Below are positions 1 to 64,000 of a stretch of DNA of 64,000 bases, in pieces. A program made the position numbers and the translations under genes. Source of the DNA: Clostridia bacterium. Its GTDB lineage: Bacteria > Bacillota > Clostridia > Christensenellales > SZUA-584. The stretch's first letter is position 1. The number at the start of each line of letters is the position of its first letter. The stretch spans positions 2,994 through 66,993 of the forward strand of contig JABGQS010000013.1 in NCBI GenBank assembly GCA_018648645.1, read 5' to 3'. Under the pieces are notes generated by a model. The model was given only the letters and a program-made list of their open reading frames with translations. It was not told where the DNA came from and ran no database searches.

Positions 1-827
1 CGCAAGGCAATTTGGATGTGCGTGTGCGCTCGAAGCACAGCAACGAAATTGGCGTGCTGGCAGAAAGCTTGAACCAGCTGTCGAGCAATTTGCAAAGCAC
101 AATAGGCGAGCTGGAAGGGGCGAATATTAAGCTGCAGGGCGATATTGACGAGAAGGAAAAGCAAGAGCAGATACGGCGAGAGTTTACCGCCAACGTGTCG
201 CACGATCTAAAAACGCCGCTGGGTGTGATGCGCTGTTATCTTGAGCTGTTGCGCGATGATATTGAGCCGACTAAAAAGGATGCGTATTTTGACATCATGC
301 AAGGCGAAATCGACAAAATGAACAAGATGATTATGCAGATGCTGCAGCTTGCCAAAGCGGAATCCAGAGACACGCAGCTTAATAAAACTAAAGTGGATAT
401 CGAAGGCGTGATGCGCGATGCAGCCGCGATATTTGAGCCGCAAATGCAAGAGAAGCAGCTTACGCTAAGTGTGGGCGGGCGGTTTGAGCGGATGTACGCG
501 GATGAGCAAAGGATGGAGCAGGTCGCTGTGAATCTTATAGGTAACGCAGCGGAATATGCGCTGCCCGGTACACAGATTGAGATTGTTGGTGAAGTGACAA
601 ATGGTGTGTGCAGGGTTTGCGTTGCGAACCGGTGCGAGCCGATATCGCAAGAGCAGGCGGATGAGCTGTTTAAGCGGTTTCACACCTTGGACAAATCGAG
701 AAACATGCGGGGGACCGGTCTTGGGCTTGCTATATGTGCAGCGATATTCGAGCTGCACAAGATAAATTATGGCGTGACAAGCGAAAAAGAGCGCATTTCG
801 TTTTGGTTTGAGTACAGCGCGATATAA
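1..827 (+). CDS. Sensor histidine kinase, C-terminal portion (5' end lies upstream of the window)
   Basis: The frame is open from the window edge; the listed ORF 12..827 only starts at an internal TTG. HAMP-like helix EIGVLAESLNQL, H-box FTANVSHDLKTPL, ATPase G-box GTGLGLAICAAI. Confidence 0.85.
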   Translation, partial: QGNLDVRVRSKHSNEIGVLAESLNQLSSNLQSTIGELEGANIKLQGDIDEKEKQEQIRREFTANVSHDLKTPLGVMRCYLELLRDDIEPTKKDAYFDIMQGEIDKMNKMIMQMLQLAKAESRDTQLNKTKVDIEGVMRDAAAIFEPQMQEKQLTLSVGGRFERMYADEQRMEQVAVNLIGNAAEYALPGTQIEIVGEVTNGVCRVCVANRCEPISQEQADELFKRFHTLDKSRNMRGTGLGLAICAAIFELHKINYGVTSEKERISFWFEYSAI

Positions 828-867
828 CGGGCATTCAGAATATTGCTGTTACTCCAAACCGGCAAGG

Positions 868-944
868 GAACACTAAGGTGTTTGTTTCCTTTCACTAGCT
901 ATACCAATAAAAAGTGCTCTGCAAAACGGGGTACTTTTTTTATA
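868..944 (+). repeat. Copy 1 of a ~75-bp duplicated intergenic module (small hairpin plus terminator-like hairpin)
   Basis: ACACtAAGGTGTTTGTT ... AAAAAGTGCTCTGCAAAAcGGgGTaCTTTTT. A near-identical module recurs at 1852..1927. Confidence 0.7.
909..941 (+). terminator. Rho-independent terminator after the partial histidine kinase
   Basis: Arms AAAAAGTGCTC / GGGGTACTTTTT pair if G-U is allowed, followed by a run of T. Confidence 0.55.
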
Positions 945-1036
945 GCGGGTGAGTGCCATTGAGCCTTGACAGCCTATCCATATGAGCCTATGATGTTACT
1001 GTGCAACCAATAGTTTTGGGAAAGGAGTACAGTACC

Positions 1037-1768
1037 ATGATGACATGTAAACGATACACTCTGAGCACGTGTTTGAGTATAAGGAAGGTTAATTTCGGGA
1101 GAGTGATAATAACCGTAACCCTGGCAGTTGTTCTCGCCTTGACATTGCTCGGTTGCAGCGCGCAGCCCACCCAGACGAGCGTTGCTGCAACAACCCAGAC
1201 GAGCGAAGTTGCAACAACCCAGACGAGCGCGGCTGCAGCAACGCAAACGAGCACCGTGACCGACAAATTGAATGCTATCGTTGTGCCGACTTTTCCTCCC
1301 GATATTCCGGGCTACCTAGAGGTCGATCCCGACACCGGGCTTCACATGACGGGCACGCCGACAGAGGTCGATTTTGACAACTACAGACTCAAGGTGAGCG
1401 GCAGCGTGAATAATGAACTGAGCCTGACCTACGACGAATTGCGTCTTATGCCAAAGGTAACTGCTACCCCGATATTGGAGTGTCCAAGGACCTTCGTGGA
1501 TACTTTTACATGGTCCGGGGTATCGCTTAAGGCGATCCTCGAGATGGCGCAGGTGCAAGATGGGGCAACCAGAGTCGTCATGAAGGGCGCCGATGGTTAT
1601 TCGGCTTCGATAAATCTTGAGGATGCTTTAGCTACCAAGAACTTCTTGGCGTACGAATTCGAGGGAGCAACTCTGCCGGTACTGGCGGGCTTTCCGCTTC
1701 GGGCAGTATTTCCGGGTGAGCCCGGCTACCGCTGGGTAAAGTGGATTTTAGAGATTGTGGTGGAATAG
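1037..1768 (+). CDS. Lipoprotein with a short sulfite-oxidase-family molybdopterin-binding (Oxidored_molyb-like) domain
   Basis: AAGGAG RBS at 1022-1027, then ATG at 1037 (the listed ORF starts at an upstream GTG). Signal peptide with lipobox LTLLGC. Thr/Ala-rich TQTS repeat linker. C-terminal domain ...LECPRTFVDTFTWSGVSL...GFPLRAVFPGEPGYRWVKW, typical of YedY/MsrP-type Mo domains. Confidence 0.75.
   Translation: MMTCKRYTLSTCLSIRKVNFGRVIITVTLAVVLALTLLGCSAQPTQTSVAATTQTSEVATTQTSAAAATQTSTVTDKLNAIVVPTFPPDIPGYLEVDPDTGLHMTGTPTEVDFDNYRLKVSGSVNNELSLTYDELRLMPKVTATPILECPRTFVDTFTWSGVSLKAILEMAQVQDGATRVVMKGADGYSASINLEDALATKNFLAYEFEGATLPVLAGFPLRAVFPGEPGYRWVKWILEIVVE
1169..1252 (+). repeat. In-frame 24-bp tandem repeat (about 4 units) encoding the TQTSxxAx linker
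   Basis: ACCCAGACGAGC recurs at 1169, 1193 and 1217, with a degenerate ACGCAAACGAGC at 1241. Confidence 0.85.
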
Positions 1769-1851
1769 GTGGGAAATTAGGAAGGTCGGTTTCCTCGCTC
1801 CGCATTGCGGTTGGATTATAGCAAATATATAGCGACCCAAAATCTAAGAAG

Positions 1852-1927
1852 AAACACAAAGGTGTTTGTTACCAATCGTCAGCTCCGGCAAAAAAAGTGC
1901 TCTGCAAAATGGAGTGCTTTTTATATA
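1852..1927 (+). repeat. Copy 2 of the duplicated intergenic module
   Basis: ACACaAAGGTGTTTGTT ... AAAAAAGTGCTCTGCAAAAtGGaGTgCTTTTT. Compare 868..944. Confidence 0.7.
1892..1922 (+). terminator. Rho-independent terminator after the Mo-domain lipoprotein gene
   Basis: Arms AAAAAGTGCTC / GAGTGCTTTTT (two G-U pairs) with a T-run, located between convergent genes. Confidence 0.55.
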
Positions 1928-2017
1928 GTGTGCGAGAGTAAGTGAGTTGAATATGAGGTAATCGAGGCTTGACTCACCAGAGATGCGTGATGAAGAGCGC
2001 TTGCGAATATCGCGATA

Positions 2018-3499
2018 TTACAACTTGCCTTTTCGCACTTGCATCCAAAACGTAATCCCATCTGCTTGGTTTTGCACACCGTATCCGCTGCCATCAGCTT
2101 CTTGTATTGCTTTAACAATCGAAAGCCCAAGCCCATGTCCTCCAAGGTTGCGATCTCTCGATTGGTCAACCTTATAAAAGCTATCCCATAGCTTTGGCAA
2201 CTCCTCATCCGGAATGTGACTGCAAGTATTAAACACTTCAATTCGCACATTTTGGTCAGTTTGCGTCATGCGAATACTGATCGTTTTTTGATCATCAACA
2301 TACTTAATTGCGTTATTAACGTAATTGGACAAAACGATATCCACTTTCTGCTGATCTGCAATAACCATTGTTGGCTCTATGGGTTCAAAACTAAACTGAA
2401 TGGACTCTTGCTCAACTCTCTGCTGATACTTTTCTTTTAGACTCCTTATGAATGAAACAATTTCAAATTCAGCCGGATTGAGCACAACATCACCAAATCT
2501 AATTCTGTTGATATCCAGCAAATCGGTGATTAATCTATTCATTTTTTCTGTTTCATCTATAATCACATCGCAATAGTAATCAACCTTATCAAGGTCTTTG
2601 GCGACGTTCGACTTCAAACCGTCTGCATAACTTTGCATCAATGTCAAAGGCGTTTTTAGCTCGTGAGAAACATTGTTGAGCAATTGCTTTCTGTTTTCAT
2701 CTATCTTGATTTTTTCCTTGATTTGATTTTCAAGTTCATTGTTGCGAACATTCAGCGTTCCGATTGCATTCTTTAAGGCGTTTGAAAGAACGTTAATCTT
2801 TTGCGCCAACTGTCCCATTTCGTCTTTAGATTCAACAGGGCACGTTGTTTCAAAATTAAGGTTGCTCAATTCTGTTGCCACTTTGTTCATGGTTATGAGC
2901 GGTCGTGTGAATTTGTTTGAAAGTATGTAAGCGAAAAGCATTCCCGCAAACAACAAAATGATACCGACAATCGGTGCGAATCTGTTTGTGGATACAATAC
3001 TGATTTCCGGCGGGATCAACCTGACCCGAAGGATAACATGATCGCCGTTATTAAGATTACCGATGACGTTCAGCGTTCTGGCGTCAAGTATAGAATCGTT
3101 TGCCCAGAAAAAGCTGACATTGTCATTGATCACTTCCTCCTGTTCTACTTCAAAAAAGGAGGGCAAAGTCTCTGGGTATGTTGGCAGCACTCCAAGTGTT
3201 TCAAGTGCGTCGTTGCTTATTAAATACTCCTTGCTTTGATATTGAAGATCTCCTTGTGAGTCAAGTATAAATACATCAACATTAAAACCTTTATTATACT
3301 TTTCAAATTCCTTGTAGATGCCATCGTATTCTGAGCGCTCAAGTTCATTGATATACCGATATTGATTGAGCAGCTTGTTCTTCGCGACCGCCATATATAT
3401 CGGTTCAAACAAAAGAGAGTAAGCACTCATAAAAAGAACGATAAGCAAAACGATGAGTACACCTATTTGTAGAAACAGTTTAATTCTTATAGATTTCAT
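2018..3499 (-). CDS. Sensor histidine kinase (two TM segments, extracytoplasmic domain, HAMP, HisKA, HATPase_c)
   Basis: H-box NNVSHELKTPLT, N-box LSNYVNNAIKY, G-box GGHGLGLSIV. The ATG overlaps the upstream regulator stop (ATGA). Confidence 0.9.
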   Translation of the reverse strand: MKSIRIKLFLQIGVLIVLLIVLFMSAYSLLFEPIYMAVAKNKLLNQYRYINELERSEYDGIYKEFEKYNKGFNVDVFILDSQGDLQYQSKEYLISNDALETLGVLPTYPETLPSFFEVEQEEVINDNVSFFWANDSILDARTLNVIGNLNNGDHVILRVRLIPPEISIVSTNRFAPIVGIILLFAGMLFAYILSNKFTRPLITMNKVATELSNLNFETTCPVESKDEMGQLAQKINVLSNALKNAIGTLNVRNNELENQIKEKIKIDENRKQLLNNVSHELKTPLTLMQSYADGLKSNVAKDLDKVDYYCDVIIDETEKMNRLITDLLDINRIRFGDVVLNPAEFEIVSFIRSLKEKYQQRVEQESIQFSFEPIEPTMVIADQQKVDIVLSNYVNNAIKYVDDQKTISIRMTQTDQNVRIEVFNTCSHIPDEELPKLWDSFYKVDQSRDRNLGGHGLGLSIVKAIQEADGSGYGVQNQADGITFWMQVRKGKL

Positions 3500-4182
3500 T
3501 GCGTGTCCTCGCCGGCTTTAAATTTATACCCCGATTTTGGAACCGTTTTGATATATATGCTCGCCTTACTTAGTTTTGACCTAAGCCGGTTAATGGTTGT
3601 ATCAACGGTTCGGTCTGTACCATCATATTCGTAGCTCCAAATATTATCCAGCAGCCTCTCTCTGCTTAAAGCCACATTTTCGTGTTTGATCATATACATG
3701 AGCAGCTTAAGCTCAGTGCTGCTAAGCGTTATCGGAACATCGTCAACTGTCAAGCTTTGCTCTTTTACATAAATACGAAGGCTGCCGCGCTGTATGTAAT
3801 CCTTCTCGGGATTGCCGTACACTCGGGTATACAGCGCGTTCACTCTGGCAACCAAAATGCTTGCCTTAAACGGCTTTTTGATATACTCGTCCGCGCCTCG
3901 GCCAAACCCTGTCAGCTCGTCCGGTTCCTCGGTCTTTGCCGTAAGCATAATGATTGGCAGATCGCTGCGTTTTCTTATCTTGCTGCAGACCTCGAATCCG
4001 CTCATATACGGCATCATGACATCGAGGATAACTATTTTTATGGTTGGGTCGGACTCGAATATATCGAAAGCTTCTCGCCCGTCAGCTGCCTCGACAACTT
4101 CATATCCTTCCAGCGTCAGGAAATCAGAGATAACCGACCTGATTCTGCCTTCATCATCCGCAACCAATATCTTTTTGCACAT
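3496..4182 (-). CDS. OmpR-family response regulator
   Basis: Receiver domain KILVADDEG...ILDVMMP...LTAK, and a winged-helix C-terminus ...TVDTTINRLRSKL. I chose the internal ATG at 4182 because it follows GAGGTG; the listed ORF extends to 4242. Confidence 0.9.
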   Translation of the reverse strand: MCKKILVADDEGRIRSVISDFLTLEGYEVVEAADGREAFDIFESDPTIKIVILDVMMPYMSGFEVCSKIRKRSDLPIIMLTAKTEEPDELTGFGRGADEYIKKPFKASILVARVNALYTRVYGNPEKDYIQRGSLRIYVKEQSLTVDDVPITLSSTELKLLMYMIKHENVALSRERLLDNIWSYEYDGTDRTVDTTINRLRSKLSKASIYIKTVPKSGYKFKAGEDTQ

Positions 4183-4344
4183 CTCACACCTCTGTTTACA
4201 GACTAAGATATCCTTCTTTTTATCAATTATATCACAATACAAGTATTTTGTTACGGCTGTTATATTTTTGTGACAACTTTTTTATAAGCTATATCCATAA
4301 TCGATAAGATTAAATTTTGAGTCAGTAAATAAAGGGAGTAGAAA

Positions 4345-5730
4345 ATGAGAAATAAGAAAGAAAAGAAGAAGAAGTCAACTAGCCATATAGTATGGATAAT
4401 AGTAGCATGTGCACTATTTGTGTCAACTATTTGTATAGCTTTCTTCGCGTACATCGAGCCGAGATTACCCGGTGGGCCTCCACATTTTGATTTAGCCGAA
4501 GCTGAAAATAGACAACAATTATATGACAGACATGACGACTTTGAATTGTTGGATATTAATGATGATAATTATTTATCAGTAGATGAGTATTATGGCTTAC
4601 AAAAGATGTTCGATGATATGGATGTAAATGGTGATGGTTTGCTATCATGGGAAGAAGCCAAATATATGATGACATTTGTTGAAATTGAAGCAGGGACATT
4701 TACATTTGGAACAGACGAGGAATTTGCAGCATTCAAGGACCCGCCGGGAGATCAAGGTCCGGCCAGCGAGATTTATTTAGACACATATTTAATGGCTAAG
4801 ACAGAACTAACGATTGCACAATATGTGATGTATTTGAATTCTGCTTTAGAAGCCGGACAAATCGATGTTGTGTTGGGCGACATGATGATCGCAGATAAGA
4901 GATTTAACCGCGCCGTTCCTACATGGGAAATTCATGGTGCAGAGGGTACTACATATGAAGGAATGGTATTTACTAAACTTGTTCAAATGGGCGCGCTATC
5001 TCATAATGCGAATGAAGTGAGTGGAAAGCTGATTCCCGAGAGCCCGTATAATCAGTCGTGGATTAATTATCACGAACCAACAAACAGTTTTTATTCGGAC
5101 CCGGGCATGGAAGAAATGCCGGCTGCATATATGTATTGGTGGGGAGCAATGGCTTTTGCTGAGTACTACGAACTGTCAGTTCCGACAGAAGCAGAATGGG
5201 AAAAAGCTGCTAAAGGCGGTTTAGATTACGATTATGCGACAGTTGACGGTACTAATGCAGCCGACGTTTTGAACTACGGATGCTACAATGCACAGAATTC
5301 ACTATTCTATAGCGGTGTTGATACTCCGGAAGAATATGTTGGCTTCAGGCTGCCGGTTGGCTGCTATGAACCAAACCCATATGGCGTTTACGACATGTCG
5401 GGAAATGTTTGGGAATGGACGATGGATTGGTATAATACAGACTTTCATCAATACCTTATTGATGAAGGCATTACTAAAAATCCATTAAGCCTTGTTGGTG
5501 ATATAGGAATAGAGCCTACACAATACTTCATGGGCGACGAAGTTAAGGGAGGGCCATCGGTTCCGTTATCACATGATTCAATTGTAACAAGAGGCGGAAG
5601 TTATAACTATGGTGGTGGAGTGCAAAGAACCGAATGGAGAATGCCAACATACCAATTTATTGGAAACGACCATTTCGGAACAAGATTTGTTATACGGCCG
5701 GCTACAACAGAGTTTAACGAAAAAGAATAA
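4345..5730 (+). CDS. Membrane-anchored protein with two EF-hand Ca2+ loops and an FGE-sulfatase (SUMF1/formylglycine-generating-enzyme-like) domain
   Basis: AAGGGAG RBS. N-terminal Lys-rich stretch plus a TM helix. Canonical 12-residue loops DINDDNYLSVDE and DVNGDGLLSWEE. FGE-type motifs YGVYDMSGNVWEWTMDWY and RGGSYNY...HFGTRFV. Confidence 0.8.
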   Translation: MRNKKEKKKKSTSHIVWIIVACALFVSTICIAFFAYIEPRLPGGPPHFDLAEAENRQQLYDRHDDFELLDINDDNYLSVDEYYGLQKMFDDMDVNGDGLLSWEEAKYMMTFVEIEAGTFTFGTDEEFAAFKDPPGDQGPASEIYLDTYLMAKTELTIAQYVMYLNSALEAGQIDVVLGDMMIADKRFNRAVPTWEIHGAEGTTYEGMVFTKLVQMGALSHNANEVSGKLIPESPYNQSWINYHEPTNSFYSDPGMEEMPAAYMYWWGAMAFAEYYELSVPTEAEWEKAAKGGLDYDYATVDGTNAADVLNYGCYNAQNSLFYSGVDTPEEYVGFRLPVGCYEPNPYGVYDMSGNVWEWTMDWYNTDFHQYLIDEGITKNPLSLVGDIGIEPTQYFMGDEVKGGPSVPLSHDSIVTRGGSYNYGGGVQRTEWRMPTYQFIGNDHFGTRFVIRPATTEFNEKE

Positions 5731-5768
5731 AACCTGCCGCCGAGAAGACAAGCAACGGAGGAGTAATC

Positions 5769-6116
5769 ATGAAAAGAACAATTGTAACCATTGCAGCTAT
5801 CGTGTTGATAATCGTGCTGGCAATAACGCTGCCCAACATTATGCCGGGCATTGGTACATACACGCAGGATAAACCTGCCGGATTTTTTTCCGGGGTTTGG
5901 CACGGATGGATAGCGCCGGTATCGCTCGTATTTGGAATATTCAACAGCGACATTACGATTTATGAAACGATGAATACGGGTTGGTGGTACAGCTTCGGTT
6001 TCTATATAGCAATCATAAGCGGGTTTGGCGGCATTACACTGTTTAGACGCCCAAGAAAGCTTGTAGCGCAAGAAAGCGGCAGCCAAGAAGACAATAGCGA
6101 AACCCCTGAAAGCTAA
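5769..6116 (+). CDS. Small integral membrane protein (3 predicted TM helices), unknown function
   Basis: GGAGGAG RBS 6 nt upstream. Hydrophobic segments IVTIAAIVLIIVLAITL, WIAPVSLVFGIF and FGFYIAIISGFGGITLF. Acidic C-terminal tail. Confidence 0.6.
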   Translation: MKRTIVTIAAIVLIIVLAITLPNIMPGIGTYTQDKPAGFFSGVWHGWIAPVSLVFGIFNSDITIYETMNTGWWYSFGFYIAIISGFGGITLFRRPRKLVAQESGSQEDNSETPES

Positions 6117-6382
6117 ACGGTGTTTTTATCAATCGGCGCAACGTATCGCAGCTAAAAGGGAGCAGACCAAATAATGAGAAGCGCTCATTTGCTATGGTGG
6201 GTGGCATTGCCGAGTTGATTGTTTTCAACAGCCGCTTATCCACCACGGCGGGTGGGTCGCAGGACGCCTGCTGACAGAACAACTGTCTTTATAGGCAGAC
6301 GGAGCAAGAGTAAAAGATAGGTATCGGTATAATCGAAAGCGAATCGTTTTCGTTATATAAATTAAATTTGGAGGTATTAACT

Positions 6383-6928
6383 ATGTCTAAGGAAATGAAG
6401 GATCTTAGAAAACAAACGCTGCTGCTGGGGCTATGCTTTATCATCGTCGGAATTATACTAGTCAGCATACCGGAGATCACCCTCGCAACGATCGCCATCA
6501 TTGTGGGTATCGCGGCAGCAATCGTCGGTATTGTGAGAGTGGTTGGCTATTTTGTCAAGAAAAATGACGGAGAGGAAAGACCGTCGCTTGCCGGTGGACT
6601 TTTGCTGATTGCACTAGCAATTTTCATATTCACAAAACCCGGATTGATTACAACAATTCTGTATATCATACTTGGATTTGCGATTATTGCCAATGGTGTA
6701 ACGAAGCTGCAGGCCGGCATTACTATGAAGCGTCAAGCCAATAAATACTGGGTTGTGGTACTTATATCCGCCTTGGTTACAATTGCGCTTGGGTTCATTG
6801 TATTGTTTGGCGCATGGGGACCGGCCACACTGATTATTCTGATTGGCATCTTCATGATTATCGGCGGTGTGTTGGATGTAATCGCGGCACTGTTTTTGAA
6901 AAGTGCAGCAAAGAAGATCGAGGAATAA
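6383..6928 (+). CDS. HdeD/DUF308-like membrane protein (6 TM helices)
   Basis: GGAGG RBS, then ATG at 6383. Repeated Gly/Ile-rich helix pairs typical of DUF308. Confidence 0.65.
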   Translation: MSKEMKDLRKQTLLLGLCFIIVGIILVSIPEITLATIAIIVGIAAAIVGIVRVVGYFVKKNDGEERPSLAGGLLLIALAIFIFTKPGLITTILYIILGFAIIANGVTKLQAGITMKRQANKYWVVVLISALVTIALGFIVLFGAWGPATLIILIGIFMIIGGVLDVIAALFLKSAAKKIEE

Positions 6929-6995
6929 CCGACCTATTAAGCTGACGCGTTGCTTTGAAAGAGCGCAACGAAACAAAGAGTGGCATATGCTCACA

Positions 6996-7045
6996 AACTC
7001 CGCACGGTATCTGTTATGACGATGCTGTGCGGAGTTTTTATTATT
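6996..7045 (+). terminator. Rho-independent terminator
   Basis: AACTCCGCAC (6996-7005) pairs with GTGCGGAGTT (7027-7036), followed by TTTTATTATTT. Confidence 0.7.
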
Positions 7046-7106
7046 TGACTTTTATCATAACAAAAAATATAATAAATCATAATCAGTTAAACGAAGGAGT
7101 TTTACC

Positions 7107-7367
7107 ATGGAGCTAAAAAACATAAGCGAATCTATTGAAGTTAAAGTTTATCATATTACACCGGAGATGAAGGTACCTCTGCACGACCACAAAGATAAAG
7201 ACGAAATATTTTATTGCATCAAAGGCTCCGGTTTTGGAGTATTGTCAGACTCGCAAGTGGAGTTGACCGTAGGGAAAGCTTTTATCGTGCGTGCCGGCAA
7301 GATGCATTCGCTTAGAACTGATGACAATTTACATGTTACTTCTTTTATTGTTCCCGTAGTGGACTAA
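7107..7367 (+). CDS. Small cupin-domain protein
   Basis: GAAGGAG RBS. Cupin motif region PLHDHKDKDEIFYCIKGSG...GKMHSL. Confidence 0.7.
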   Translation: MELKNISESIEVKVYHITPEMKVPLHDHKDKDEIFYCIKGSGFGVLSDSQVELTVGKAFIVRAGKMHSLRTDDNLHVTSFIVPVVD

Positions 7368-7757
7368 AGATTGTAATAATCTAAATGAATACATTTTAGT
7401 GCTCATCAGAGTAAACTACAAATAATTGATAATATGATTAACGCATTATATTAAATGTGTTTCACGTGTTTGCTAATGTTCATTTGCGGATTTGTCACTC
7501 TATGTAATTAACAATGTTTCCAAATCCGTCAAAGTTCGCAAAAGAGTTTCTCCTTTGGAAAAACTTCAAAAATGCAAGCTAAATTGAATAACCCCCTTTT
7601 TTTGTAAACATAAAAAGTAACATATTTGATAACACGTTGTAATCCTTTTACTGTTGCATTAACCGCCAAACTATAATATACTCATTCTAATTGAAAAATT
7701 GTTAGTAACGAATAAAAAAGTGCACTCATTTTTTATCAAATATAAGGAGAAATAAAC

Positions 7758-8906
7758 ATGAACTATTTTTTAACTGAAGAACAGGAAATGATACAAGAAC
7801 TCGCCGCGAAAATCGCGGACGAGAAGATAACGCCGGTTGCCATTGAATATGATGAGAAGGGCACGTTCCCTCACGACATCATTAAAATATTAGCGGATAG
7901 CGACCTTTGCGGTGTGTATATCGAAGAGCAGTACGGCGGCCTTGGCGGCGGCATCATGGAAATGTCGCTGGTTGTAGAGCAGCTAAGCCGTGCGTGTGGC
8001 GGCATAGCGCTGGCGTTTGCCGGCACAGGTCTTGGCACATTCCCGATCATACTCTTTGGCAACGAAGAGCAGAAGAAAAAGTATCTCCCCGATATCGCAT
8101 CTGGCAAAAAGCTTGCAGCGTTTGGCTTGACCGAAGCTAACGCGGGCAGCGACGCAGCGGGTGTCGAAACCACAGCCGTTCTTGACGGAGACGAATACAT
8201 CCTTAACGGCACAAAAATGTGGATCACCAACGGTGGCGAGGCCGATATCTACTCGGTTATTGCGTGCACCGACAGAGAACTTGGACCAAGAGGCTTTTCC
8301 GCGTTTATCGTAGAGAAAGACACGCCCGGTTTCACGTTCGGCAAAAAAGAAGACAAAATGGGCATACGCGCTTCTGCCACGGTCGAGCTCGTGTTCGAGG
8401 ATTGCCGTATACCAAAAGAAAACCTGCTCGCGAACGAAGGCATGGGCTTTATCGTTGCTATGAAGACGCTCGACCGGACACGTCCGGGCGTTGCGGCGCA
8501 GGCACTGGGCATAGCGCAGGGCGCGCTTGACGCGGCAGCAAAGTACTCAAAGGAAAGAGAGCAGTTTGGCTCGACCATTTCCACCTTCCAGGCAGTTCAG
8601 CATATGTTGGCGGACATGGCAATACAAATCGAAGCGAGCAGAGCGCTCGTATACCAGACTTGCAGACACGTCGATTCGGGCGCAAAACGCATCTCCAAAG
8701 AGTCGGCGATGTGTAAGGTAATGGCGTCTGACACAGCAATGAAGGTCACAGTCGACGCAGTGCAGGTCATGGGCGGATACGGATACATGAAGGAGTTCCC
8801 TGTCGAGAAAATGATGCGTGACGCGAAGATTACGCAGATCTACGAAGGAACCAACCAGATACAGCGCAATATTATCGCACTTGAAGTGCTGAAAAAATAT
8901 CGCTAG
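7758..8906 (+). CDS. Acyl-CoA dehydrogenase (butyryl-CoA dehydrogenase / CarC-like)
   Basis: AAGGAG RBS. Motifs GLTEANAGSDA, MWITNGGEAD, and C-terminal QIYEGTNQIQR with the catalytic Glu region. Confidence 0.9.
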   Translation: MNYFLTEEQEMIQELAAKIADEKITPVAIEYDEKGTFPHDIIKILADSDLCGVYIEEQYGGLGGGIMEMSLVVEQLSRACGGIALAFAGTGLGTFPIILFGNEEQKKKYLPDIASGKKLAAFGLTEANAGSDAAGVETTAVLDGDEYILNGTKMWITNGGEADIYSVIACTDRELGPRGFSAFIVEKDTPGFTFGKKEDKMGIRASATVELVFEDCRIPKENLLANEGMGFIVAMKTLDRTRPGVAAQALGIAQGALDAAAKYSKEREQFGSTISTFQAVQHMLADMAIQIEASRALVYQTCRHVDSGAKRISKESAMCKVMASDTAMKVTVDAVQVMGGYGYMKEFPVEKMMRDAKITQIYEGTNQIQRNIIALEVLKKYR

Positions 8907-8927
8907 ACGCTGGCAAAATAACAAATA

Positions 8928-8959
8928 AACGACGGCTTCATAACATTGGAGCCGTCGTT
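8928..8959 (+). other. 10-bp perfect stem-loop between the acyl-CoA dehydrogenase and etfB, with no T-run
   Basis: AACGACGGCT (8928-8937) and AGCCGTCGTT (8950-8959) with a 12-nt loop. Followed by AAAGTTTG rather than a U-tract. Confidence 0.6.
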
Positions 8960-8992
8960 AAAGTTTGAAACATAAAACAAGGAGATAGTAAA

Positions 8993-9787
8993 TTGAACAT
9001 TGTAGTATGTGTAAAGCAAGTACCCGGAACTAACGAAGTGAAAATGAACGAGGAAACCAATACCATCATCCGTGAAGGCATGGAGGCCATTATCAATCCT
9101 TTTGACACTTATGCCGTTGAAGAAGGCGTGCGTTTAAAGGAGCAGACGGATGGTAAGGTAACGGCGATAAGCATGGGAATTCCCTCTGTTGCCGACTTGT
9201 TAAAAGAGACGATCGGGCTTGGAGTGGACGAAGCTGTGCTGCTGAGCGATCGGACGTTTGCGGGTGCAGATTCGCTCGCGACCAGCTACGCTCTGGCTAA
9301 GGGTATCGAGAAGATTGGCGGCGTTGACCTCATTATCTGCGGCAAACAAGCAACGGACGGGGACACGGCGCAAGTCGGACCGAGCCTTGCAGAGAAGCTT
9401 GGTATCCCGCACACCACTTACGTGAAAAAGATTGAGGAAATCAGTGAGGGGTATATCCGCTGTGAGCGCATGACCGACGACGGGTACGAAGTGATCGAAA
9501 TGACGCTTCCCGCTGTCATCACTGTGGTCAAAGAGATCAACGAACCGCGGCTGCCCTCCATGAAAGGCATGATGCGCGCCAAAAAAGCGGTTGTGCAAGT
9601 ATGGACAGCGGACGATGTCGGCGCTGATAAAGCGCTTTGCGGTCTTGATGGATCGCCGACCCAGGTCGTCAAAACGTTCGTACCGGTGCACAACGTCAAC
9701 AGCGAAATGATCGAGGGCGAACCAAACGAGCAGGCAAAACGGCTTGCGGACGTGCTCATGTCGATGCAGTTTGAAACCGGCAATTAG
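8993..9787 (+). CDS. etfB: Electron transfer flavoprotein, beta subunit
   Basis: TTG start 8 nt after AAGGAG. N-terminus MNIVVCVKQVPG and DLIICGKQATDGDTAQVG. Confidence 0.9.
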   Translation: MNIVVCVKQVPGTNEVKMNEETNTIIREGMEAIINPFDTYAVEEGVRLKEQTDGKVTAISMGIPSVADLLKETIGLGVDEAVLLSDRTFAGADSLATSYALAKGIEKIGGVDLIICGKQATDGDTAQVGPSLAEKLGIPHTTYVKKIEEISEGYIRCERMTDDGYEVIEMTLPAVITVVKEINEPRLPSMKGMMRAKKAVVQVWTADDVGADKALCGLDGSPTQVVKTFVPVHNVNSEMIEGEPNEQAKRLADVLMSMQFETGN

Positions 9788-9802
9788 TGGAGGATATAAT
9801 AA

Positions 9803-10996
9803 ATGGCTGAAATAAGAATTATTGAAGATAAATGTGTCGGGTGTAAGCTTTGCGTTCCGGCCTGCCCGTATGATGCAATCAAAGTCGAAAACAAGATGGC
9901 AGAGATACTGCCTAATTGTGTTCTGTGCGGCTTGTGTGTACCGGCGTGTAAATTTGACGCGATTGATTTAACAAAGGATGATGCGGATGAGAAGAGCGAT
10001 TTGGACTCGTACACAGGCGTGTGGGTATTCGGAGAGCAAAAGGGCGGCATACTTGCGGGCGTTGGGCTCGAGCTACTCGGCGAGGGCAGAAGGCTTGCTG
10101 ACGAGCTTGGCGAAGAACTATCTGCTGTGCTGATAGGAGAAAATGTAGGTGACGCTGCTAAGCAGATGGTTGCGGGCGGTGCTGATAACGTATACGTCGT
10201 AGACCACGAATCGCTTAAGCTTTTTAACGATGAGTCGTATGCGGACGTCTTCGTGCAGCTTATCCAAAAACACAAACCCGAGATAGTGCTGATGGGAGCC
10301 TCTACCTATGGGCGTTCGCTCGCACCGAGAATCAGCTCGCGCATCAACACGGGATTGACTGCGGACTGCACCAAGCTGGAGATTGATCCTGAAAAGAAGA
10401 TACTTATGCAAACTCGACCTGCTTTTGGCGGCAACCTGATGGCAACGATCATCTGCCCGAACCATCGGCCGCAGATGTCAACCGTGCGACCAAAAGTCAT
10501 GAAACCGCTCGAGCCTGATTTCTCCAGGACGGGCAACATCGTTGCAGAGGATGTAACAATCCCGCAAAACCTTAGCGTCAAAGTTGTTGATGTCGTTTCT
10601 GAATTAACAGAAACGGTTAACTTGACCGAAGCTGATATAATAGTGTCGGGAGGCAGAGGCCTTGGTGACCCGAAGAACTTTGAGCTTCTTCACGAGCTTG
10701 CTATGCTGCTCGGCGGTGCCGTTGGATCTTCGCGTGCGGCGGTTGACGCAGAATGGATTTCGTACAGCCATCAAGTAGGACAAACGGGCAAAACCGTTGG
10801 ACCCAAAGTGTACTTTGCCTGCGGTATATCCGGTGCAATACAGCACCTTGCAGGCATGTCGTCATCCGACACCATCATCGCAATCAACAAAAACCCGGAC
10901 GCGCCTATCTTTAAGATAGCAACGTTCGGTATTGTCGGCGATGTATTGCAAGTCGTGCCAGAGCTAATCAAAGAGTTCAAAGCGCGACTGGGTTAA
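9803..10996 (+). CDS. etfA: Electron transfer flavoprotein, alpha subunit, with an N-terminal 2x[4Fe-4S] ferredoxin domain (CarE-like)
   Basis: GGAGGA RBS. CVGCKLCVPACP and CVLCGLCVPACK lie in the first ~55 aa. The C-terminal FAD site is PKVYFACGISGAIQHLAGM. Confidence 0.9.
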   Translation: MAEIRIIEDKCVGCKLCVPACPYDAIKVENKMAEILPNCVLCGLCVPACKFDAIDLTKDDADEKSDLDSYTGVWVFGEQKGGILAGVGLELLGEGRRLADELGEELSAVLIGENVGDAAKQMVAGGADNVYVVDHESLKLFNDESYADVFVQLIQKHKPEIVLMGASTYGRSLAPRISSRINTGLTADCTKLEIDPEKKILMQTRPAFGGNLMATIICPNHRPQMSTVRPKVMKPLEPDFSRTGNIVAEDVTIPQNLSVKVVDVVSELTETVNLTEADIIVSGGRGLGDPKNFELLHELAMLLGGAVGSSRAAVDAEWISYSHQVGQTGKTVGPKVYFACGISGAIQHLAGMSSSDTIIAINKNPDAPIFKIATFGIVGDVLQVVPELIKEFKARLG

Positions 10997-11010
10997 ACTT
11001 GAGTTAAACG

Positions 11011-11039
11011 GGCAGCGGAGCAAATCTGCTGCCTTTTTT
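11011..11039 (+). terminator. Rho-independent terminator of the acd-etfBA operon
   Basis: GGCAGCGGAGCAAATCTGCTGCC followed by TTTTTTG. Confidence 0.8.
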
Positions 11040-11163
11040 GTTGTCATTTTTTCGGAGTTTTATCGTGGTTCTGGTGTGGTTTGCCGTAACTAGTTAAAAA
11101 ATGTGCCCCAAAGAGGGCGTTTCTTTCAAATGAACACCTCGCGACATCTTGTCTGGGGCTTTC

Positions 11164-12831
11164 TTATGCCCTCTCCAGCGCAAACAACGCTGCGCCAATC
11201 GCGCCGCAAAGCTGCGCGTGCTCGCAGATATAAAGATTCGTCTCCAGTTTATCCTCCAGCGCTTTCACAACGCCGCGATTTTTGGCAACACCGCCGGTCA
11301 TTATGTAACCTTCCTGCGGCGAAACGCGATTCACCAGCCCGCCCACTTTGGATGCGACAGAGCTGTTCAGCCCATGCACAATATCCTCCAGCGCTTTGTT
11401 TTGCGCAACAAGCGAAACCACCTCTGACTCGGCGAATACGGTGCACATGCTGGAAATGGTAATGTCCTCTTCCCAATCAAGCCCGATCTCGCTAATCTGC
11501 TCCAGCGTAAGCCCAAGCGCTCTTGCCATCATCTCCAAAAATCGCCCTGTTCCGGCAGCGCATTTGTCGTTCATCACAAAGTTTTGGACCGCGCCTGTCT
11601 CGTCAATTCGGATGACCTTGCTGTCCTGTCCACCAATGTCGATTACGGTACGCGCCTGCGCAGAGAGAAAATGCGCGCCTGCCGCATGACAGGTAATCTC
11701 TGTTACGCTGTCGTCGCCGTCGGCAATATAATCGCGGCCATAGCCGGTCTTAACGATGACGCGAATGTCACTTCGAGACAGCGCTGCTTTGCTTAGCGCG
11801 TCGCTCAGCGCTTGCTCAGCGCTGTTGTTTGCGCCGCCGCCTGTCGGAGCGATTACGGTAGAGATGATATTCTCCGCAGTATCCATAATGACCACGTCGG
11901 TGCTGGCAGAGCCGCTGTCAATCCCCGCGACATAGCTTGTATTTGCAGGTGTCGGCACTTTTGCGACAACTTGGTTTGTATCAGCAGCGCCGGATAGTGT
12001 TTCCGCAAAGGCTTGTATTCGAGTTCTCAGCTGACCTTCGCTTTGGCGTGTATAATCGGTTTCCAGCTTCAAAATAGGAAGCGTGGTATCGCGCTTAAAA
12101 CCCACATATTCGAATTCATAGTAATCGCAGAACTTAATTGAGTGGTAAATGATTCCCTTCAAGTTCTTATCATCGAACAACTTGCACCGAATCTCTGGCA
12201 TCCCCATTCGCCCGCAAGGGAACTGGCTCAGCAGCGCGACGGCATAGGCGGTAAACATGTCTTCTTCAGACATATCGGCCATGGCCTTCGTGTCACAAGT
12301 AAACTCGCGGTTGCTCACGCAAGTGAGATTCCTTACGGGCAAGGGCATGAGGGAGCTAATCGTCTCCTCCAGCTGTTTGCCGACACGCACTCCTAAAATC
12401 CCCACATACGGCTCGCTCTCACTCGGCGCTGTCGGGGCAAAAGCATTTAGGAACGCTTCCTTATCAAAGGGTATGCCGGAGCTAGCTGCGTATTCGTTTT
12501 TTAAGCGTAGCAGTCTTTTCCCAAGCTCCTGCGCGGCACTATCGCTGTTTTGGTGGGGCAGATCAAGCATAAACAAAAAATCGCAGGCCTTCGTATCATC
12601 GATGACGTCATAAGCTCTGTTCATGGTGTCGCAGCAGTTGATCAAAATGAGCTCCTGCGTATCCTCGCTAAGAGTAGACTCCATCAGCGCCTTGCCAAAA
12701 CCACACAAATTAATGTGAGAAGCGCGTTCGGAAACCTCGAAGTTATCAGCCACTTCATCCAGCAGCGAGCACTCCTGAGAAAACCCGCTGAACAGCTCAA
12801 CCGGGGTATATTTGCACACATATTTTATCAT
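11164..12831 (-). CDS. Fusion protein: 2-hydroxyacyl-CoA-dehydratase-family (HGD-D) subunit plus a C-terminal BcrAD/BadFG-type ATP-dependent activase
   Basis: The N-terminal ~290 aa (MIKYVCKYTPVELF...CDYY) are HgdB-like. The C-terminal ~260 aa have an acetate/sugar-kinase fold (YVAGIDSGSASTDVVIMD, VIDIGGQDSK, NDKCAAGTGRFLE, MTGGVAKN). Its ATG overlaps the upstream stop (TAATG). Confidence 0.85.
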   Translation of the reverse strand: MIKYVCKYTPVELFSGFSQECSLLDEVADNFEVSERASHINLCGFGKALMESTLSEDTQELILINCCDTMNRAYDVIDDTKACDFLFMLDLPHQNSDSAAQELGKRLLRLKNEYAASSGIPFDKEAFLNAFAPTAPSESEPYVGILGVRVGKQLEETISSLMPLPVRNLTCVSNREFTCDTKAMADMSEEDMFTAYAVALLSQFPCGRMGMPEIRCKLFDDKNLKGIIYHSIKFCDYYEFEYVGFKRDTTLPILKLETDYTRQSEGQLRTRIQAFAETLSGAADTNQVVAKVPTPANTSYVAGIDSGSASTDVVIMDTAENIISTVIAPTGGGANNSAEQALSDALSKAALSRSDIRVIVKTGYGRDYIADGDDSVTEITCHAAGAHFLSAQARTVIDIGGQDSKVIRIDETGAVQNFVMNDKCAAGTGRFLEMMARALGLTLEQISEIGLDWEEDITISSMCTVFAESEVVSLVAQNKALEDIVHGLNSSVASKVGGLVNRVSPQEGYIMTGGVAKNRGVVKALEDKLETNLYICEHAQLCGAIGAALFALERA

Positions 12832-14102
12832 TATCGTCTGTCCTCCAACATCTCAAGATATGCTCCAAAGCGGGTAGCCATTTGACCGTCGCTACAGTTG
12901 GCAGGGTCTCCACCGTCGCCGTCAAGTATCAGCGTCGGATAACCCGCTTCCTCAAAGTCGCGCTTAAACAGCGCGGATGCGCCGAGCGTTCCCTTGCAGC
13001 CCCAGTGTGCGAACACGACAATGCCATCAGCCTTTGTCTGCTCTGCGACCTGCTGCGCGCGCTGTGCACGCAATTTATAGTCGCCGTTGTAGCACGAATA
13101 CACCATGCGATGAGCCATCGCTTCATACGGGTTCGTGGGATCGATGTGCATCATGCTGTCATAAACAAGGTCGCAGGCAACAATCCTGGCTCTGTCGGTA
13201 AAGCTCAGATACTTGTTTGCCGAGGGTTGCAAGAAAGGAATCATGTGCAGCCAAACAAGACGAATGGCGTCATTGCCCTTCGCTTTCTTAATGTCAGAGA
13301 GCATGCGACGAGCGTACGTTTCCGCTTTTTTTGTGCCCATCATAATGTGACCTGTGAATACCGCGTAAAGCTCGCTTGCGATATCGCTTTTCATGGCGTG
13401 GTCTGCTTGATATTTTAAGTGTTCCAAGTAATATTCGCTGGTGCGGTGACTTCTCTGCATGGCTTCTTGCAGCATATTGTCGGTAATTTTTTTGCCGGAA
13501 ACATCGGAAATAAACGTGACCATTTCCCTTAGCTGCCCGGCAACGTGCTGCACGGCGTCTTCGCTGCGCTCGTATGGAACCTCGACAAAGAAGCTCGGGA
13601 TCTTGAAGCGATTGATTAGATACGGAAAGCTGGTCATGTTGGCATCGCAAGCAAGATTCGTGTAGATAAGCATTTTTGGATTGGGCACGACGCCGCTGCC
13701 CATTGCCCCATGAAATATCCTATGGAAGGAGCACAGCGTTTTTGACGCGCCGTCCTCTTCCGCAGCGTCCAGGAACACCTGCTCTGCGTGAACACCACCC
13801 AGAAACCCCGAAAGCGCTTCAACAGAAAAAGGCGTAATCCCGGCGACGTTCAAAGGCTCGCTCGGAATGAAAATACTTACCATCGCGGATTTTTCCGGCG
13901 AGGATAGCGCATCGACCATCGTGGCAGTAATTTGCCTCGAGGCATAGCGATGACTAGGCGAGACTTTGCTGCTTGGAAGGACAGAGCCGGCCTGCTGAAT
14001 GCGACACGCGTTAATCAGTATTTTGCGCGCTTTGACCGGATCTTCCAATACAGCTTTCTGTATAAGTTGTCCAAACTTTTCTACTTGCTCTTCTCTATCC
14101 AT
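12831..14102 (-). CDS. 2-hydroxyacyl-CoA-dehydratase-family (HGD-D) large subunit; the double-cubane-cluster-protein family is an alternative
   Basis: AGGAG RBS. 423 aa with the family-typical C-terminus ...GIVVFAHWGCKGTLGASALFK. Translationally coupled to the fusion gene. Confidence 0.75.
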   Translation of the reverse strand: MDREEQVEKFGQLIQKAVLEDPVKARKILINACRIQQAGSVLPSSKVSPSHRYASRQITATMVDALSSPEKSAMVSIFIPSEPLNVAGITPFSVEALSGFLGGVHAEQVFLDAAEEDGASKTLCSFHRIFHGAMGSGVVPNPKMLIYTNLACDANMTSFPYLINRFKIPSFFVEVPYERSEDAVQHVAGQLREMVTFISDVSGKKITDNMLQEAMQRSHRTSEYYLEHLKYQADHAMKSDIASELYAVFTGHIMMGTKKAETYARRMLSDIKKAKGNDAIRLVWLHMIPFLQPSANKYLSFTDRARIVACDLVYDSMMHIDPTNPYEAMAHRMVYSCYNGDYKLRAQRAQQVAEQTKADGIVVFAHWGCKGTLGASALFKRDFEEAGYPTLILDGDGGDPANCSDGQMATRFGAYLEMLEDRR

Positions 14103-14665
14103 AACTGCTACTCCTATTATTCAAATGTGGTTTTGTACAGCTCTTTTTTGCAAGGTCGTTGCCGCTTCATTCGTCAAATAAAATATAAGCACAAATAATT
14201 CAAGCTCTCGATAGAAGAAAAAATGAGATACCCAAACAATTGAACCAACATTAACATAGCGTCCGCAATAGTGCAGCGTTCGCGTTAGTGTCTTGGTTGA
14301 CAATGCACAATATTTACTTTTTGTAGGGAAAGCAAGTTATAAATATAACAGTAATTAATAATAGCGTTTGCAGACTTGCACTTCCCCGTAAAACTTCCTT
14401 AATAGAACAAATTAATATACTTCATAATATCAAAAAAGAATAATATGTGCAAGGCAACAAATGCAAATATGAGTAATTGCAAACTAGATGTATCGTAAAA
14501 AAAGGCAGCTCGAAGGACAAAAAGGCGGTTGCATTAGGTGCAAACTCTCCACCATGAGACACCATTTACATGAACGCCATACAATTAATATGATGTTTAC
14601 CCTATCGTATTTAAGTTGATTCAGACATTATTCAATTTCGTGCATTGAAAGGTAAGCCGGGCTTA

Positions 14666-14694
14666 TTGACGAGCAAACATGATATGTATATAAT
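14666..14694 (+). promoter_or_regulatory. Sigma-70-type promoter for the Zn-ADH operon
   Basis: TTGACG, 17 nt, TATAAT. Implies a ~175-nt leader before ATG 14876. Confidence 0.55.
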
Positions 14695-14804
14695 ATATTC
14701 GGGTCACAAGCCATTTATTAATATGTACAACGAAACGGGGATTTCCCATCCGAAGAGGATTCTTGAAGCAATTGAAAAGCCGTACGATATGAAAACGGAT
14801 CAAG

Positions 14805-14832
14805 GCATGCACAAACCAAAGTATGTGTATGC
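14805..14832 (+). promoter_or_regulatory. Leader stem-loop followed by an A/T-rich tract (possible attenuator)
   Basis: GCATGCACA and TGTGTATGC form 9 bp with one G-U and a 10-nt loop, followed by TTAAATTATATTTTAAAT. Confidence 0.3.
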
Positions 14833-14875
14833 TTAAATTATATTTTAAATAAGCTTGGAGAAGAGGGTAGTTGAA

Positions 14876-15934
14876 ATGAGCAAAACAATGAAGGCGATAC
14901 GGATGTATGCGCCGAGAGATTTAAGGCTGGAGCAAGTGCCTGTGCCGCAGATACGGAAAGATGAAGTGCTGATCAAAGTGATGGCGGTGGGTATCTGTGG
15001 AAGCGACATTCCTCGCATCAACGAGCTGGGCGCATACATTTCGCCCATTACGCCCGGTCACGAGTTTGCCGGCGAAATTGTGCAAGTCGGCAGCGACATC
15101 AAGAATTTCAAAGCGGGCGATAGAGTAACCGTACCGCCGATATTGCCGTGCTTCCGGTGCGAGTATTGCGAGCAGGGGCATTACGCATTGTGCAAAGACT
15201 ACAAGTATTACGGGTCGCGCAACGACGGAGCGTTTGCGCAGTATTTGGCTGTGCCCGAGCCTAATCTATTAAAGATTGCCGACAACGTGACATATGAAGC
15301 GGCAGCAACAACCGACCCGCTTGCAAATGCTTTGCACGGTGTAAAGCGCAGCGGATTCAAACCGGGCGACAGCGCCTGCGTGGTAGGCTGCGGTGCTATC
15401 GGATTGTTTGCGTTGCAGTACATGAAAGCGAAGGGTGCAACAACTGTAGTTGCAGTCGACGTGAACGACAAGAAGCTCGAATCCGCCAAAAACTGCGGTG
15501 CAGACGTTGCGATAAACGGGCTTGACGACGATGTTGTTGAGCAGATAGCGGCGGCGACAGACGGCGGAGCGGACGTTGTAATCGACGCGTCAGGCTTTCC
15601 AATCGCACAGCACAACGCCATCATGGCGACAGCAAAGCACGGCACAACGGTGCTGCTCGGCATTTCGCACAAGCCGCTGGAGCTCTCGGAGAAGTGCGTA
15701 GACCAGCTCATGCGCGGCGAACAAGCGGTTGTCGGTTCGTGGAACTCGTTCAGCAGTCCTTTCCCCGGCTGGGAGTGGACGCACGGTGTAGAGTGCTTGG
15801 CAGACGGCACTATTGACGCAGAGAAAGTCATCACGCACAAGTTGCCGTTGGCGGATGTGCCGGACATATTCGACAAGATATACAAGAAGGAAATTTTCTT
15901 CAACAAGATATTGTTTCTGCCGTGGGTGGACTAA
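14876..15934 (+). CDS. Zn-dependent medium-chain alcohol/polyol dehydrogenase (sorbitol / galactitol-1-P dehydrogenase-like)
   Basis: Zn motifs GICGSDIPR and GHEFAGEIV, structural-Zn Cys cluster CFRCEYCEQGHYALC, Rossmann VVGCGAIGL. Confidence 0.85.
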   Translation: MSKTMKAIRMYAPRDLRLEQVPVPQIRKDEVLIKVMAVGICGSDIPRINELGAYISPITPGHEFAGEIVQVGSDIKNFKAGDRVTVPPILPCFRCEYCEQGHYALCKDYKYYGSRNDGAFAQYLAVPEPNLLKIADNVTYEAAATTDPLANALHGVKRSGFKPGDSACVVGCGAIGLFALQYMKAKGATTVVAVDVNDKKLESAKNCGADVAINGLDDDVVEQIAAATDGGADVVIDASGFPIAQHNAIMATAKHGTTVLLGISHKPLELSEKCVDQLMRGEQAVVGSWNSFSSPFPGWEWTHGVECLADGTIDAEKVITHKLPLADVPDIFDKIYKKEIFFNKILFLPWVD

Positions 15935-15935
15935 T

Positions 15936-16967
15936 ATGAAAGCATTTGTGTATCACGGCGAGACGAGCTTTAGCATGGACGAGGTAGCTGCGCCAACAGC
16001 GGGCAAAGGCGAGGCGGTGGCAAAGATACTGGCTGCGTCAATATGCGGCACGGATCTGCGAACATTCCGTTTTGGCAGCGCCAAGCTAGCTGCGCCGATT
16101 ACGGTTGGACATGAAGCGTGCTACGAGATTACGCAGGTCGGCAACGGCGTTGATCTGGAAGTGGGCGGACGGTATATCATAGCTCCGGCGATTGGCTGCG
16201 GTGGGTGCAAAAGCTGCAAAAAGGGACGCACCAACATGTGCGATACTTTGCAGACGATTGGGTTTCAATACCCGGGAACGTTTGCGGAGTACATCAAAAT
16301 ACCTGCAAAAGCGATTAACGGCGGGTATCTCATCAAAGTGCCGGACAGCGTTTCGGACAAAGCGGCGAGTGTGGTCGAGCCTGTCGCGTGTGCGATAAAT
16401 GCACAGAGCTTTTTGAACATCGAGCAGGGTGACAACGTCGTGATATACGGCGCGGGATACCTTGGGTGCATTCACGCCGAGCTCGCGATGATGCAGGGCG
16501 CAAGCGAAGTCATTATAGCAGAGATTTCCGAAAATCGCCGCAGCAAGGCGAAGCAGCTCGTGCCAAGTGCGCTGATTGTGGACTCGGGCAAACAGGGGTA
16601 TATGGACGAGATTAGAGACATCGTTGGCGACATGGGCGTTGACGTTGTAATCACGGCGTGCCCGGCCGGAATCACTCATAAGCAAGGTCTTGAGCTGTTG
16701 TACAAAAACGGGCGGATTAGCCTTTTCGGCGGGCTGCCGGGCGAGGACAACTATCATCTCGACAGCAACTTGATACATTACAAAGAGCTTGGCGTTTTTG
16801 GCGCACATGCCGGCACAGTAGCACAGAACAAGCAGGCGCTGGAGGCTGTGGAAAGCGGCAAGCTTGATGTGGCGAAGTATATAAGCGCGTTTGCGCTTGG
16901 TGACATAGAGAAAGCGTTTGCAGCGCTGATTGATGAGACTGCCGAGAAAGCGGTTGTTATTCCGTAA
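15936..16967 (+). CDS. Second Zn-dependent medium-chain dehydrogenase
   Basis: ATG lies 1 nt after the upstream stop; the listed ORF 15813 is an out-of-context extension. Motifs SICGTDLR, GHEACYEI, CGGCKSCKKGRTNMC, GAGYLG. Confidence 0.85.
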   Translation: MKAFVYHGETSFSMDEVAAPTAGKGEAVAKILAASICGTDLRTFRFGSAKLAAPITVGHEACYEITQVGNGVDLEVGGRYIIAPAIGCGGCKSCKKGRTNMCDTLQTIGFQYPGTFAEYIKIPAKAINGGYLIKVPDSVSDKAASVVEPVACAINAQSFLNIEQGDNVVIYGAGYLGCIHAELAMMQGASEVIIAEISENRRSKAKQLVPSALIVDSGKQGYMDEIRDIVGDMGVDVVITACPAGITHKQGLELLYKNGRISLFGGLPGEDNYHLDSNLIHYKELGVFGAHAGTVAQNKQALEAVESGKLDVAKYISAFALGDIEKAFAALIDETAEKAVVIP

Positions 16968-17013
16968 AGCAGGCTTGGGCAAAGGAGGATAGTGATTTAC
17001 GGTCTTTACGAGG

Positions 17014-17973
17014 CTAAACTTTTTTGTCGCTTTCTCTGATATTTGTGATTGATTCGTGCGTATTGGTCAGATATTTCTTTGTTTTATCGAAATTTCGCGA
17101 TGCATACATAGCATATAGAACATCAATCACGAGCAGCTGCGATATTTTCGATGTGGTGTTTTCCCACTTGTTTTCCTTTAAAGTATTGATTACGCTGTTG
17201 GATGACAAAAGTGTAATATCTGATATCTTTGCCAAAGGTGAGGAGGGGAAGGCTGTAATTCCGATGGTCCTGATTCCATTGTTCCGCGCGTGACGTATGC
17301 TGTCCAAGACGGTTTTGGAAGTGCCGGAGTTGCTGATGCCGATTACGACATCGTTCTTATTGAGAATGGATGACGAGATTAGCTGAACGTATCCGTCTCT
17401 CGGGAAAACGCACTTTACGCCGGCTCTGGTAAAGCGCATGATTGCCTCTTCTGCAGCAATGGCCGATGAGCCGATACCAGAAAAGACGATGTTTTCTGCC
17501 TGCTCAATTGTTTCTACACCCAGTAAATATTGCTTCGGATCTGCAAGCAGCATTGTTTCGTTAAGCATATTGATATTTCGATATATTAATTTGTCGAAAA
17601 TCATATTCAAATCATCTGTCTTAGATATGTCCTCGTATATATAATCCTGAACTTCTGCAGAGCCGGTACCTTTAGCGTCCTTGAAAGTTTCGGCGATTCT
17701 TATCTTTAGCTGTGGATAATTCGTTAAGCCAATTTCCCTTACAAATCGCGTCACTGTGGATTCGGACACGTCGCAGGCGCTGCTGAGTTGCTTGATTGTC
17801 AAAGATTTGCATTGATTGGGATTCGTGATTATGAAATCAGCGATTTTCTGCAGGGCAGGATTAAGCCCCGACATCCGCCGCTTTATAACGGTAATAACAT
17901 CCGGTTCGGTTGCGACCGCTCTTGAATAATCCTCAAGTATTCTATCGTTATTGACTTCATTCCTACTGTTCAC
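17014..17973 (-). CDS. RpiR-family transcriptional regulator (HTH_6 + SIS domain)
   Basis: GTG start 4 nt after GGAGGTG. HTH region LSSACDVSESTVTRFVREIG. SIS motif GIGSSAIAAEE...GISNSGTSK. Confidence 0.85.
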   Translation of the reverse strand: MNSRNEVNNDRILEDYSRAVATEPDVITVIKRRMSGLNPALQKIADFIITNPNQCKSLTIKQLSSACDVSESTVTRFVREIGLTNYPQLKIRIAETFKDAKGTGSAEVQDYIYEDISKTDDLNMIFDKLIYRNINMLNETMLLADPKQYLLGVETIEQAENIVFSGIGSSAIAAEEAIMRFTRAGVKCVFPRDGYVQLISSSILNKNDVVIGISNSGTSKTVLDSIRHARNNGIRTIGITAFPSSPLAKISDITLLSSNSVINTLKENKWENTTSKISQLLVIDVLYAMYASRNFDKTKKYLTNTHESITNIRESDKKV

Positions 17974-18026
17974 GAAGCACCTCCATAATTCGAATCAAAT
18001 ATTTTTAATAATGCACCATATATCCG

Positions 18027-18063
18027 AAGCAACCGTGCCGAGCCTATATATTTTCGGTTGCTT
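18027..18063. promoter_or_regulatory. 9-bp inverted repeat in the rpiR/transketolase divergent region (candidate operator)
   Basis: AAGCAACCG (18027-18035), 19 nt, CGGTTGCTT (18055-18063). Confidence 0.35.
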
Positions 18064-18115
18064 ATTATATAATATCACAGATTGCAGATAAAATAAAATA
18101 TTATATAAAAATAAA

Positions 18116-18144
18116 TTGACAAAAATAAATATTATATGTATCAT
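18116..18144 (+). promoter_or_regulatory. Sigma-70-type promoter for the split transketolase genes
   Basis: TTGACA, 17 nt, TATCAT. Confidence 0.5.
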
Positions 18145-18210
18145 GGGTATATAGAAGACAGTGGCGTGAACTTTGCACGTACCTCAAATAATTGTTTTAG
18201 GGAGAATGGT

Positions 18211-19044
18211 ATGAAAAGACGAAATGACCTGGAGAAGTTTTGTATTAAGATTCGGATTGAGACACTAAAGCAAATTGGCAACTTGGGATTTGGTCATGTG
18301 GGCGGGTGCATGTCTATCGCAGAAACACTTGCTGTCTTGTACGGCGGCGTGATGAAAACTGACAGTGCGAATCCTAAATGGGAGCAAAGAGACTGGCTGG
18401 TAATCTCGAAGGGGCATGCAGGACCTGCCATATATTCGACTTTGGCGTTGAGAGGGTTTTTCGATATGTCGCTGCTAAAAACGCTAAACAGGGGCGGAAC
18501 CTCGCTGCCGAGCCATTGTGATAAGAACAAAACAATTGGTATTGATGTGACAACAGGGTCACTTGGGCAGGGGATATCTCAGGCGATTGGTATTGCATTG
18601 GGGCATAAGCTGAAGAAGATGGATAATTGGGTGTATTTGATACTTGGTGACGGAGAGCTGCAGGAGGGTCAAGTTTGGGAAGGCGCGATGTTTGCGCCGC
18701 ATCACAATTTGGATAATTTGATTGCGTTTGTAGATAACAATAAGCAGCAGCTGGATGGGTTTACGCAGGATATTTTGAATGTGGAAAGTATTCATAAAAA
18801 GTTTGAGGCGTTTAATTGGCATGTGCAGTCGATTGATGGTCACGATGTAATCGCAATCGAAGAAGCTGTGGAATGTGCAAAGAAAGCGGCAGGCAAGCCA
18901 TCGGTTATTATACTGGAAACGCAAAAGGGCAAGTGTTGCACATACACAGAAGGGGTGCTGGATAATCATCATATCAGTGTATGCGAGCAGGACACAAAGC
19001 GCGCGGTAGCAAAGCTGGAAGCGCAGCTGGCCAAATACGAATAG
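18211..19044 (+). CDS. Transketolase, N-terminal (TPP-binding) subunit
   Basis: GGGAGAA RBS, then ATG 18211. Motifs GHVGGCMSIAE, SKGHAGPAIY, GDGELQEGQVWE. Confidence 0.9.
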   Translation: MKRRNDLEKFCIKIRIETLKQIGNLGFGHVGGCMSIAETLAVLYGGVMKTDSANPKWEQRDWLVISKGHAGPAIYSTLALRGFFDMSLLKTLNRGGTSLPSHCDKNKTIGIDVTTGSLGQGISQAIGIALGHKLKKMDNWVYLILGDGELQEGQVWEGAMFAPHHNLDNLIAFVDNNKQQLDGFTQDILNVESIHKKFEAFNWHVQSIDGHDVIAIEEAVECAKKAAGKPSVIILETQKGKCCTYTEGVLDNHHISVCEQDTKRAVAKLEAQLAKYE

Positions 19045-19055
19045 GGGAGGCAGTG

Positions 19056-20018
19056 ATGAATATAAAATTGGCGGAGAATAGATTATTGGAAGAGACGAGC
19101 TTGGCAGATGCCTACTTGGATACGCTGCTGGAGCTGGCGCGCAGTGACGAGAGCGTCATGTCCTTAGAAGCGGATTTGATGAAATCGATTGGTGTGAAGT
19201 TTATTGAGAAGTTTCCTAAAAGAACGATTAACTGTGGCATTGCTGAGGCGAATATGGTAGGCGTTGCGACCGGTCTTGGAGCGGTAGGAATGAAAGCGTA
19301 TACACATACGTTTGCGCCGTTTTTAACCAGAAGAGCGTATGACCAGATATTTATAACGACAGCGTACGGGAAGGGGAACGTGAAGCTGATAGGCAGCGAC
19401 CCCGGAATAACTGCGGCGTATAACGGCGGAACGCATATGCCGTTTGAAGATGCAGGATTATTGAGGATGGTACCGGACGCAATCGTAATTGACATCTCGG
19501 ATTCGACAATGCTCAAATGCGTGTTAAAAGATATAAAGGATATTTTCGGTGTGCAATATGTGCGAATGCCGCGATGTGCGGTAGACAAAATTTATGCGTG
19601 TGATAGTGTGTTTGATATCGGTAAGGGGATTGTGCTTAAAGACGGGACCGATGCAACGATTATTGCTTCCGGGATTCTGGTGAGCGAGGCGCTTGATGCA
19701 GCGCACCAGCTGGAGCAGGAGGGAATCAGCGCAAGAGTTGTCGATATGTTTACTTGGAAACCGATAGATAAGGATTTGATAGTTAAGTGCGCAAAGGAAA
19801 CGGGTGCGATTGTGACAGCAGAGAACCACAACATAGTTAACGGTCTCGGCTCGGCCGTTGCAGAAGTGTTGGGAGAGAACAGCCCGGTAATCATGAGCAG
19901 GATAGGCTGTAAGGATAGGTTTGGAGAGGTTGGCTCGAAAGAATATTTGATGGACGAGTTTGAGATGACGGCAGATGATATTGCTAAGCAAGTGAAGGTA
20001 GTCTTGAATCAGAAGTGA
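19056..20018 (+). CDS. Transketolase, C-terminal (pyrimidine-binding) subunit
   Basis: GGGGAGG RBS, then ATG 19056. Motifs CGIAEANMVGVATG and THTFAPF. Confidence 0.9.
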   Translation: MNIKLAENRLLEETSLADAYLDTLLELARSDESVMSLEADLMKSIGVKFIEKFPKRTINCGIAEANMVGVATGLGAVGMKAYTHTFAPFLTRRAYDQIFITTAYGKGNVKLIGSDPGITAAYNGGTHMPFEDAGLLRMVPDAIVIDISDSTMLKCVLKDIKDIFGVQYVRMPRCAVDKIYACDSVFDIGKGIVLKDGTDATIIASGILVSEALDAAHQLEQEGISARVVDMFTWKPIDKDLIVKCAKETGAIVTAENHNIVNGLGSAVAEVLGENSPVIMSRIGCKDRFGEVGSKEYLMDEFEMTADDIAKQVKVVLNQK

Positions 20019-20037
20019 TCCGGTTCTTTTAAACAGG

Positions 20038-20060
20038 CGGAAAAAACATTTTCCGTTATT
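20038..20060 (+). terminator. Small terminator hairpin just after transketolase
   Basis: CGGAAAA-aaca-TTTTCCG followed by TTATT. Confidence 0.45.
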
Positions 20061-20112
20061 GATACTAAATTAAGTTGTCTACAGATGCAGACTGCTATAG
20101 ATCCCCGAATCC

Positions 20113-20160
20113 AAGCCCCCTTCAATCGTGATTTCGCGACTAAAGGGGGCTTTGCCATTT
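20113..20160 (+). terminator. Second, G+C-rich hairpin downstream of transketolase
   Basis: AAGCCCCCTT (20113-20122) pairs with AAGGGGGCTT (20143-20152); 20-nt loop. Confidence 0.5.
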
Positions 20161-20483
20161 AATTATGAGTTCAATTGGGATAATGAAATATATCTAATAT
20201 ATGAAAGAGGTTTATATTGCAACAATGAATGTCGGAAAAGAGTAAGTCTGTGAATGCCAGATGTTTTTTTGTTTGTTAGAAGGCTGAGCAGCGTTCAATA
20301 AGTGCAAAGCAATTATTATATTAATTGCATTAAAGGATATGTGATTACAAATCTAGAATAAGTTCATATAAAACGTATTTGTAGCAAAAAGCAAACCTAC
20401 CTTTCTAATTATTATCAAAGCACCAGCCAATTTGCGCATTTTACTGAAACCAAAACTATGCTGATTAAACAAGGAGACGTATT

Positions 20484-21845
20484 ATGAAAAATCCGAAAGT
20501 TGTCATCATTGGGTCCGGCAGCCAATTCACAGAGTTCTTTTTACAGGAGTATTTCAAGTATGAAAAGTTTAAAGGCAGCACGCTTGTTTTTGTAGACAGG
20601 AAACCGGAACGATTAAAAGAGGAATTAAGGCTTGCAAATAAACTTAACGAAGTACTTGAATGGAACGTCAACATTTCGGGCACCGGCGAGAGGCTAGAGG
20701 CGCTTGAGGGCGCAGATTTCGTTTATTGCTTTGTAGCCGTAAATTCAAACGAAGCTTGGGACATGGAGTTTAAGATAAGTCAGAAACATGGGCTCAATCC
20801 TTTTGAAGCATATACCGGGGGTGCTGCCGGTTTAAGTTTTGCTATGAGACACGTTCCGCTTATGCTGGACATTTGTTATGACATAGAGAAAATTTGTCCT
20901 GATGCATGGCTGATTCTGGACAATAATCCACTTGCAAAGATGCTTGCGGCTATTCAGACTTACGCAAACGTAAAATTCATCGGATATTGCAACGGTCACG
21001 AGCTGATGGGAACTGCCTTGGAGCAATTTATGGACATGACCGACAGAGACGAATCGCTAAAAAATGCAGACCCGATTGAGCGCGAGTTTATGGTTCCGTC
21101 AGGCAGTATAGATATTCTTCTCGCGGGGATAAACCACATTCAGTGGGCATTGGAGATAAAGGATTCCAAGACCGGCGAGGACTTATATCCCAAGGTAATG
21201 GAAAAGATATATAGCACAAAAATATCAGATTTCCCTGCAGGATACCGATTCTCTTTTGAAATAGCAAAGGATTTCGGTCTTATACCTTCTCCGGCCGACA
21301 ATCACGCGGGCGACTACATCTGGTGCGTGGACGATAAAATTGCATCGGATGCAGGACTAGAGCCATACCCTGTCAGCTTGTGGTTCGGCGGCAAAGATGC
21401 TTCCGGGTGGAGAAAAGTCGCAGACAAGGTTGACGACAAGCGCTCGGCCCTTCGATACGTTAATGAAAGACGAACGGGCTGGATGAACTTGCTTATAGCG
21501 CACCACATGCTTTCAGACGGTCCTAAGTATTTCCCTGCGATAAACATCCAGAACAACGGAGCAATTTCTAATTTAAGCGACGATATTATTGTAGAAGTTC
21601 CGGCAATTATAGGTCCCGATTTCGTTAGTGCTGTTCAGGTTGGTCCGCTTCCCGAGCCGATTGCAGCAATTTGCGAGCTTCACGGCAGGATCAACAACAT
21701 CGTTGCAGACGCAGCTGCTACAGGCTCAAAAGACATAGCGCTGCAGGCTCTGATGCTAGACCCGTTTATCCATAGTGTCACAAAAGCAAAGGCATTGCTT
21801 GAGGATATTTTGCAGCACAACAAAAAATACGACACGCGGTTTTAG
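20484..21845 (+). CDS. Glycoside hydrolase family 4 (NAD+/Mn2+-dependent alpha-glucosidase/galactosidase-like)
   Basis: AAGGAG RBS. N-terminal Rossmann KVVIIGSGSQF and GYCNGH (the Cys/His metal site region typical of GH4). Confidence 0.8.
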   Translation: MKNPKVVIIGSGSQFTEFFLQEYFKYEKFKGSTLVFVDRKPERLKEELRLANKLNEVLEWNVNISGTGERLEALEGADFVYCFVAVNSNEAWDMEFKISQKHGLNPFEAYTGGAAGLSFAMRHVPLMLDICYDIEKICPDAWLILDNNPLAKMLAAIQTYANVKFIGYCNGHELMGTALEQFMDMTDRDESLKNADPIEREFMVPSGSIDILLAGINHIQWALEIKDSKTGEDLYPKVMEKIYSTKISDFPAGYRFSFEIAKDFGLIPSPADNHAGDYIWCVDDKIASDAGLEPYPVSLWFGGKDASGWRKVADKVDDKRSALRYVNERRTGWMNLLIAHHMLSDGPKYFPAINIQNNGAISNLSDDIIVEVPAIIGPDFVSAVQVGPLPEPIAAICELHGRINNIVADAAATGSKDIALQALMLDPFIHSVTKAKALLEDILQHNKKYDTRF

Positions 21846-21851
21846 CGCATT

Positions 21852-23141
21852 ATGACTGATCCTCATATAGATTATGATGTGTATGCGCAGATGTCTCTTG
21901 GCGAAATTAATATATCGTCGCGGGAGAAGGCGCATCTGCGAGCTCTCGCGTCTACCCTCGCGCAAGTTGCGGCACAGCCAAAGCAGGAGCAGAAGAGAAA
22001 TCTTTGGCTTAAACACAACGCTTTGGAGCAGACCAGACCGCTGGTTTTCTGTTTGCCCGAAAACGCATGGAACGAGATTTTGGACGAAAGCGCGCTTTTC
22101 TGTGAAAACGAAACGGCGAGGTATTTCGAGACCCGCCTGACAAAGGAAATTCTCTGGGCGACTGAGTTTGAAACAGACAGGGTGGCAGTCGCGCAGTTTA
22201 GAGTTCCGTACATCTATAGCAGAACAGGTTGGGGGGTTAAAGAGGAGATTATCGGACAGGGTGGCAATAACGCTTACACATGGAACCCTTCCATTGCGTC
22301 CTTCGATGACATCCATAAACTACGAGCACCCAAAATCCATGTGGACTATATTGCCACGGGCAGACTTTTTGATGCGGCGCAGGACACTTTTGGCGACATA
22401 TTGCAAGTCACAAAAAAGGGACTTTGGTGGTGGAGTCTTGGGCTCACGATGGACTTGATAAAGTTTAGGGGGCTCCAGCAATTTCTTATAGACATGTATG
22501 ACAATCCTGATGGAATTCATGAGCTTATGGCGTTCATTCGCAACGCGAAAATGGAGATGCTGGACTTTCTTGAGCAAAACAATCTCTTGAGCCTAAACAA
22601 CGACAGAACGCATTTGGGTATAGGCGGGCATGGGTTTAGTAATCAACTGCCGCAAAACGATTTTGCCGGGGTTGTACGAACTGCGGACATGTGGGGGTTC
22701 AGCGAAAGTCAGGAGACCGTAGGCGTTTCGGGCGAAATGTTTGCAGAGTTTATACTGCCGTATCAGATACCTTTGGCAGAGCGGTTTGGGCTAAACGCAT
22801 ATGGCTGCTGCGAGCCTTTGGATAACAGGATTGAGCACGTGCTGAACGGCATTCCCAATTTGCGAAAAGTGGCGGTATCGCCTTGGTCAGATTTGAAGAA
22901 CATGGCAGCAAGGCTGCAGGACAAATACATTATTAGCTATAAACCGAACCCGGCAATGCTGGCGGTGGATTGCTTGGACGAAAAAGAGATCCGGAGAAAT
23001 CTAAAAGCCGATATGAAAATCGCGCGCAAACATAACGCCAGACTGGAAGTGTTTATGCAAGACACGTATACGTTGTTTGGAAACAGGGAGAACCTTTCAA
23101 AATGGTGCAGGATAGCCCGGCAAGTGTCAATGGGACTATAA
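21852..23141 (+). CDS. Uncharacterised enzyme, possibly a uroporphyrinogen-decarboxylase-like (URO-D-like) TIM barrel
   Basis: Starts 6 nt after the GH4 stop, so it is probably co-translated. 429 aa with no TM segment. The C-terminal region FGLNAYGCCEPLDNRIEHVL..LRKVAVSPWSD resembles URO-D-like/methyltransferase-like barrels. The gene call is safe; the function is not. Confidence 0.6.
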   Translation: MTDPHIDYDVYAQMSLGEINISSREKAHLRALASTLAQVAAQPKQEQKRNLWLKHNALEQTRPLVFCLPENAWNEILDESALFCENETARYFETRLTKEILWATEFETDRVAVAQFRVPYIYSRTGWGVKEEIIGQGGNNAYTWNPSIASFDDIHKLRAPKIHVDYIATGRLFDAAQDTFGDILQVTKKGLWWWSLGLTMDLIKFRGLQQFLIDMYDNPDGIHELMAFIRNAKMEMLDFLEQNNLLSLNNDRTHLGIGGHGFSNQLPQNDFAGVVRTADMWGFSESQETVGVSGEMFAEFILPYQIPLAERFGLNAYGCCEPLDNRIEHVLNGIPNLRKVAVSPWSDLKNMAARLQDKYIISYKPNPAMLAVDCLDEKEIRRNLKADMKIARKHNARLEVFMQDTYTLFGNRENLSKWCRIARQVSMGL

Positions 23142-23246
23142 TTTGAGCAGATTCCTTAGACATAATATCTACTGAGCTACGCACTTATAGCCGCATCCCC
23201 ATGCGAGAAACAGAGAACTTTAATAAGCTATTCTTTCGCTGCTATG

Positions 23247-23879
23247 TCAAGCCATTGGGTTCTCATCTATGAGCAGAGCACGTACAGGCGCGGCTTCTGC
23301 GCCCGCGATACTCAGAGGAGCCGCTATCAAAAAATATCGCCCCTCGTCGATGTGCGCCAAGCGCAGACCTTCGAGTATCGGGATGTCATTGCCAAGCAAA
23401 GCGATATGCGTTTCGTGATTTGGCTGAGCGCGCTCGATACCAAGCGAGTCGATACCGACACCGATGATGCCGAGATCCGCGAGAAACTGCGCACCGCTCT
23501 TCTCCAAATATACATAGTCGCTGTCAAACTCGTCCTGCAATGAATTTCGTGTCTTGAGAAGCACAAAATCACCCGGCTCAATTTGTTTGTTTTGAAGATC
23601 ACTTTTCGTGATGTAATCATTAACCGAAGTCAAATCGAGAACCTTGCACCACGTGACCACTTTGCTGAGGTCTGTTTGGTCGATGGTTTTGCCGCCTTCA
23701 ATCATGTGCAGCGGCGCGTCCATATGCGTGCCCGTATGCATGTGCATTGCAAGTGCCGATTCATAGGCGTTGCTGCTGCCAAAGTCTCTGTTTACTTGCA
23801 TCTTCGGTTTGTTTTCCGTTCTGTTTTTATACACCTGCATATCGGGTGCAATTGCCATCGAAATGTCGTATATTTTCAT
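23247..23879 (-). CDS. Cyclase-family metal hydrolase (kynurenine/aryl formamidase-like)
   Basis: GAGGT RBS. Signature HxGTHxDxPxH is present as HTGTHMDAPLH. Confidence 0.8.
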   Translation of the reverse strand: MKIYDISMAIAPDMQVYKNRTENKPKMQVNRDFGSSNAYESALAMHMHTGTHMDAPLHMIEGGKTIDQTDLSKVVTWCKVLDLTSVNDYITKSDLQNKQIEPGDFVLLKTRNSLQDEFDSDYVYLEKSGAQFLADLGIIGVGIDSLGIERAQPNHETHIALLGNDIPILEGLRLAHIDEGRYFLIAAPLSIAGAEAAPVRALLIDENPMA

Positions 23880-23891
23880 AATCTACCTCAA

Positions 23892-25361
23892 TTATTGTTT
23901 GTTCCACCACTCGCGTTCGTCGCTGCTCATCAGCTCCTGCGCAGCCTGTGGACCCCAAGTTCCTGCGTCGTAGTTCGGGAAATCCGGCGCATCATTCTGC
24001 CATCGCGCGCTCAACTGGTCAGCAAACGCCCATGAGCTTTTTATCTCGTCCCAGCTCGGGAACAGCGTCGCGTCTCCGTGCATCGCATCATGTAAAAGCC
24101 TCTCGTATGCCTGCGGCGAGTTGAACCCGAAGTGGCAGTGCTGGCAGAAATTCATTTGCACCGGCACGATGTCATCGTTCGTTCCGGGCTTCTTCGCGTT
24201 AAACTCAAAAGCCACGCCCTCTTCGGGGTGTATCTTTATAATCAAACGGTTTGGTCCGCAATCGCCAAACTGACTGGACGGCATAATCTCCGCCTGCTTT
24301 TTAAACTCAATCATAACTTGCGTTGTCTTGGCGGGCATCCGCTTGCCCGTCCTCAGATAAAAGGGAACGCCCCTCCAGCGCTCGTTGTTGATAAACAACT
24401 TCATGGCAGCAAACGTTTCGGTATCCGAATCCTCTGCCACAAGCGATTCGCTCCTATACGCTTTCATCAGCTGCCCGTCATTTTCGCCTTCGCCGTACTG
24501 TCCGCGCACACTTTTCGCCTTTTTGTTGTCAGCTATCAAGTGTTTCAGCACAGCCAGTTTGCGCTCGCGTATGTGCTTCTCGTCAAAGCTTTTTGGCGGC
24601 TCTACGGCAATCAGCATCAGCATCTGCACAAGGTGGTTTTGCACCATGTCACGTAGCGCCCCAAAGCGCTCGTAATACCCACCGCGCGTGCCAACGCCAA
24701 CTGTCTCGCAAGCAGATATCTGCACATGATCGATACTCTCTTTGTTCCACACAGCCTCGAATGCGATGTTCGCAAATCGAATCACTAAAAGGTTTTGCAG
24801 CATCGATTTCCCAAGATAATGATCTACGCGATAAACACTTTCCTCGTCAAACGCGTCGCAGATTCTCTTGTTCAGATACTGCGCCGTTTTAAGGTTTCTG
24901 CCAAACGGCTTTTCGATCACGACCCGCCGCCAAGCCCCCTTTTTGCGCGCCATATCGTGCGCGCCGAGCTTGCCTACAATGGTCTCAAAATATTCGGGCG
25001 AGACGGCTAGATAATACAGCACGTTGCAGTCGCTCGAAAGCGCCGCCAGTTTCTCTTTCAGCACGGCGTAACCGCTGTCATCATCAAAGGTTTGCCGATG
25101 ATAATAAATGCACTTGCTAAACTCGCTCCACGTCACTTCATCTATCGGCAGCTCGTTGCTTTCCTGCACGCTATTATAAATACCCTGCACGTAATCGTCG
25201 TTTGTAAGGTCGCGCCTGCCGACAGCGATAACGTGAAACATCTTTGGCAAAAGGGCATCCATTTTCAGCCGATACAGAGCCGGCATCAGTTTTGTGTGCG
25301 TCAAATCGCCCGTTCCGCCGAATATAACCATGACACATGGCTGCGTGTTGTCTACTTGCAC
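23892..25361 (-). CDS. zwf: Glucose-6-phosphate 1-dehydrogenase
   Basis: Motifs VIFGGTGDLTHTKL, EKPFG, RVDHYLGK. My preferred start is GTG at 25361, 5 nt after AGGAAGGTGG. Alternative starts are ATG 25391 and the listed 25463, which overlap gnd. Confidence 0.9.
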   Translation of the reverse strand: MQVDNTQPCVMVIFGGTGDLTHTKLMPALYRLKMDALLPKMFHVIAVGRRDLTNDDYVQGIYNSVQESNELPIDEVTWSEFSKCIYYHRQTFDDDSGYAVLKEKLAALSSDCNVLYYLAVSPEYFETIVGKLGAHDMARKKGAWRRVVIEKPFGRNLKTAQYLNKRICDAFDEESVYRVDHYLGKSMLQNLLVIRFANIAFEAVWNKESIDHVQISACETVGVGTRGGYYERFGALRDMVQNHLVQMLMLIAVEPPKSFDEKHIRERKLAVLKHLIADNKKAKSVRGQYGEGENDGQLMKAYRSESLVAEDSDTETFAAMKLFINNERWRGVPFYLRTGKRMPAKTTQVMIEFKKQAEIMPSSQFGDCGPNRLIIKIHPEEGVAFEFNAKKPGTNDDIVPVQMNFCQHCHFGFNSPQAYERLLHDAMHGDATLFPSWDEIKSSWAFADQLSARWQNDAPDFPNYDAGTWGPQAAQELMSSDEREWWNKQ

Positions 25362-25374
25362 AGTATCCACCTTC

Positions 25375-26271
25375 CTATTTCTTATCGACATCGTGTCCGC
25401 CAAACTCGCCACGCAGCGCCGCAACCACTTTTGTCGAAAAGGACTCGCTTTGCTGCGAGCCAAAACGAGTAAGCAGCGCGGTTGTAATAACGGGCGTTGG
25501 CACTTTCAGCTCGAGCGCTTCCTGCGTGCTCCAAAGACCTTCGCCCGACGAATGCGCGATGTCCTTGATATCGGAAAGCTGTGCGTCTTTGGAAAACGCG
25601 CTTTGTGCCAGCTCCATCAGCCAGCCCCGAATGACCGAGCCGTTGCTCCACACTTTTGCGACCGCTTCGTTGTCTATGTCGAAACGGCCTTTCTCGAGGA
25701 TATCAAAGCCCTCTCCGATGGCTTGCATCATGCCGTACTCCACGCCGTTGTGCACCATCTTGACGAAATGTCCCGACCCGTTTGCGCCGGTATGCAGGTA
25801 CCCGTTTTCTACGCAGATGTCAGCAAATATCTGCTCGATATGCGCAAAAACTTTATCCTTCGCGCCAATCATTGTGCACGCGCCGTCTCGCGCGCCGCTA
25901 ATGCCGCCGCTTGTGCCCACGTCAACAAAATCGATACCCAGCGCATCAAGTTTTGCAAAACGCCGCAGTGTGTCTTTATAGTTCGAGTTGCCGCCGTCGA
26001 TGATAATGTCGTTTTTATTAAGCAGGGGTATCAGCTGATCGATCAACGAGTCTACCGCATCGCCCGCCGGAACCATCAACCAAATCACGCGCCGCTCACC
26101 GAGAGACTGCACCAGCGCAGGCAAGCTGTGCGCGCCAGTCGCACCGTGCTTCTGCGCGCTCTGCGTTTTGTTCGGTGCCGTGTCGTATGCAACTACCTCG
26201 TGTCCGTGATCCAGCAGATTCAAGGTCAGATTAAACCCCATTTTACCAAGACCAACCATTCCAATTTTCAT
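25375..26271 (-). CDS. gnd: 6-phosphogluconate dehydrogenase, decarboxylating (short, ~300-aa type)
   Basis: GGGAG RBS, then ATG 26271. Motifs MKIGMVGLGKMGFNL and GHFVKMVHNGVEYGMMQ. Confidence 0.9.
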   Translation of the reverse strand: MKIGMVGLGKMGFNLTLNLLDHGHEVVAYDTAPNKTQSAQKHGATGAHSLPALVQSLGERRVIWLMVPAGDAVDSLIDQLIPLLNKNDIIIDGGNSNYKDTLRRFAKLDALGIDFVDVGTSGGISGARDGACTMIGAKDKVFAHIEQIFADICVENGYLHTGANGSGHFVKMVHNGVEYGMMQAIGEGFDILEKGRFDIDNEAVAKVWSNGSVIRGWLMELAQSAFSKDAQLSDIKDIAHSSGEGLWSTQEALELKVPTPVITTALLTRFGSQQSESFSTKVVAALRGEFGGHDVDKK

Positions 26272-26629
26272 GATTTGCACTCCCTTTATTAATCGGTTGA
26301 GCTATTAAGTTCACTCACTTTCAATTATACCATATAACTGTCGCGTTACGCTCTTTTAGATTCTGACGATGCAAAAGTTTCTTTTTCCTTTAAATTGATG
26401 AAGCTGTCAAAAGTATTAACCTTGAGCGGTTCTCTGAAGTGTCGTGTCGCTGCCTGCGTCGCCTATTGCGCAAAAATTCTTGCTCGGATAGAAACTGAAC
26501 CCCGCGGACGTCAATCCTATGGTCATGATATTCGATTACTTCGCAAATTCAAACCCACCAAATAAGCACAAACGAGTTCATATCTGTGCCGATTTGCCCC
26601 ATTTGCAAGCGACAAACACAAAATAACGA

Positions 26630-26658
26630 TTGCTGAAATGCCGAAATTACTGTATAAT
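26630..26658 (+). promoter_or_regulatory. Sigma-70-type promoter for citrate synthase
   Basis: TTGCTG, 17 nt, TATAAT. Implies a ~210-nt leader. Confidence 0.5.
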
Positions 26659-26874
26659 AGTATATATATTCTGAACTGTAGAAGAAATTTGCTGTACCAA
26701 TATTAAAGGGATGGGTTTGTAGGATTAAGACACCATAACACAAATTGATATTATGAAATCTGCAGAAAACCACTTTCGTCAGAGTAGCATTACTCGGCTG
26801 GGTCAGCTTTACAAACTATAAATGCCCCCAAATTAGTATTAGGCTGTGATAAAAAATTATGAAGGAGTACCACT

Positions 26875-28245
26875 ATGGAACATTTCAAAGCTTTAAATGA
26901 AAAAGAAGATAAAATGTTAGATGAACTATGTAAAAAATCAGAGGACAGCAGCTTTATTGACCCTGAGTTTTACAAAAAATATGAAGTAAAAAGAGGGCTG
27001 AGAGACATCAGCGGTAAAGGAGTGCTGGCCGGATTGACCGAGATCGGTGAAGTTCACTCCTATATTATCGACGAGAATGAAATCATTCCTGTAGACGGGA
27101 GATTGATATATCGCGGTATAGATATAAGCGATCTGGTTGAAGGCTTTTGGTCCGAGGATCGGTTTGGGTTCGAGGAAACAACCTATCTCCTTCTTTTTGG
27201 AGAGCTTCCGGATAAAGAAGAATTAGTCGATTTTGAAAAAATGCTCGCGAAATTCAGAAAACTTCCGGAAGGATTCGTTCGCGACATGATAATGAATGCT
27301 CCAAGTAAAGACATGATGAATGTGCTGGCAAGAAGCATTCTTTCCATGTATAGCTTCGATGACAATCCAGACGATATTTCAGTTAAGAATATATTGAGAC
27401 AAAGCCTTCAAATGATCGCATATCTGCCATTGATTGCGGTCTACGGGTATAAAGCTTATATGCACTATCATGGCAAAAGAAGTCTTAGCATAAGAGAGCC
27501 AAAACCGGGGCTAAGCACTGCTGAGAACATCTTAAGGATGCTGAGACCCGACAAACAATACACGAGACTCGAGGCAAAGATTTTGGATCTTGCGCTAGTA
27601 TTACATGCAGAACATGGCGGAGGAAACAATTCTTCCTTTACAACTCACGTTGTTTCATCTTCGGGCACAGATACATACTCGGCTATTGCTGCGGCGCTCG
27701 GGTCTCTAAAAGGTCCTCGGCACGGCGGAGCGAATATAAAAGTAACGCAGATGTTCGAAGAAATAAAAAGCAACGTTGAAGATTGGACAGACGATGAGCA
27801 AGTGTCCGCTTTTTTAGAAAAGATACTCAATAAAGAGGCATTTGATAAATCGGGTTTGATATATGGAATTGGACATGCTGTTTATTCTATATCTGACCCA
27901 AGGGCGCAGATTTTTAAAGCGCAGCTTAAACAGCTTGCAGCCGACAAGGGTATGGAAGATGAATTTAATCTTTACCTAAAAGTAGCAGACCTTGCACCCA
28001 AAGTGATTGGGAAAAAGCGGAAGATTTATAAAGGTGTAAGTCCAAATGTCGATTTCTATTCAGGATTTGTTTACAGCATGATGGGAATACCTCAGGAATT
28101 GTTTACACCAATATTTGCGCTGTCAAGGCTTGTCGGATGGAGCGCTCACCGTATCGAAGAAATCGTTAACAGAGGTAAGATAATAAGACCGGCATACAAG
28201 AGCATCGCAGAGAGGCGTACGTATAGCGCTATTAAAGATAGATAA
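26875..28245 (+). CDS. Citrate synthase
   Basis: GAAGGAG RBS. Motifs LHAEHGGGN, GPRHGGAN, GIGHAVY and the NVDFYSG region. Confidence 0.9.
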   Translation: MEHFKALNEKEDKMLDELCKKSEDSSFIDPEFYKKYEVKRGLRDISGKGVLAGLTEIGEVHSYIIDENEIIPVDGRLIYRGIDISDLVEGFWSEDRFGFEETTYLLLFGELPDKEELVDFEKMLAKFRKLPEGFVRDMIMNAPSKDMMNVLARSILSMYSFDDNPDDISVKNILRQSLQMIAYLPLIAVYGYKAYMHYHGKRSLSIREPKPGLSTAENILRMLRPDKQYTRLEAKILDLALVLHAEHGGGNNSSFTTHVVSSSGTDTYSAIAAALGSLKGPRHGGANIKVTQMFEEIKSNVEDWTDDEQVSAFLEKILNKEAFDKSGLIYGIGHAVYSISDPRAQIFKAQLKQLAADKGMEDEFNLYLKVADLAPKVIGKKRKIYKGVSPNVDFYSGFVYSMMGIPQELFTPIFALSRLVGWSAHRIEEIVNRGKIIRPAYKSIAERRTYSAIKDR

Positions 28246-28338
28246 TCATGGCTTTGGTGTAACAATTATTTTCCGGCTCTACAACTAATAGCCGACCTGA
28301 TTATCCGCATATCTATCTTAAGTCAAACTACCATAACA

Positions 28339-28369
28339 AACACCTTGAAATTTAAGGTGTTTTTTTTTA
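28339..28369 (+). terminator. Rho-independent terminator of citrate synthase
   Basis: AACACCTT-gaaattt-AAGGTGTT followed by T9. Confidence 0.85.
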
Positions 28370-28593
28370 TCGCATTGCTCCGCAAACATAAATCAAAGCC
28401 CAATTGGGCGCATTTTAGATAGCGCCTCCACAGGCTATTGGAAAGCCAATATCGCAACAAGTCCTTTACTCGATAGCCTATCAAACTTACCACAACACTA
28501 ACACCGCATGCGCTTAGAATGCCTAAGTTGCAATAAATATTCGATTTGCAAGTGTCAATATTTCACCAATGTAAAAGAATCGCATTTGTTTTA

Positions 28594-28622
28594 TTGACTT
28601 CATTAAACATTAAATGCATAAT
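28594..28622 (+). promoter_or_regulatory. Sigma-70-type promoter for the nagB-like/oxidoreductase pair
   Basis: TTGACT, 17 nt, CATAAT. Confidence 0.45.
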
Positions 28623-28675
28623 ATATATTATGGTCGATTAATGTGCTAAATGAAGCTTTCACCAGAAGGAGATAT

Positions 28676-29404
28676 ATGCTAAAAGTTTATTCCACAGAGT
28701 ATGATGCATCAAAATATTGCGCGGATACTTTGCAATGCGCGATAGAGAAAAATCCACACCTGACAATCTGCCTTGCTGCAGGGCATACATCATTGGCGTT
28801 TTTCGATATTCTTATAGAAAGAGGCAGGCAAAAGAAAATCGATTTTTCTAATGTTTGCGTGGTGGGCTTGGATGAATGGGTAGGTCTCTCGGGCAAAGAT
28901 GACGGCAGCTGCGAAAACTTCCTGCGAGAAAACATCTTTAACCATATTAATGTTAACGAGAACAATATTAGGCTGTTTGACGGCAAAGCTGCCAATCTTG
29001 AACATGAGTGCAGGCAAATTGACCAGTTCATCAAGGGCAACGGCGGTATAGATTATTTGCTGTTGGGGATGGGAATGAACGGGCATTTGGCATTGAACGA
29101 GCCGGGGGTGGACGAAAGTAAAACTTCTCATGTTGCGGTGCTTGACAGCGTCACAAAAACTGTTGCTGACAAATACTTTAAAGAAACGCCGGACATTACA
29201 GAGGGAATAACACTCGGGATCAAAAATATTGTGGCTGCAAAGAAAATACAACTGCTGATAACAGGTGAAAGAAAAAGAGAAATAGTTAGCAAATTAATTA
29301 TGGAGGAGCAAACCAATATGCTGCCCGGTTCGCTGCTGAAAAAAGTTAAACACGCAGAGTTTGTTTTAGACAGCGAAGCATCAAGTTTACTAAATATTAA
29401 ATAA
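28676..29404 (+). CDS. Glucosamine-6-phosphate deaminase-like protein (NagB / 6-phosphogluconolactonase superfamily)
   Basis: GAAGGAG RBS, then ATG 28676. Motifs LAAGHTS, GLDEWVG, LLGMGMNGHLALNEPG (closer to NagB than to Pgl). Confidence 0.75.
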   Translation: MLKVYSTEYDASKYCADTLQCAIEKNPHLTICLAAGHTSLAFFDILIERGRQKKIDFSNVCVVGLDEWVGLSGKDDGSCENFLRENIFNHINVNENNIRLFDGKAANLEHECRQIDQFIKGNGGIDYLLLGMGMNGHLALNEPGVDESKTSHVAVLDSVTKTVADKYFKETPDITEGITLGIKNIVAAKKIQLLITGERKREIVSKLIMEEQTNMLPGSLLKKVKHAEFVLDSEASSLLNIK

Positions 29405-29416
29405 GGAGAATACATT

Positions 29417-30499
29417 ATGGAAAAAACAAAAGTTGCGATTTTAGGATGCGGGTTTATTGCAAATATCCATATGGAAAGCTATAAGAGATTTGTGCCCGAT
29501 GCGCAGGTTGTTGCGGTTTATGGGCGCAGCGAAGAGAAAGCCAAAGCGTTTGCAAAGGAGCATGGGATAGGGGAGTGCTACAGCGATTTGGACGCTCTTT
29601 TGCAGATGTGCGACTGCGAAGTGGTGGACATTTGCATTCCGAACTACGCGCACTACGAAGCGTGTATTAAAAGCGCAAAAAGCAAGAAACACATTATCAT
29701 TGAAAAGCCTTTAGCGCTTACATTGGAGCAGGCGGACGAAATGATAGAGGTCTGTAAAAGCAACGAGCGAAAACTTATGTATGCCGAAGAGCTATGTTTT
29801 GCACCCAAATACGAAAGGGTTAGAGGCCTCGTTAAATGCGGCGCTGTCGGCGATATCTATATGCTAAAGCAGGCAGAAAAGCATTCGGGACCGCACAGCA
29901 GGTGGTTCTATGAAGAGGATTTGGCAGGTGGTGGAGTGCTAATGGACATGGGATGCCACGCACTTGCTTGGTTTCGTTGGATTCTCGGAGGCAATCCAAA
30001 GGTCATAAGCGTTTATGCTTCTATGTCCACGGTAATGCACGATACCAAGTGTGAAGACAATACTGTATTGCTGGTAGAGTTTGAAAACAATGTGCTCGCT
30101 ATCGCCGAGGACAGTTGGGCAAAGCATGGCGGCATGGACGATAGAATAGAGGTTTACGGCAGTAAAGGCGTTTCGTATGCTGACCTTTTTCGCGGCAACA
30201 GCGCGCTAACATACAGCCTAGACGGTTATGATTACGCCATGGAGAAAGCAGGTTCTTCAAAAGGTTGGAGCTTTACGGGTTATGAGGAAGCGTTCAACCA
30301 AGGGTATCCTCAGGAACTTGCGCATTTTATCGAGTGCGTGCGCAAAGACTTAACGCCAAAAGTTACCGGCGAGGACGGCAGGGCAGTTTTGGGAATGATT
30401 TATGCTGCATACGAGTCAGCAAGAACGGGTAAAAAAGTATCGCTTCCGTTTTCTGCAAAGGTATCAAAACCAATTGATTTGTGGCATAAAGAAGGCTAA
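29417..30499 (+). CDS. Gfo/Idh/MocA-family NAD(P)-dependent oxidoreductase
   Basis: AAGGAG RBS. Rossmann KVAILGCGFIANIH and EKPLALT motif. Confidence 0.85.
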   Translation: MEKTKVAILGCGFIANIHMESYKRFVPDAQVVAVYGRSEEKAKAFAKEHGIGECYSDLDALLQMCDCEVVDICIPNYAHYEACIKSAKSKKHIIIEKPLALTLEQADEMIEVCKSNERKLMYAEELCFAPKYERVRGLVKCGAVGDIYMLKQAEKHSGPHSRWFYEEDLAGGGVLMDMGCHALAWFRWILGGNPKVISVYASMSTVMHDTKCEDNTVLLVEFENNVLAIAEDSWAKHGGMDDRIEVYGSKGVSYADLFRGNSALTYSLDGYDYAMEKAGSSKGWSFTGYEEAFNQGYPQELAHFIECVRKDLTPKVTGEDGRAVLGMIYAAYESARTGKKVSLPFSAKVSKPIDLWHKEG

Positions 30500-30578
30500 A
30501 CCTGGTTGGAATAAGAATAAAACCATAATTTATCTAGCCGTGCCAACGATAAATCGCATCGACACAATACATAATCAA

Positions 30579-31214
30579 TTACAGATACTTCAGCAAATCA
30601 GACAGTTTACCGAGCGAATATGTCGCAGGTGCATAATCGGCGGCGTCTCCAATGGCTGCGCAGTCCATATTGACTGATTTCGCAGCGTCCACACCGGCTT
30701 TCGCATCCTCGACCACAATGCACCACGGCGGATCAATATCTAAGTATTCGCTTGCCAAAAGAAAAACCTCTGGGTCCGGCTTTGTCCTTGTGATATTAGT
30801 GCCGTCAGAAATCGCTTCAAAGAAGCTGAAGAGACCGATTTTATGCAGTATCATTTTAGCGTTTTGACTGGACGAGCCGATGGCCATTTTTATCCCGCGC
30901 GCCCTTATTGCGCTTAGCGTGCTCATCACATCGGGGTCAACGTCAAGCGGTGTCATTGCGTGGAGCAGATCCACATAAATGCTGTTCTTCTTGTCTGTAT
31001 AAAAGAGCTTTTCGTCCTCGCTCATCGCTTTATCATAATTTTCGAGTATAATATCAAAGCTTTGCATTCGCCCAACGCCGCGAAGCCGGTTGTTTATATC
31101 CTCGTTAAATATAATGCCGAGCTCGTCGGCAATTGTTCTCCACGCTTCGTAATGGTACTGGTCTGTGTGGCATATCACGCCGTCCAGATCGAGTATTACT
31201 GCTTTATACTTCAT
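30579..31214 (-). CDS. pgmB: Beta-phosphoglucomutase (HAD superfamily)
   Basis: DLDGVICHTD nucleophile motif; C-terminal VVEDAKAGVDAA. Sits 21 nt downstream of the GH65 gene. Confidence 0.85.
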   Translation of the reverse strand: MKYKAVILDLDGVICHTDQYHYEAWRTIADELGIIFNEDINNRLRGVGRMQSFDIILENYDKAMSEDEKLFYTDKKNSIYVDLLHAMTPLDVDPDVMSTLSAIRARGIKMAIGSSSQNAKMILHKIGLFSFFEAISDGTNITRTKPDPEVFLLASEYLDIDPPWCIVVEDAKAGVDAAKSVNMDCAAIGDAADYAPATYSLGKLSDLLKYL

Positions 31215-31235
31215 CTATTGCTACGCTCCATTTGC

Positions 31236-33515
31236 TTATGCCATTTTAATCGTCAACTTGCTTTCCAGCAAATGCTCTTTGCCATACACTGTGAGGCTCA
31301 CAGCTTTGCCATTTTCCAGATAGAACTTGCACTTTTCCTTGCCCACGTGGATTGCGATGCGTCTCTCATCATAGCATATACTGAACCGATATCCCGTCCA
31401 GCGCTTGGGGAGCATCGGCGCAAAACATATGCCACTCTCTTTGAGACGAAACCCGCCGAATCCATACACAATAGCCATATAGTTTCCGCCCATGTTCGCC
31501 GTGTGTATTCCATCCTTTGTGTTTCGATGCAAGTCCAGCAAATCCAGCTTTGTCGAGCTTCCGAAATACCTGAACGCTTTGTCCCTCTGCCCGATTTTTG
31601 CCGCCACAATGCTGAAGATACAGCCGGACAGCGACGAGTCGTGCGTTGTGCACTTCTCATAGTAGTTAAACGAGTTTCGCATGGTCTCAAGCGACTGCGC
31701 GTCCTCCAGTATAAAATGAGCAAGCACGGTATCCGGCTGTTTGCAAACCTGATAGCGGTACAAGTGGAGCGGATGGTAATGCAAAAGCAGCGGAAAGTTT
31801 CGCTTTGGAATCGTCGCGATATCCCATTGCTTCTTTTGCAGAAACGAATCATCCTGCGGGTTGATTTTCAATTTCTCGTCGTAAGGCAGATACATTTTTG
31901 CCGCAGCTTTTTTAAACTCGCTTATTTCCTCATTCCGCAGCTGTATTTTCTTTTGCATTCGCTTAAACGCGGGCAGCTTTCTTAAGCTGTAGTACAGCTT
32001 TGCCGCCCACTGCAAATGGTATTGCGCAATCGCGTTGGTGTAATAGTTATTGTTGACAAGGCATGTATACTCATCAGGTCCGGTCACATCATTGATATGA
32101 AACGCTCCTTTATAGAAATTACCCGCATCCATCCAAAGTCGCGCCGTTTCAAATATAATCTCTGCACCCTCGCTCGCGATGAAATCAACATCCTTCGTAG
32201 CCAGATAATACTTAACAATCGAATGGGCGATATCGCCGTTTATATGATACTGCGCCGACCCCGCGGGGAAATACCCCGAGCACTCTTTACCCATAATCGT
32301 GCGCCACGGGTACAGCGCGCCTTTTTTGTGCCCCAACCTGCACGCATTCTCCTTTGCCATCTCCAGCGTCTCATACCTGTTCGAAATCAGCTTTTTGCTG
32401 ATGCTGGCGTTGGTAACCGTGAAAAACGGCTGTATATACATTTCCGAATCCCAAAAATACTGCCCTTCATACCCTTCACCGCTAAGCCCCTTTGGACCAA
32501 TGTTTCCGTGCTCGTCCTTGCTGACCGACTGTATCATTTGAAAAAGGTTGTATTTCAGCGCGGTGTTCAGCTCGTCGTCCCCTTCAATCTCAACGCGACA
32601 GTTCGCCCAATACTCAGACAAGTAATCCGCTTGAAGCTGATACAGCTCGCTAAGTGAAACAGACAACGCTTGTTTCATCTGCGCGGCCGCGTGCGCGCTG
32701 ACATCGCTGACCCTAAGCGAGTCTGCAAACACGCAATACTTAATAAGCTTCGCCGTTTCGCCCGACTGCATAGACGTTACCATCTGACAAAGCGCGTTGT
32801 TATCGTCAACAATAAACTGTCGTTCGCTCTCGCCGGACAATAGATTTTTAACGCAGCTGCAAACCTCAAGGTTTGATTTCGAAGTTTTCGCCGTGATATA
32901 CGAAGCGCCGTACTTTATGTTGCACGAATTGGGTTGTAGATAATGAAACCCTTCATCCGCAGTTCGCGGATCAGCCGGGTCGAAGTAGTTGGTCACCTTG
33001 CCGTTGTGGTACGATTCGATCATCACATCGCCGGTGAAGTTTATAGACTTTATCAGAATTTCGATAGTGAACAGCGACAACTGATGAAACGACGCCATCC
33101 GTATTATCGTGATATCCACCTCTTTACCCTGCGGGCTGCGCCAAACAACATGCCTGCCGGTAGTGCCCTTTTCCATGTCGACCCATCGCCTGCTTTTGAT
33201 AACGGTGCCTTCAAACATGCTGAACACCTCGTTGTCAAAGTGTATCAGTATCGTTTGCGTATCCGCCACGTTCAGCATGGTCTGTTTTTCCTGCACCAAT
33301 CCATAAAGGTTTTCCGCCTGCTTGGCTTGCGAGAAGTCGTAGAACCCGTTGATATACTGTCCGCGCACCGAGGAGTAGCCCTGCGGATACCCTTCCTCAA
33401 AAGCGCTGCGCACTCCAATATACCCATTCGCATTATGAAACAAAGATTCATTGAGCAAAAGGCTGTCGTTATCGAGTTTGATATCGCTGCTTACGTAAAT
33501 TACATTTTTGTCCAT
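31236..33515 (-). CDS. GH65 family alpha-glucoside phosphorylase (maltose/trehalose/kojibiose-phosphorylase type; specificity not determinable)
   Basis: 759 aa from ATG 33515 (GAGGGA RBS); the listed ORF extends into the upstream gene. Central (alpha/alpha)6 region with ...GPDEYT... and GGNYMAIVYGFGG, typical of GH65. Confidence 0.85.
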   Translation of the reverse strand: MDKNVIYVSSDIKLDNDSLLLNESLFHNANGYIGVRSAFEEGYPQGYSSVRGQYINGFYDFSQAKQAENLYGLVQEKQTMLNVADTQTILIHFDNEVFSMFEGTVIKSRRWVDMEKGTTGRHVVWRSPQGKEVDITIIRMASFHQLSLFTIEILIKSINFTGDVMIESYHNGKVTNYFDPADPRTADEGFHYLQPNSCNIKYGASYITAKTSKSNLEVCSCVKNLLSGESERQFIVDDNNALCQMVTSMQSGETAKLIKYCVFADSLRVSDVSAHAAAQMKQALSVSLSELYQLQADYLSEYWANCRVEIEGDDELNTALKYNLFQMIQSVSKDEHGNIGPKGLSGEGYEGQYFWDSEMYIQPFFTVTNASISKKLISNRYETLEMAKENACRLGHKKGALYPWRTIMGKECSGYFPAGSAQYHINGDIAHSIVKYYLATKDVDFIASEGAEIIFETARLWMDAGNFYKGAFHINDVTGPDEYTCLVNNNYYTNAIAQYHLQWAAKLYYSLRKLPAFKRMQKKIQLRNEEISEFKKAAAKMYLPYDEKLKINPQDDSFLQKKQWDIATIPKRNFPLLLHYHPLHLYRYQVCKQPDTVLAHFILEDAQSLETMRNSFNYYEKCTTHDSSLSGCIFSIVAAKIGQRDKAFRYFGSSTKLDLLDLHRNTKDGIHTANMGGNYMAIVYGFGGFRLKESGICFAPMLPKRWTGYRFSICYDERRIAIHVGKEKCKFYLENGKAVSLTVYGKEHLLESKLTIKMA

Positions 33516-33526
33516 AGATCCCTCAT

Positions 33527-35725
33527 TTATATACCAAATCCTCTGTCTTCCGTTAGCTTTTTCAGCAGCGTGCGCATCGACTTCCACGACTTCAACCGAT
33601 ACTTAGCATTCGTGCTGCCCGCCCCAATTTTAACCGAGTAGGCACTCTGAGGCAAAGCAGCAAAAAGGTCTTCGTCCGTATGGTCATCGCCCGCGCCCAG
33701 TATAAAATCGTAGTTCTTGTTCTGCAAGAAGAGTGTAGCACTCTGCCCTTTGTCAACGCGGCTGTCCTTCACTTCAAGCACCTTGCTGCCCTCTTGAATC
33801 CCAAGGCTCATCGATTCGGTCACGCTGCTCAGAGCTGCCCGAACCTCACCCAGCTTTACCGAAACCATGTCCGGCTCGCATTGGCGATAGTGAAAAGCCA
33901 GCGAATAATCCTTCTCCTCTATCAGCGCGCCAGGCATTCTGTCCACATACATTTGCATGATACCGGAAACAGTCTCTTTCCAGCTGTTTTCCAATGCGGC
34001 GGTAATCGCCCATTTGCCGTCTTGTTCGCGGCGCCAAAGTCCGTGAGCAGCAAGCATATGCATCCGCAAATCTCCCAGCCACTCTTCCAGCGTATGCCGG
34101 TCTCTGCCCGAAACGATAACCACTGTGTTCTTTGGGTCCTCGGTCAGCTTGAAAAGCAGCTTTTTCAGCTCGGAATCGGGCTTGGCTTTTTGCGGTATAG
34201 ATTTGAAGCCAACCAACGTTCCGTCATAATCAAGAAAAATAATCCGCGTGCTCGCTTTAAGATACGCATCCACAATTATTGAGTTGTTCTTTTCTATATT
34301 GCGGGTCACCATTTGCTCTGATGCCATGACAGGCTGATCAATCGCTTTGATAAACTCATCTGCCCAAAACTGTACATTATAGCGCTTCAGCCTTTTGTGC
34401 AGTATGCTGTTGATTGCCTTTTTCTCTTCAATCGGCATATCCAGCGCCGTTTTGATACCCTCGGATATCGCAAAGCTGTCGTTTGCATTAACCACAACCG
34501 CTTCCCCAAGCTCGCTCGCCGCACCGGCTGTTTCGCTGATTACAACCATACCTTCCTGATCCGTTCTGGCGGCGATATACTCTTTGGCGACAAGGTTCAT
34601 ACCGTCGCGCAGCGGAGTCACCAGCAACACGTCTGAACCTTTATATAATGCGATCAGGCTTTCCTGCGAAAAGCTTTGGAAGTAATACCAAATCGGCATC
34701 CAATCTACCGTCCCATGCTTCCCGTTTATCTCGCTCACCAGCTCTGCAATCTCGCTGCGCAGGTCCTCGTATGAATCCACCGCGATCCGAGACGGCGCAA
34801 CTATAAGATGAAACCGCACTTTGCCGAGGTGCTCGGGATACCTGCACAAAAACTCATCGAACGCACGTATCCGCTCCGGAATACCTTTGGTATAATCAAG
34901 CCTGTCTATCGAGAGTATAACCTTCTCGCCTATTGTACTTTTCTCAATCTGATGCGCTTCGCTTTCAAACTGCTGAGTATTATACTCCATTACAAAGCGG
35001 TCATAATCAATACCCATCGGAAACGCGTCCACCTGCACATAGCGGTCATCGTACGTGATCCTGTTCAGATTGTTCTCGTATCCCAGCAGCCTGCGCACAC
35101 TGCTCAAAAAATGCCGCACATAATCGTACGTATGAAAGCCTATCAGATCCGCGCCAAGCAAACCGTGCAAAATCTGATCGCGCCAGACCAAAAGCCGATA
35201 CACCTCGAATGAAGGAAACGGTATGTGCAGAAAAAATCCGATTTTGGCGTTTGGAAACTTGTCTTTTATCATCTCTGGCAGCAGCATAAGCTGGTAATCG
35301 TGTATCCAGATTGTGTCGTCCTCGCTGATTATCGAAACGACCTTATCAAAAAATCGACGGTTCACATCTTGATACGCTTCCCACAACTCCTCCTCGTATT
35401 CGGTCTTGTTTATGAAGTAGTGAAACAGCGGCCAAATAGTCTTGTTGCAAAACCCATAGTAGAACATCTCTACATCGCATTCGCTTAGAAACACGGGCAG
35501 ACATTTGTACTTCTTCTCAAGTTCTTTGGCCAGCTTCTCCTGCGCTCGCGTGTCAAGCGTGTCGCTGGGTACTCCCGGCCAGCCTATCCACACGTTATCC
35601 GTATTATCGTGATAGTTCTTCAGCCCGGTGGCAAGCCCGCCTATGCTTTTCTCATAGGCAAAATCATCGCCCTCTCTTTTAACCGTTATCGGTAGCCTGT
35701 TAGAAATAAATATTGTCTTACTCAT
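33527..35725 (-). CDS. Bifunctional trehalose-6-phosphate synthase (GT20) / trehalose-6-phosphate phosphatase fusion
   Basis: GGAGGGG RBS, then ATG 35725. N-terminus IFISNRLP...GGLATGL (GT20). C-terminal HAD domain IIFLDYDGTLV...GDDHTDEDLF. Confidence 0.85.
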   Translation of the reverse strand: MSKTIFISNRLPITVKREGDDFAYEKSIGGLATGLKNYHDNTDNVWIGWPGVPSDTLDTRAQEKLAKELEKKYKCLPVFLSECDVEMFYYGFCNKTIWPLFHYFINKTEYEEELWEAYQDVNRRFFDKVVSIISEDDTIWIHDYQLMLLPEMIKDKFPNAKIGFFLHIPFPSFEVYRLLVWRDQILHGLLGADLIGFHTYDYVRHFLSSVRRLLGYENNLNRITYDDRYVQVDAFPMGIDYDRFVMEYNTQQFESEAHQIEKSTIGEKVILSIDRLDYTKGIPERIRAFDEFLCRYPEHLGKVRFHLIVAPSRIAVDSYEDLRSEIAELVSEINGKHGTVDWMPIWYYFQSFSQESLIALYKGSDVLLVTPLRDGMNLVAKEYIAARTDQEGMVVISETAGAASELGEAVVVNANDSFAISEGIKTALDMPIEEKKAINSILHKRLKRYNVQFWADEFIKAIDQPVMASEQMVTRNIEKNNSIIVDAYLKASTRIIFLDYDGTLVGFKSIPQKAKPDSELKKLLFKLTEDPKNTVVIVSGRDRHTLEEWLGDLRMHMLAAHGLWRREQDGKWAITAALENSWKETVSGIMQMYVDRMPGALIEEKDYSLAFHYRQCEPDMVSVKLGEVRAALSSVTESMSLGIQEGSKVLEVKDSRVDKGQSATLFLQNKNYDFILGAGDDHTDEDLFAALPQSAYSVKIGAGSTNAKYRLKSWKSMRTLLKKLTEDRGFGI

Positions 35726-36161
35726 GATTTCCCCTCCAATATTGGGTGAGTATTTGGTGCTCATGCTTCGCTTGTCCTCTGTGCATTCGTATTACAAAAT
35801 CTTTTTACCACTAATAATTAAAAACACCCCAACTCATATTAGAGTTAAGGTATCTGCGCTCTAAATAAAGTTTTCCGGGGATAAACTTTAGCCGATTTGC
35901 CAAAAGACACCGTTGTATAAGACGGTTCAAAACGCTAACTTACATGGCCGCAAAGGCTACTGTTTACCTTAATATTATTATATATGTTTTTAGTTCTATG
36001 TCAAACTTTAGGCTTGCTTTCTTGGGTGGGGTCTGCGTTAATCGTAAAAAAGACAAAATTGTGTTAAAATGGATGTACAACCAAGTGCATCGCATATGAT
36101 TCTCTATCAAACTTATACGTTGCCTTTATTTTCAAGCATATAGGCAGCGCGGGAGGAAATT

Positions 36162-37625
36162 ATGAATATATCCAAATTTACAATTCTTCATTCGAACGAT
36201 ATGCACGGCGACTTTTTGGCAGAAATGAACGAAGGCGGCGGAAAACTCATCGGCGGCGTTTCGCTGCTGTCGGGATATCTGAACAAAGTAAGGAGCGAAG
36301 TCGAGAACGTCATCTACGTAATCTCCGGAGACATGGTTCAAGGCTCTTTGATAGACTCGGAGTATAAAGGTATTTCAACAATCGAGATTATGAACTATTT
36401 ATCGCCCGATGTGGTGACGCTCGGGAATCACGAGCTGGATTATGGTCTGCCGCACCTGCTGTTCCTCGAAAAAATGGCAAACTTCCCAATCGTCAATTCA
36501 AATCTATACATCAAAAAGTATGGCAAACGATTGATGAGACCATATCTTATACTCAGAAAAGCCGGATGCAACATCCTATTTACCGGTGTCATAACCGAGA
36601 AAATCATGGACACACTTTCACGAGCGCATCTTATAGGGACGTTCATCGCGCTCGAAGACGCGGCAACCGAAATCGGCAAAATCTGCAACTCATACAGAGA
36701 CAGCGACATGGACTTAACGATTGCTCTTACACACATTGGGCTGGGTTTTGACAAGAAACTAGCGGCGATGCTCGACCCTGACTGGGGCGTCGACATGATA
36801 ATTGGGGGTCACTCGCATTCAATCCTAGAGCAGCCCGAGCAAGTTAACGACATCCTTATAACTCAAGCAGGCACAGGCACCGACTATATCGGAAGATTTG
36901 ACATCAGCGTAGACACCGACACCAACACAATTGCCGAGTGGAATTGGGAGCTCGTGCCGATTAACGACACTACCGCGCAGCCCGACAAGGAACTCGAGGC
37001 GTTCATACACACTTTTAAAGACGAAGTGGATGCCAAGTATAACAGTGTTGTTACGCGCTTCTCTCAAAAGCTTTTTCATGCCTGCCGAGAGGAAGAGACG
37101 ACTCTTGGTAACCTCGTTGCCGATATTTTGTCAGACGTATCAAGCGCAGACATTGTGATGGTGGGTTCGGGCTCAATTCGCCAAAAAAAGCTGGGGCCTG
37201 TAGTCACTTTGGGCGATTTGAAAGCGTGCTTCCCTTTCGAGGACAGTTTAAGCAAATACTACGTCAGCGGCAAATCATTTTCGCGGATGATAAGCCACAT
37301 AATGCGCATCGAAAACAGAAACGGCGAAGGCGAATTCTATCAGTTCAACAACGGTATTGAAATTGTTTATTCGGACACGAAGAAAGAGGTCATCTCAATA
37401 AAAGTCGGAGGAGAGAGTTTGATAGATGACCAAATATACAGCATTACGCTGCAAGGCTTTCATTACTTAAACTCAAAAGAGTACCTAAATATAACGAACG
37501 AGGAATTGTTGTCGCACAAAAAACCCATTCCGATATCCACATCCCAATATCAGGTTCTCGAGGAATGGCTGAGAAATCATCCGAACGAATCCAGAAAAAT
37601 CGAGGGTCGAATAGTCTTTGTTTAG
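36162..37625 (+). CDS. Bifunctional metallophosphatase / 5'-nucleotidase-family protein with no signal peptide
   Basis: GGGAGGA RBS. Motifs ILHSNDMHGD, GDMVQG, GNHELD, GGHSH. Confidence 0.8.
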   Translation: MNISKFTILHSNDMHGDFLAEMNEGGGKLIGGVSLLSGYLNKVRSEVENVIYVISGDMVQGSLIDSEYKGISTIEIMNYLSPDVVTLGNHELDYGLPHLLFLEKMANFPIVNSNLYIKKYGKRLMRPYLILRKAGCNILFTGVITEKIMDTLSRAHLIGTFIALEDAATEIGKICNSYRDSDMDLTIALTHIGLGFDKKLAAMLDPDWGVDMIIGGHSHSILEQPEQVNDILITQAGTGTDYIGRFDISVDTDTNTIAEWNWELVPINDTTAQPDKELEAFIHTFKDEVDAKYNSVVTRFSQKLFHACREEETTLGNLVADILSDVSSADIVMVGSGSIRQKKLGPVVTLGDLKACFPFEDSLSKYYVSGKSFSRMISHIMRIENRNGEGEFYQFNNGIEIVYSDTKKEVISIKVGGESLIDDQIYSITLQGFHYLNSKEYLNITNEELLSHKKPIPISTSQYQVLEEWLRNHPNESRKIEGRIVFV

Positions 37626-37720
37626 CAGCGCAAAGAGAGTATTCAATTCAAATAACGCCGGCCATATTGCTCAAAGTATTAGGCGATGTTATTCATAGCA
37701 CCGTGCTTTATGAATAGGCA

Positions 37721-39070
37721 CTATATCATATAGTGTATGTCAGAACCAACGCTCGGATATGCAAATATCATTTTTTTAATATCGTCCGCAGCAATATCAA
37801 AAGCAATTGCCATAGTAAATATATTAATCAGCTCGTCTGCGTAGTTGCCGACAGCGTGCGCTCCGACGATTCGATTGGTCTTTTTGTCTACCAAAGTTTT
37901 AATTTTCGAATACCCATCGTTGGTTCGCCTGCTGGTATACCAACCCGAAGTATCCGTAGTCTTAACTTCGCACTCTATCCCGGCATCTGCCGCCTGCTCT
38001 GCACTCAGCCCCACCGCGGCGACTTTTGGCACGCTGTAAACAACGCTCGGGACCGCTTTATAACTCGCTGTTGCGTGGTTGCCGTTCAGCAGGTTGCTTG
38101 CGACAATCGCTGCTTCCATTCCCGCAATCGGCGTCAACGGCAGCCCGTCGGTTGCGGCGGCGTCTCCGGCGCTATAAACCTTTGGGTTGCTCACGCTTTG
38201 CAAAAACTCATTCACCACCACGCCATGCTTGCTTTGCTCAACATTGCCCTTATTAAGCTCCATATTATAAAGCGCAGGTATCCTGCCCGCTCCATGCACC
38301 ACCAAATCACATTCACAGGTTACCTGCTCGCCGTTTCCGATTCCTTTAACCAAAAACTTGTCGCCGCGCGGCTCAATACTGACCACCTGTGTTTGAAGAT
38401 ACAGCTCGATACCGATGTCCCGCGTTTTTTGTGTGAGAACCTCTACCATATCTGCGTCAAAGTTCTTTAGAGGTCTGCTTCCCCGTTCCATAATATGCAC
38501 CTTACTTCCGCTTCTTGCGCAAACATGCGCGAACTCAAACGATATAAACCCGCCGCCAACAAACAATATCTGCTCCGGCAGCTCCTCCAAATCCAAGAAA
38601 TCATTGCTGTACGTGATAAACTCTTCACCATCGATTCCAAGCGGCATTGGTCTGGATCCGCTCGCGATCATGATGTATTTCGCACTTAAATGGTTATCTG
38701 CTACACGAATACTGTCCTCGCTCTCAAAGCTCGCAACCCCGTGATATGCGTCTATGCCGGCCGCGGCAAGCCCTTTCTCCGTGCTTTTTGGCCGCTCCTT
38801 TGTAAAAGTATTCTTAAACGCCATCAGCTTTGACCAATCTACTTTGCTGTCGCCCTCAATACCGACTCCTCGCATACGATTTACTTGGTCCATCACCTCG
38901 GCAGCGCCCACCAAAACCTTTTTAGGGTCGCATCCCCGGTTTGCACAAGTTCCGCCAAAAGGCATGTCGTCAATAACAGCCACACTCCACCCTGCCTGTC
39001 TGCACTCATATGCGGTGGTCAATCCGGCAGAGCCGCTCCCAATTATTATAAGATCGTATGCTTTACTCAT
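37721..39070 (-). CDS. Class-I pyridine-nucleotide-disulfide oxidoreductase (glutathione/lipoamide-reductase fold)
   Basis: GAGGAG RBS. FAD site DLIIIGSGSAG, redox disulfide GGTCANRGCDPKK, NAD site FVGGGFISFE, dimerisation domain ending FAYPSVGSD. Confidence 0.8.
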   Translation of the reverse strand: MSKAYDLIIIGSGSAGLTTAYECRQAGWSVAVIDDMPFGGTCANRGCDPKKVLVGAAEVMDQVNRMRGVGIEGDSKVDWSKLMAFKNTFTKERPKSTEKGLAAAGIDAYHGVASFESEDSIRVADNHLSAKYIMIASGSRPMPLGIDGEEFITYSNDFLDLEELPEQILFVGGGFISFEFAHVCARSGSKVHIMERGSRPLKNFDADMVEVLTQKTRDIGIELYLQTQVVSIEPRGDKFLVKGIGNGEQVTCECDLVVHGAGRIPALYNMELNKGNVEQSKHGVVVNEFLQSVSNPKVYSAGDAAATDGLPLTPIAGMEAAIVASNLLNGNHATASYKAVPSVVYSVPKVAAVGLSAEQAADAGIECEVKTTDTSGWYTSRRTNDGYSKIKTLVDKKTNRIVGAHAVGNYADELINIFTMAIAFDIAADDIKKMIFAYPSVGSDIHYMI

Positions 39071-39311
39071 TGTGTCTCCTCATTGCTTTGCAGCGATAAA
39101 CGTTTGGACATTTGCTGTCCCTGCTCTGGTGCGCGTTTGATTTGCTAATGATTCGAGATTAAGTGGTACTTTCAATCTAGCAGTTGATAACTCATAATAT
39201 CATTCTTTTGGTTTTCCTTCAAACATATTGTGCGAATCGTTTGCTGCAAAGCGGAGCAAACAAAGATGATTGTGCTACAACCGGAAGAAACGAAACAAAC
39301 GCCGATATCGT

Positions 39312-39339
39312 TTGATATTTTGCACAAATCCTGTATAAT
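39312..39339 (+). promoter_or_regulatory. Sigma-70-type promoter for the TIM-barrel gene
   Basis: TTGATA, 16 nt, TATAAT. Confidence 0.45.
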
Positions 39340-39456
39340 TGAATTAACACCATGGATTATATACCAGCCGCTTTCAAACCGCACGACGGTCACTATTTAA
39401 GGTAGTAAGTTTTGCCGCAAAAGGCACATATAAATAAATAAAGGGAGATAAGAAAA

Positions 39457-40299
39457 ATGATGAGATTAGGTATGCACGCAGACAACATGAGAACAATCAG
39501 TCAGTCTTTTGATGCCGCGCTCGACATGGGGCAAAAGCACGGGCTCGAGTTTACAGAAGCCGGATTTACTCAAGGCAATTATTATGTCCAGTGGATGGGA
39601 TACGAACCTTCGGTGTCCTCTATCCAAAACCCAATTGAGATTCGCAGGAAGTGCGAAGCAAAGGGACTTCCTTTTTCTGCGCTCGACTGCGCGTTCCCGA
39701 TGTTTAGTTATGAGGGCGCAAACTACGGCGTACACTACATGCAGCAGGGCATTATGTACGGCAAGCTGCTTGGCTGCACCAAGATTGACAGCACTGACAG
39801 CGCGTTTAAAGACCCGGATTTGACGCTCGACGAGATATGGGACATCACCATACGCAACTATCGCGCTATTCTCAAATGGGCGGAAGATTTCGACATGATT
39901 ATTTGCATAGAGCCGCATGGCGAGCTTACAAATAACGTCGAGTATATGTACAAGCTGTTCTCATACTTCGAAAGCGAACACCTGCGGCTTAACATGGACA
40001 CGGGCAATACTTTCATTGCCGGAAATGACCCGCTGGAGTTTCTAAAACCGCTGCGCAAATACCTTGTACACGCACACATTAAGGACGTAAGCGCAGAACT
40101 TGCTGCTGCTCTGCGGGGCGAGGACACCGGTATCGCCTGCAGCGAATCGCCGATTGGTGAGGGCGTCAACGCACAGAACATAAGCGACATTATCAAATAT
40201 CTAAAAGAAACAAACTGGAGCGGTGACTTATCTATCGAATGTTCGGGCACCGAGGAGAACATACGCAAGAGCGTAGAGTGGTTGCGTCCACAAATATAG
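39457..40299 (+). CDS. Sugar phosphate isomerase/epimerase (xylose-isomerase-like TIM barrel)
   Basis: AAGGGAG RBS. Motifs ICIEPHGE, LNMDTGN, HAHIKDV. Confidence 0.75.
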   Translation: MMRLGMHADNMRTISQSFDAALDMGQKHGLEFTEAGFTQGNYYVQWMGYEPSVSSIQNPIEIRRKCEAKGLPFSALDCAFPMFSYEGANYGVHYMQQGIMYGKLLGCTKIDSTDSAFKDPDLTLDEIWDITIRNYRAILKWAEDFDMIICIEPHGELTNNVEYMYKLFSYFESEHLRLNMDTGNTFIAGNDPLEFLKPLRKYLVHAHIKDVSAELAAALRGEDTGIACSESPIGEGVNAQNISDIIKYLKETNWSGDLSIECSGTEENIRKSVEWLRPQI

Positions 40300-40423
40300 C
40301 AATTCGTATAAATAAGTATAGAGAGCACGTATATGTTTATTTTGTTTGCTTTAAAATGCATCAGCGTTGCTGTATAATTTGGTTAGGTTGAAAAATACAT
40401 GAAAACATTAAGGAGCGGTCAAC

Positions 40424-41275
40424 ATGAAGAGTTTAACAGACACACGCACACTATCAAACGGAGAGCAAATCCCTTGTTTGGGTTTTGGCACATGGCAAAC
40501 CCCAAACGGCAAAACGACTGTTAACGCAGTGGCGCAAGCGATTACGGCAGGGTATCGCCATATTGACGCCGCCGCGATTTATGGAAACGAAGTTAGCGTT
40601 GGAGAAGGCATCGCGCAGTCCGGCATCAACAGAGCCGACCTGTTTGTGACAAGCAAGCTTTGGAACAGCGAGAGGGGGCAAGAACGCACGATAGCCGCGT
40701 ATGAGAAAACGCTGAGTGACTTGAAGCTCGATTATCTCGACCTATACCTCGTCCACTGGCCGGCAGCAATCGGCACAACGAAAAACTGGGAAGAAGTGAA
40801 CGCGGACACATGGCGGGGGATGGAAAAGTTGTATCACGACGGGCGCGTAAAGGCAATCGGCGTCAGTAACTTTCTCCCGCACCATTTGACAGCGCTGATG
40901 GACATGAGCAATATCGCACCGATGGTTAATCAAATCGAGTTTCACCCGGGGCAGATGCAGCACGAAACGATGGCTTTCTGCAAACAGCACGATATATTGA
41001 TAGAGGCATGGAGTCCGCTCGGCACAGGAAAGATGCTGCGCAGCGAATCTCTGCGGACGATCGCAGGCAAATACAACAAATCGGTTGCGCAATTGTGCAT
41101 TCGCTGGTGCCTGCAAAACGACACTGTACCGCTGCCAAAATCCGCAACGCCCAGCCGAATAATAGAAAACGCGCAGGTTTTCGATTTTGAGATCTCGCCC
41201 GACGACATGGCACAGATCAACGCGATGCCGTATTTTGGCGGCTCGGGACTAAATCCCGATGAAATTCGGTTTTAG
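40424..41275 (+). CDS. Aldo/keto reductase (2,5-diketo-D-gluconate reductase-like)
   Basis: AAGGAG RBS. Motifs GFGTWQ, YRHIDAAAIYGNE, SKLWNS, LVHWP, EAWSPLG. Confidence 0.9.
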   Translation: MKSLTDTRTLSNGEQIPCLGFGTWQTPNGKTTVNAVAQAITAGYRHIDAAAIYGNEVSVGEGIAQSGINRADLFVTSKLWNSERGQERTIAAYEKTLSDLKLDYLDLYLVHWPAAIGTTKNWEEVNADTWRGMEKLYHDGRVKAIGVSNFLPHHLTALMDMSNIAPMVNQIEFHPGQMQHETMAFCKQHDILIEAWSPLGTGKMLRSESLRTIAGKYNKSVAQLCIRWCLQNDTVPLPKSATPSRIIENAQVFDFEISPDDMAQINAMPYFGGSGLNPDEIRF

Positions 41276-41340
41276 CAGCCGACGCAAACAGGCGGATACT
41301 CGAAACTTGAGCTGATTGAAAAGAGAAAGCGAGAGCTGCA

Positions 41341-42123
41341 ATGAAGTTTATCAAACGGATATTTAAAAGGCTGTTCGGTCGCAAGCTTGCTCTAAATAGA
41401 CGCACTTTTTGCAGCCCGCCGTCAAAGTACAGCAAGAAGATAGCGCGAATCGCCGGGTCGATTGATTCGGATAATACCGCCGATGGTGAAGTCGAGCTGA
41501 AAACTTTGAAGTTACTCGGATTTAAGCAAGAGAACATTCAGATATTCGCTCAGGAGTCTGATACGATCATCCTTGCCGAGAAGCAAATTGATATAAAAAG
41601 AAATGCAGTAACGCTAAAGGTAATCTCAATCCGCGGGTCAGACGTCGCATTTACTGAAAACGCCTTTAAGGATTGGATAAGCAACTTTGACGTAGGAAAG
41701 CTTTTTAAAGGCGCAGAGCACAAAGGCTTTGCGCAATCCACCGATCTCATAACGAGCAGTCGCGAATTTCAAAATTTCATAAAAAACCGAAAAGACACAA
41801 TTTTTCTTGTGACCGGTCACAGTCGCGGCGGCGCGATTGCTGCCGAAATAATGAACCATATGCTCAAAGAATTGGACTTTCCCGGCGACAATATTTATGG
41901 CTACACCTTTGGTGCACCAAGCACAATCAGGGGAGAGGACGAAGTGGACACCCGCATTGGCGAACTTGTGGGACTGCACCAAATTGAAAACGAGAATGAC
42001 AATGTTCCAAAGCTTCCGCCGCAAGCCTGGGGCTGGTCAAACCGCGGGACTGTGCATACAATATCATTTCCGGGAAAGATGTTCGAAGCGCATTCATTGA
42101 AAAGCTACGTGCGCTTCTTATAG
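41341..42123 (+). CDS. Class-3 lipase-like alpha/beta hydrolase
   Basis: Nucleophile elbow VTGHSRGGAIA, then YTFGAPS. Basic N-terminus and no clear signal peptide. Confidence 0.7.
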   Translation: MKFIKRIFKRLFGRKLALNRRTFCSPPSKYSKKIARIAGSIDSDNTADGEVELKTLKLLGFKQENIQIFAQESDTIILAEKQIDIKRNAVTLKVISIRGSDVAFTENAFKDWISNFDVGKLFKGAEHKGFAQSTDLITSSREFQNFIKNRKDTIFLVTGHSRGGAIAAEIMNHMLKELDFPGDNIYGYTFGAPSTIRGEDEVDTRIGELVGLHQIENENDNVPKLPPQAWGWSNRGTVHTISFPGKMFEAHSLKSYVRFL

Positions 42124-42879
42124 CGCGGGCTCTTTTTTTCGCAGCAAAAAAGGCAATATAGTGATCGTGACAATCGCCATCATAAAGCTGACCATCACTA
42201 TAAAGTGCCACGGCTGAGGCAGATTGATATTGACATGTGTCGGCAGATAATTCACATAGAAATAGTTACTGCCGATCAAGACGTTTGCACCAAACATAAC
42301 AACCCCCAAGGCTAAAACAGCGGTCAACAGCACCCACAATTTTACGCGAGGTCGGAATTTGTCGCCAAACACCCACAGCAGCGGCACCAGCGCCAGCACA
42401 AAATGACAGATGATATAACGCAGGTAAAAGAAGCTCATTATCGGGTAGTTTCCAAACGTGGGCATCACAAAAGCCAGCAGCGCGCCCGGCAGCCCAAAAG
42501 TGTAGCAGAATGTTTTTAGCTTGGCGTTTTGGGTTAATATCGCGATTGGCTGCAAGAACAGCATTATGCGGCATATTTGCAGCGGAAGATCTTCAGCCGT
42601 ATAAAACTGCCCAACAGCAAGCTTCCATATAATTCTGCTGATTTCCAGCAGCGGCATCATTATCGCCAGCGCTATCATCAGCCGCTTGCGGTGTTTTGCA
42701 CTCATTTTCCGATAAATCAATATCAGTAAAACAAACGCAACGAGCATCAGCGCAATCGTCACGAGATACTGCCACCCAAGGTTGTTGCCAATGCCTTTTG
42801 GCAAATTGATTTCGTGTTTCCAAAAATACTGAAAGATCATAGCGTTTGCCTCGATGTAAATCAACATATGCCTGCACAT
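42118..42879 (-). CDS. Polytopic integral membrane protein (about 7 TM helices; possibly YwaF/TMEM164-like)
   Basis: Strongly hydrophobic throughout. The start is uncertain (ATG at 42879, 42867 or 42840). Its stop overlaps the convergent lipase stop (TTATAG). Confidence 0.6.
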   Translation of the reverse strand: MCRHMLIYIEANAMIFQYFWKHEINLPKGIGNNLGWQYLVTIALMLVAFVLLILIYRKMSAKHRKRLMIALAIMMPLLEISRIIWKLAVGQFYTAEDLPLQICRIMLFLQPIAILTQNAKLKTFCYTFGLPGALLAFVMPTFGNYPIMSFFYLRYIICHFVLALVPLLWVFGDKFRPRVKLWVLLTAVLALGVVMFGANVLIGSNYFYVNYLPTHVNINLPQPWHFIVMVSFMMAIVTITILPFLLRKKEPAL

Positions 42880-43012
42880 CTAATGAGCAATACAGTGAGT
42901 TTATTTGATACACAATAATTCTACATCAGTTTACCGCATTTTTCAATTGTGACTGGTTCATAAATCAAAAATATGCTATAATCCAAACCAACTATAATAT
43001 AAGGGAGAACCC

Positions 43013-44275
43013 ATGTCGCACATCGTAGCAAAATCCGCATACAAAAACCTGCAAGAGCGAATCAACCGCTTTCCGCAAGGCGCTGCGCCCACGCAAACAC
43101 TGTACAAAATCTTAGGGCTGCTGTTTTCAGAGAAGGAAGCGCAGCTCGTGGCACAGCTGCCAATAAAGCCGTTCAAACCGAAAACGGCGTCAAAAATCTG
43201 GGGCACATCTTTTTCGGAGACAGTGAAAATTCTAGACACTCTGGCAAGCCGCTGCATACTCTTCGACATGGAAACAAACGGAGAAAAGCGTTACGTGCTG
43301 CCGCCGCCGATGGTCGGGTTTTTCGAGTTCGCTATGATGCGCGTTAGGGGCGACGTCGACCAAAAGCTGTTGAGCGAACTTTTTTATCAATACCTCATCG
43401 TCGAAGAGGACTTCATCAAAGACTTGTTTGACGGCTGCGAAACGCGATTCGGCAGAACGCTTGTCAACGAGAGCGTGCTTTCTACCGAGCAGTCCGCATA
43501 CGTGCTCGACTACGAGCGCGCGACGCACATCATAGAAACAGCAACCGACATCGGGGTCAGCCTGTGCTACTGCCGCCACGTCAAGGCGCACCTAGGCACA
43601 AATTGCGACGCTCCGCTCGAGATATGCCTTACCTTGGGTCAGTCTGCGTCCACGTTGATTCGCCACGAGTACGCGCGTCAAATCGACACAAGCGAGGGTC
43701 TTGAGCTGCTTGATGAAGCACGCGAGCGTGGTCTGGTTCAGTTCGCAGAAAACACTCGCAGCGATGTATCGTTTCTGTGCAGCTGCTGCGGATGCTGCTG
43801 CGAGGCTTTGAACGCCGCCAAGAACTTTGGTAACCTGCACCCGATACAGACCAGCAATTACTTACCGACGCTAAACGAAATCTCATGCATAAGCTGCGGC
43901 AATTGCGAGAAGGCTTGCCCCATTGATGTGATAACGATGACAATGGGCGACAAGAAGCTCCCCGACATCGAGAAGCAATACTGCCTCGGTTGCGGCGTTT
44001 GCGTACGCTCGTGCCCCAACAAATCGCTAACGCTGATAGAGCGAGACAGCAAAATCATCACTCCGGCAAACTCTGTGCACCGCACCGTGCTTATCGCAAT
44101 AGAGAAAGGTATGCTTGCCGACTTGCTGTTCGACAACAAGGCTTTGGCGAGCCACCGCGCGCTGGCCGCCGTCCTTTCTGCCATCCTAAAGCTGTCTCCT
44201 GTGCAAAAGCTGATGGCGAGCAAGCAGATGAAATCGGTGTACCTCGACAAACTGCTCGGTAAAATGAAGCTATAG
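43013..44275 (+). CDS. Uncharacterised Fe-S protein: Cys-rich CSCCGCCC motif plus a 2x[4Fe-4S] ferredoxin domain
   Basis: AAGGGAG RBS. Motifs CYCRH...C, FLCSCCGCCCE, CISCGNCEKACP, CLGCGVCVRSCP. Confidence 0.7.
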   Translation: MSHIVAKSAYKNLQERINRFPQGAAPTQTLYKILGLLFSEKEAQLVAQLPIKPFKPKTASKIWGTSFSETVKILDTLASRCILFDMETNGEKRYVLPPPMVGFFEFAMMRVRGDVDQKLLSELFYQYLIVEEDFIKDLFDGCETRFGRTLVNESVLSTEQSAYVLDYERATHIIETATDIGVSLCYCRHVKAHLGTNCDAPLEICLTLGQSASTLIRHEYARQIDTSEGLELLDEARERGLVQFAENTRSDVSFLCSCCGCCCEALNAAKNFGNLHPIQTSNYLPTLNEISCISCGNCEKACPIDVITMTMGDKKLPDIEKQYCLGCGVCVRSCPNKSLTLIERDSKIITPANSVHRTVLIAIEKGMLADLLFDNKALASHRALAAVLSAILKLSPVQKLMASKQMKSVYLDKLLGKMKL

Positions 44276-44290
44276 CGAAACTGCGAAACA

Positions 44291-44325
44291 AAAAAAGACC
44301 CCATAACAATACGGGTGTCTTTTTA
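44291..44325. terminator. Bidirectional terminator between convergent genes
   Basis: AAAGACCCC and GGGTGTCTTT (one bulge), flanked by an A-run on one side and a T-run on the other. Confidence 0.65.
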
Positions 44326-44386
44326 TTATATTTCACTATCCGCAAACTTGCTTAGCTGTGTACGTGCCGGTGAGTGAGCAATCCGG

Positions 44387-44854
44387 CTACTCCGTGGAGT
44401 AAACAAACGAACCGGCTCCGCTATATTCGGCGGTAAACACCAGATGCTCTCCGGGCTTGCTGCAGGTAACGATTTTGCCAATCTCATCGTTTAGTGTTTT
44501 ATATTCCCAATCCGCGCGCTTTAACTGCTCGATGTACATTTTCGCTGTGTCGTCATTGCCGCCCTCATAAGTGAGCGATACGCCGTCCTCGGTGTCGGTA
44601 ATGTCGGTAATCGTTATACCTTTTAATTGCGGAACGCTGCCGAGCTTATCCTTAGGCCAAGTCAGCTTAATCTTTACTGTAGTCTCTACATCAGCCTCTG
44701 CATCAGTTTCTACATCAGCCTCTGTATCAGTCTCTGCATTAGCCACGGCTGTAGTCTCTGCACTAGTCTCTGCAGTTGTTGAAACTGAAGCCGCACATGC
44801 GACAAGCAACAGTGACAATATTATCGCAAGCAAAATAAAAAATGTTTTTTTCAT
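44387..44854 (-). CDS. Small lipoprotein with an acidic Thr/Glu/Asp/Ala repeat linker
   Basis: GGAGG RBS. Signal peptide with lipobox LLVAC. Linker ETSAETTAVANAETDTEADVETDAEADVETT, then a ~95-aa globular domain. Confidence 0.75.
   Translation of the reverse strand: MKKTFFILLAIILSLLLVACAASVSTTAETSAETTAVANAETDTEADVETDAEADVETTVKIKLTWPKDKLGSVPQLKGITITDITDTEDGVSLTYEGGNDDTAKMYIEQLKRADWEYKTLNDEIGKIVTCSKPGEHLVFTAEYSGAGSFVYSTE
44683..44778 (-). repeat. In-frame 24/12-bp tandem repeat encoding the acidic linker
   Basis: + strand TCTCTACATCAGCCTCTGCATCAG / TTTCTACATCAGCCTCTGTATCAG, followed by degenerate TCTCTGCA units. Confidence 0.8.
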
Positions 44855-45059
44855 ATCTTCGCCTCCAAAAGTTTATTATCTACTTGAATTATACTATAAT
44901 AGCAGCGAATTGTATATATTACAGAGTCTTAAAGCCCGCGGCGCTCTCTCTGTGGGCGTATTTGCGCGCACGCATACATCTTGCCCTCATTATATAGAGA
45001 CAAAGAAGTGCAAGTATGATATTATTTTTGTATAGTTAAACATCAAAGGGGAGCATCTT

Positions 45060-45542
45060 ATGACGGGCTGCACAAAGAATAAAAATCAATTGCTATATGA
45101 CGAGCTGGCTCACTTCATTGCCGATTTGCCGGAGCGCAAGGGCGCGCTTATTTCGGTGCTGCACAAAGCGCAGAGCATATTCGGATATCTGCCGCGCGAG
45201 GTTCAGGAGTTTGTGGCAGGTCAGTTAAAAATACCTGTATCAAAAGTGTACGGCGTTGTCGAGTTTTACGCATTTTTTACTATGAAACCAAAAGGGCAGA
45301 TCCCGATTTCAATCTGCCTAGGGACGGCGTGTTTTATAAAAGGCGCAAAGGACGTGCTCAGCGAACTAAAGCAGATTTTGTCAATCGATGTCGGCGAGGT
45401 AACGCCGGACGGCAGGTTTTCAATCGACACGCTGCGGTGCGTAGGCACGTGCGCAATGGCGCCGGTAATTATGATTGACGAAAAAGTTTACGGCAATGTC
45501 GAGCGCAAAGACGTAAAAAAGATTATTCGCGAGCACCAATAG
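45060..45542 (+). CDS. NuoE/HydC/FdsG-like [2Fe-2S] thioredoxin-fold subunit
   Basis: AAGGGGAG RBS. Cys ligands CLGTAC ... CVGTCAMAP. Confidence 0.9.
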   Translation: MTGCTKNKNQLLYDELAHFIADLPERKGALISVLHKAQSIFGYLPREVQEFVAGQLKIPVSKVYGVVEFYAFFTMKPKGQIPISICLGTACFIKGAKDVLSELKQILSIDVGEVTPDGRFSIDTLRCVGTCAMAPVIMIDEKVYGNVERKDVKKIIREHQ

Positions 45543-45551
45543 GGAGCAGCT

Positions 45552-47048
45552 ATGGACGTTGTCACATCACTAAACAACATGACGTTTTACAAAAAGCAGC
45601 GGCGCATCGCGCTACGTAACTGCGGCGTTATCGACCCCGAAAATATCGACGAGTACATCGCATTCGACGGGTACAAAGCGCTCGCCACAGTGTTTGAGCA
45701 GCTGTCGCCCGACCAAGTGATTGATAACGTAAAACAATCTGGACTGCGAGGACGCGGAGGCGGCGGTTTCCCGACAGGGCGCAAGTGGGAGCTGGCAAGC
45801 GCGAAACAGTCGGACATCAAATACGTAATCTGCAACGCGGACGAAGGCGACCCCGGCGCTTTCATGGACAGGTCGATTCTCGAAGGCGACCCGCACAGCG
45901 TAATCGAAGCCATGACTATCTGCGGCTATGCCATCGGCGCAAACGAGGGCAAAATATACATCCGGGCGGAGTACCCGCTGGCGATTCACAGGCTGGAGAG
46001 GGCGATAGCCGACGCGAGGGAATACGGATTCATCGGCAAGAACTGCAACGGCAACGGCTTCGATTTCGACATCGAAATCAAGTACGGCGCAGGCTCGTTC
46101 GTGTGCGGCGAGGAAACGGCGCTCATCCGCTCGATGGAAGGCGAGAGGGGCGAGCCGACAATGCGACCTCCGTATCCTGCGGACGAAGGGTATTGGGGCA
46201 AGCCGACCAACGTTAACAACGTCGAAACGTTCGCAAACATCCCAAGCATAATACTAAACGGCGCGAAGTGGTTTGCCGACATTGGAACCGACAAATCAAA
46301 AGGCACAAAAGTGTTTTCACTCGCGGGCAAAGTCAATAACGTCGGGCTGATAGAAGTGCCGATGGGCATCACCCTGCGTGAAGTGATATACGACATCGGC
46401 GGCGGCATTGCGGGCGGCAAAGCATTCAAAGCCGTACAAACGGGCGGACCGTCAGGCGGGTGCCTCACGGCGGACGACCTTAACACCCCGATAGATTATG
46501 AAAACCTGCTGGCGGTGGGTTCAATGATGGGCAGCGGTGGCATGATCGTGATGGACGAAAGTGACTGCATGGTAGACTTTGCGAAATTCTACATGGAGTT
46601 TCTCGTGGAAGAATCGTGCGGAAAATGCACACCCTGCCGCGAGGGCACAAAGCGGCTGCACGAGCTGCTTGCAAAAATTACGCAGGGTGAAGCGGCTTTA
46701 AAAGACTTGCAAACCATACGGCAGTTGTGCGAAGTCGTCAAAGACTCGTCTCTTTGCGGTCTCGGGCAAACAGCACCCAATCCTGTTCTTTCCACGATGA
46801 CAAAGTTCAGCAAGGAGTATCTTGCGCACATCACAGACCATAAATGTCCCGCAGGCAAGTGCACGGCTTTGCTGCGTTTCAGCGTTGATGAGGGCAACTG
46901 CACTGGCTGCACGCTCTGTAAAAAAGCGTGCCCGACGCAAGCAATAACCGGCGAGGTCAAGCAAGTTCATTACATAGAGCAGAGCAAATGCATACGTTGC
47001 GATGCGTGCTATAAAGTCTGCAAATTTGACGCAATCATAAAGAAGTAG
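45552..47048 (+). CDS. NuoF/HydB/FdsB-like NAD(P)H- and FMN-binding subunit with a C-terminal 2x[4Fe-4S] ferredoxin domain
   Basis: AGGGAG RBS. Motifs [29 protein letters not shown]-terminal [12 protein letters not shown] and [12 protein letters not shown]. Confidence 0.9.
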
Positions 47049-47058
47049 GAGAGCCGAT

Positions 47059-49752
47059 ATGGGCACAGTGAACATCACGATAAACGACAAGCAAATAAAA
47101 GCGCAGCTCGGCAGCAGCGTGCTTAGCGCCGCCGCAAAGAACGGCATCCATATTCCCGCACTGTGCGACAACGAGCTGTTGGACGCCAAAAACGGTGCAG
47201 CCTGCCGAATCTGCGTGGTGGAGATTGACGGACGCAAAACTCTGTCGCCCTCCTGCGCAACGGCGGTAAGCGAGGGTATGGGTATCCGTACCGACACCGA
47301 CAGAGTAATCAAAACCCGCAAAATGCTTCTCGAGCTTATCATAGCGAACCATCCGCTCGATTGCGATACATGCGAGAAGAACAATCGCTGCGCATTGCAA
47401 ACTTACTGCTCCGACTACGGAGTAGAGGATTCAAGATTCGCAGGCGGCGAGACCAAGAATTACGCTCCCGACACCAGCAACAAGTTCTACGACTACGACG
47501 CGAACAAGTGCATACTGTGCGGCAACTGCACACGGGTCTGTGGCGAGCTTCAAGTAAACGGCGCTATCGGGCGCGCAGGCAGAGGCTTCGAAACACGCGT
47601 AGCTGCTGCGTTCGACGAGTCTCTGGACAAATCGGTTTGCGTTTCCTGCGGCAACTGCGTATCGGCATGCCCTGTGGACGCATTGCTGCCAAAGCCAAAA
47701 GGTAAACGGCGCTCGTCCGAAACCGGAAAAGTGAAAACAACGTGTCCATATTGCGGCGTCGGCTGCCAAATGAACCTAATTATCGATGACAATCACGTCA
47801 TAGATGTAGAGCCGGTAAATGGCCTCGCCAACCGCGGTCTGCTTTGCGTGAAAGGCAAGTTCGGCATGGAGTTTATCGACAAGCCGGACAGGTTGACGGT
47901 GCCGCTTATCAAGCGGAACGGCGAGTTTGTCGAGTCAACATGGGAGCAGGCACTAAGCCTTATCGCAGACAAAATCACCGATGTAAGAGACAAACACGGC
48001 GCGGATGCTATCGCAGGGCTTTCCTCCGCCAGAGTCACCAACGAGGAAAACTATCTGTTCCAAAAATTTATAAGAATGCTCGGCACAAACAATGTAGACC
48101 ATTGCGCGCGGTTGTGCCACGCGTCTACAGTCACGGGGCTTGGCACAACGCTCGGCAGCGGCGCCATGACAAACAGCAACGCCGAAATTCTCGGTGCCGA
48201 TGTAATACTCGTCAGCGGATCAAACACCACCAAAACGCATCCGGTTTTGGGCTCATTCATGAAGCAGGCGCAAACGCGCGGCGCAAAACTCATCGTCATC
48301 GAGCCGCGCAGAATCGAGCTTGCACAAACGGCGGATGTGTTTTTGCAGATTAACCCGGGGACAAACGTCGCCGTGTACAACGCGATGATGCACGTCATTA
48401 TCGAAGAAGGACTCCAAGACAAAAACTATATCGCGCAGAAAACCGAGAACTATGACGCGCTTAAAGCGCTGGTTGCGCAGTGCCCGCCCGAAATCGCTGC
48501 AAAAATCTGCGACGTACACGCGGACGATATACGAGCTGCTGCGCGGCTGTACGCAAGCGCAGACAAAGCGGGCATATTCTACAGCATGGGCGTCACCCAG
48601 CACACGAGCGGCACGGACGGCGTCAAGAGCGTCAGCAACTTAGCGCTGCTGTGCGGTAACGTTGGTATCGAGTCAGGCGGCGTCAACCCACTGCGCGGAC
48701 AAAACAACGTGCAGGGCGCTTGCGACATCGGCGCGCTTCCAAACGTGTTCACAGGCTATCAAAAAGTTACCGACGAGCAGGCAAGGGCTAAATTTAGCAA
48801 GGCGTGGGGAGCCAAGCTGTCCGACAAAAACGGACTTACGCTAACCGAAATTATCCGAAAGAGCGGCGAAGGCGACATCAAATTCCTGTACATCATGGGC
48901 GAAAATCCGATGGTTTCCGACCCCGATTTAAACCACGTAGAGCAAGCTCTAAATGACAGCGAATTCATTGTTGTGCAGGACATCTTTATGACGGAAACAA
49001 CGGCGTTTGCCGATGTGATTCTTCCCGCCACTTCGTTTGCAGAAAAGGACGGAACATTCACTAACACAGAGCGCAGGGTACAGCGCGTGCGCAAAGCGAT
49101 AGAACCGATAGGACAAAGTAAAGCTGATTGGCAGATTATCATGGCGTTGATGAGCAAAATGGGTCTTGCGCAAACCTACAATCACCCAAATGAAATCATG
49201 GACGAAATTTGCCAGCTTACACCGCTTTACGGCGGCATCAGCTTCGAGCGAATCGAGGACGAAGGTCTGCAGTGGCCGTGTCCCGATGCGTCGCACCCCG
49301 GCACGAAATATCTGCACAAAGACAAAATCGCACGCGGCAAAGGGCTTTTCGCACCCGCGCCGTACGTGCCCAGCGACGAACTTCCGGACAGCGAGTACCC
49401 GTTCTATTTCTCCACAGGTCGTATACTGTATCACTATCACACCGCTACCATGACTAAACGGGTGGAGGGAATCAGAAAGATGTTTCCCAAATCGTTTGTG
49501 CAGATTCATCCGAAGGACGCAGACAAACTCAGCATAAGAAACGGTGACAAACTAATCGTTGCGTCTCGGCGCGGAGAGGTGACGACCACCGCTAAAGTCA
49601 CCGACATGGTCAAGCAAGGGCTGCTGTTTATGCCGTTCCACTTTGCTGACGGACCTGCAAACATGCTAACGAACCCCGCACTCGACCCGGTTGCAAAGAT
49701 ACCCGAGCTGAAAGTTTGCGCTGCAAAAATCAAAAAAGTATCGCAGACTTGA
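47059..49752 (+). CDS. fdhA: Formate dehydrogenase alpha subunit (Mo/W-bisPGD, Cys-type, with NuoG-like N-terminal Fe-S domains)
   Basis: AGGAGAG RBS. Motifs CRICVVE, HPLDCDTCEKNNRC, CILCGNCTRVC, CVSCGNCVSACP, TTCPYCGVGCQ. Active-site region VDHCARLCHAST uses a TGC codon (48115-48117) where Sec-type enzymes have TGA. Confidence 0.9.
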   Translation: MGTVNITINDKQIKAQLGSSVLSAAAKNGIHIPALCDNELLDAKNGAACRICVVEIDGRKTLSPSCATAVSEGMGIRTDTDRVIKTRKMLLELIIANHPLDCDTCEKNNRCALQTYCSDYGVEDSRFAGGETKNYAPDTSNKFYDYDANKCILCGNCTRVCGELQVNGAIGRAGRGFETRVAAAFDESLDKSVCVSCGNCVSACPVDALLPKPKGKRRSSETGKVKTTCPYCGVGCQMNLIIDDNHVIDVEPVNGLANRGLLCVKGKFGMEFIDKPDRLTVPLIKRNGEFVESTWEQALSLIADKITDVRDKHGADAIAGLSSARVTNEENYLFQKFIRMLGTNNVDHCARLCHASTVTGLGTTLGSGAMTNSNAEILGADVILVSGSNTTKTHPVLGSFMKQAQTRGAKLIVIEPRRIELAQTADVFLQINPGTNVAVYNAMMHVIIEEGLQDKNYIAQKTENYDALKALVAQCPPEIAAKICDVHADDIRAAARLYASADKAGIFYSMGVTQHTSGTDGVKSVSNLALLCGNVGIESGGVNPLRGQNNVQGACDIGALPNVFTGYQKVTDEQARAKFSKAWGAKLSDKNGLTLTEIIRKSGEGDIKFLYIMGENPMVSDPDLNHVEQALNDSEFIVVQDIFMTETTAFADVILPATSFAEKDGTFTNTERRVQRVRKAIEPIGQSKADWQIIMALMSKMGLAQTYNHPNEIMDEICQLTPLYGGISFERIEDEGLQWPCPDASHPGTKYLHKDKIARGKGLFAPAPYVPSDELPDSEYPFYFSTGRILYHYHTATMTKRVEGIRKMFPKSFVQIHPKDADKLSIRNGDKLIVASRRGEVTTTAKVTDMVKQGLLFMPFHFADGPANMLTNPALDPVAKIPELKVCAAKIKKVSQT

Positions 49753-49763
49753 AGGAGAGTCCC

Positions 49764-50534
49764 ATGGACGTGACCAAACAGTTTGATATAATTAATTATT
49801 CGGGCGGCGAACTTGAGTCGGTCGCCGACAGCGTGGTGGTCGAATACTCTTTAACGGTTTTTTTGAACGGAGATGAACTCGTCACAATGCTGTGCACACC
49901 AAAATCGCTGCAAAGCCTTGTGGTTGGCTTTCTTTACTCAGAAGGAATAATCGAATCGTTTTCGCAGATTTCGGACATTTTTATATGCCACAAGGACGGC
50001 ATTGCGCTCGTCACGCTGACAAAAAAGCGCATGAAAGCAATTGGGGATATCGACTTTAGAAAAACGATCACCAGCGGCTGCGCAAGCGGCAAGTCTGTCG
50101 AGAATGTATCAGCGGCGGACTATAAGAAAATCGAGACAACCATCAAGATAGACCAGCTCAAAGTTTTAGAGCTCATCAAACAGTTCAATAAAAAATCGGA
50201 AATATTCCTCAAAACGGGGGGTGTGCACAGTTGCGCATTGTGCTCGCAGGACGAGATTATTCTATTCGAAGAAGATATCGGGCGCCATAACGCGCTGGAA
50301 AAAATCCTCGGACAAGCATTGCAGGACAACATTGACCTAAGCGACAAGATGATACTCACATCCGGGCGGATATCCAGCGAGATAATCAAAAAAGCGGCAA
50401 AGCGGCGCATTCCTGTCGTGGTGTCAAGATCAGCGCCGACGGATGCAGCTATCGACCTGGCTAAATCGCTCGGCATCACGTTGATAGGGTTCGCCAGAGG
50501 AGCGCGGATGAACATATACACGCAATATCCATAA
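49764..50534 (+). CDS. fdhD: FdhD/FdsC-type formate dehydrogenase accessory sulfurtransferase
   Basis: GAAGGAGAG RBS, then ATG 49764. Motifs EDIGRHNALEK, TSGRISSE, VVVSRSAPT. Confidence 0.85.
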   Translation: MDVTKQFDIINYSGGELESVADSVVVEYSLTVFLNGDELVTMLCTPKSLQSLVVGFLYSEGIIESFSQISDIFICHKDGIALVTLTKKRMKAIGDIDFRKTITSGCASGKSVENVSAADYKKIETTIKIDQLKVLELIKQFNKKSEIFLKTGGVHSCALCSQDEIILFEEDIGRHNALEKILGQALQDNIDLSDKMILTSGRISSEIIKKAAKRRIPVVVSRSAPTDAAIDLAKSLGITLIGFARGARMNIYTQYP

Positions 50535-50682
50535 AAGCGTTTACCGCATTTGCTACGCAGGGAAAGTCAACTTAATTTTACAATTTATCATACTTTTGTG
50601 CTATATACCCGGCGGTAATAAAATATACAATAATATCATATGAAAACAAAACGAACACAAAACGTGAAAGGGAACTGTACTT

Positions 50683-51012
50683 ATGAAAATTAGCATTGAG
50701 AAAAACGTTGTAAATCTTGTGCCTGAAAGCACACACGAAAAGGCAGAGCTTGAAGCGCTGTGGAGACTAATGATCGACTGCAACGACCAAAGCAGAAAAA
50801 TGGTGCCGATTGGCGAATTTGTCCCGGCAAAGAATAACTCCGGCGCATCATTTCATATTGAAGGTCTGCCGCAGACAAAGCAGGAGTATACCGCAATTGC
50901 TGTAGATGAAGACAGCAGATGCTACTGTGCAACCTGCAACAACTTTGTGGATGTTAAAAAGGGATCGCCCATACCGCTGTGCTGCGGCAAATTGATGGAA
51001 GTCATAGACTAA
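50683..51012 (+). CDS. Hypothetical protein with a C-terminal desulforedoxin-like Cys4 motif
   Basis: AAAGGGA RBS. The C-terminus CATCNNFVDVKKGSPIPLCCGKLMEV matches the Dx/Dfx-N pattern CxxC-x14/15-CCGxxM. The N-terminal ~75 aa match nothing I recognise. Confidence 0.6.
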   Translation: MKISIEKNVVNLVPESTHEKAELEALWRLMIDCNDQSRKMVPIGEFVPAKNNSGASFHIEGLPQTKQEYTAIAVDEDSRCYCATCNNFVDVKKGSPIPLCCGKLMEVID

Positions 51013-51096
51013 TCTATCTGGTAAGCAAAGCGGATTCATGACGAAACCGATAGAGCGTTTACGTTTAGTTAAAGTATCGGGCTTTTTGATTCATTA

Positions 51097-51155
51097 GCAA
51101 CCAAATACATGTTGCTGTTCATATAGGATAGCAGCATGTTTTTTTTGTTGGTTGC
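51097..51155. terminator. Bidirectional terminator hairpin between convergent genes
   Basis: Outer stem GCAACCAA / TTGGTTGC, inner stem ACATGTTGCTG / GCAGCATGT, with a T8 run on the + strand. Confidence 0.65.
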
Positions 51156-51182
51156 AACTGCTGTCGCAATAGCTGAGGGAGC

Positions 51183-51515
51183 CTACTCAGTACCAACCAG
51201 CACATCCCCGTCCTGTGTTTTGACGGGATAAGCGATTGCGTCACCCACCTTAAATTTGATGAAAGCCAGTTTGCCTCCGTGCACAGCTTTGCCCGTTCTC
51301 ACATCGAACGCAGACCCGTGACGCGGACATACGATGTTGCCGCCATTTAGATTACCGTCCGAGAGTGAACCACCCATGTGAGGACACTTGTTATCAAGGG
51401 CATAATATGCACCGTCCAGCTTTGCCAGCATCAGCGTTTTGCCGTTTACAACGACCTTCATTTTGCCGCCGTCACTCAACTCTGACGCACTGTCAATTTT
51501 CACATATTCCATCAT
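51183..51515 (-). CDS. Small soluble Rieske [2Fe-2S] ferredoxin-like protein
   Basis: AGGAAGAGGTG RBS, then ATG 51515 (the listed ORF is longer). Rieske boxes CPHMGGSL and CPRHGSAF. Confidence 0.85.
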   Translation of the reverse strand: MMEYVKIDSASELSDGGKMKVVVNGKTLMLAKLDGAYYALDNKCPHMGGSLSDGNLNGGNIVCPRHGSAFDVRTGKAVHGGKLAFIKFKVGDAIAYPVKTQDGDVLVGTE

Positions 51516-51652
51516 AATGCACCTCTTCCTTATTAATGGTTCTATCATAACACTAATACCAATATGACACAAAACGCGAGTGCCAATATATATCTGTAAT
51601 GCCAATATCAAAGCAAGTTTATGATTTTTTTGTGGTCCTTATGACTTTTATG

Positions 51653-51681
51653 TTGACAATTTGGCGTGTGTACATTATCAT
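51653..51681 (+). promoter_or_regulatory. Sigma-70-type promoter for the hydrogenase operon
   Basis: TTGACA, 17 nt, TATCAT. About 210 nt upstream of ATG 51892. Confidence 0.5.
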
Positions 51682-51740
51682 GATAAATGAGCTCAAACAC
51701 AACAGCATTTACACTTTGTCTGTTTTGAGTTTAGGCATAA

Positions 51741-51758
51741 ATGTGAAATATTTCACAT
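51741..51758. promoter_or_regulatory. Perfect 18-bp palindrome matching the Rex operator (TTGTGAA-N4-TTCACAA), which also fits a CRP/FNR-type TGTGA-N6-TCACA box
   Basis: ATGTGAAATATTTCACAT is an exact reverse-complement palindrome. It lies between the predicted promoter and the first hydrogenase gene. Confidence 0.6.
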
Positions 51759-51891
51759 GAACCGTACGACAAAAAGACCTTTTTTTACAGCACGTGATGA
51801 AACCACCGACACCAAGGAATTTTACTTTAGAGATTTAAAAAAACATAGTGATTTAATGAACTGACACATACACAATATAGCGAGGTAGAAT

Positions 51892-52926
51892 ATGGAACAG
51901 TATCTTATTCTTTTCAAAAACGATTTCGACGACTTTGTTGAAAGGCTGGCTAAGATCCAAAAACTTGTTGCGCCTGTTAAGCGCGGCAGCAAGAGCTTTG
52001 CGTTCGATGAGGTGACCGCTGCGGAGGACGTGTCGCTGAACTACATACCGACAATACTCCCGCCCAAAAAGTATTTTATGCCGCAAAACGAAACCATCGT
52101 AGAATACGAGAAAAAGCAGAACAAGTGGGAAGCCATACTTTATTCTGAGGCAATCACGCTCTTTGGCGTGCACACGTGCGATCTTGCAGGCATTCAATGC
52201 CTCAACCTCGTGTTTTCTGACCGACCAAACGACGTCCACTACATTATCAGAAAGAAGAGAATACTTATCATCGGGCTCGAGTGCAACGATTACTGCGACG
52301 AATACGCCACCTGCGGATTGATGGACAACCACAACGCAAACGGCGGCTACGACCTGCTTATGACAGAGCTAGAGGACCGATTCGTCATTCATGTAAACAC
52401 TGTAGACGGCGAAGAGCTGATGGGCAAACTCGCAATGGTAAAGCCGGCTGACGCAGAGTCTATGACAATGCTCAACAAAATGCGCAACAAGAAAAGAGAA
52501 GTATTCCAGCCGGAAATCGATATAGAGCGCAAGGAGCTAAAGCCCCTGTTCGAAGAGTCATTCCAAGCCGAGGTTTGGGACAGTATTCACGAGAAATGCC
52601 TCTCATGCGGCAACTGCACAAACGTGTGCCCAACCTGCTATTGTTATGACGTTGAGGACGAAATTGACCTTGATTTTAACAAAGGCAAGATGGTACGCAA
52701 GTGGGACTCCTGCCAAAGCAGGCCGTTTGCAATGATCTCGGGCGGCGAGAACTTCCGGCCGGAGCGCGGCGGGCGGCAGCGCCACAGATACATGCGCAAA
52801 TTCAACTACCCATTCGAAAAATACAACCGTTATTTTTGCACAGGCTGTGGTCGGTGCTCAAGAACGTGTATGGCAAAAATCAACCTTAAAGAAACAATAG
52901 AAACATTAATTGAAGAGAAAAAATAG
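51892..52926 (+). CDS. hyhB: [NiFe] hydrogenase group-3b-type beta subunit (AsrA-like Fe-S protein)
   Basis: Motifs CLSCGNCTNVCPTCYCYD and CTGCGRCSRTC. First gene of a beta-gamma-delta-alpha order. Confidence 0.8.
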   Translation: MEQYLILFKNDFDDFVERLAKIQKLVAPVKRGSKSFAFDEVTAAEDVSLNYIPTILPPKKYFMPQNETIVEYEKKQNKWEAILYSEAITLFGVHTCDLAGIQCLNLVFSDRPNDVHYIIRKKRILIIGLECNDYCDEYATCGLMDNHNANGGYDLLMTELEDRFVIHVNTVDGEELMGKLAMVKPADAESMTMLNKMRNKKREVFQPEIDIERKELKPLFEESFQAEVWDSIHEKCLSCGNCTNVCPTCYCYDVEDEIDLDFNKGKMVRKWDSCQSRPFAMISGGENFRPERGGRQRHRYMRKFNYPFEKYNRYFCTGCGRCSRTCMAKINLKETIETLIEEKK

Positions 52927-52961
52927 GAACGCAACATTCCAAGAATACATCGAGGTGTAAA

Positions 52962-53798
52962 ATGGAAAGAACAGTACTATTAAAATCGCCGTATGTGGCA
53001 AGTGAAGGAAGAATCATCGAGAGCCGATTCCTAACTAAGGAAGAAAAATACTTCAAAATTGCGCTCAAAGGCGGCAAGCTGCTGGACTTTGTTCCGGGGC
53101 AGTTCGTTATGGTGGCAATCCCCGGTGCGGGCGAGGCACCCATATCGATAAGCTCGTCGCCGTCCCAAGTAGGGTATTTTGAAATCGTCGTGCGCAAAGT
53201 CGGCACATTTACTTCGGCCATCCACATGCTCGAAGAAGGCGACATGATTGGCATTCGTGGACCGTTTGGCTCGGGTTTTCCTGTCCGTATGCTCGAAGGA
53301 AACGACATGCTGTTTATCGCAGGCGGTCTTGGAATCATTCCGCTGCGCTCGCTCATCAACTACGTCATCGACAACAGACGCGATTACGGTAAAGTAAGCA
53401 TACTGCTCGGCTGCAAGTCGCCCGAGAACCTTCTGTTTTCCGACGAGCTTGACGAGTGGCAGCAACGTCTCGACGTCAACCTTGCATGCACGGTAGACAG
53501 AGCCGCGCCCGATTGGGACGGAAACGTCGGCCTCATCACATCGCTTATTCCGGGCGTCACGCTCGACAGCCATATGACATACGCAATTGTTGTCGGTCCG
53601 CCGGTAATGTACAAATACGTGCTCACTGAGCTCGTAAAAAAAGAAGTTCCGGAATCACAGATTTACGTATCGTTCGAGCGGCATATGAAATGCGGCGTCG
53701 GGCATTGCGGACACTGCCAGATGGGCAGCCTATATTGCTGCAAAGAAGGTCCGGTGTTCAACTACGCAAAGATCAAAGACAATATCGAAGCTTTATAG
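52962..53798 (+). CDS. hyhG: [NiFe] hydrogenase group-3b-type gamma subunit (FNR/PyrK/AsrB-like FAD-NAD(P) protein with [2Fe-2S])
   Basis: GAGGTG RBS. Motifs RFLTKEEKYF..GQFVMV, MLFIAGGLGIIPLRS, C-terminal CGVGHCGHCQMG...C. Confidence 0.8.
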   Translation: MERTVLLKSPYVASEGRIIESRFLTKEEKYFKIALKGGKLLDFVPGQFVMVAIPGAGEAPISISSSPSQVGYFEIVVRKVGTFTSAIHMLEEGDMIGIRGPFGSGFPVRMLEGNDMLFIAGGLGIIPLRSLINYVIDNRRDYGKVSILLGCKSPENLLFSDELDEWQQRLDVNLACTVDRAAPDWDGNVGLITSLIPGVTLDSHMTYAIVVGPPVMYKYVLTELVKKEVPESQIYVSFERHMKCGVGHCGHCQMGSLYCCKEGPVFNYAKIKDNIEAL

Positions 53799-53828
53799 TT
53801 TCAGCAAAATGATAGGAGTGTATCATTT

Positions 53829-54578
53829 ATGAAAAGGAAAACGGTAGCATTTTTTGACTTCACTTGCTGCGAAGGGTGCCAATTGCAGGTTGCCAACTTC
53901 GGAGAAGAGCTTCTGGATATTTTGGCGGCTATAGATGTTGTTATGTTCAGAGAAGTTATGTCCGAGAAAAGCGACGAATACGATGTCGCGATTATTGAAG
54001 GCAGCATCACAACCCCGCACGATGTCGAGCGTATCAAGGAAATCAGAGAGACAGCAACAACGGTGATTGCTCTTGGGTCGTGCGCCAGTATAGGCGGCAT
54101 CAACGGCATGAAGAACAGCTTTAAGCTCGAAGACGTGCAATCATACGTTTATGGCGAGGATGGCAAAAACTATTTCGAAACGATACCGACAATGGCGGTG
54201 CACCAAGTGGTCGATGTAGACTACTTCGTCCACGGATGCCCAATTTATCCGCCGGAGTTTGTAAAAATACTAAAGTACGCTTTGCAAGGGTTGCCCTACA
54301 CTGTCAAGGACGAAGCTGTATGCGTGGAATGCAAGCTCAACGAGAACGAATGCATGTATGAAAAGGGCTTAACGTGTCTCGGTCCAATCACCAAAGCGGG
54401 CTGCAACTCGTGGTGTATCAACTACGGAAACATATGCTACGGCTGCCGCGGTATGGTCAAAGAAACAACCAAAAACGCCAGCATAGATGTTATCAAGAAG
54501 TACGACATACCAATGGATTGGATTATGGGCAAGTTTGATATGTATAACAAAGCGACTGAGTCGGAGGAGAAAAAATAA
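53829..54578 (+). CDS. hyhS: [NiFe] hydrogenase small (delta) subunit
   Basis: AGGAG RBS. Motifs FDFTCCEGCQ, GSCASIGG, HGCP and C-terminal Cys clusters. Confidence 0.85.
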   Translation: MKRKTVAFFDFTCCEGCQLQVANFGEELLDILAAIDVVMFREVMSEKSDEYDVAIIEGSITTPHDVERIKEIRETATTVIALGSCASIGGINGMKNSFKLEDVQSYVYGEDGKNYFETIPTMAVHQVVDVDYFVHGCPIYPPEFVKILKYALQGLPYTVKDEAVCVECKLNENECMYEKGLTCLGPITKAGCNSWCINYGNICYGCRGMVKETTKNASIDVIKKYDIPMDWIMGKFDMYNKATESEEKK

Positions 54579-54580
54579 TC

Positions 54581-55912
54581 ATGGCAAGATCAGTTAATGT
54601 AGATGTTAAATATCTGACGCGCGTTGAAGGACACGGAAACATCGTCGTCAATGTAAAAGACGGAATAGTCGAAGAATGTAGGCTCGATATCGTTGAAGCA
54701 CCACGCTTTTTCGAAGCGATGCTGCGAGGTCGCTCCATTTTCGAAGCCCAGCATATCACCTCAAGAATATGCGGTATCTGTGCATGCGGTCACACAATCT
54801 CGTCCATTGCAGCTGCAGAGGATGCTATTGGCTTCACGCCGTCCGAGCAAACCACCAAGCTGCGCAAAATACTTCTCTATCAAGAGATGCTAGACAGCCA
54901 CATACTGCATATCTATCTGCTTGTAGCGCCCGATTTGCTGGGTGTGCCAAGCTTTGTACCTTTGATAGATACTCACGGCAACGTGGTTAAACGCGCGCTG
55001 CGCATGAAAAAAGCGTGCAACGATGTCTGCGCAGTTCTTGCAGGCAGACACATACACCCGATTTCTTCAATCGTCGGCGGGTTCACCAAAATTCCCGGCG
55101 AAAAAGAGCTCGACGCTATGCTCGATATTCTTTACGATATGCGTCCGGATATGGATTCGACAGTAGAGCTTATCAAAACTTTGGCACCGGCCATTCCCGT
55201 GTTCGAACGCGAAACAGAATACGTCGCTTTGGTCACCGATGATGACGAGTACCCAACGCTCGAAGGCGATTTGGGTTCTTCCGACGGTCTGCGTCTCGAC
55301 AAAAGCGAGTACTTAAAAATAACGAACGAGTTTGTAATGCCGCACTCATCGGCAAAGCACGCAAAAGCCAGCAGAAAATCGTACATGACGGGCGCACTAG
55401 CGCGCTTCAATATCAATTCCGAAAAACTGAACCCGAAAGCCAAAGCTGTTGCAGACGCGCTTGGCATGAAGCCGCCAATCATCAACCCATATATGAACAC
55501 CGCGGCGCAATTGGTAGAGTGCATGCACTACATGGAAGAGTCTATCGCGATTCTCGAAGACCTTAAGGCAAACGGCACCGACCAAAGCGAAGCGATTACT
55601 GTCGGGCTTAACGAGCGTAATGATATAAAAGTTAATAAGGGTCTTGGCGTAGGCGCAGTTGAAGTACCGCGCGGTCTGTTGTTCCACAGCTACGAAGTGG
55701 ACGAAACCGGCAAAATCGAGAACGCAAACTGCATCATCCCGACCAGCCAAAACGTCAATAACATCGAACACGATATGAGCAAATTGATACACGAGATTCT
55801 CGACAAACCGGACGAGGAAATCACGTTGATGTTCGAAATGCTCGTACGTGCGTACGACCCGTGCATTTCGTGCAGCGCACATTTCTTGGATGTAGAGTTC
55901 ATCAATCGCTGA
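54581..55912 (+). CDS. hyhL: [NiFe] hydrogenase large (alpha) subunit
   Basis: L1 motif RICGICACGH and L2 motif DPCISCSAH, followed by a 9-aa tail (FLDVEFINR) as expected for endopeptidase processing. Confidence 0.9.
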   Translation: MARSVNVDVKYLTRVEGHGNIVVNVKDGIVEECRLDIVEAPRFFEAMLRGRSIFEAQHITSRICGICACGHTISSIAAAEDAIGFTPSEQTTKLRKILLYQEMLDSHILHIYLLVAPDLLGVPSFVPLIDTHGNVVKRALRMKKACNDVCAVLAGRHIHPISSIVGGFTKIPGEKELDAMLDILYDMRPDMDSTVELIKTLAPAIPVFERETEYVALVTDDDEYPTLEGDLGSSDGLRLDKSEYLKITNEFVMPHSSAKHAKASRKSYMTGALARFNINSEKLNPKAKAVADALGMKPPIINPYMNTAAQLVECMHYMEESIAILEDLKANGTDQSEAITVGLNERNDIKVNKGLGVGAVEVPRGLLFHSYEVDETGKIENANCIIPTSQNVNNIEHDMSKLIHEILDKPDEEITLMFEMLVRAYDPCISCSAHFLDVEFINR

Positions 55913-55914
55913 CC

Positions 55915-56463
55915 ATGCAAAGGGGAAACCGACACGACAATATTGAAAAGTCTTTGATTGCGCCACTGCAAAAACTCGACCGGTACGGACTGCTGTCGGG
56001 GCGTTGCAATGGCGCTTTTGTAATGGCGGGAAACACGTTTCGCAGCGACGACGGCGTTGGCCCATACATCGCGCAACAGCTCGCACCCATACTTGACAAC
56101 CATCCCGCGCTTCGCCTTGTCGATGCCCACACCAACCCGGAAAACCACATCGACGAGTTGATTGCTTTTTCTCCCGCGCTCGTGGTCTTTATAGACGCCG
56201 CGAACTTTGGAGGGCTGCCGGGTGAGTTCATACTCATAGAAGACGAAGCGGCATTTGCGGCAAGCAGTGCAAGCACGCACACGATACCGCTTGGGGTCAT
56301 CGCGTCATTGATCAAATCGGAATGCGGCTGTGCTGTGATGTACATCGGCATACAAGCGGAGAATTTCTCTCTTGGAGAAACGCTTTCAGAAAGTGTGAAA
56401 AAGGCAGCAGATTTGTTTGTAAAAGCAATCCGCACCAGATTGTCGGGTACGCAACATGCATGA
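55915..56463 (+). CDS. Hydrogenase maturation endopeptidase (HycI/HoxW/FrhD family)
   Basis: Core AFVMAGNTFRSDDGVGPYIA...VFIDAA...STHTIPL. ATG 55915 lies 2 nt after the hyhL stop and gives a ~35-aa N-terminal extension. The alternative ATG 56023 would remove the first beta-strand. Confidence 0.75.
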   Translation: MQRGNRHDNIEKSLIAPLQKLDRYGLLSGRCNGAFVMAGNTFRSDDGVGPYIAQQLAPILDNHPALRLVDAHTNPENHIDELIAFSPALVVFIDAANFGGLPGEFILIEDEAAFAASSASTHTIPLGVIASLIKSECGCAVMYIGIQAENFSLGETLSESVKKAADLFVKAIRTRLSGTQHA

Positions 56464-56797
56464 GTACGCAGTAACGGAAAACATACTAAAGATTGTTATA
56501 GAGCAAGCAGCCAAAGCAGACGCCAAAAAGGTGCTCGCGATACGTCTCACAATCGGCGCGCTTTCCGGCTTCGAGCAAGACTGCATCCAAATGTACTATG
56601 AGGAGCTTTCAAAGGATACGATTGCGGCGGGTGCAAAGCTGATTGTAACAAAGGTCGAGGCACAGCTTCATTGCCGCAACTGCGACACAGATTTTGCCCT
56701 GACACACACCGACTACAACTGCCCAACGTGCGGAGTGGCGGGCGTGTATAACGATGACGGTCGCGATTTTATGATTGAGAGCATCGAGATCGAATGA
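56456..56797 (+). CDS. hypA: Hydrogenase nickel-insertion protein HypA
   Basis: N-terminal MHE; Zn site CRNCDTDF...CPTCG. Confidence 0.9.
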   Translation: MHEYAVTENILKIVIEQAAKADAKKVLAIRLTIGALSGFEQDCIQMYYEELSKDTIAAGAKLIVTKVEAQLHCRNCDTDFALTHTDYNCPTCGVAGVYNDDGRDFMIESIEIE

Positions 56798-56809
56798 GAG
56801 GATATATTC

Positions 56810-57478
56810 ATGGAGATTAAAGTTCAAAAGAACATAATGAACCGCAACAACGAGATTGCGGCAGAAAATCGCCAACGATTTATTGACGACGGCATATTTA
56901 CAGTCAACGTTCTGGCGTCACCGGGTGCGGGCAAAACGAGCGTGCTGCTAAAGATTATCGAGACAATCGACGGCAAAATCGACATGGCGATTCTCGAGGG
57001 CGACATTGCGTCGCAGATAGACACCGACAAAATCCGCAAGCGCGGCATCCCCGTCATGCAAATCAACACGGGCGGCGGCTGCCACCTCGACGCCAACATG
57101 ATACGCGTATCGCTGAGCGAGCTAAAGCCCGCAAAAAACGCCATTTTCCTCATCGAGAACGTCGGCAACCTCGTGTGCCCGTCTTCTCATGACCTCGGCG
57201 AAAACATGAAGCTACTCATCGCCAGCGTCCCCGAAGGTCACGACAAACCGTACAAATACACATCCATGTTTGCAGCAGCAGACGCGATAATACTCAACAA
57301 GACCGACCTGCTGCCGTATATTGATTTTGATAAAGAGGTTTTCTACAAAGGCGTGCATGCACTAAAACCGGACGTGCCGGTGTTCGAGATGTCATGCAAA
57401 ACCGGCGACGGCGTAGCGGACTTTGTTAATTGGCTAAAGGATAAAAGAAAACTATGGCAGACTCAGCATACAAAATAG
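56810..57478 (+). CDS. hypB: Hydrogenase nickel-incorporation GTPase HypB (no His-rich N-terminus)
   Basis: P-loop ASPGAGKTS, metal site GGGCHLDA, and NKTDL. Confidence 0.9.
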   Translation: MEIKVQKNIMNRNNEIAAENRQRFIDDGIFTVNVLASPGAGKTSVLLKIIETIDGKIDMAILEGDIASQIDTDKIRKRGIPVMQINTGGGCHLDANMIRVSLSELKPAKNAIFLIENVGNLVCPSSHDLGENMKLLIASVPEGHDKPYKYTSMFAAADAIILNKTDLLPYIDFDKEVFYKGVHALKPDVPVFEMSCKTGDGVADFVNWLKDKRKLWQTQHTK

Positions 57479-59727
57479 ATATTACAGGGATTGTTCAGGG
57501 GGTGGGTTTCCGGCCTTTCATATATCGGCTCGCAAAGAAATTCGAGCTTAACGGCTATGTCACTAACACGTTGATGGGCGTGCACGTTTATGTCGAGGGC
57601 GCTCAGCATGCACTCGACAACTTTGCGAAGTCAATCGAGCCACAGAGTCCAAACATTTCGTCCATCGAGGATATGCAAATCCTTAAAGTAGCCCCCATTG
57701 GCGCAAAATCCTTCACAATAGAAAAAAGCGAAAAACTCTCAGGAAACGAGATTTTTATCTCGCCAGATTTGTCAACTTGCGCCGACTGTAAAAGCGATAT
57801 TCTGGACGAAAGCAACCGCCGATATCGCTATCCTTTCACCACCTGCACATACTGCGGACCCAGATACTCGATTATCCGCGACGTTCCATATGACAGGAGC
57901 AGCACCGTCATGGATGAATTCACAATGTGCCCGGCTTGCCAAAGCGAGTATGACGACCCAAATGACAGGCGCTACCACAGCCAGCCAAACGCCTGCGCAG
58001 TTTGCGGACCAAAGCTCTCTTTGTATAACACCAAAGACAAAGCATGTGTGCAAGTCGGCGATGGCGACTATATTTCGCTTATCGCAGATGCGCTGAAACG
58101 CGGACAAATCGTCGCGCTAAAGGGTCTTGGGGGCTACCAGCTTTGCTGCGACGCAAGCAACTCGGACGCGCTCGCAGCTCTGCGAGAGCGAAAGCATCGC
58201 GAAGCAAAACCGTTCGCCGTCATGTGCAAAGACGTTTTGGCAGCGCAAAACCATTGCCACATCTCGCCCGAAGAAACGGAATTGCTACTCAGCCCGCACA
58301 ACCCAATCGTGCTTATGGAAAAACGGAAAGCAAGCACAATCGCAGACAACGTGTCAAGCGACAACGATTATCTCGGCGTCATGCTTCCCTACACACCCAT
58401 TCACATTCTGCTTATGGAGATAGTGGACACATTGGTGATGACCAGCGCCAATATATCGGACATGCCAATCATCAGCGACGATGAGGATGCCAAAGCAAAT
58501 CTTGCGGATATCGCCGACTATATATTGATGCACAACAGAAAAATTCACCGCAGAGTAGACGACTCGGTGTACAAAGTAACCAACGAATTACCGCAGGCAA
58601 TCAGAAGAGCGCGGGGATACGCGCCCGGCATTGTGAAAGCAGACAAATTGAAAACGCCTATTCTGGCGGTTGGCGCAGAGCTTAAAAACACCTTTGCAGT
58701 CAGCCGCGGCAGCAACATCTTCGTCAGCCCGCACATCGGCGATTTGAAATACGCGCAAACGTACGAGTTGTTCAAGCAAAGCATTCACGAGTTCAAACAG
58801 CTTTTTGGCGTATCGCCGAAAGTGGTCGCGTGCGATATGCACCCGGGTTACCTGTCAACAAAATGGGCGAGCGAATCCGGGCACCGGGTGATAAAAGTAC
58901 AGCACCACCATGCGCATTTGGCAGCCACCCTTCTCGAGTACGGCATAATGGACGAGCCTGCAATCGGCTTCTGCATGGACGGCACGGGCTACGGTACCGA
59001 CGGCGCAATTTGGGGCTGCGAAGCCGGCATCGTCTCTTTCAAGCAGTTCAAGCGCATCTCTCACTTAGGTTATTTCGCTCTTCCCGGAGGCGACATATGC
59101 GCCAAAGACGTATACAGATGCGGCGTTTCGCTGATTAATCAAGCGGTAGGTCGTGTGGATGCAAACCAATACGAATTTCTTCAAGATATCGCCTCGCAAA
59201 ACATACAAGTTATTCAAGAGATGATAGAGCAAAACATCAACACCGTGCCGACCTCCAGCATGGGCAGACTCTTCGACGGCGTCTCCAGCATCATTGGGCT
59301 GGGTAGCTCTTCGCTTTACGAGGCCGGCGCCGCGATACGGCTGGAAAGCGTCGCAGACAAGAGTATTACCGATGCATATACAGTCTCGCTCCGTGAATAT
59401 GACGGGCTTCATTTGTGGATGTGGGAGAGCATGATTGGCGAAATACTGCTGGATTTAGAAGAAAAGACGCCAATCGGTACGATAAGCGCAAAATTCCACA
59501 ACAGTGTGATAGAATACATTATAAAAATGACACAGATTATAAGCCGGCAGAGCGGAATTACAAAAGTGGCTTTGTCAGGCGGCGTTTTCAACAACTCGCT
59601 CATCAGCGACAGGGCAGAAGCGCTGCTCAGGGGAAACGGGTATGAAGTATACCTTCAAAGAACTTTCCCCGCAGGCGACGGCGGGCTGTGTATCGGACAA
59701 CTAATAGCAGCAAACGAGGTGATTTAA
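57454..59727 (+). CDS. hypF: Carbamoyltransferase HypF
   Basis: Acylphosphatase domain GIVQGVGFRPFIY. Zn fingers CADCKSD..CTYCGPRYS and CPACQSEY..CAVCGP. YrdC and Kae1-like domains. Overlaps hypB by 25 nt. Confidence 0.9.
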   Translation: MADSAYKIDITGIVQGVGFRPFIYRLAKKFELNGYVTNTLMGVHVYVEGAQHALDNFAKSIEPQSPNISSIEDMQILKVAPIGAKSFTIEKSEKLSGNEIFISPDLSTCADCKSDILDESNRRYRYPFTTCTYCGPRYSIIRDVPYDRSSTVMDEFTMCPACQSEYDDPNDRRYHSQPNACAVCGPKLSLYNTKDKACVQVGDGDYISLIADALKRGQIVALKGLGGYQLCCDASNSDALAALRERKHREAKPFAVMCKDVLAAQNHCHISPEETELLLSPHNPIVLMEKRKASTIADNVSSDNDYLGVMLPYTPIHILLMEIVDTLVMTSANISDMPIISDDEDAKANLADIADYILMHNRKIHRRVDDSVYKVTNELPQAIRRARGYAPGIVKADKLKTPILAVGAELKNTFAVSRGSNIFVSPHIGDLKYAQTYELFKQSIHEFKQLFGVSPKVVACDMHPGYLSTKWASESGHRVIKVQHHHAHLAATLLEYGIMDEPAIGFCMDGTGYGTDGAIWGCEAGIVSFKQFKRISHLGYFALPGGDICAKDVYRCGVSLINQAVGRVDANQYEFLQDIASQNIQVIQEMIEQNINTVPTSSMGRLFDGVSSIIGLGSSSLYEAGAAIRLESVADKSITDAYTVSLREYDGLHLWMWESMIGEILLDLEEKTPIGTISAKFHNSVIEYIIKMTQIISRQSGITKVALSGGVFNNSLISDRAEALLRGNGYEVYLQRTFPAGDGGLCIGQLIAANEVI

Positions 59728-59955
59728 ATGTGTTTGGCAGCACCGGCAAGAATTACAAAAATAATTGACAAGGACAACGCGTTTGTAGATATCAGAGGCG
59801 TTACGCAAAAAACCAACATTTCTCTGGTCGATATCAATGTCGGCGACTGGGTGTTGATTCACGCAGGCATCGCTATCAACACCATCGACGAAGAGCTTGC
59901 GGCCGATGCGCTCAAGATTATAGACGAATTGGATGTGGACGCCAATGAACTTTGA
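59728..59955 (+). CDS. hypC: Hydrogenase assembly chaperone HypC
   Basis: N-terminal MCLAAPARI. ATG immediately follows the hypF stop. Confidence 0.9.
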   Translation: MCLAAPARITKIIDKDNAFVDIRGVTQKTNISLVDINVGDWVLIHAGIAINTIDEELAADALKIIDELDVDANEL

Positions 59956-61042
59956 CCAATTCAGAACGCCCGGCGAGGGCATAGAAAAACTCAAACACCT
60001 GATTGCCAAAACGGCAGACAGAGACATAACAATTATGGAAGTGTGCGGAACACACACAATGGCGCTTTTCCGTCACGGCATCAGAGACATGATTCCGACC
60101 GGCATCAAATTGCTTTCGGGTCCCGGATGCCCGGTTTGCGTAACGGAGAATTCTGTAATAGACAAAATGATATGGCTGGCGGGTCAGAGTGATGTCATAG
60201 TCGCAACCTTTGGCGACATGCTTCGAGTGCCGGGGAGCTACAGTTCGCTGAATCTGCAAAAAGCAAACGGTGCAAATGTGCAGGTAGTATACTCGCCGCT
60301 TTTGGCGTTAGAGCTTGCCAAAAAGCATCCGGACAAAAAGGTCGTATTCATCGCAGTCGGTTTCGAGACAACAATACCGGCTATCGCGGTCGCACTTAAA
60401 AGCGCCAAACAGCGCGGCATCAACAATTTCTTCGTACTGTGTGCGCACAAAACGGTTCCAATAGCGCTCGAAGCAATTGCGGGCATGGACAACAATGTAG
60501 ACGGTCTGCTTCTGCCCGGGCACGTCTCCTCAATTATCGGCGCAAACGCGTACCGCTTTCTGGCAGAGCAATATTCACTTCCGGGTGTCATCGCCGGGTT
60601 CGAGCCGCTCGATTTATTGAAAGCGATATACATGATTGTAGACATGATTACGAGCTCCAAAATTGCGATTGTAAACGCGTACGAGCGCGTTGTGTCTGAC
60701 ACCGGCAACATAAAAGCGCAGCAGGTCATTGCGCAGGTTTTCGAGCCTTGCGACGCATCATGGCGGGGGATGGGGACAATCGCCGGTTCAGGGCTTAAGC
60801 TTAACGAGGATTACGTAGCGTTTGATATAGAAAGCATCATGCGCATCGACATCGCGCCGCCGATAGAGCCCGCTGGCTGCCTGTGCGGGCAGATACTGTG
60901 CGGAACCAAAACGCCGCCCGACTGCGCCCACTTCGCAAGCAAATGCGTGCCCGAAAACCCTGTCGGACCGTGCATGGTCTCGACCGAAGGAACGTGCGCA
61001 GCATATTACAAATATAGAAACATCGGAGGCAGCGACTCATGA
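59945..61042 (+). CDS. hypD: Hydrogenase maturation protein HypD
   Basis: Motifs EVCGTHTMA, GPGCPVCV, and a C-terminal Cys cluster. The start is ATG 59945 or 59933; both overlap hypC. Confidence 0.9.
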   Translation: MNFDQFRTPGEGIEKLKHLIAKTADRDITIMEVCGTHTMALFRHGIRDMIPTGIKLLSGPGCPVCVTENSVIDKMIWLAGQSDVIVATFGDMLRVPGSYSSLNLQKANGANVQVVYSPLLALELAKKHPDKKVVFIAVGFETTIPAIAVALKSAKQRGINNFFVLCAHKTVPIALEAIAGMDNNVDGLLLPGHVSSIIGANAYRFLAEQYSLPGVIAGFEPLDLLKAIYMIVDMITSSKIAIVNAYERVVSDTGNIKAQQVIAQVFEPCDASWRGMGTIAGSGLKLNEDYVAFDIESIMRIDIAPPIEPAGCLCGQILCGTKTPPDCAHFASKCVPENPVGPCMVSTEGTCAAYYKYRNIGGSDS

Positions 61043-62043
61043 AAAACGAGCTGATTCTGCTCGCTCACGGAAGCGGCGGCAAACAAATGCGAAAATTGAT
61101 TGAAGGATTTGCGGGTAAATATTTCTCTAACCCTATTCTAGACAAAATGAACGATTTTGCGCAGATAGACGGTGGCAGCAAGACAATCGTTTCCACCGAT
61201 TCGTTTGTAATAAAACCATACAAATTCCCGGGCGGAGACATAGGCAAATTAGCGGTCTGCGGCACGGTCAACGACGTTGCCTGCAGCGGTGCAGATGTGA
61301 AATACTTAACGCTTGCTCTCATCATCGAGGAGGGTTTGCCGATTGCCGACCTTGAGGACATATGCAAGTCCATCAAAAAGGCAAGCGAGGAAGCCGGCGT
61401 GCTGGTTATCGCGGGCGATACAAAGGTGGTAGAGCACGGCGCGGCAGACGGCATATACATCAACACGACGGGTATAGGGATAAAGAGCATTGACGCGGAC
61501 ATCGGCGGCGAGTTTGTGCAGCCCGGCGACAAAATCATAATCAACGGCAACATAGGCGATCACGCCGCAGCAATTCTTGCATGTCGAGAAGGGCTTTCGT
61601 TCACAACGCCGAGCGTAAGCGACTGCGCGCCCCTAAACGGAATGGTGAAGGAGCTACTTGCACAGTGCAGCAATGTGCGATGCATGAGAGACCCGACAAG
61701 AGGCGGCGTAGCAACGGTAGCAGGTGAGATTGCCCGCCAGTCTAAAGTCGGGATAAATATCTTCGAGCAGGCTTTACCGATAGAGCAAAGCGTGCTCGGT
61801 GCGTGCGAGCTTTTCGGTATGGACCCGCTCTACATGGCAAACGAAGGCAAGCTGCTGATTTTTATCGCCGCAGAGGAAGCAGACAAAGCGATAGAAGTTC
61901 TGCGAGGGAATAAGTACGGCAAAAACGCTGCCATTATCGGCGAGGTCACGGACAAGAAGCAGGGTGTAGTGCTGCAAACCGCTATCGGCAGCAGCAGAAT
62001 TTTGGACGAGTTGACCGGAGAGATACTGCCAAGAATATGCTAG
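61039..62043 (+). CDS. hypE: Hydrogenase maturation protein HypE
   Basis: ATGA overlap with hypD. PurM-like fold. The C-terminal ...LPRIC carries the Cys that bears thiocyanate. Confidence 0.9.
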   Translation: MKNELILLAHGSGGKQMRKLIEGFAGKYFSNPILDKMNDFAQIDGGSKTIVSTDSFVIKPYKFPGGDIGKLAVCGTVNDVACSGADVKYLTLALIIEEGLPIADLEDICKSIKKASEEAGVLVIAGDTKVVEHGAADGIYINTTGIGIKSIDADIGGEFVQPGDKIIINGNIGDHAAAILACREGLSFTTPSVSDCAPLNGMVKELLAQCSNVRCMRDPTRGGVATVAGEIARQSKVGINIFEQALPIEQSVLGACELFGMDPLYMANEGKLLIFIAAEEADKAIEVLRGNKYGKNAAIIGEVTDKKQGVVLQTAIGSSRILDELTGEILPRIC

Positions 62044-62265
62044 TGAGTTTCCTGTTCGCATGCAGAAATCACAAACTTGCGTCCTCGCCAAGCTCGCTTA
62101 TCAGGCTTAGAAGCTCAACTCATTTTGATAGCGTCTCAAACAAAAACCATCAAACAACTTACCATGCTGCAAAAATTTAAATTGCATTTTTTGCACGGTT
62201 GTCATATATTAAAACTCGAAGCTAATAAAAAAACAACCAATATTTATAGATGAAAGGCACATGAA

Positions 62266-64000
62266 ATGAAAATCGGGCTGGGTATTGACACCGGAGGCAC
62301 GTACACGGACGCAGTGCTATATGAATTTACGGGCAAGAAAATTCTGCTCACAGCAAAAGCACTAACGACAAAAGAGGATTTGTCCATCGGCATCAGCAAC
62401 GCTATAGACGAGTTCGACAAAGAGTGGCTAAGCAAAATCGACTTTGTTTCGCTGTCCACAACGCTCGCCACAAACGCCTGCGTCGAAGACAAAGGCTGGC
62501 GTGCAAAGCTGATTTATCTCGGGGTCGAAGACAAACTAATCGAGAAGTTCGGCGCGCCTTACGGGCTGCCGGACAGCAGCGAGATTTATTTTCTAAACGG
62601 CGGCGTCGATATGAAAGGCGCCATCAAAGAAGAGCCTGATTGGCAGGCTTTGCGTGAAGATATGCCGGGTTTTCTAAGCGATGCCGACGCGGTCGCTATC
62701 GTAGAGCTTTTTGGCAGCCTAAACCCGACATCCGAAAAGAAGGCGCAGGAGTACATCAGCAACGAGTTTGGCATTCCCGCTATCTGCGGGCACGAGCTTT
62801 TTACCGATCTTAACGCACTCAAGCGCGGTGCCAGCACAATTCTTAACGCGCGCCTCATCCCAATCATCGAAGATTTTATCGACGCAATCAAGAAATCACT
62901 AAAACAGCGCGATATAAACGCGCCGCTGGTCATCGTGCGAAGCGACTGTACGCTGATGAGCGAGTCATACACTTCGGTGCGCCCGGTAGACACACTGCTG
63001 TGCGGACCTGCCGCCAGCGTTATGGGCGGGGTCAAGCTTACTGGCGAGAAAGACAGCATTGTAATCGACATGGGCGGAACAACCACCGACATCGCGATAG
63101 TGCAGGACGGCGTTCCGCTAAAGGCGAAAGATGGCGTAAACATCGGCAAATGGCAGACCTTTGTGAAAGCGGTGCAGGTAGATACGATCGGGCTTGGGGG
63201 CGACAGCCAAATTCGCTTCGATAGCTTAGATAAGCTGGTCCTTGGTCCAACACGCGTTATGCCGCTTTGCATTGCGGCACATCGTTGGCCGAGCGTAACA
63301 TCCAGCCTCAAAAAGCTCTCAGAGCAGCAGAAAATCTCAGCCATGCCCATGCACGAGTTCGTTTGCTTGATGAGCAATATTGGCGACGAGTCTCTATACT
63401 CGCAACAGGAGATAAAGCTGTGTGCAGCGCTTGCGAACGGTCCGCTGATATTGGGCGAAGCCGCAAAAGCCGCGGGCACGGATGTCTATAATTTTAATAT
63501 CAACAGGCTTGAGAGGGAAGGTGTTGTAGCGCGGGCAGGGCTTACTCCAACCGACTTGATGCACATAAACGGCGATTTTAATGAGTTCGATGCAGATGCA
63601 GCAAAGCTCGGCGCGGCGGTTGTAGCGCGCTCTAAAGACACAACAACGCAGGCGCTAATCGAGCTGGTGTACGACCGCATCAAGCAAACCATGTACACGA
63701 CCATAGTCAGCGCAATTTTGAAAAAAACACACCAGAAATTTAAGCTGCACGGACTCGGCGACCGGCTGGAGCTGCTCGTGGAAGAAAGCTGGGCACGTGC
63801 GAAGCTGCCGCAGAGCACCGACCTAGTGGACTTTAAATTCTCGACCGGCTTCGCGCTGGTGGGTCTTGGTGCTCCTATTCACATATTCCTGCCGGACGTC
63901 GCGGATGCGCTTGGTGCGTCATATGTGATTCCAAAGCACGCAAACGTCGCCAACGCACTCGGCGCAATAGTCGGCAACGTCAGCGCGATAAGCGAAATAC
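62266..64000 (+). CDS. Hydantoinase/oxoprolinase-family protein (3' end outside the window)
   Basis: Not in the ORF track because no stop occurs before the window edge; I translated frame 1 from ATG 62266 to 63999 and found none. Motifs MKIGLGIDTGGTYTDAV, LCGPAASVMGG, IDMGGTTTDIA, GLTPTDLMHI. Confidence 0.75.
   Translation, partial: MKIGLGIDTGGTYTDAVLYEFTGKKILLTAKALTTKEDLSIGISNAIDEFDKEWLSKIDFVSLSTTLATNACVEDKGWRAKLIYLGVEDKLIEKFGAPYGLPDSSEIYFLNGGVDMKGAIKEEPDWQALREDMPGFLSDADAVAIVELFGSLNPTSEKKAQEYISNEFGIPAICGHELFTDLNALKRGASTILNARLIPIIEDFIDAIKKSLKQRDINAPLVIVRSDCTLMSESYTSVRPVDTLLCGPAASVMGGVKLTGEKDSIVIDMGGTTTDIAIVQDGVPLKAKDGVNIGKWQTFVKAVQVDTIGLGGDSQIRFDSLDKLVLGPTRVMPLCIAAHRWPSVTSSLKKLSEQQKISAMPMHEFVCLMSNIGDESLYSQQEIKLCAALANGPLILGEAAKAAGTDVYNFNINRLEREGVVARAGLTPTDLMHINGDFNEFDADAAKLGAAVVARSKDTTTQALIELVYDRIKQTMYTTIVSAILKKTHQKFKLHGLGDRLELLVEESWARAKLPQSTDLVDFKFSTGFALVGLGAPIHIFLPDVADALGASYVIPKHANVANALGAIVGNVSAISEI

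Follow-up and report, generated by a model that had tools for sequence, protein, structure and literature searches.

The perfect palindrome ATGTGAAATATTTCACAT at positions 51741-51758 of the window, i.e. of the whole 64,000-nucleotide (64-kb) stretch analysed here, is most likely a DNA operator of the redox-sensing repressor Rex, as predicted from its sequence and from its position in the leader of an operon encoding a group 3b, NAD(P)-linked [NiFe] hydrogenase. Since a Rex site is the most likely identity of the palindrome, production of the NAD(P)H-linked [NiFe] hydrogenase by the uncultured marine Clostridia bacterium from which the DNA comes is probably restricted to times when reducing power accumulates. 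The prediction draws on the match of the palindrome to the Rex consensus, on the distribution of the same motif among orthologous hydrogenase loci and on its retention in the closest relatives.

The hydrogenase operon and its surroundings

The palindrome and the features around it are as follows; the calls and Pfam assignments for the maturation genes were taken from an identical JGI contig, on which a locus coordinate becomes a window coordinate by addition of 41891.

51183..51548, minus strand: gene for a Rieske [2Fe-2S] protein, divergent from the operon and sharing its intergenic region (gene call and Pfam)
51653..51681, plus strand: predicted sigma-70-type promoter P1, TTGACA-17-TATCAT (11/12 positions)
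51688..51891, plus strand: predicted long 5' leader of ~200 nt that holds the operator, without a known RNA family or an unusual fold
51741..51758, no strand assigned: predicted Rex operator ATGTGAAATATTTCACAT, core exact, 20.1 bits, unchanged in locus L167, one mismatch in L169
51892..52926, plus strand: hyhB-like beta subunit (4Fe-4S, Fer4_22), first gene of the operon (JGI name: sulfhydrogenase subunit beta)
52962..53798, plus strand: hyhG-like gamma subunit, FAD, NAD(P) and 2Fe-2S binding (FAD_binding_6, NAD_binding_1, DHODB_Fe-S_bind)
53829..54578, plus strand: [NiFe] hydrogenase small subunit (Oxidored_q6)
54581..55912, plus strand: [NiFe] hydrogenase large subunit, group 3b type (NiFeSe_Hases)
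55915..62043, plus strand: maturation genes hycI, hypA, hypB, hypF, hypC, hypD and hypE (gene calls and Pfam)

The subunit set, comprising an FeS beta, an FAD/NAD(P) gamma, a small and a NiFe large subunit, is that of a group 3b enzyme, and the best solved relatives of the large subunit are cytosolic NiFe-hydrogenase and the alpha subunit of sulfhydrogenase 1 (PDB 5yxy, 9nez and 9e15; E=4e-73 to about 1e-72). The closeness of the large subunit to sulfhydrogenase I alpha thus identifies a group 3b, NAD(P)-linked hydrogenase, and an assumption to that effect in the initial annotation is borne out by both the domain content and these structural relatives. The genes from hycI to hypE are tightly packed behind the structural genes, with which they probably share a common transcript.

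The arrangement with the divergent Rieske gene is the same in L167, the locus closest to that of the window. Beyond the Rieske gene lies an NAD-linked formate dehydrogenase operon (45060-50534; NuoE-like and NuoF-like proteins, an 897-aa FdhA fusion and FdhD), in which the weight-matrix scan described below found no Rex-like site. Between these, a 109-aa ORF (50683-51012) has no Pfam family, its synteny being conserved on all contigs of the same species, and is followed by a strong terminator-like hairpin at 51107-51139 (14 pairs and a T-run). In the part of the window concerned with acyl-CoA metabolism (9803-10996 / 11164-12831), there are unusual fusions, i.e. an EtfA-like protein with an N-terminal 4Fe-4S ferredoxin domain, and a 2-hydroxyacyl-CoA dehydratase D-component joined to a BcrAD/BadFG-type activator ATPase.

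No rex gene was detected in the 64-kb window by tblastn with a B. subtilis Rex sequence, a query which did detect rex in 27 loci. Pfam scans of about 50 ORFs of the window likewise revealed no Rex or CRP/FNR regulator, the regulators found among them being an OmpR-type response regulator and an RpiR protein.

Sequence and rarity of the palindrome

As the initial annotation had claimed from the letters at this position, ATGTGAAATATTTCACAT is a perfect inverted repeat of 18 bp (9+9, without spacer), which in context reads ...GGCATAA-ATGTGAAAT/ATTTCACAT-GAACC.... It agrees at 16/18 positions with TTGTGAANNNNTTCACAA, the consensus that Ravcheev et al. 2012 gave for the ROP sites, i.e. the Rex operators of Gram-positive bacteria, and that is relayed in PMC6391272 and PMC5317091. 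Its core, TGTGAA-N4-TTCACA, matches the Rex consensus at 12/12 positions and is the single such site in the window; both deviations fall on the outermost positions, which are A...T in the palindrome versus T...A in the consensus. A candidate Rex site from Caldithrix ends in ...CACAt, as does the site in the window (PMC5317091).

Counting perfect 18-bp palindromes irrespective of sequence, the window contains exactly one. In Markov-1 simulations of it, the mean was 0.37, and 32% of the simulated windows had one or more; an 18-bp palindrome as such is therefore unremarkable, and what is rare is the identity of its sequence. The expected number per window is 0.25 for TGTGAA-N4-TTCACA when one mismatch is allowed, 0.07 for the full 18-mer when three are allowed, and ~0.005 for the exact 12 specified bases, as calculated from a GC content of 47.7%. 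With a symmetrised weight matrix built from 25 distinct orthologous sites, the query species and L167 being left out, the palindrome scores 20.1 bits, near the bottom of the range of the training sites (19.2-30.1 bits). Nothing else in the window exceeds 15.6 bits, in keeping with the earlier observation that no second copy precedes the formate dehydrogenase or acd-etf operons. The runner-up, TTTTATCAATTATATCACAATA at 4218-4239 (15.6 bits), has one good half-site and lies at the 5' end of the gene for the OmpR-type response regulator, from which an FGE-sulfatase-like gene with an EF-hand diverges; this site is probably non-functional.

Promoter and leader

The -10 hexamer of P1 ends 59 nt 5' of the palindrome, and the hyhB ATG (51892) lies 133 nt 3' of it, in agreement with the distances of ~60 and ~135 nt given previously. 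From the position of P1, we infer a transcription start near 51688, which would place the operator at about +53 to +70. A possible second promoter, P2, would lie near 51856. Promoters of the type TTGACA-17-TATCAT, TAACAT or TAAAAT are also seen in the relatives L167, L169 and L168. At ~60 nt 3' of the -10 hexamer, the operator is farther downstream than in the Omnitrophota loci considered below, or than a typical promoter-overlapping operator. An Rfam search of the leader gave no match at E<=1, and its predicted fold has a z-score of -0.19 versus shuffled sequence.

A promoter scan and reading of 51760-51891 identified no promoter-like hexamer pair 3' of the palindrome at activator distance. 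A further hexamer pair overlapping the palindrome, TTGAGT-16-AATATT, is at best a weak promoter (8/12 positions by eye, below the scan threshold). A 39-aa ORF called at 51641-51760, with its end inside the palindrome, is in our view spurious, given its overlap with the promoter and its absence from L167, which has a different call of 54 aa. Within the leader, the block at 51820-51841, TTTTACTTTAGAGATTTAAAAA, is identical in L167, with its TAGAGA core recurring in L168 and L169. It could be a second promoter (TTTACT-17-CATAGT, the L167 -10 hexamer there being TATAAT), or it could be the site of another regulator.

The motif in orthologous loci and at linked rex genes

Scans of a one-genome-per-species set and of JGI metagenomes yielded 160 orthologous loci, of which 140 were left after removal of duplicates; the best match was 70% in the former set and 72% in the latter, with the source species being in neither. 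Most loci are labelled Omnitrophota, the others being Planctomycetia, Elusimicrobia, Atribacteria, Sumerlaeota, Spirochaetes and Nitrospirota. Sites with at most one mismatch to TGTGAA-N4-TTCACA occur within 500 nt upstream of hyhB in 37/140 loci (68.7 kb searched), and the remaining 1.62 Mb of these loci contains four. The flanks of the orthologous sites extend the consensus to TTGTGA-N6-TCACAA.

With the weight matrix, matches of at least 18 bits were found upstream of hyhB in 43 of the 140 non-redundant loci, and elsewhere in the 1.62 Mb there are nine, all within ~110 nt upstream of a hydrogenase-linked rex gene. As sites upstream of hyhB served to train the matrix, there is some circularity in the matrix and in the count of 43, whereas the nine matches upstream of rex are independent of the training. 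These results, together with the retention of the site in the closest relatives, support the earlier proposal that the palindrome is a Rex operator tying hydrogenase expression to the NADH/NAD+ ratio, a proposal that a lack of conservation before orthologous hydrogenase operons, as had been stated with it, would have refuted.

The linked rex genes exceed the cut-offs of the NCBIfam Rex models, including equivalog models, with E values from 1e-71 to 1e-77. A rex gene is present in the fetched DNA of 22/140 loci, either directly before hyhB (L019, L031 and L055) or behind the structural genes at a distance of 5-6 kb downstream; such linkage to group 3b clusters is seen in many genomes of Omnitrophota type. 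The rex genes with a Rex box of their own are those in L008, L009, L017, L024, L057, L063, L076, L105 and L119; in L009, for example, the box at 16082-16103 precedes rex at 16170-16838. As judged from these predicted sites, the motif before linked rex genes is the classical pattern of autoregulation, and its confinement to the hydrogenase operon and a putatively autoregulated rex is thus the signature of a Rex operator.

The ATGTGAA half-site of the window also occurs in L008 and L009, the clusters of which carry rex. The L009 hydrogenase operator, ATGTGAACGTATTCACAA, lies in a short leader just downstream of a TTGACA promoter, and at the L009 rex gene the operator abuts the -35 hexamer. In a clade with 47-48% HyhB identity the site is ~285 nt upstream of hyhB, before a small hypA-like ORF with which the operon in this clade seems to begin. 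In L066 the ORF between the Rex box and hyhB (9713-9982, 89 aa) has a HypA-like start (...MHE...) and is short.

Conservation in close relatives

HyhB is identical on contigs of several metagenomes and in GCA_018693675.1, in all of which the palindrome is present. In L167 (94% HyhB identity) the palindrome is unchanged, though the leader is only 79% identical; comparison of the window and L167 leaders identifies eight fully conserved blocks of at least 12 nt, one of which is 51739-51759, with others including the -10 region, the ribosome-binding site and 51820-51841. L169 (79%) has ATGTGAAAATTTTAACAA at the aligned position, with one mismatch and a score of 21.0 bits, the top match in that locus, and a TTGACA-17-TAACAT promoter lies ~64 nt 5' of it. 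The right half of the L169 site, TTAACAA, is the clostridial Rex half-site and disrupts the CRP core TCACA.

In L175 and L088 (70%) a 21.1-bit site lies between a divergent MarR gene and hyhB, and L168 (82%) has a weak 16-bit site only. The matrix scan of L172, L173, L007, L090 and L177 (67-74% HyhB identity) found no site. Conservation among close relatives is thus real but patchy, as is usual for single members of a regulon, the patchiness reflecting the absence of any site in several of the 67-74% relatives. Gene calling splits the [NiFe] large subunit of L177, a relative with 67% identity, into two ORFs that overlap (12625-13948; 274 and 183 aa), which could reflect a frameshift, an assembly error or a pseudogene.

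Alternative explanations

The initial annotation had also considered that the palindrome might be the site of a CRP/FNR-family regulator. Examples of such a regulator would be an Fnr of the Bacillus type and sensors of the cAMP or CO type. The recognition sequence of this family is TGTGA-N6-TCACA, from which its members mostly act as activators at positions near -41.5 or -61.5; the same core is reported for Firmicute Fnr proteins, and the E. coli CRP consensus is AAATGTGATCTAGATCACATTT. The palindrome matches TGTGA-N6-TCACA exactly, thus sharing an identical 5+6+5 core with CRP and Bacillus-type Fnr boxes, and its flanks, AAATGTGA...TCACAT, are closer to the E. coli CRP consensus than the TTGTGA...TCACAA Rex flanks. 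CRP and Fnr boxes, however, are activator sites 5' of their promoters, whereas the palindrome lies 3' of the only good promoter, with none at activator distance beyond it. Moreover, no cNMP-binding or HTH_Crp gene is present among the scanned ORFs of the window; as tblastn queries, E. coli CRP and FNR had no match in the window and, in 177 loci, three marginal matches only (E about 1e-3), ~7 kb from hyhB. In the orthologous loci the same motif tracks rex genes, and the half-site of the aligned L169 site breaks the TCACA element. With neither such a gene in the window or beside the orthologous operons nor a suitably placed promoter, this proposal is without support, and we consider it unlikely.

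That the palindrome arose by chance and is without function is somewhat less probable still. Some perfect 18-bp palindrome appears in about a third of the simulated windows, AT-rich intergenic DNA favours such repeats, and half of the relatives with 67-82% HyhB identity have no good site. Against this, the exact Rex core has an expectation of only ~0.005 per window, the palindrome lies in the promoter-proximal leader of an operon type that carries the motif in 43/140 lineages, and a relative retains it intact despite 21% divergence of the leader. We regard as the least probable explanation, and a highly improbable one, that the palindrome acts in RNA, as a 7-bp hairpin (AUGUGAA-AUAU-UUCACAU) affecting transcript stability, pausing or translation. 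The site would be inside the transcript if P1 is the promoter, and the hairpin is present in both the minimum-free-energy and the centroid folds; however, the leader as a whole folds no better than shuffled sequence and belongs to no Rfam family, and no U-run follows the hairpin, which is therefore not a terminator. Across lineages the spacer is variable, whereas the arms TTGTGA/TCACAA keep their sequence and show no compensatory changes, and at rex genes the motif is upstream of or over the -35 hexamer, i.e. outside the transcript.

Proposed mechanism and implications

If the palindrome is a Rex operator, as we favour, then under a low ratio of NADH to NAD+ a Rex dimer would occupy it within the transcribed leader and block RNA polymerase, and the genes for the group 3b hydrogenase and its hyp maturation proteins would be off because of this block. 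On a rise in NADH, Rex would bind NADH and leave the DNA, such that the operon is transcribed; the derepressed hydrogenase could then dispose of surplus reducing equivalents as H2. Given that the operator is predicted to be so far downstream of the transcription start if P1 is used, a roadblock to elongation, or occlusion, is the most likely mode of Rex action here.

We suggest tentatively, as a proposal that may or may not hold, that group 3b hydrogenase operons are a core and ancient Rex target across mostly uncultured phyla (Omnitrophota, Planctomycetota-labelled MAGs, Elusimicrobiota, Atribacterota, Sumerlaeota and Spirochaetota, according to their record labels), with rex often attached to the cluster and autoregulated, and that the operator of this marine Clostridia lineage has shifted far into a conserved ~200-nt leader where it acts as a roadblock. 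We found no paper linking Rex to hydrogenases in Omnitrophota, and the breadth of the rex-hyh association may thus be a modest new observation.

If the Rex assignment is true, hydrogenase expression in this uncultured marine anaerobe would follow the NADH/NAD+ ratio, providing a handle on the timing of its H2 metabolism, and Rex control would support the view that group 3b enzymes serve as a redox valve. The confinement of the motif to the regions upstream of hyhB and rex in many candidate-phylum genomes, together with the frequent linkage of rex to the cluster, may be of use when physiology is deduced from the genomes of Omnitrophota and related uncultured organisms. Knowledge of how Rex itself works is unchanged by the predicted site.

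Comparison with known Rex systems

Rex control of hydrogenases has precedents. The Rex protein of Caldicellulosiruptor bescii is a repressor of NiFe (ech) and FeFe hydrogenase genes as well as of its own gene, with support from EMSA (PMC6391272). The hyd-3b cluster of Calderihabitans maritimus KKC1, which responds with induction to CO and hence to an excess of reducing equivalents, has Rex-like TTGTGA-N6-TCACAA motifs upstream of it (PMC7306483). In view of the published Rex control of hydrogenases and the C. maritimus group 3b motif, the predicted site in the window is a further case of a known type of site in a known type of regulon, and in that sense an ordinary regulatory site.

The similarity to C. 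maritimus extends to a group 3b NiFe hydrogenase, a TTGTGA-N6-TCACAA-like motif and the broad bacterial group. The systems differ in that a rex gene has been identified in C. maritimus, whereas none was found within the 64-kb window, and in that the C. maritimus fdh cluster also bears the motif, whereas the NAD-linked formate dehydrogenase operon adjacent to the hydrogenase operon in the window does not.

With the Gram-positive ROP sites, the window site has in common an 18-bp palindrome with a GTGAA/TTCAC core before hydrogenase genes; an autoregulated rex, as predicted in the orthologous systems; and the logic of an NADH-released repressor, here proposed from sequence. It differs from them at the outermost bases, which are T/A in the ROP sites and A/T in the window, and in its position, which is over the promoter in the ROP systems but, in the window, within a long leader at a predicted position of about +53 to +70. 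The targets differ also, being Ech or bifurcating FeFe hydrogenases in the ROP systems and C. bescii, and a cytoplasmic group 3b enzyme in the organism studied here.
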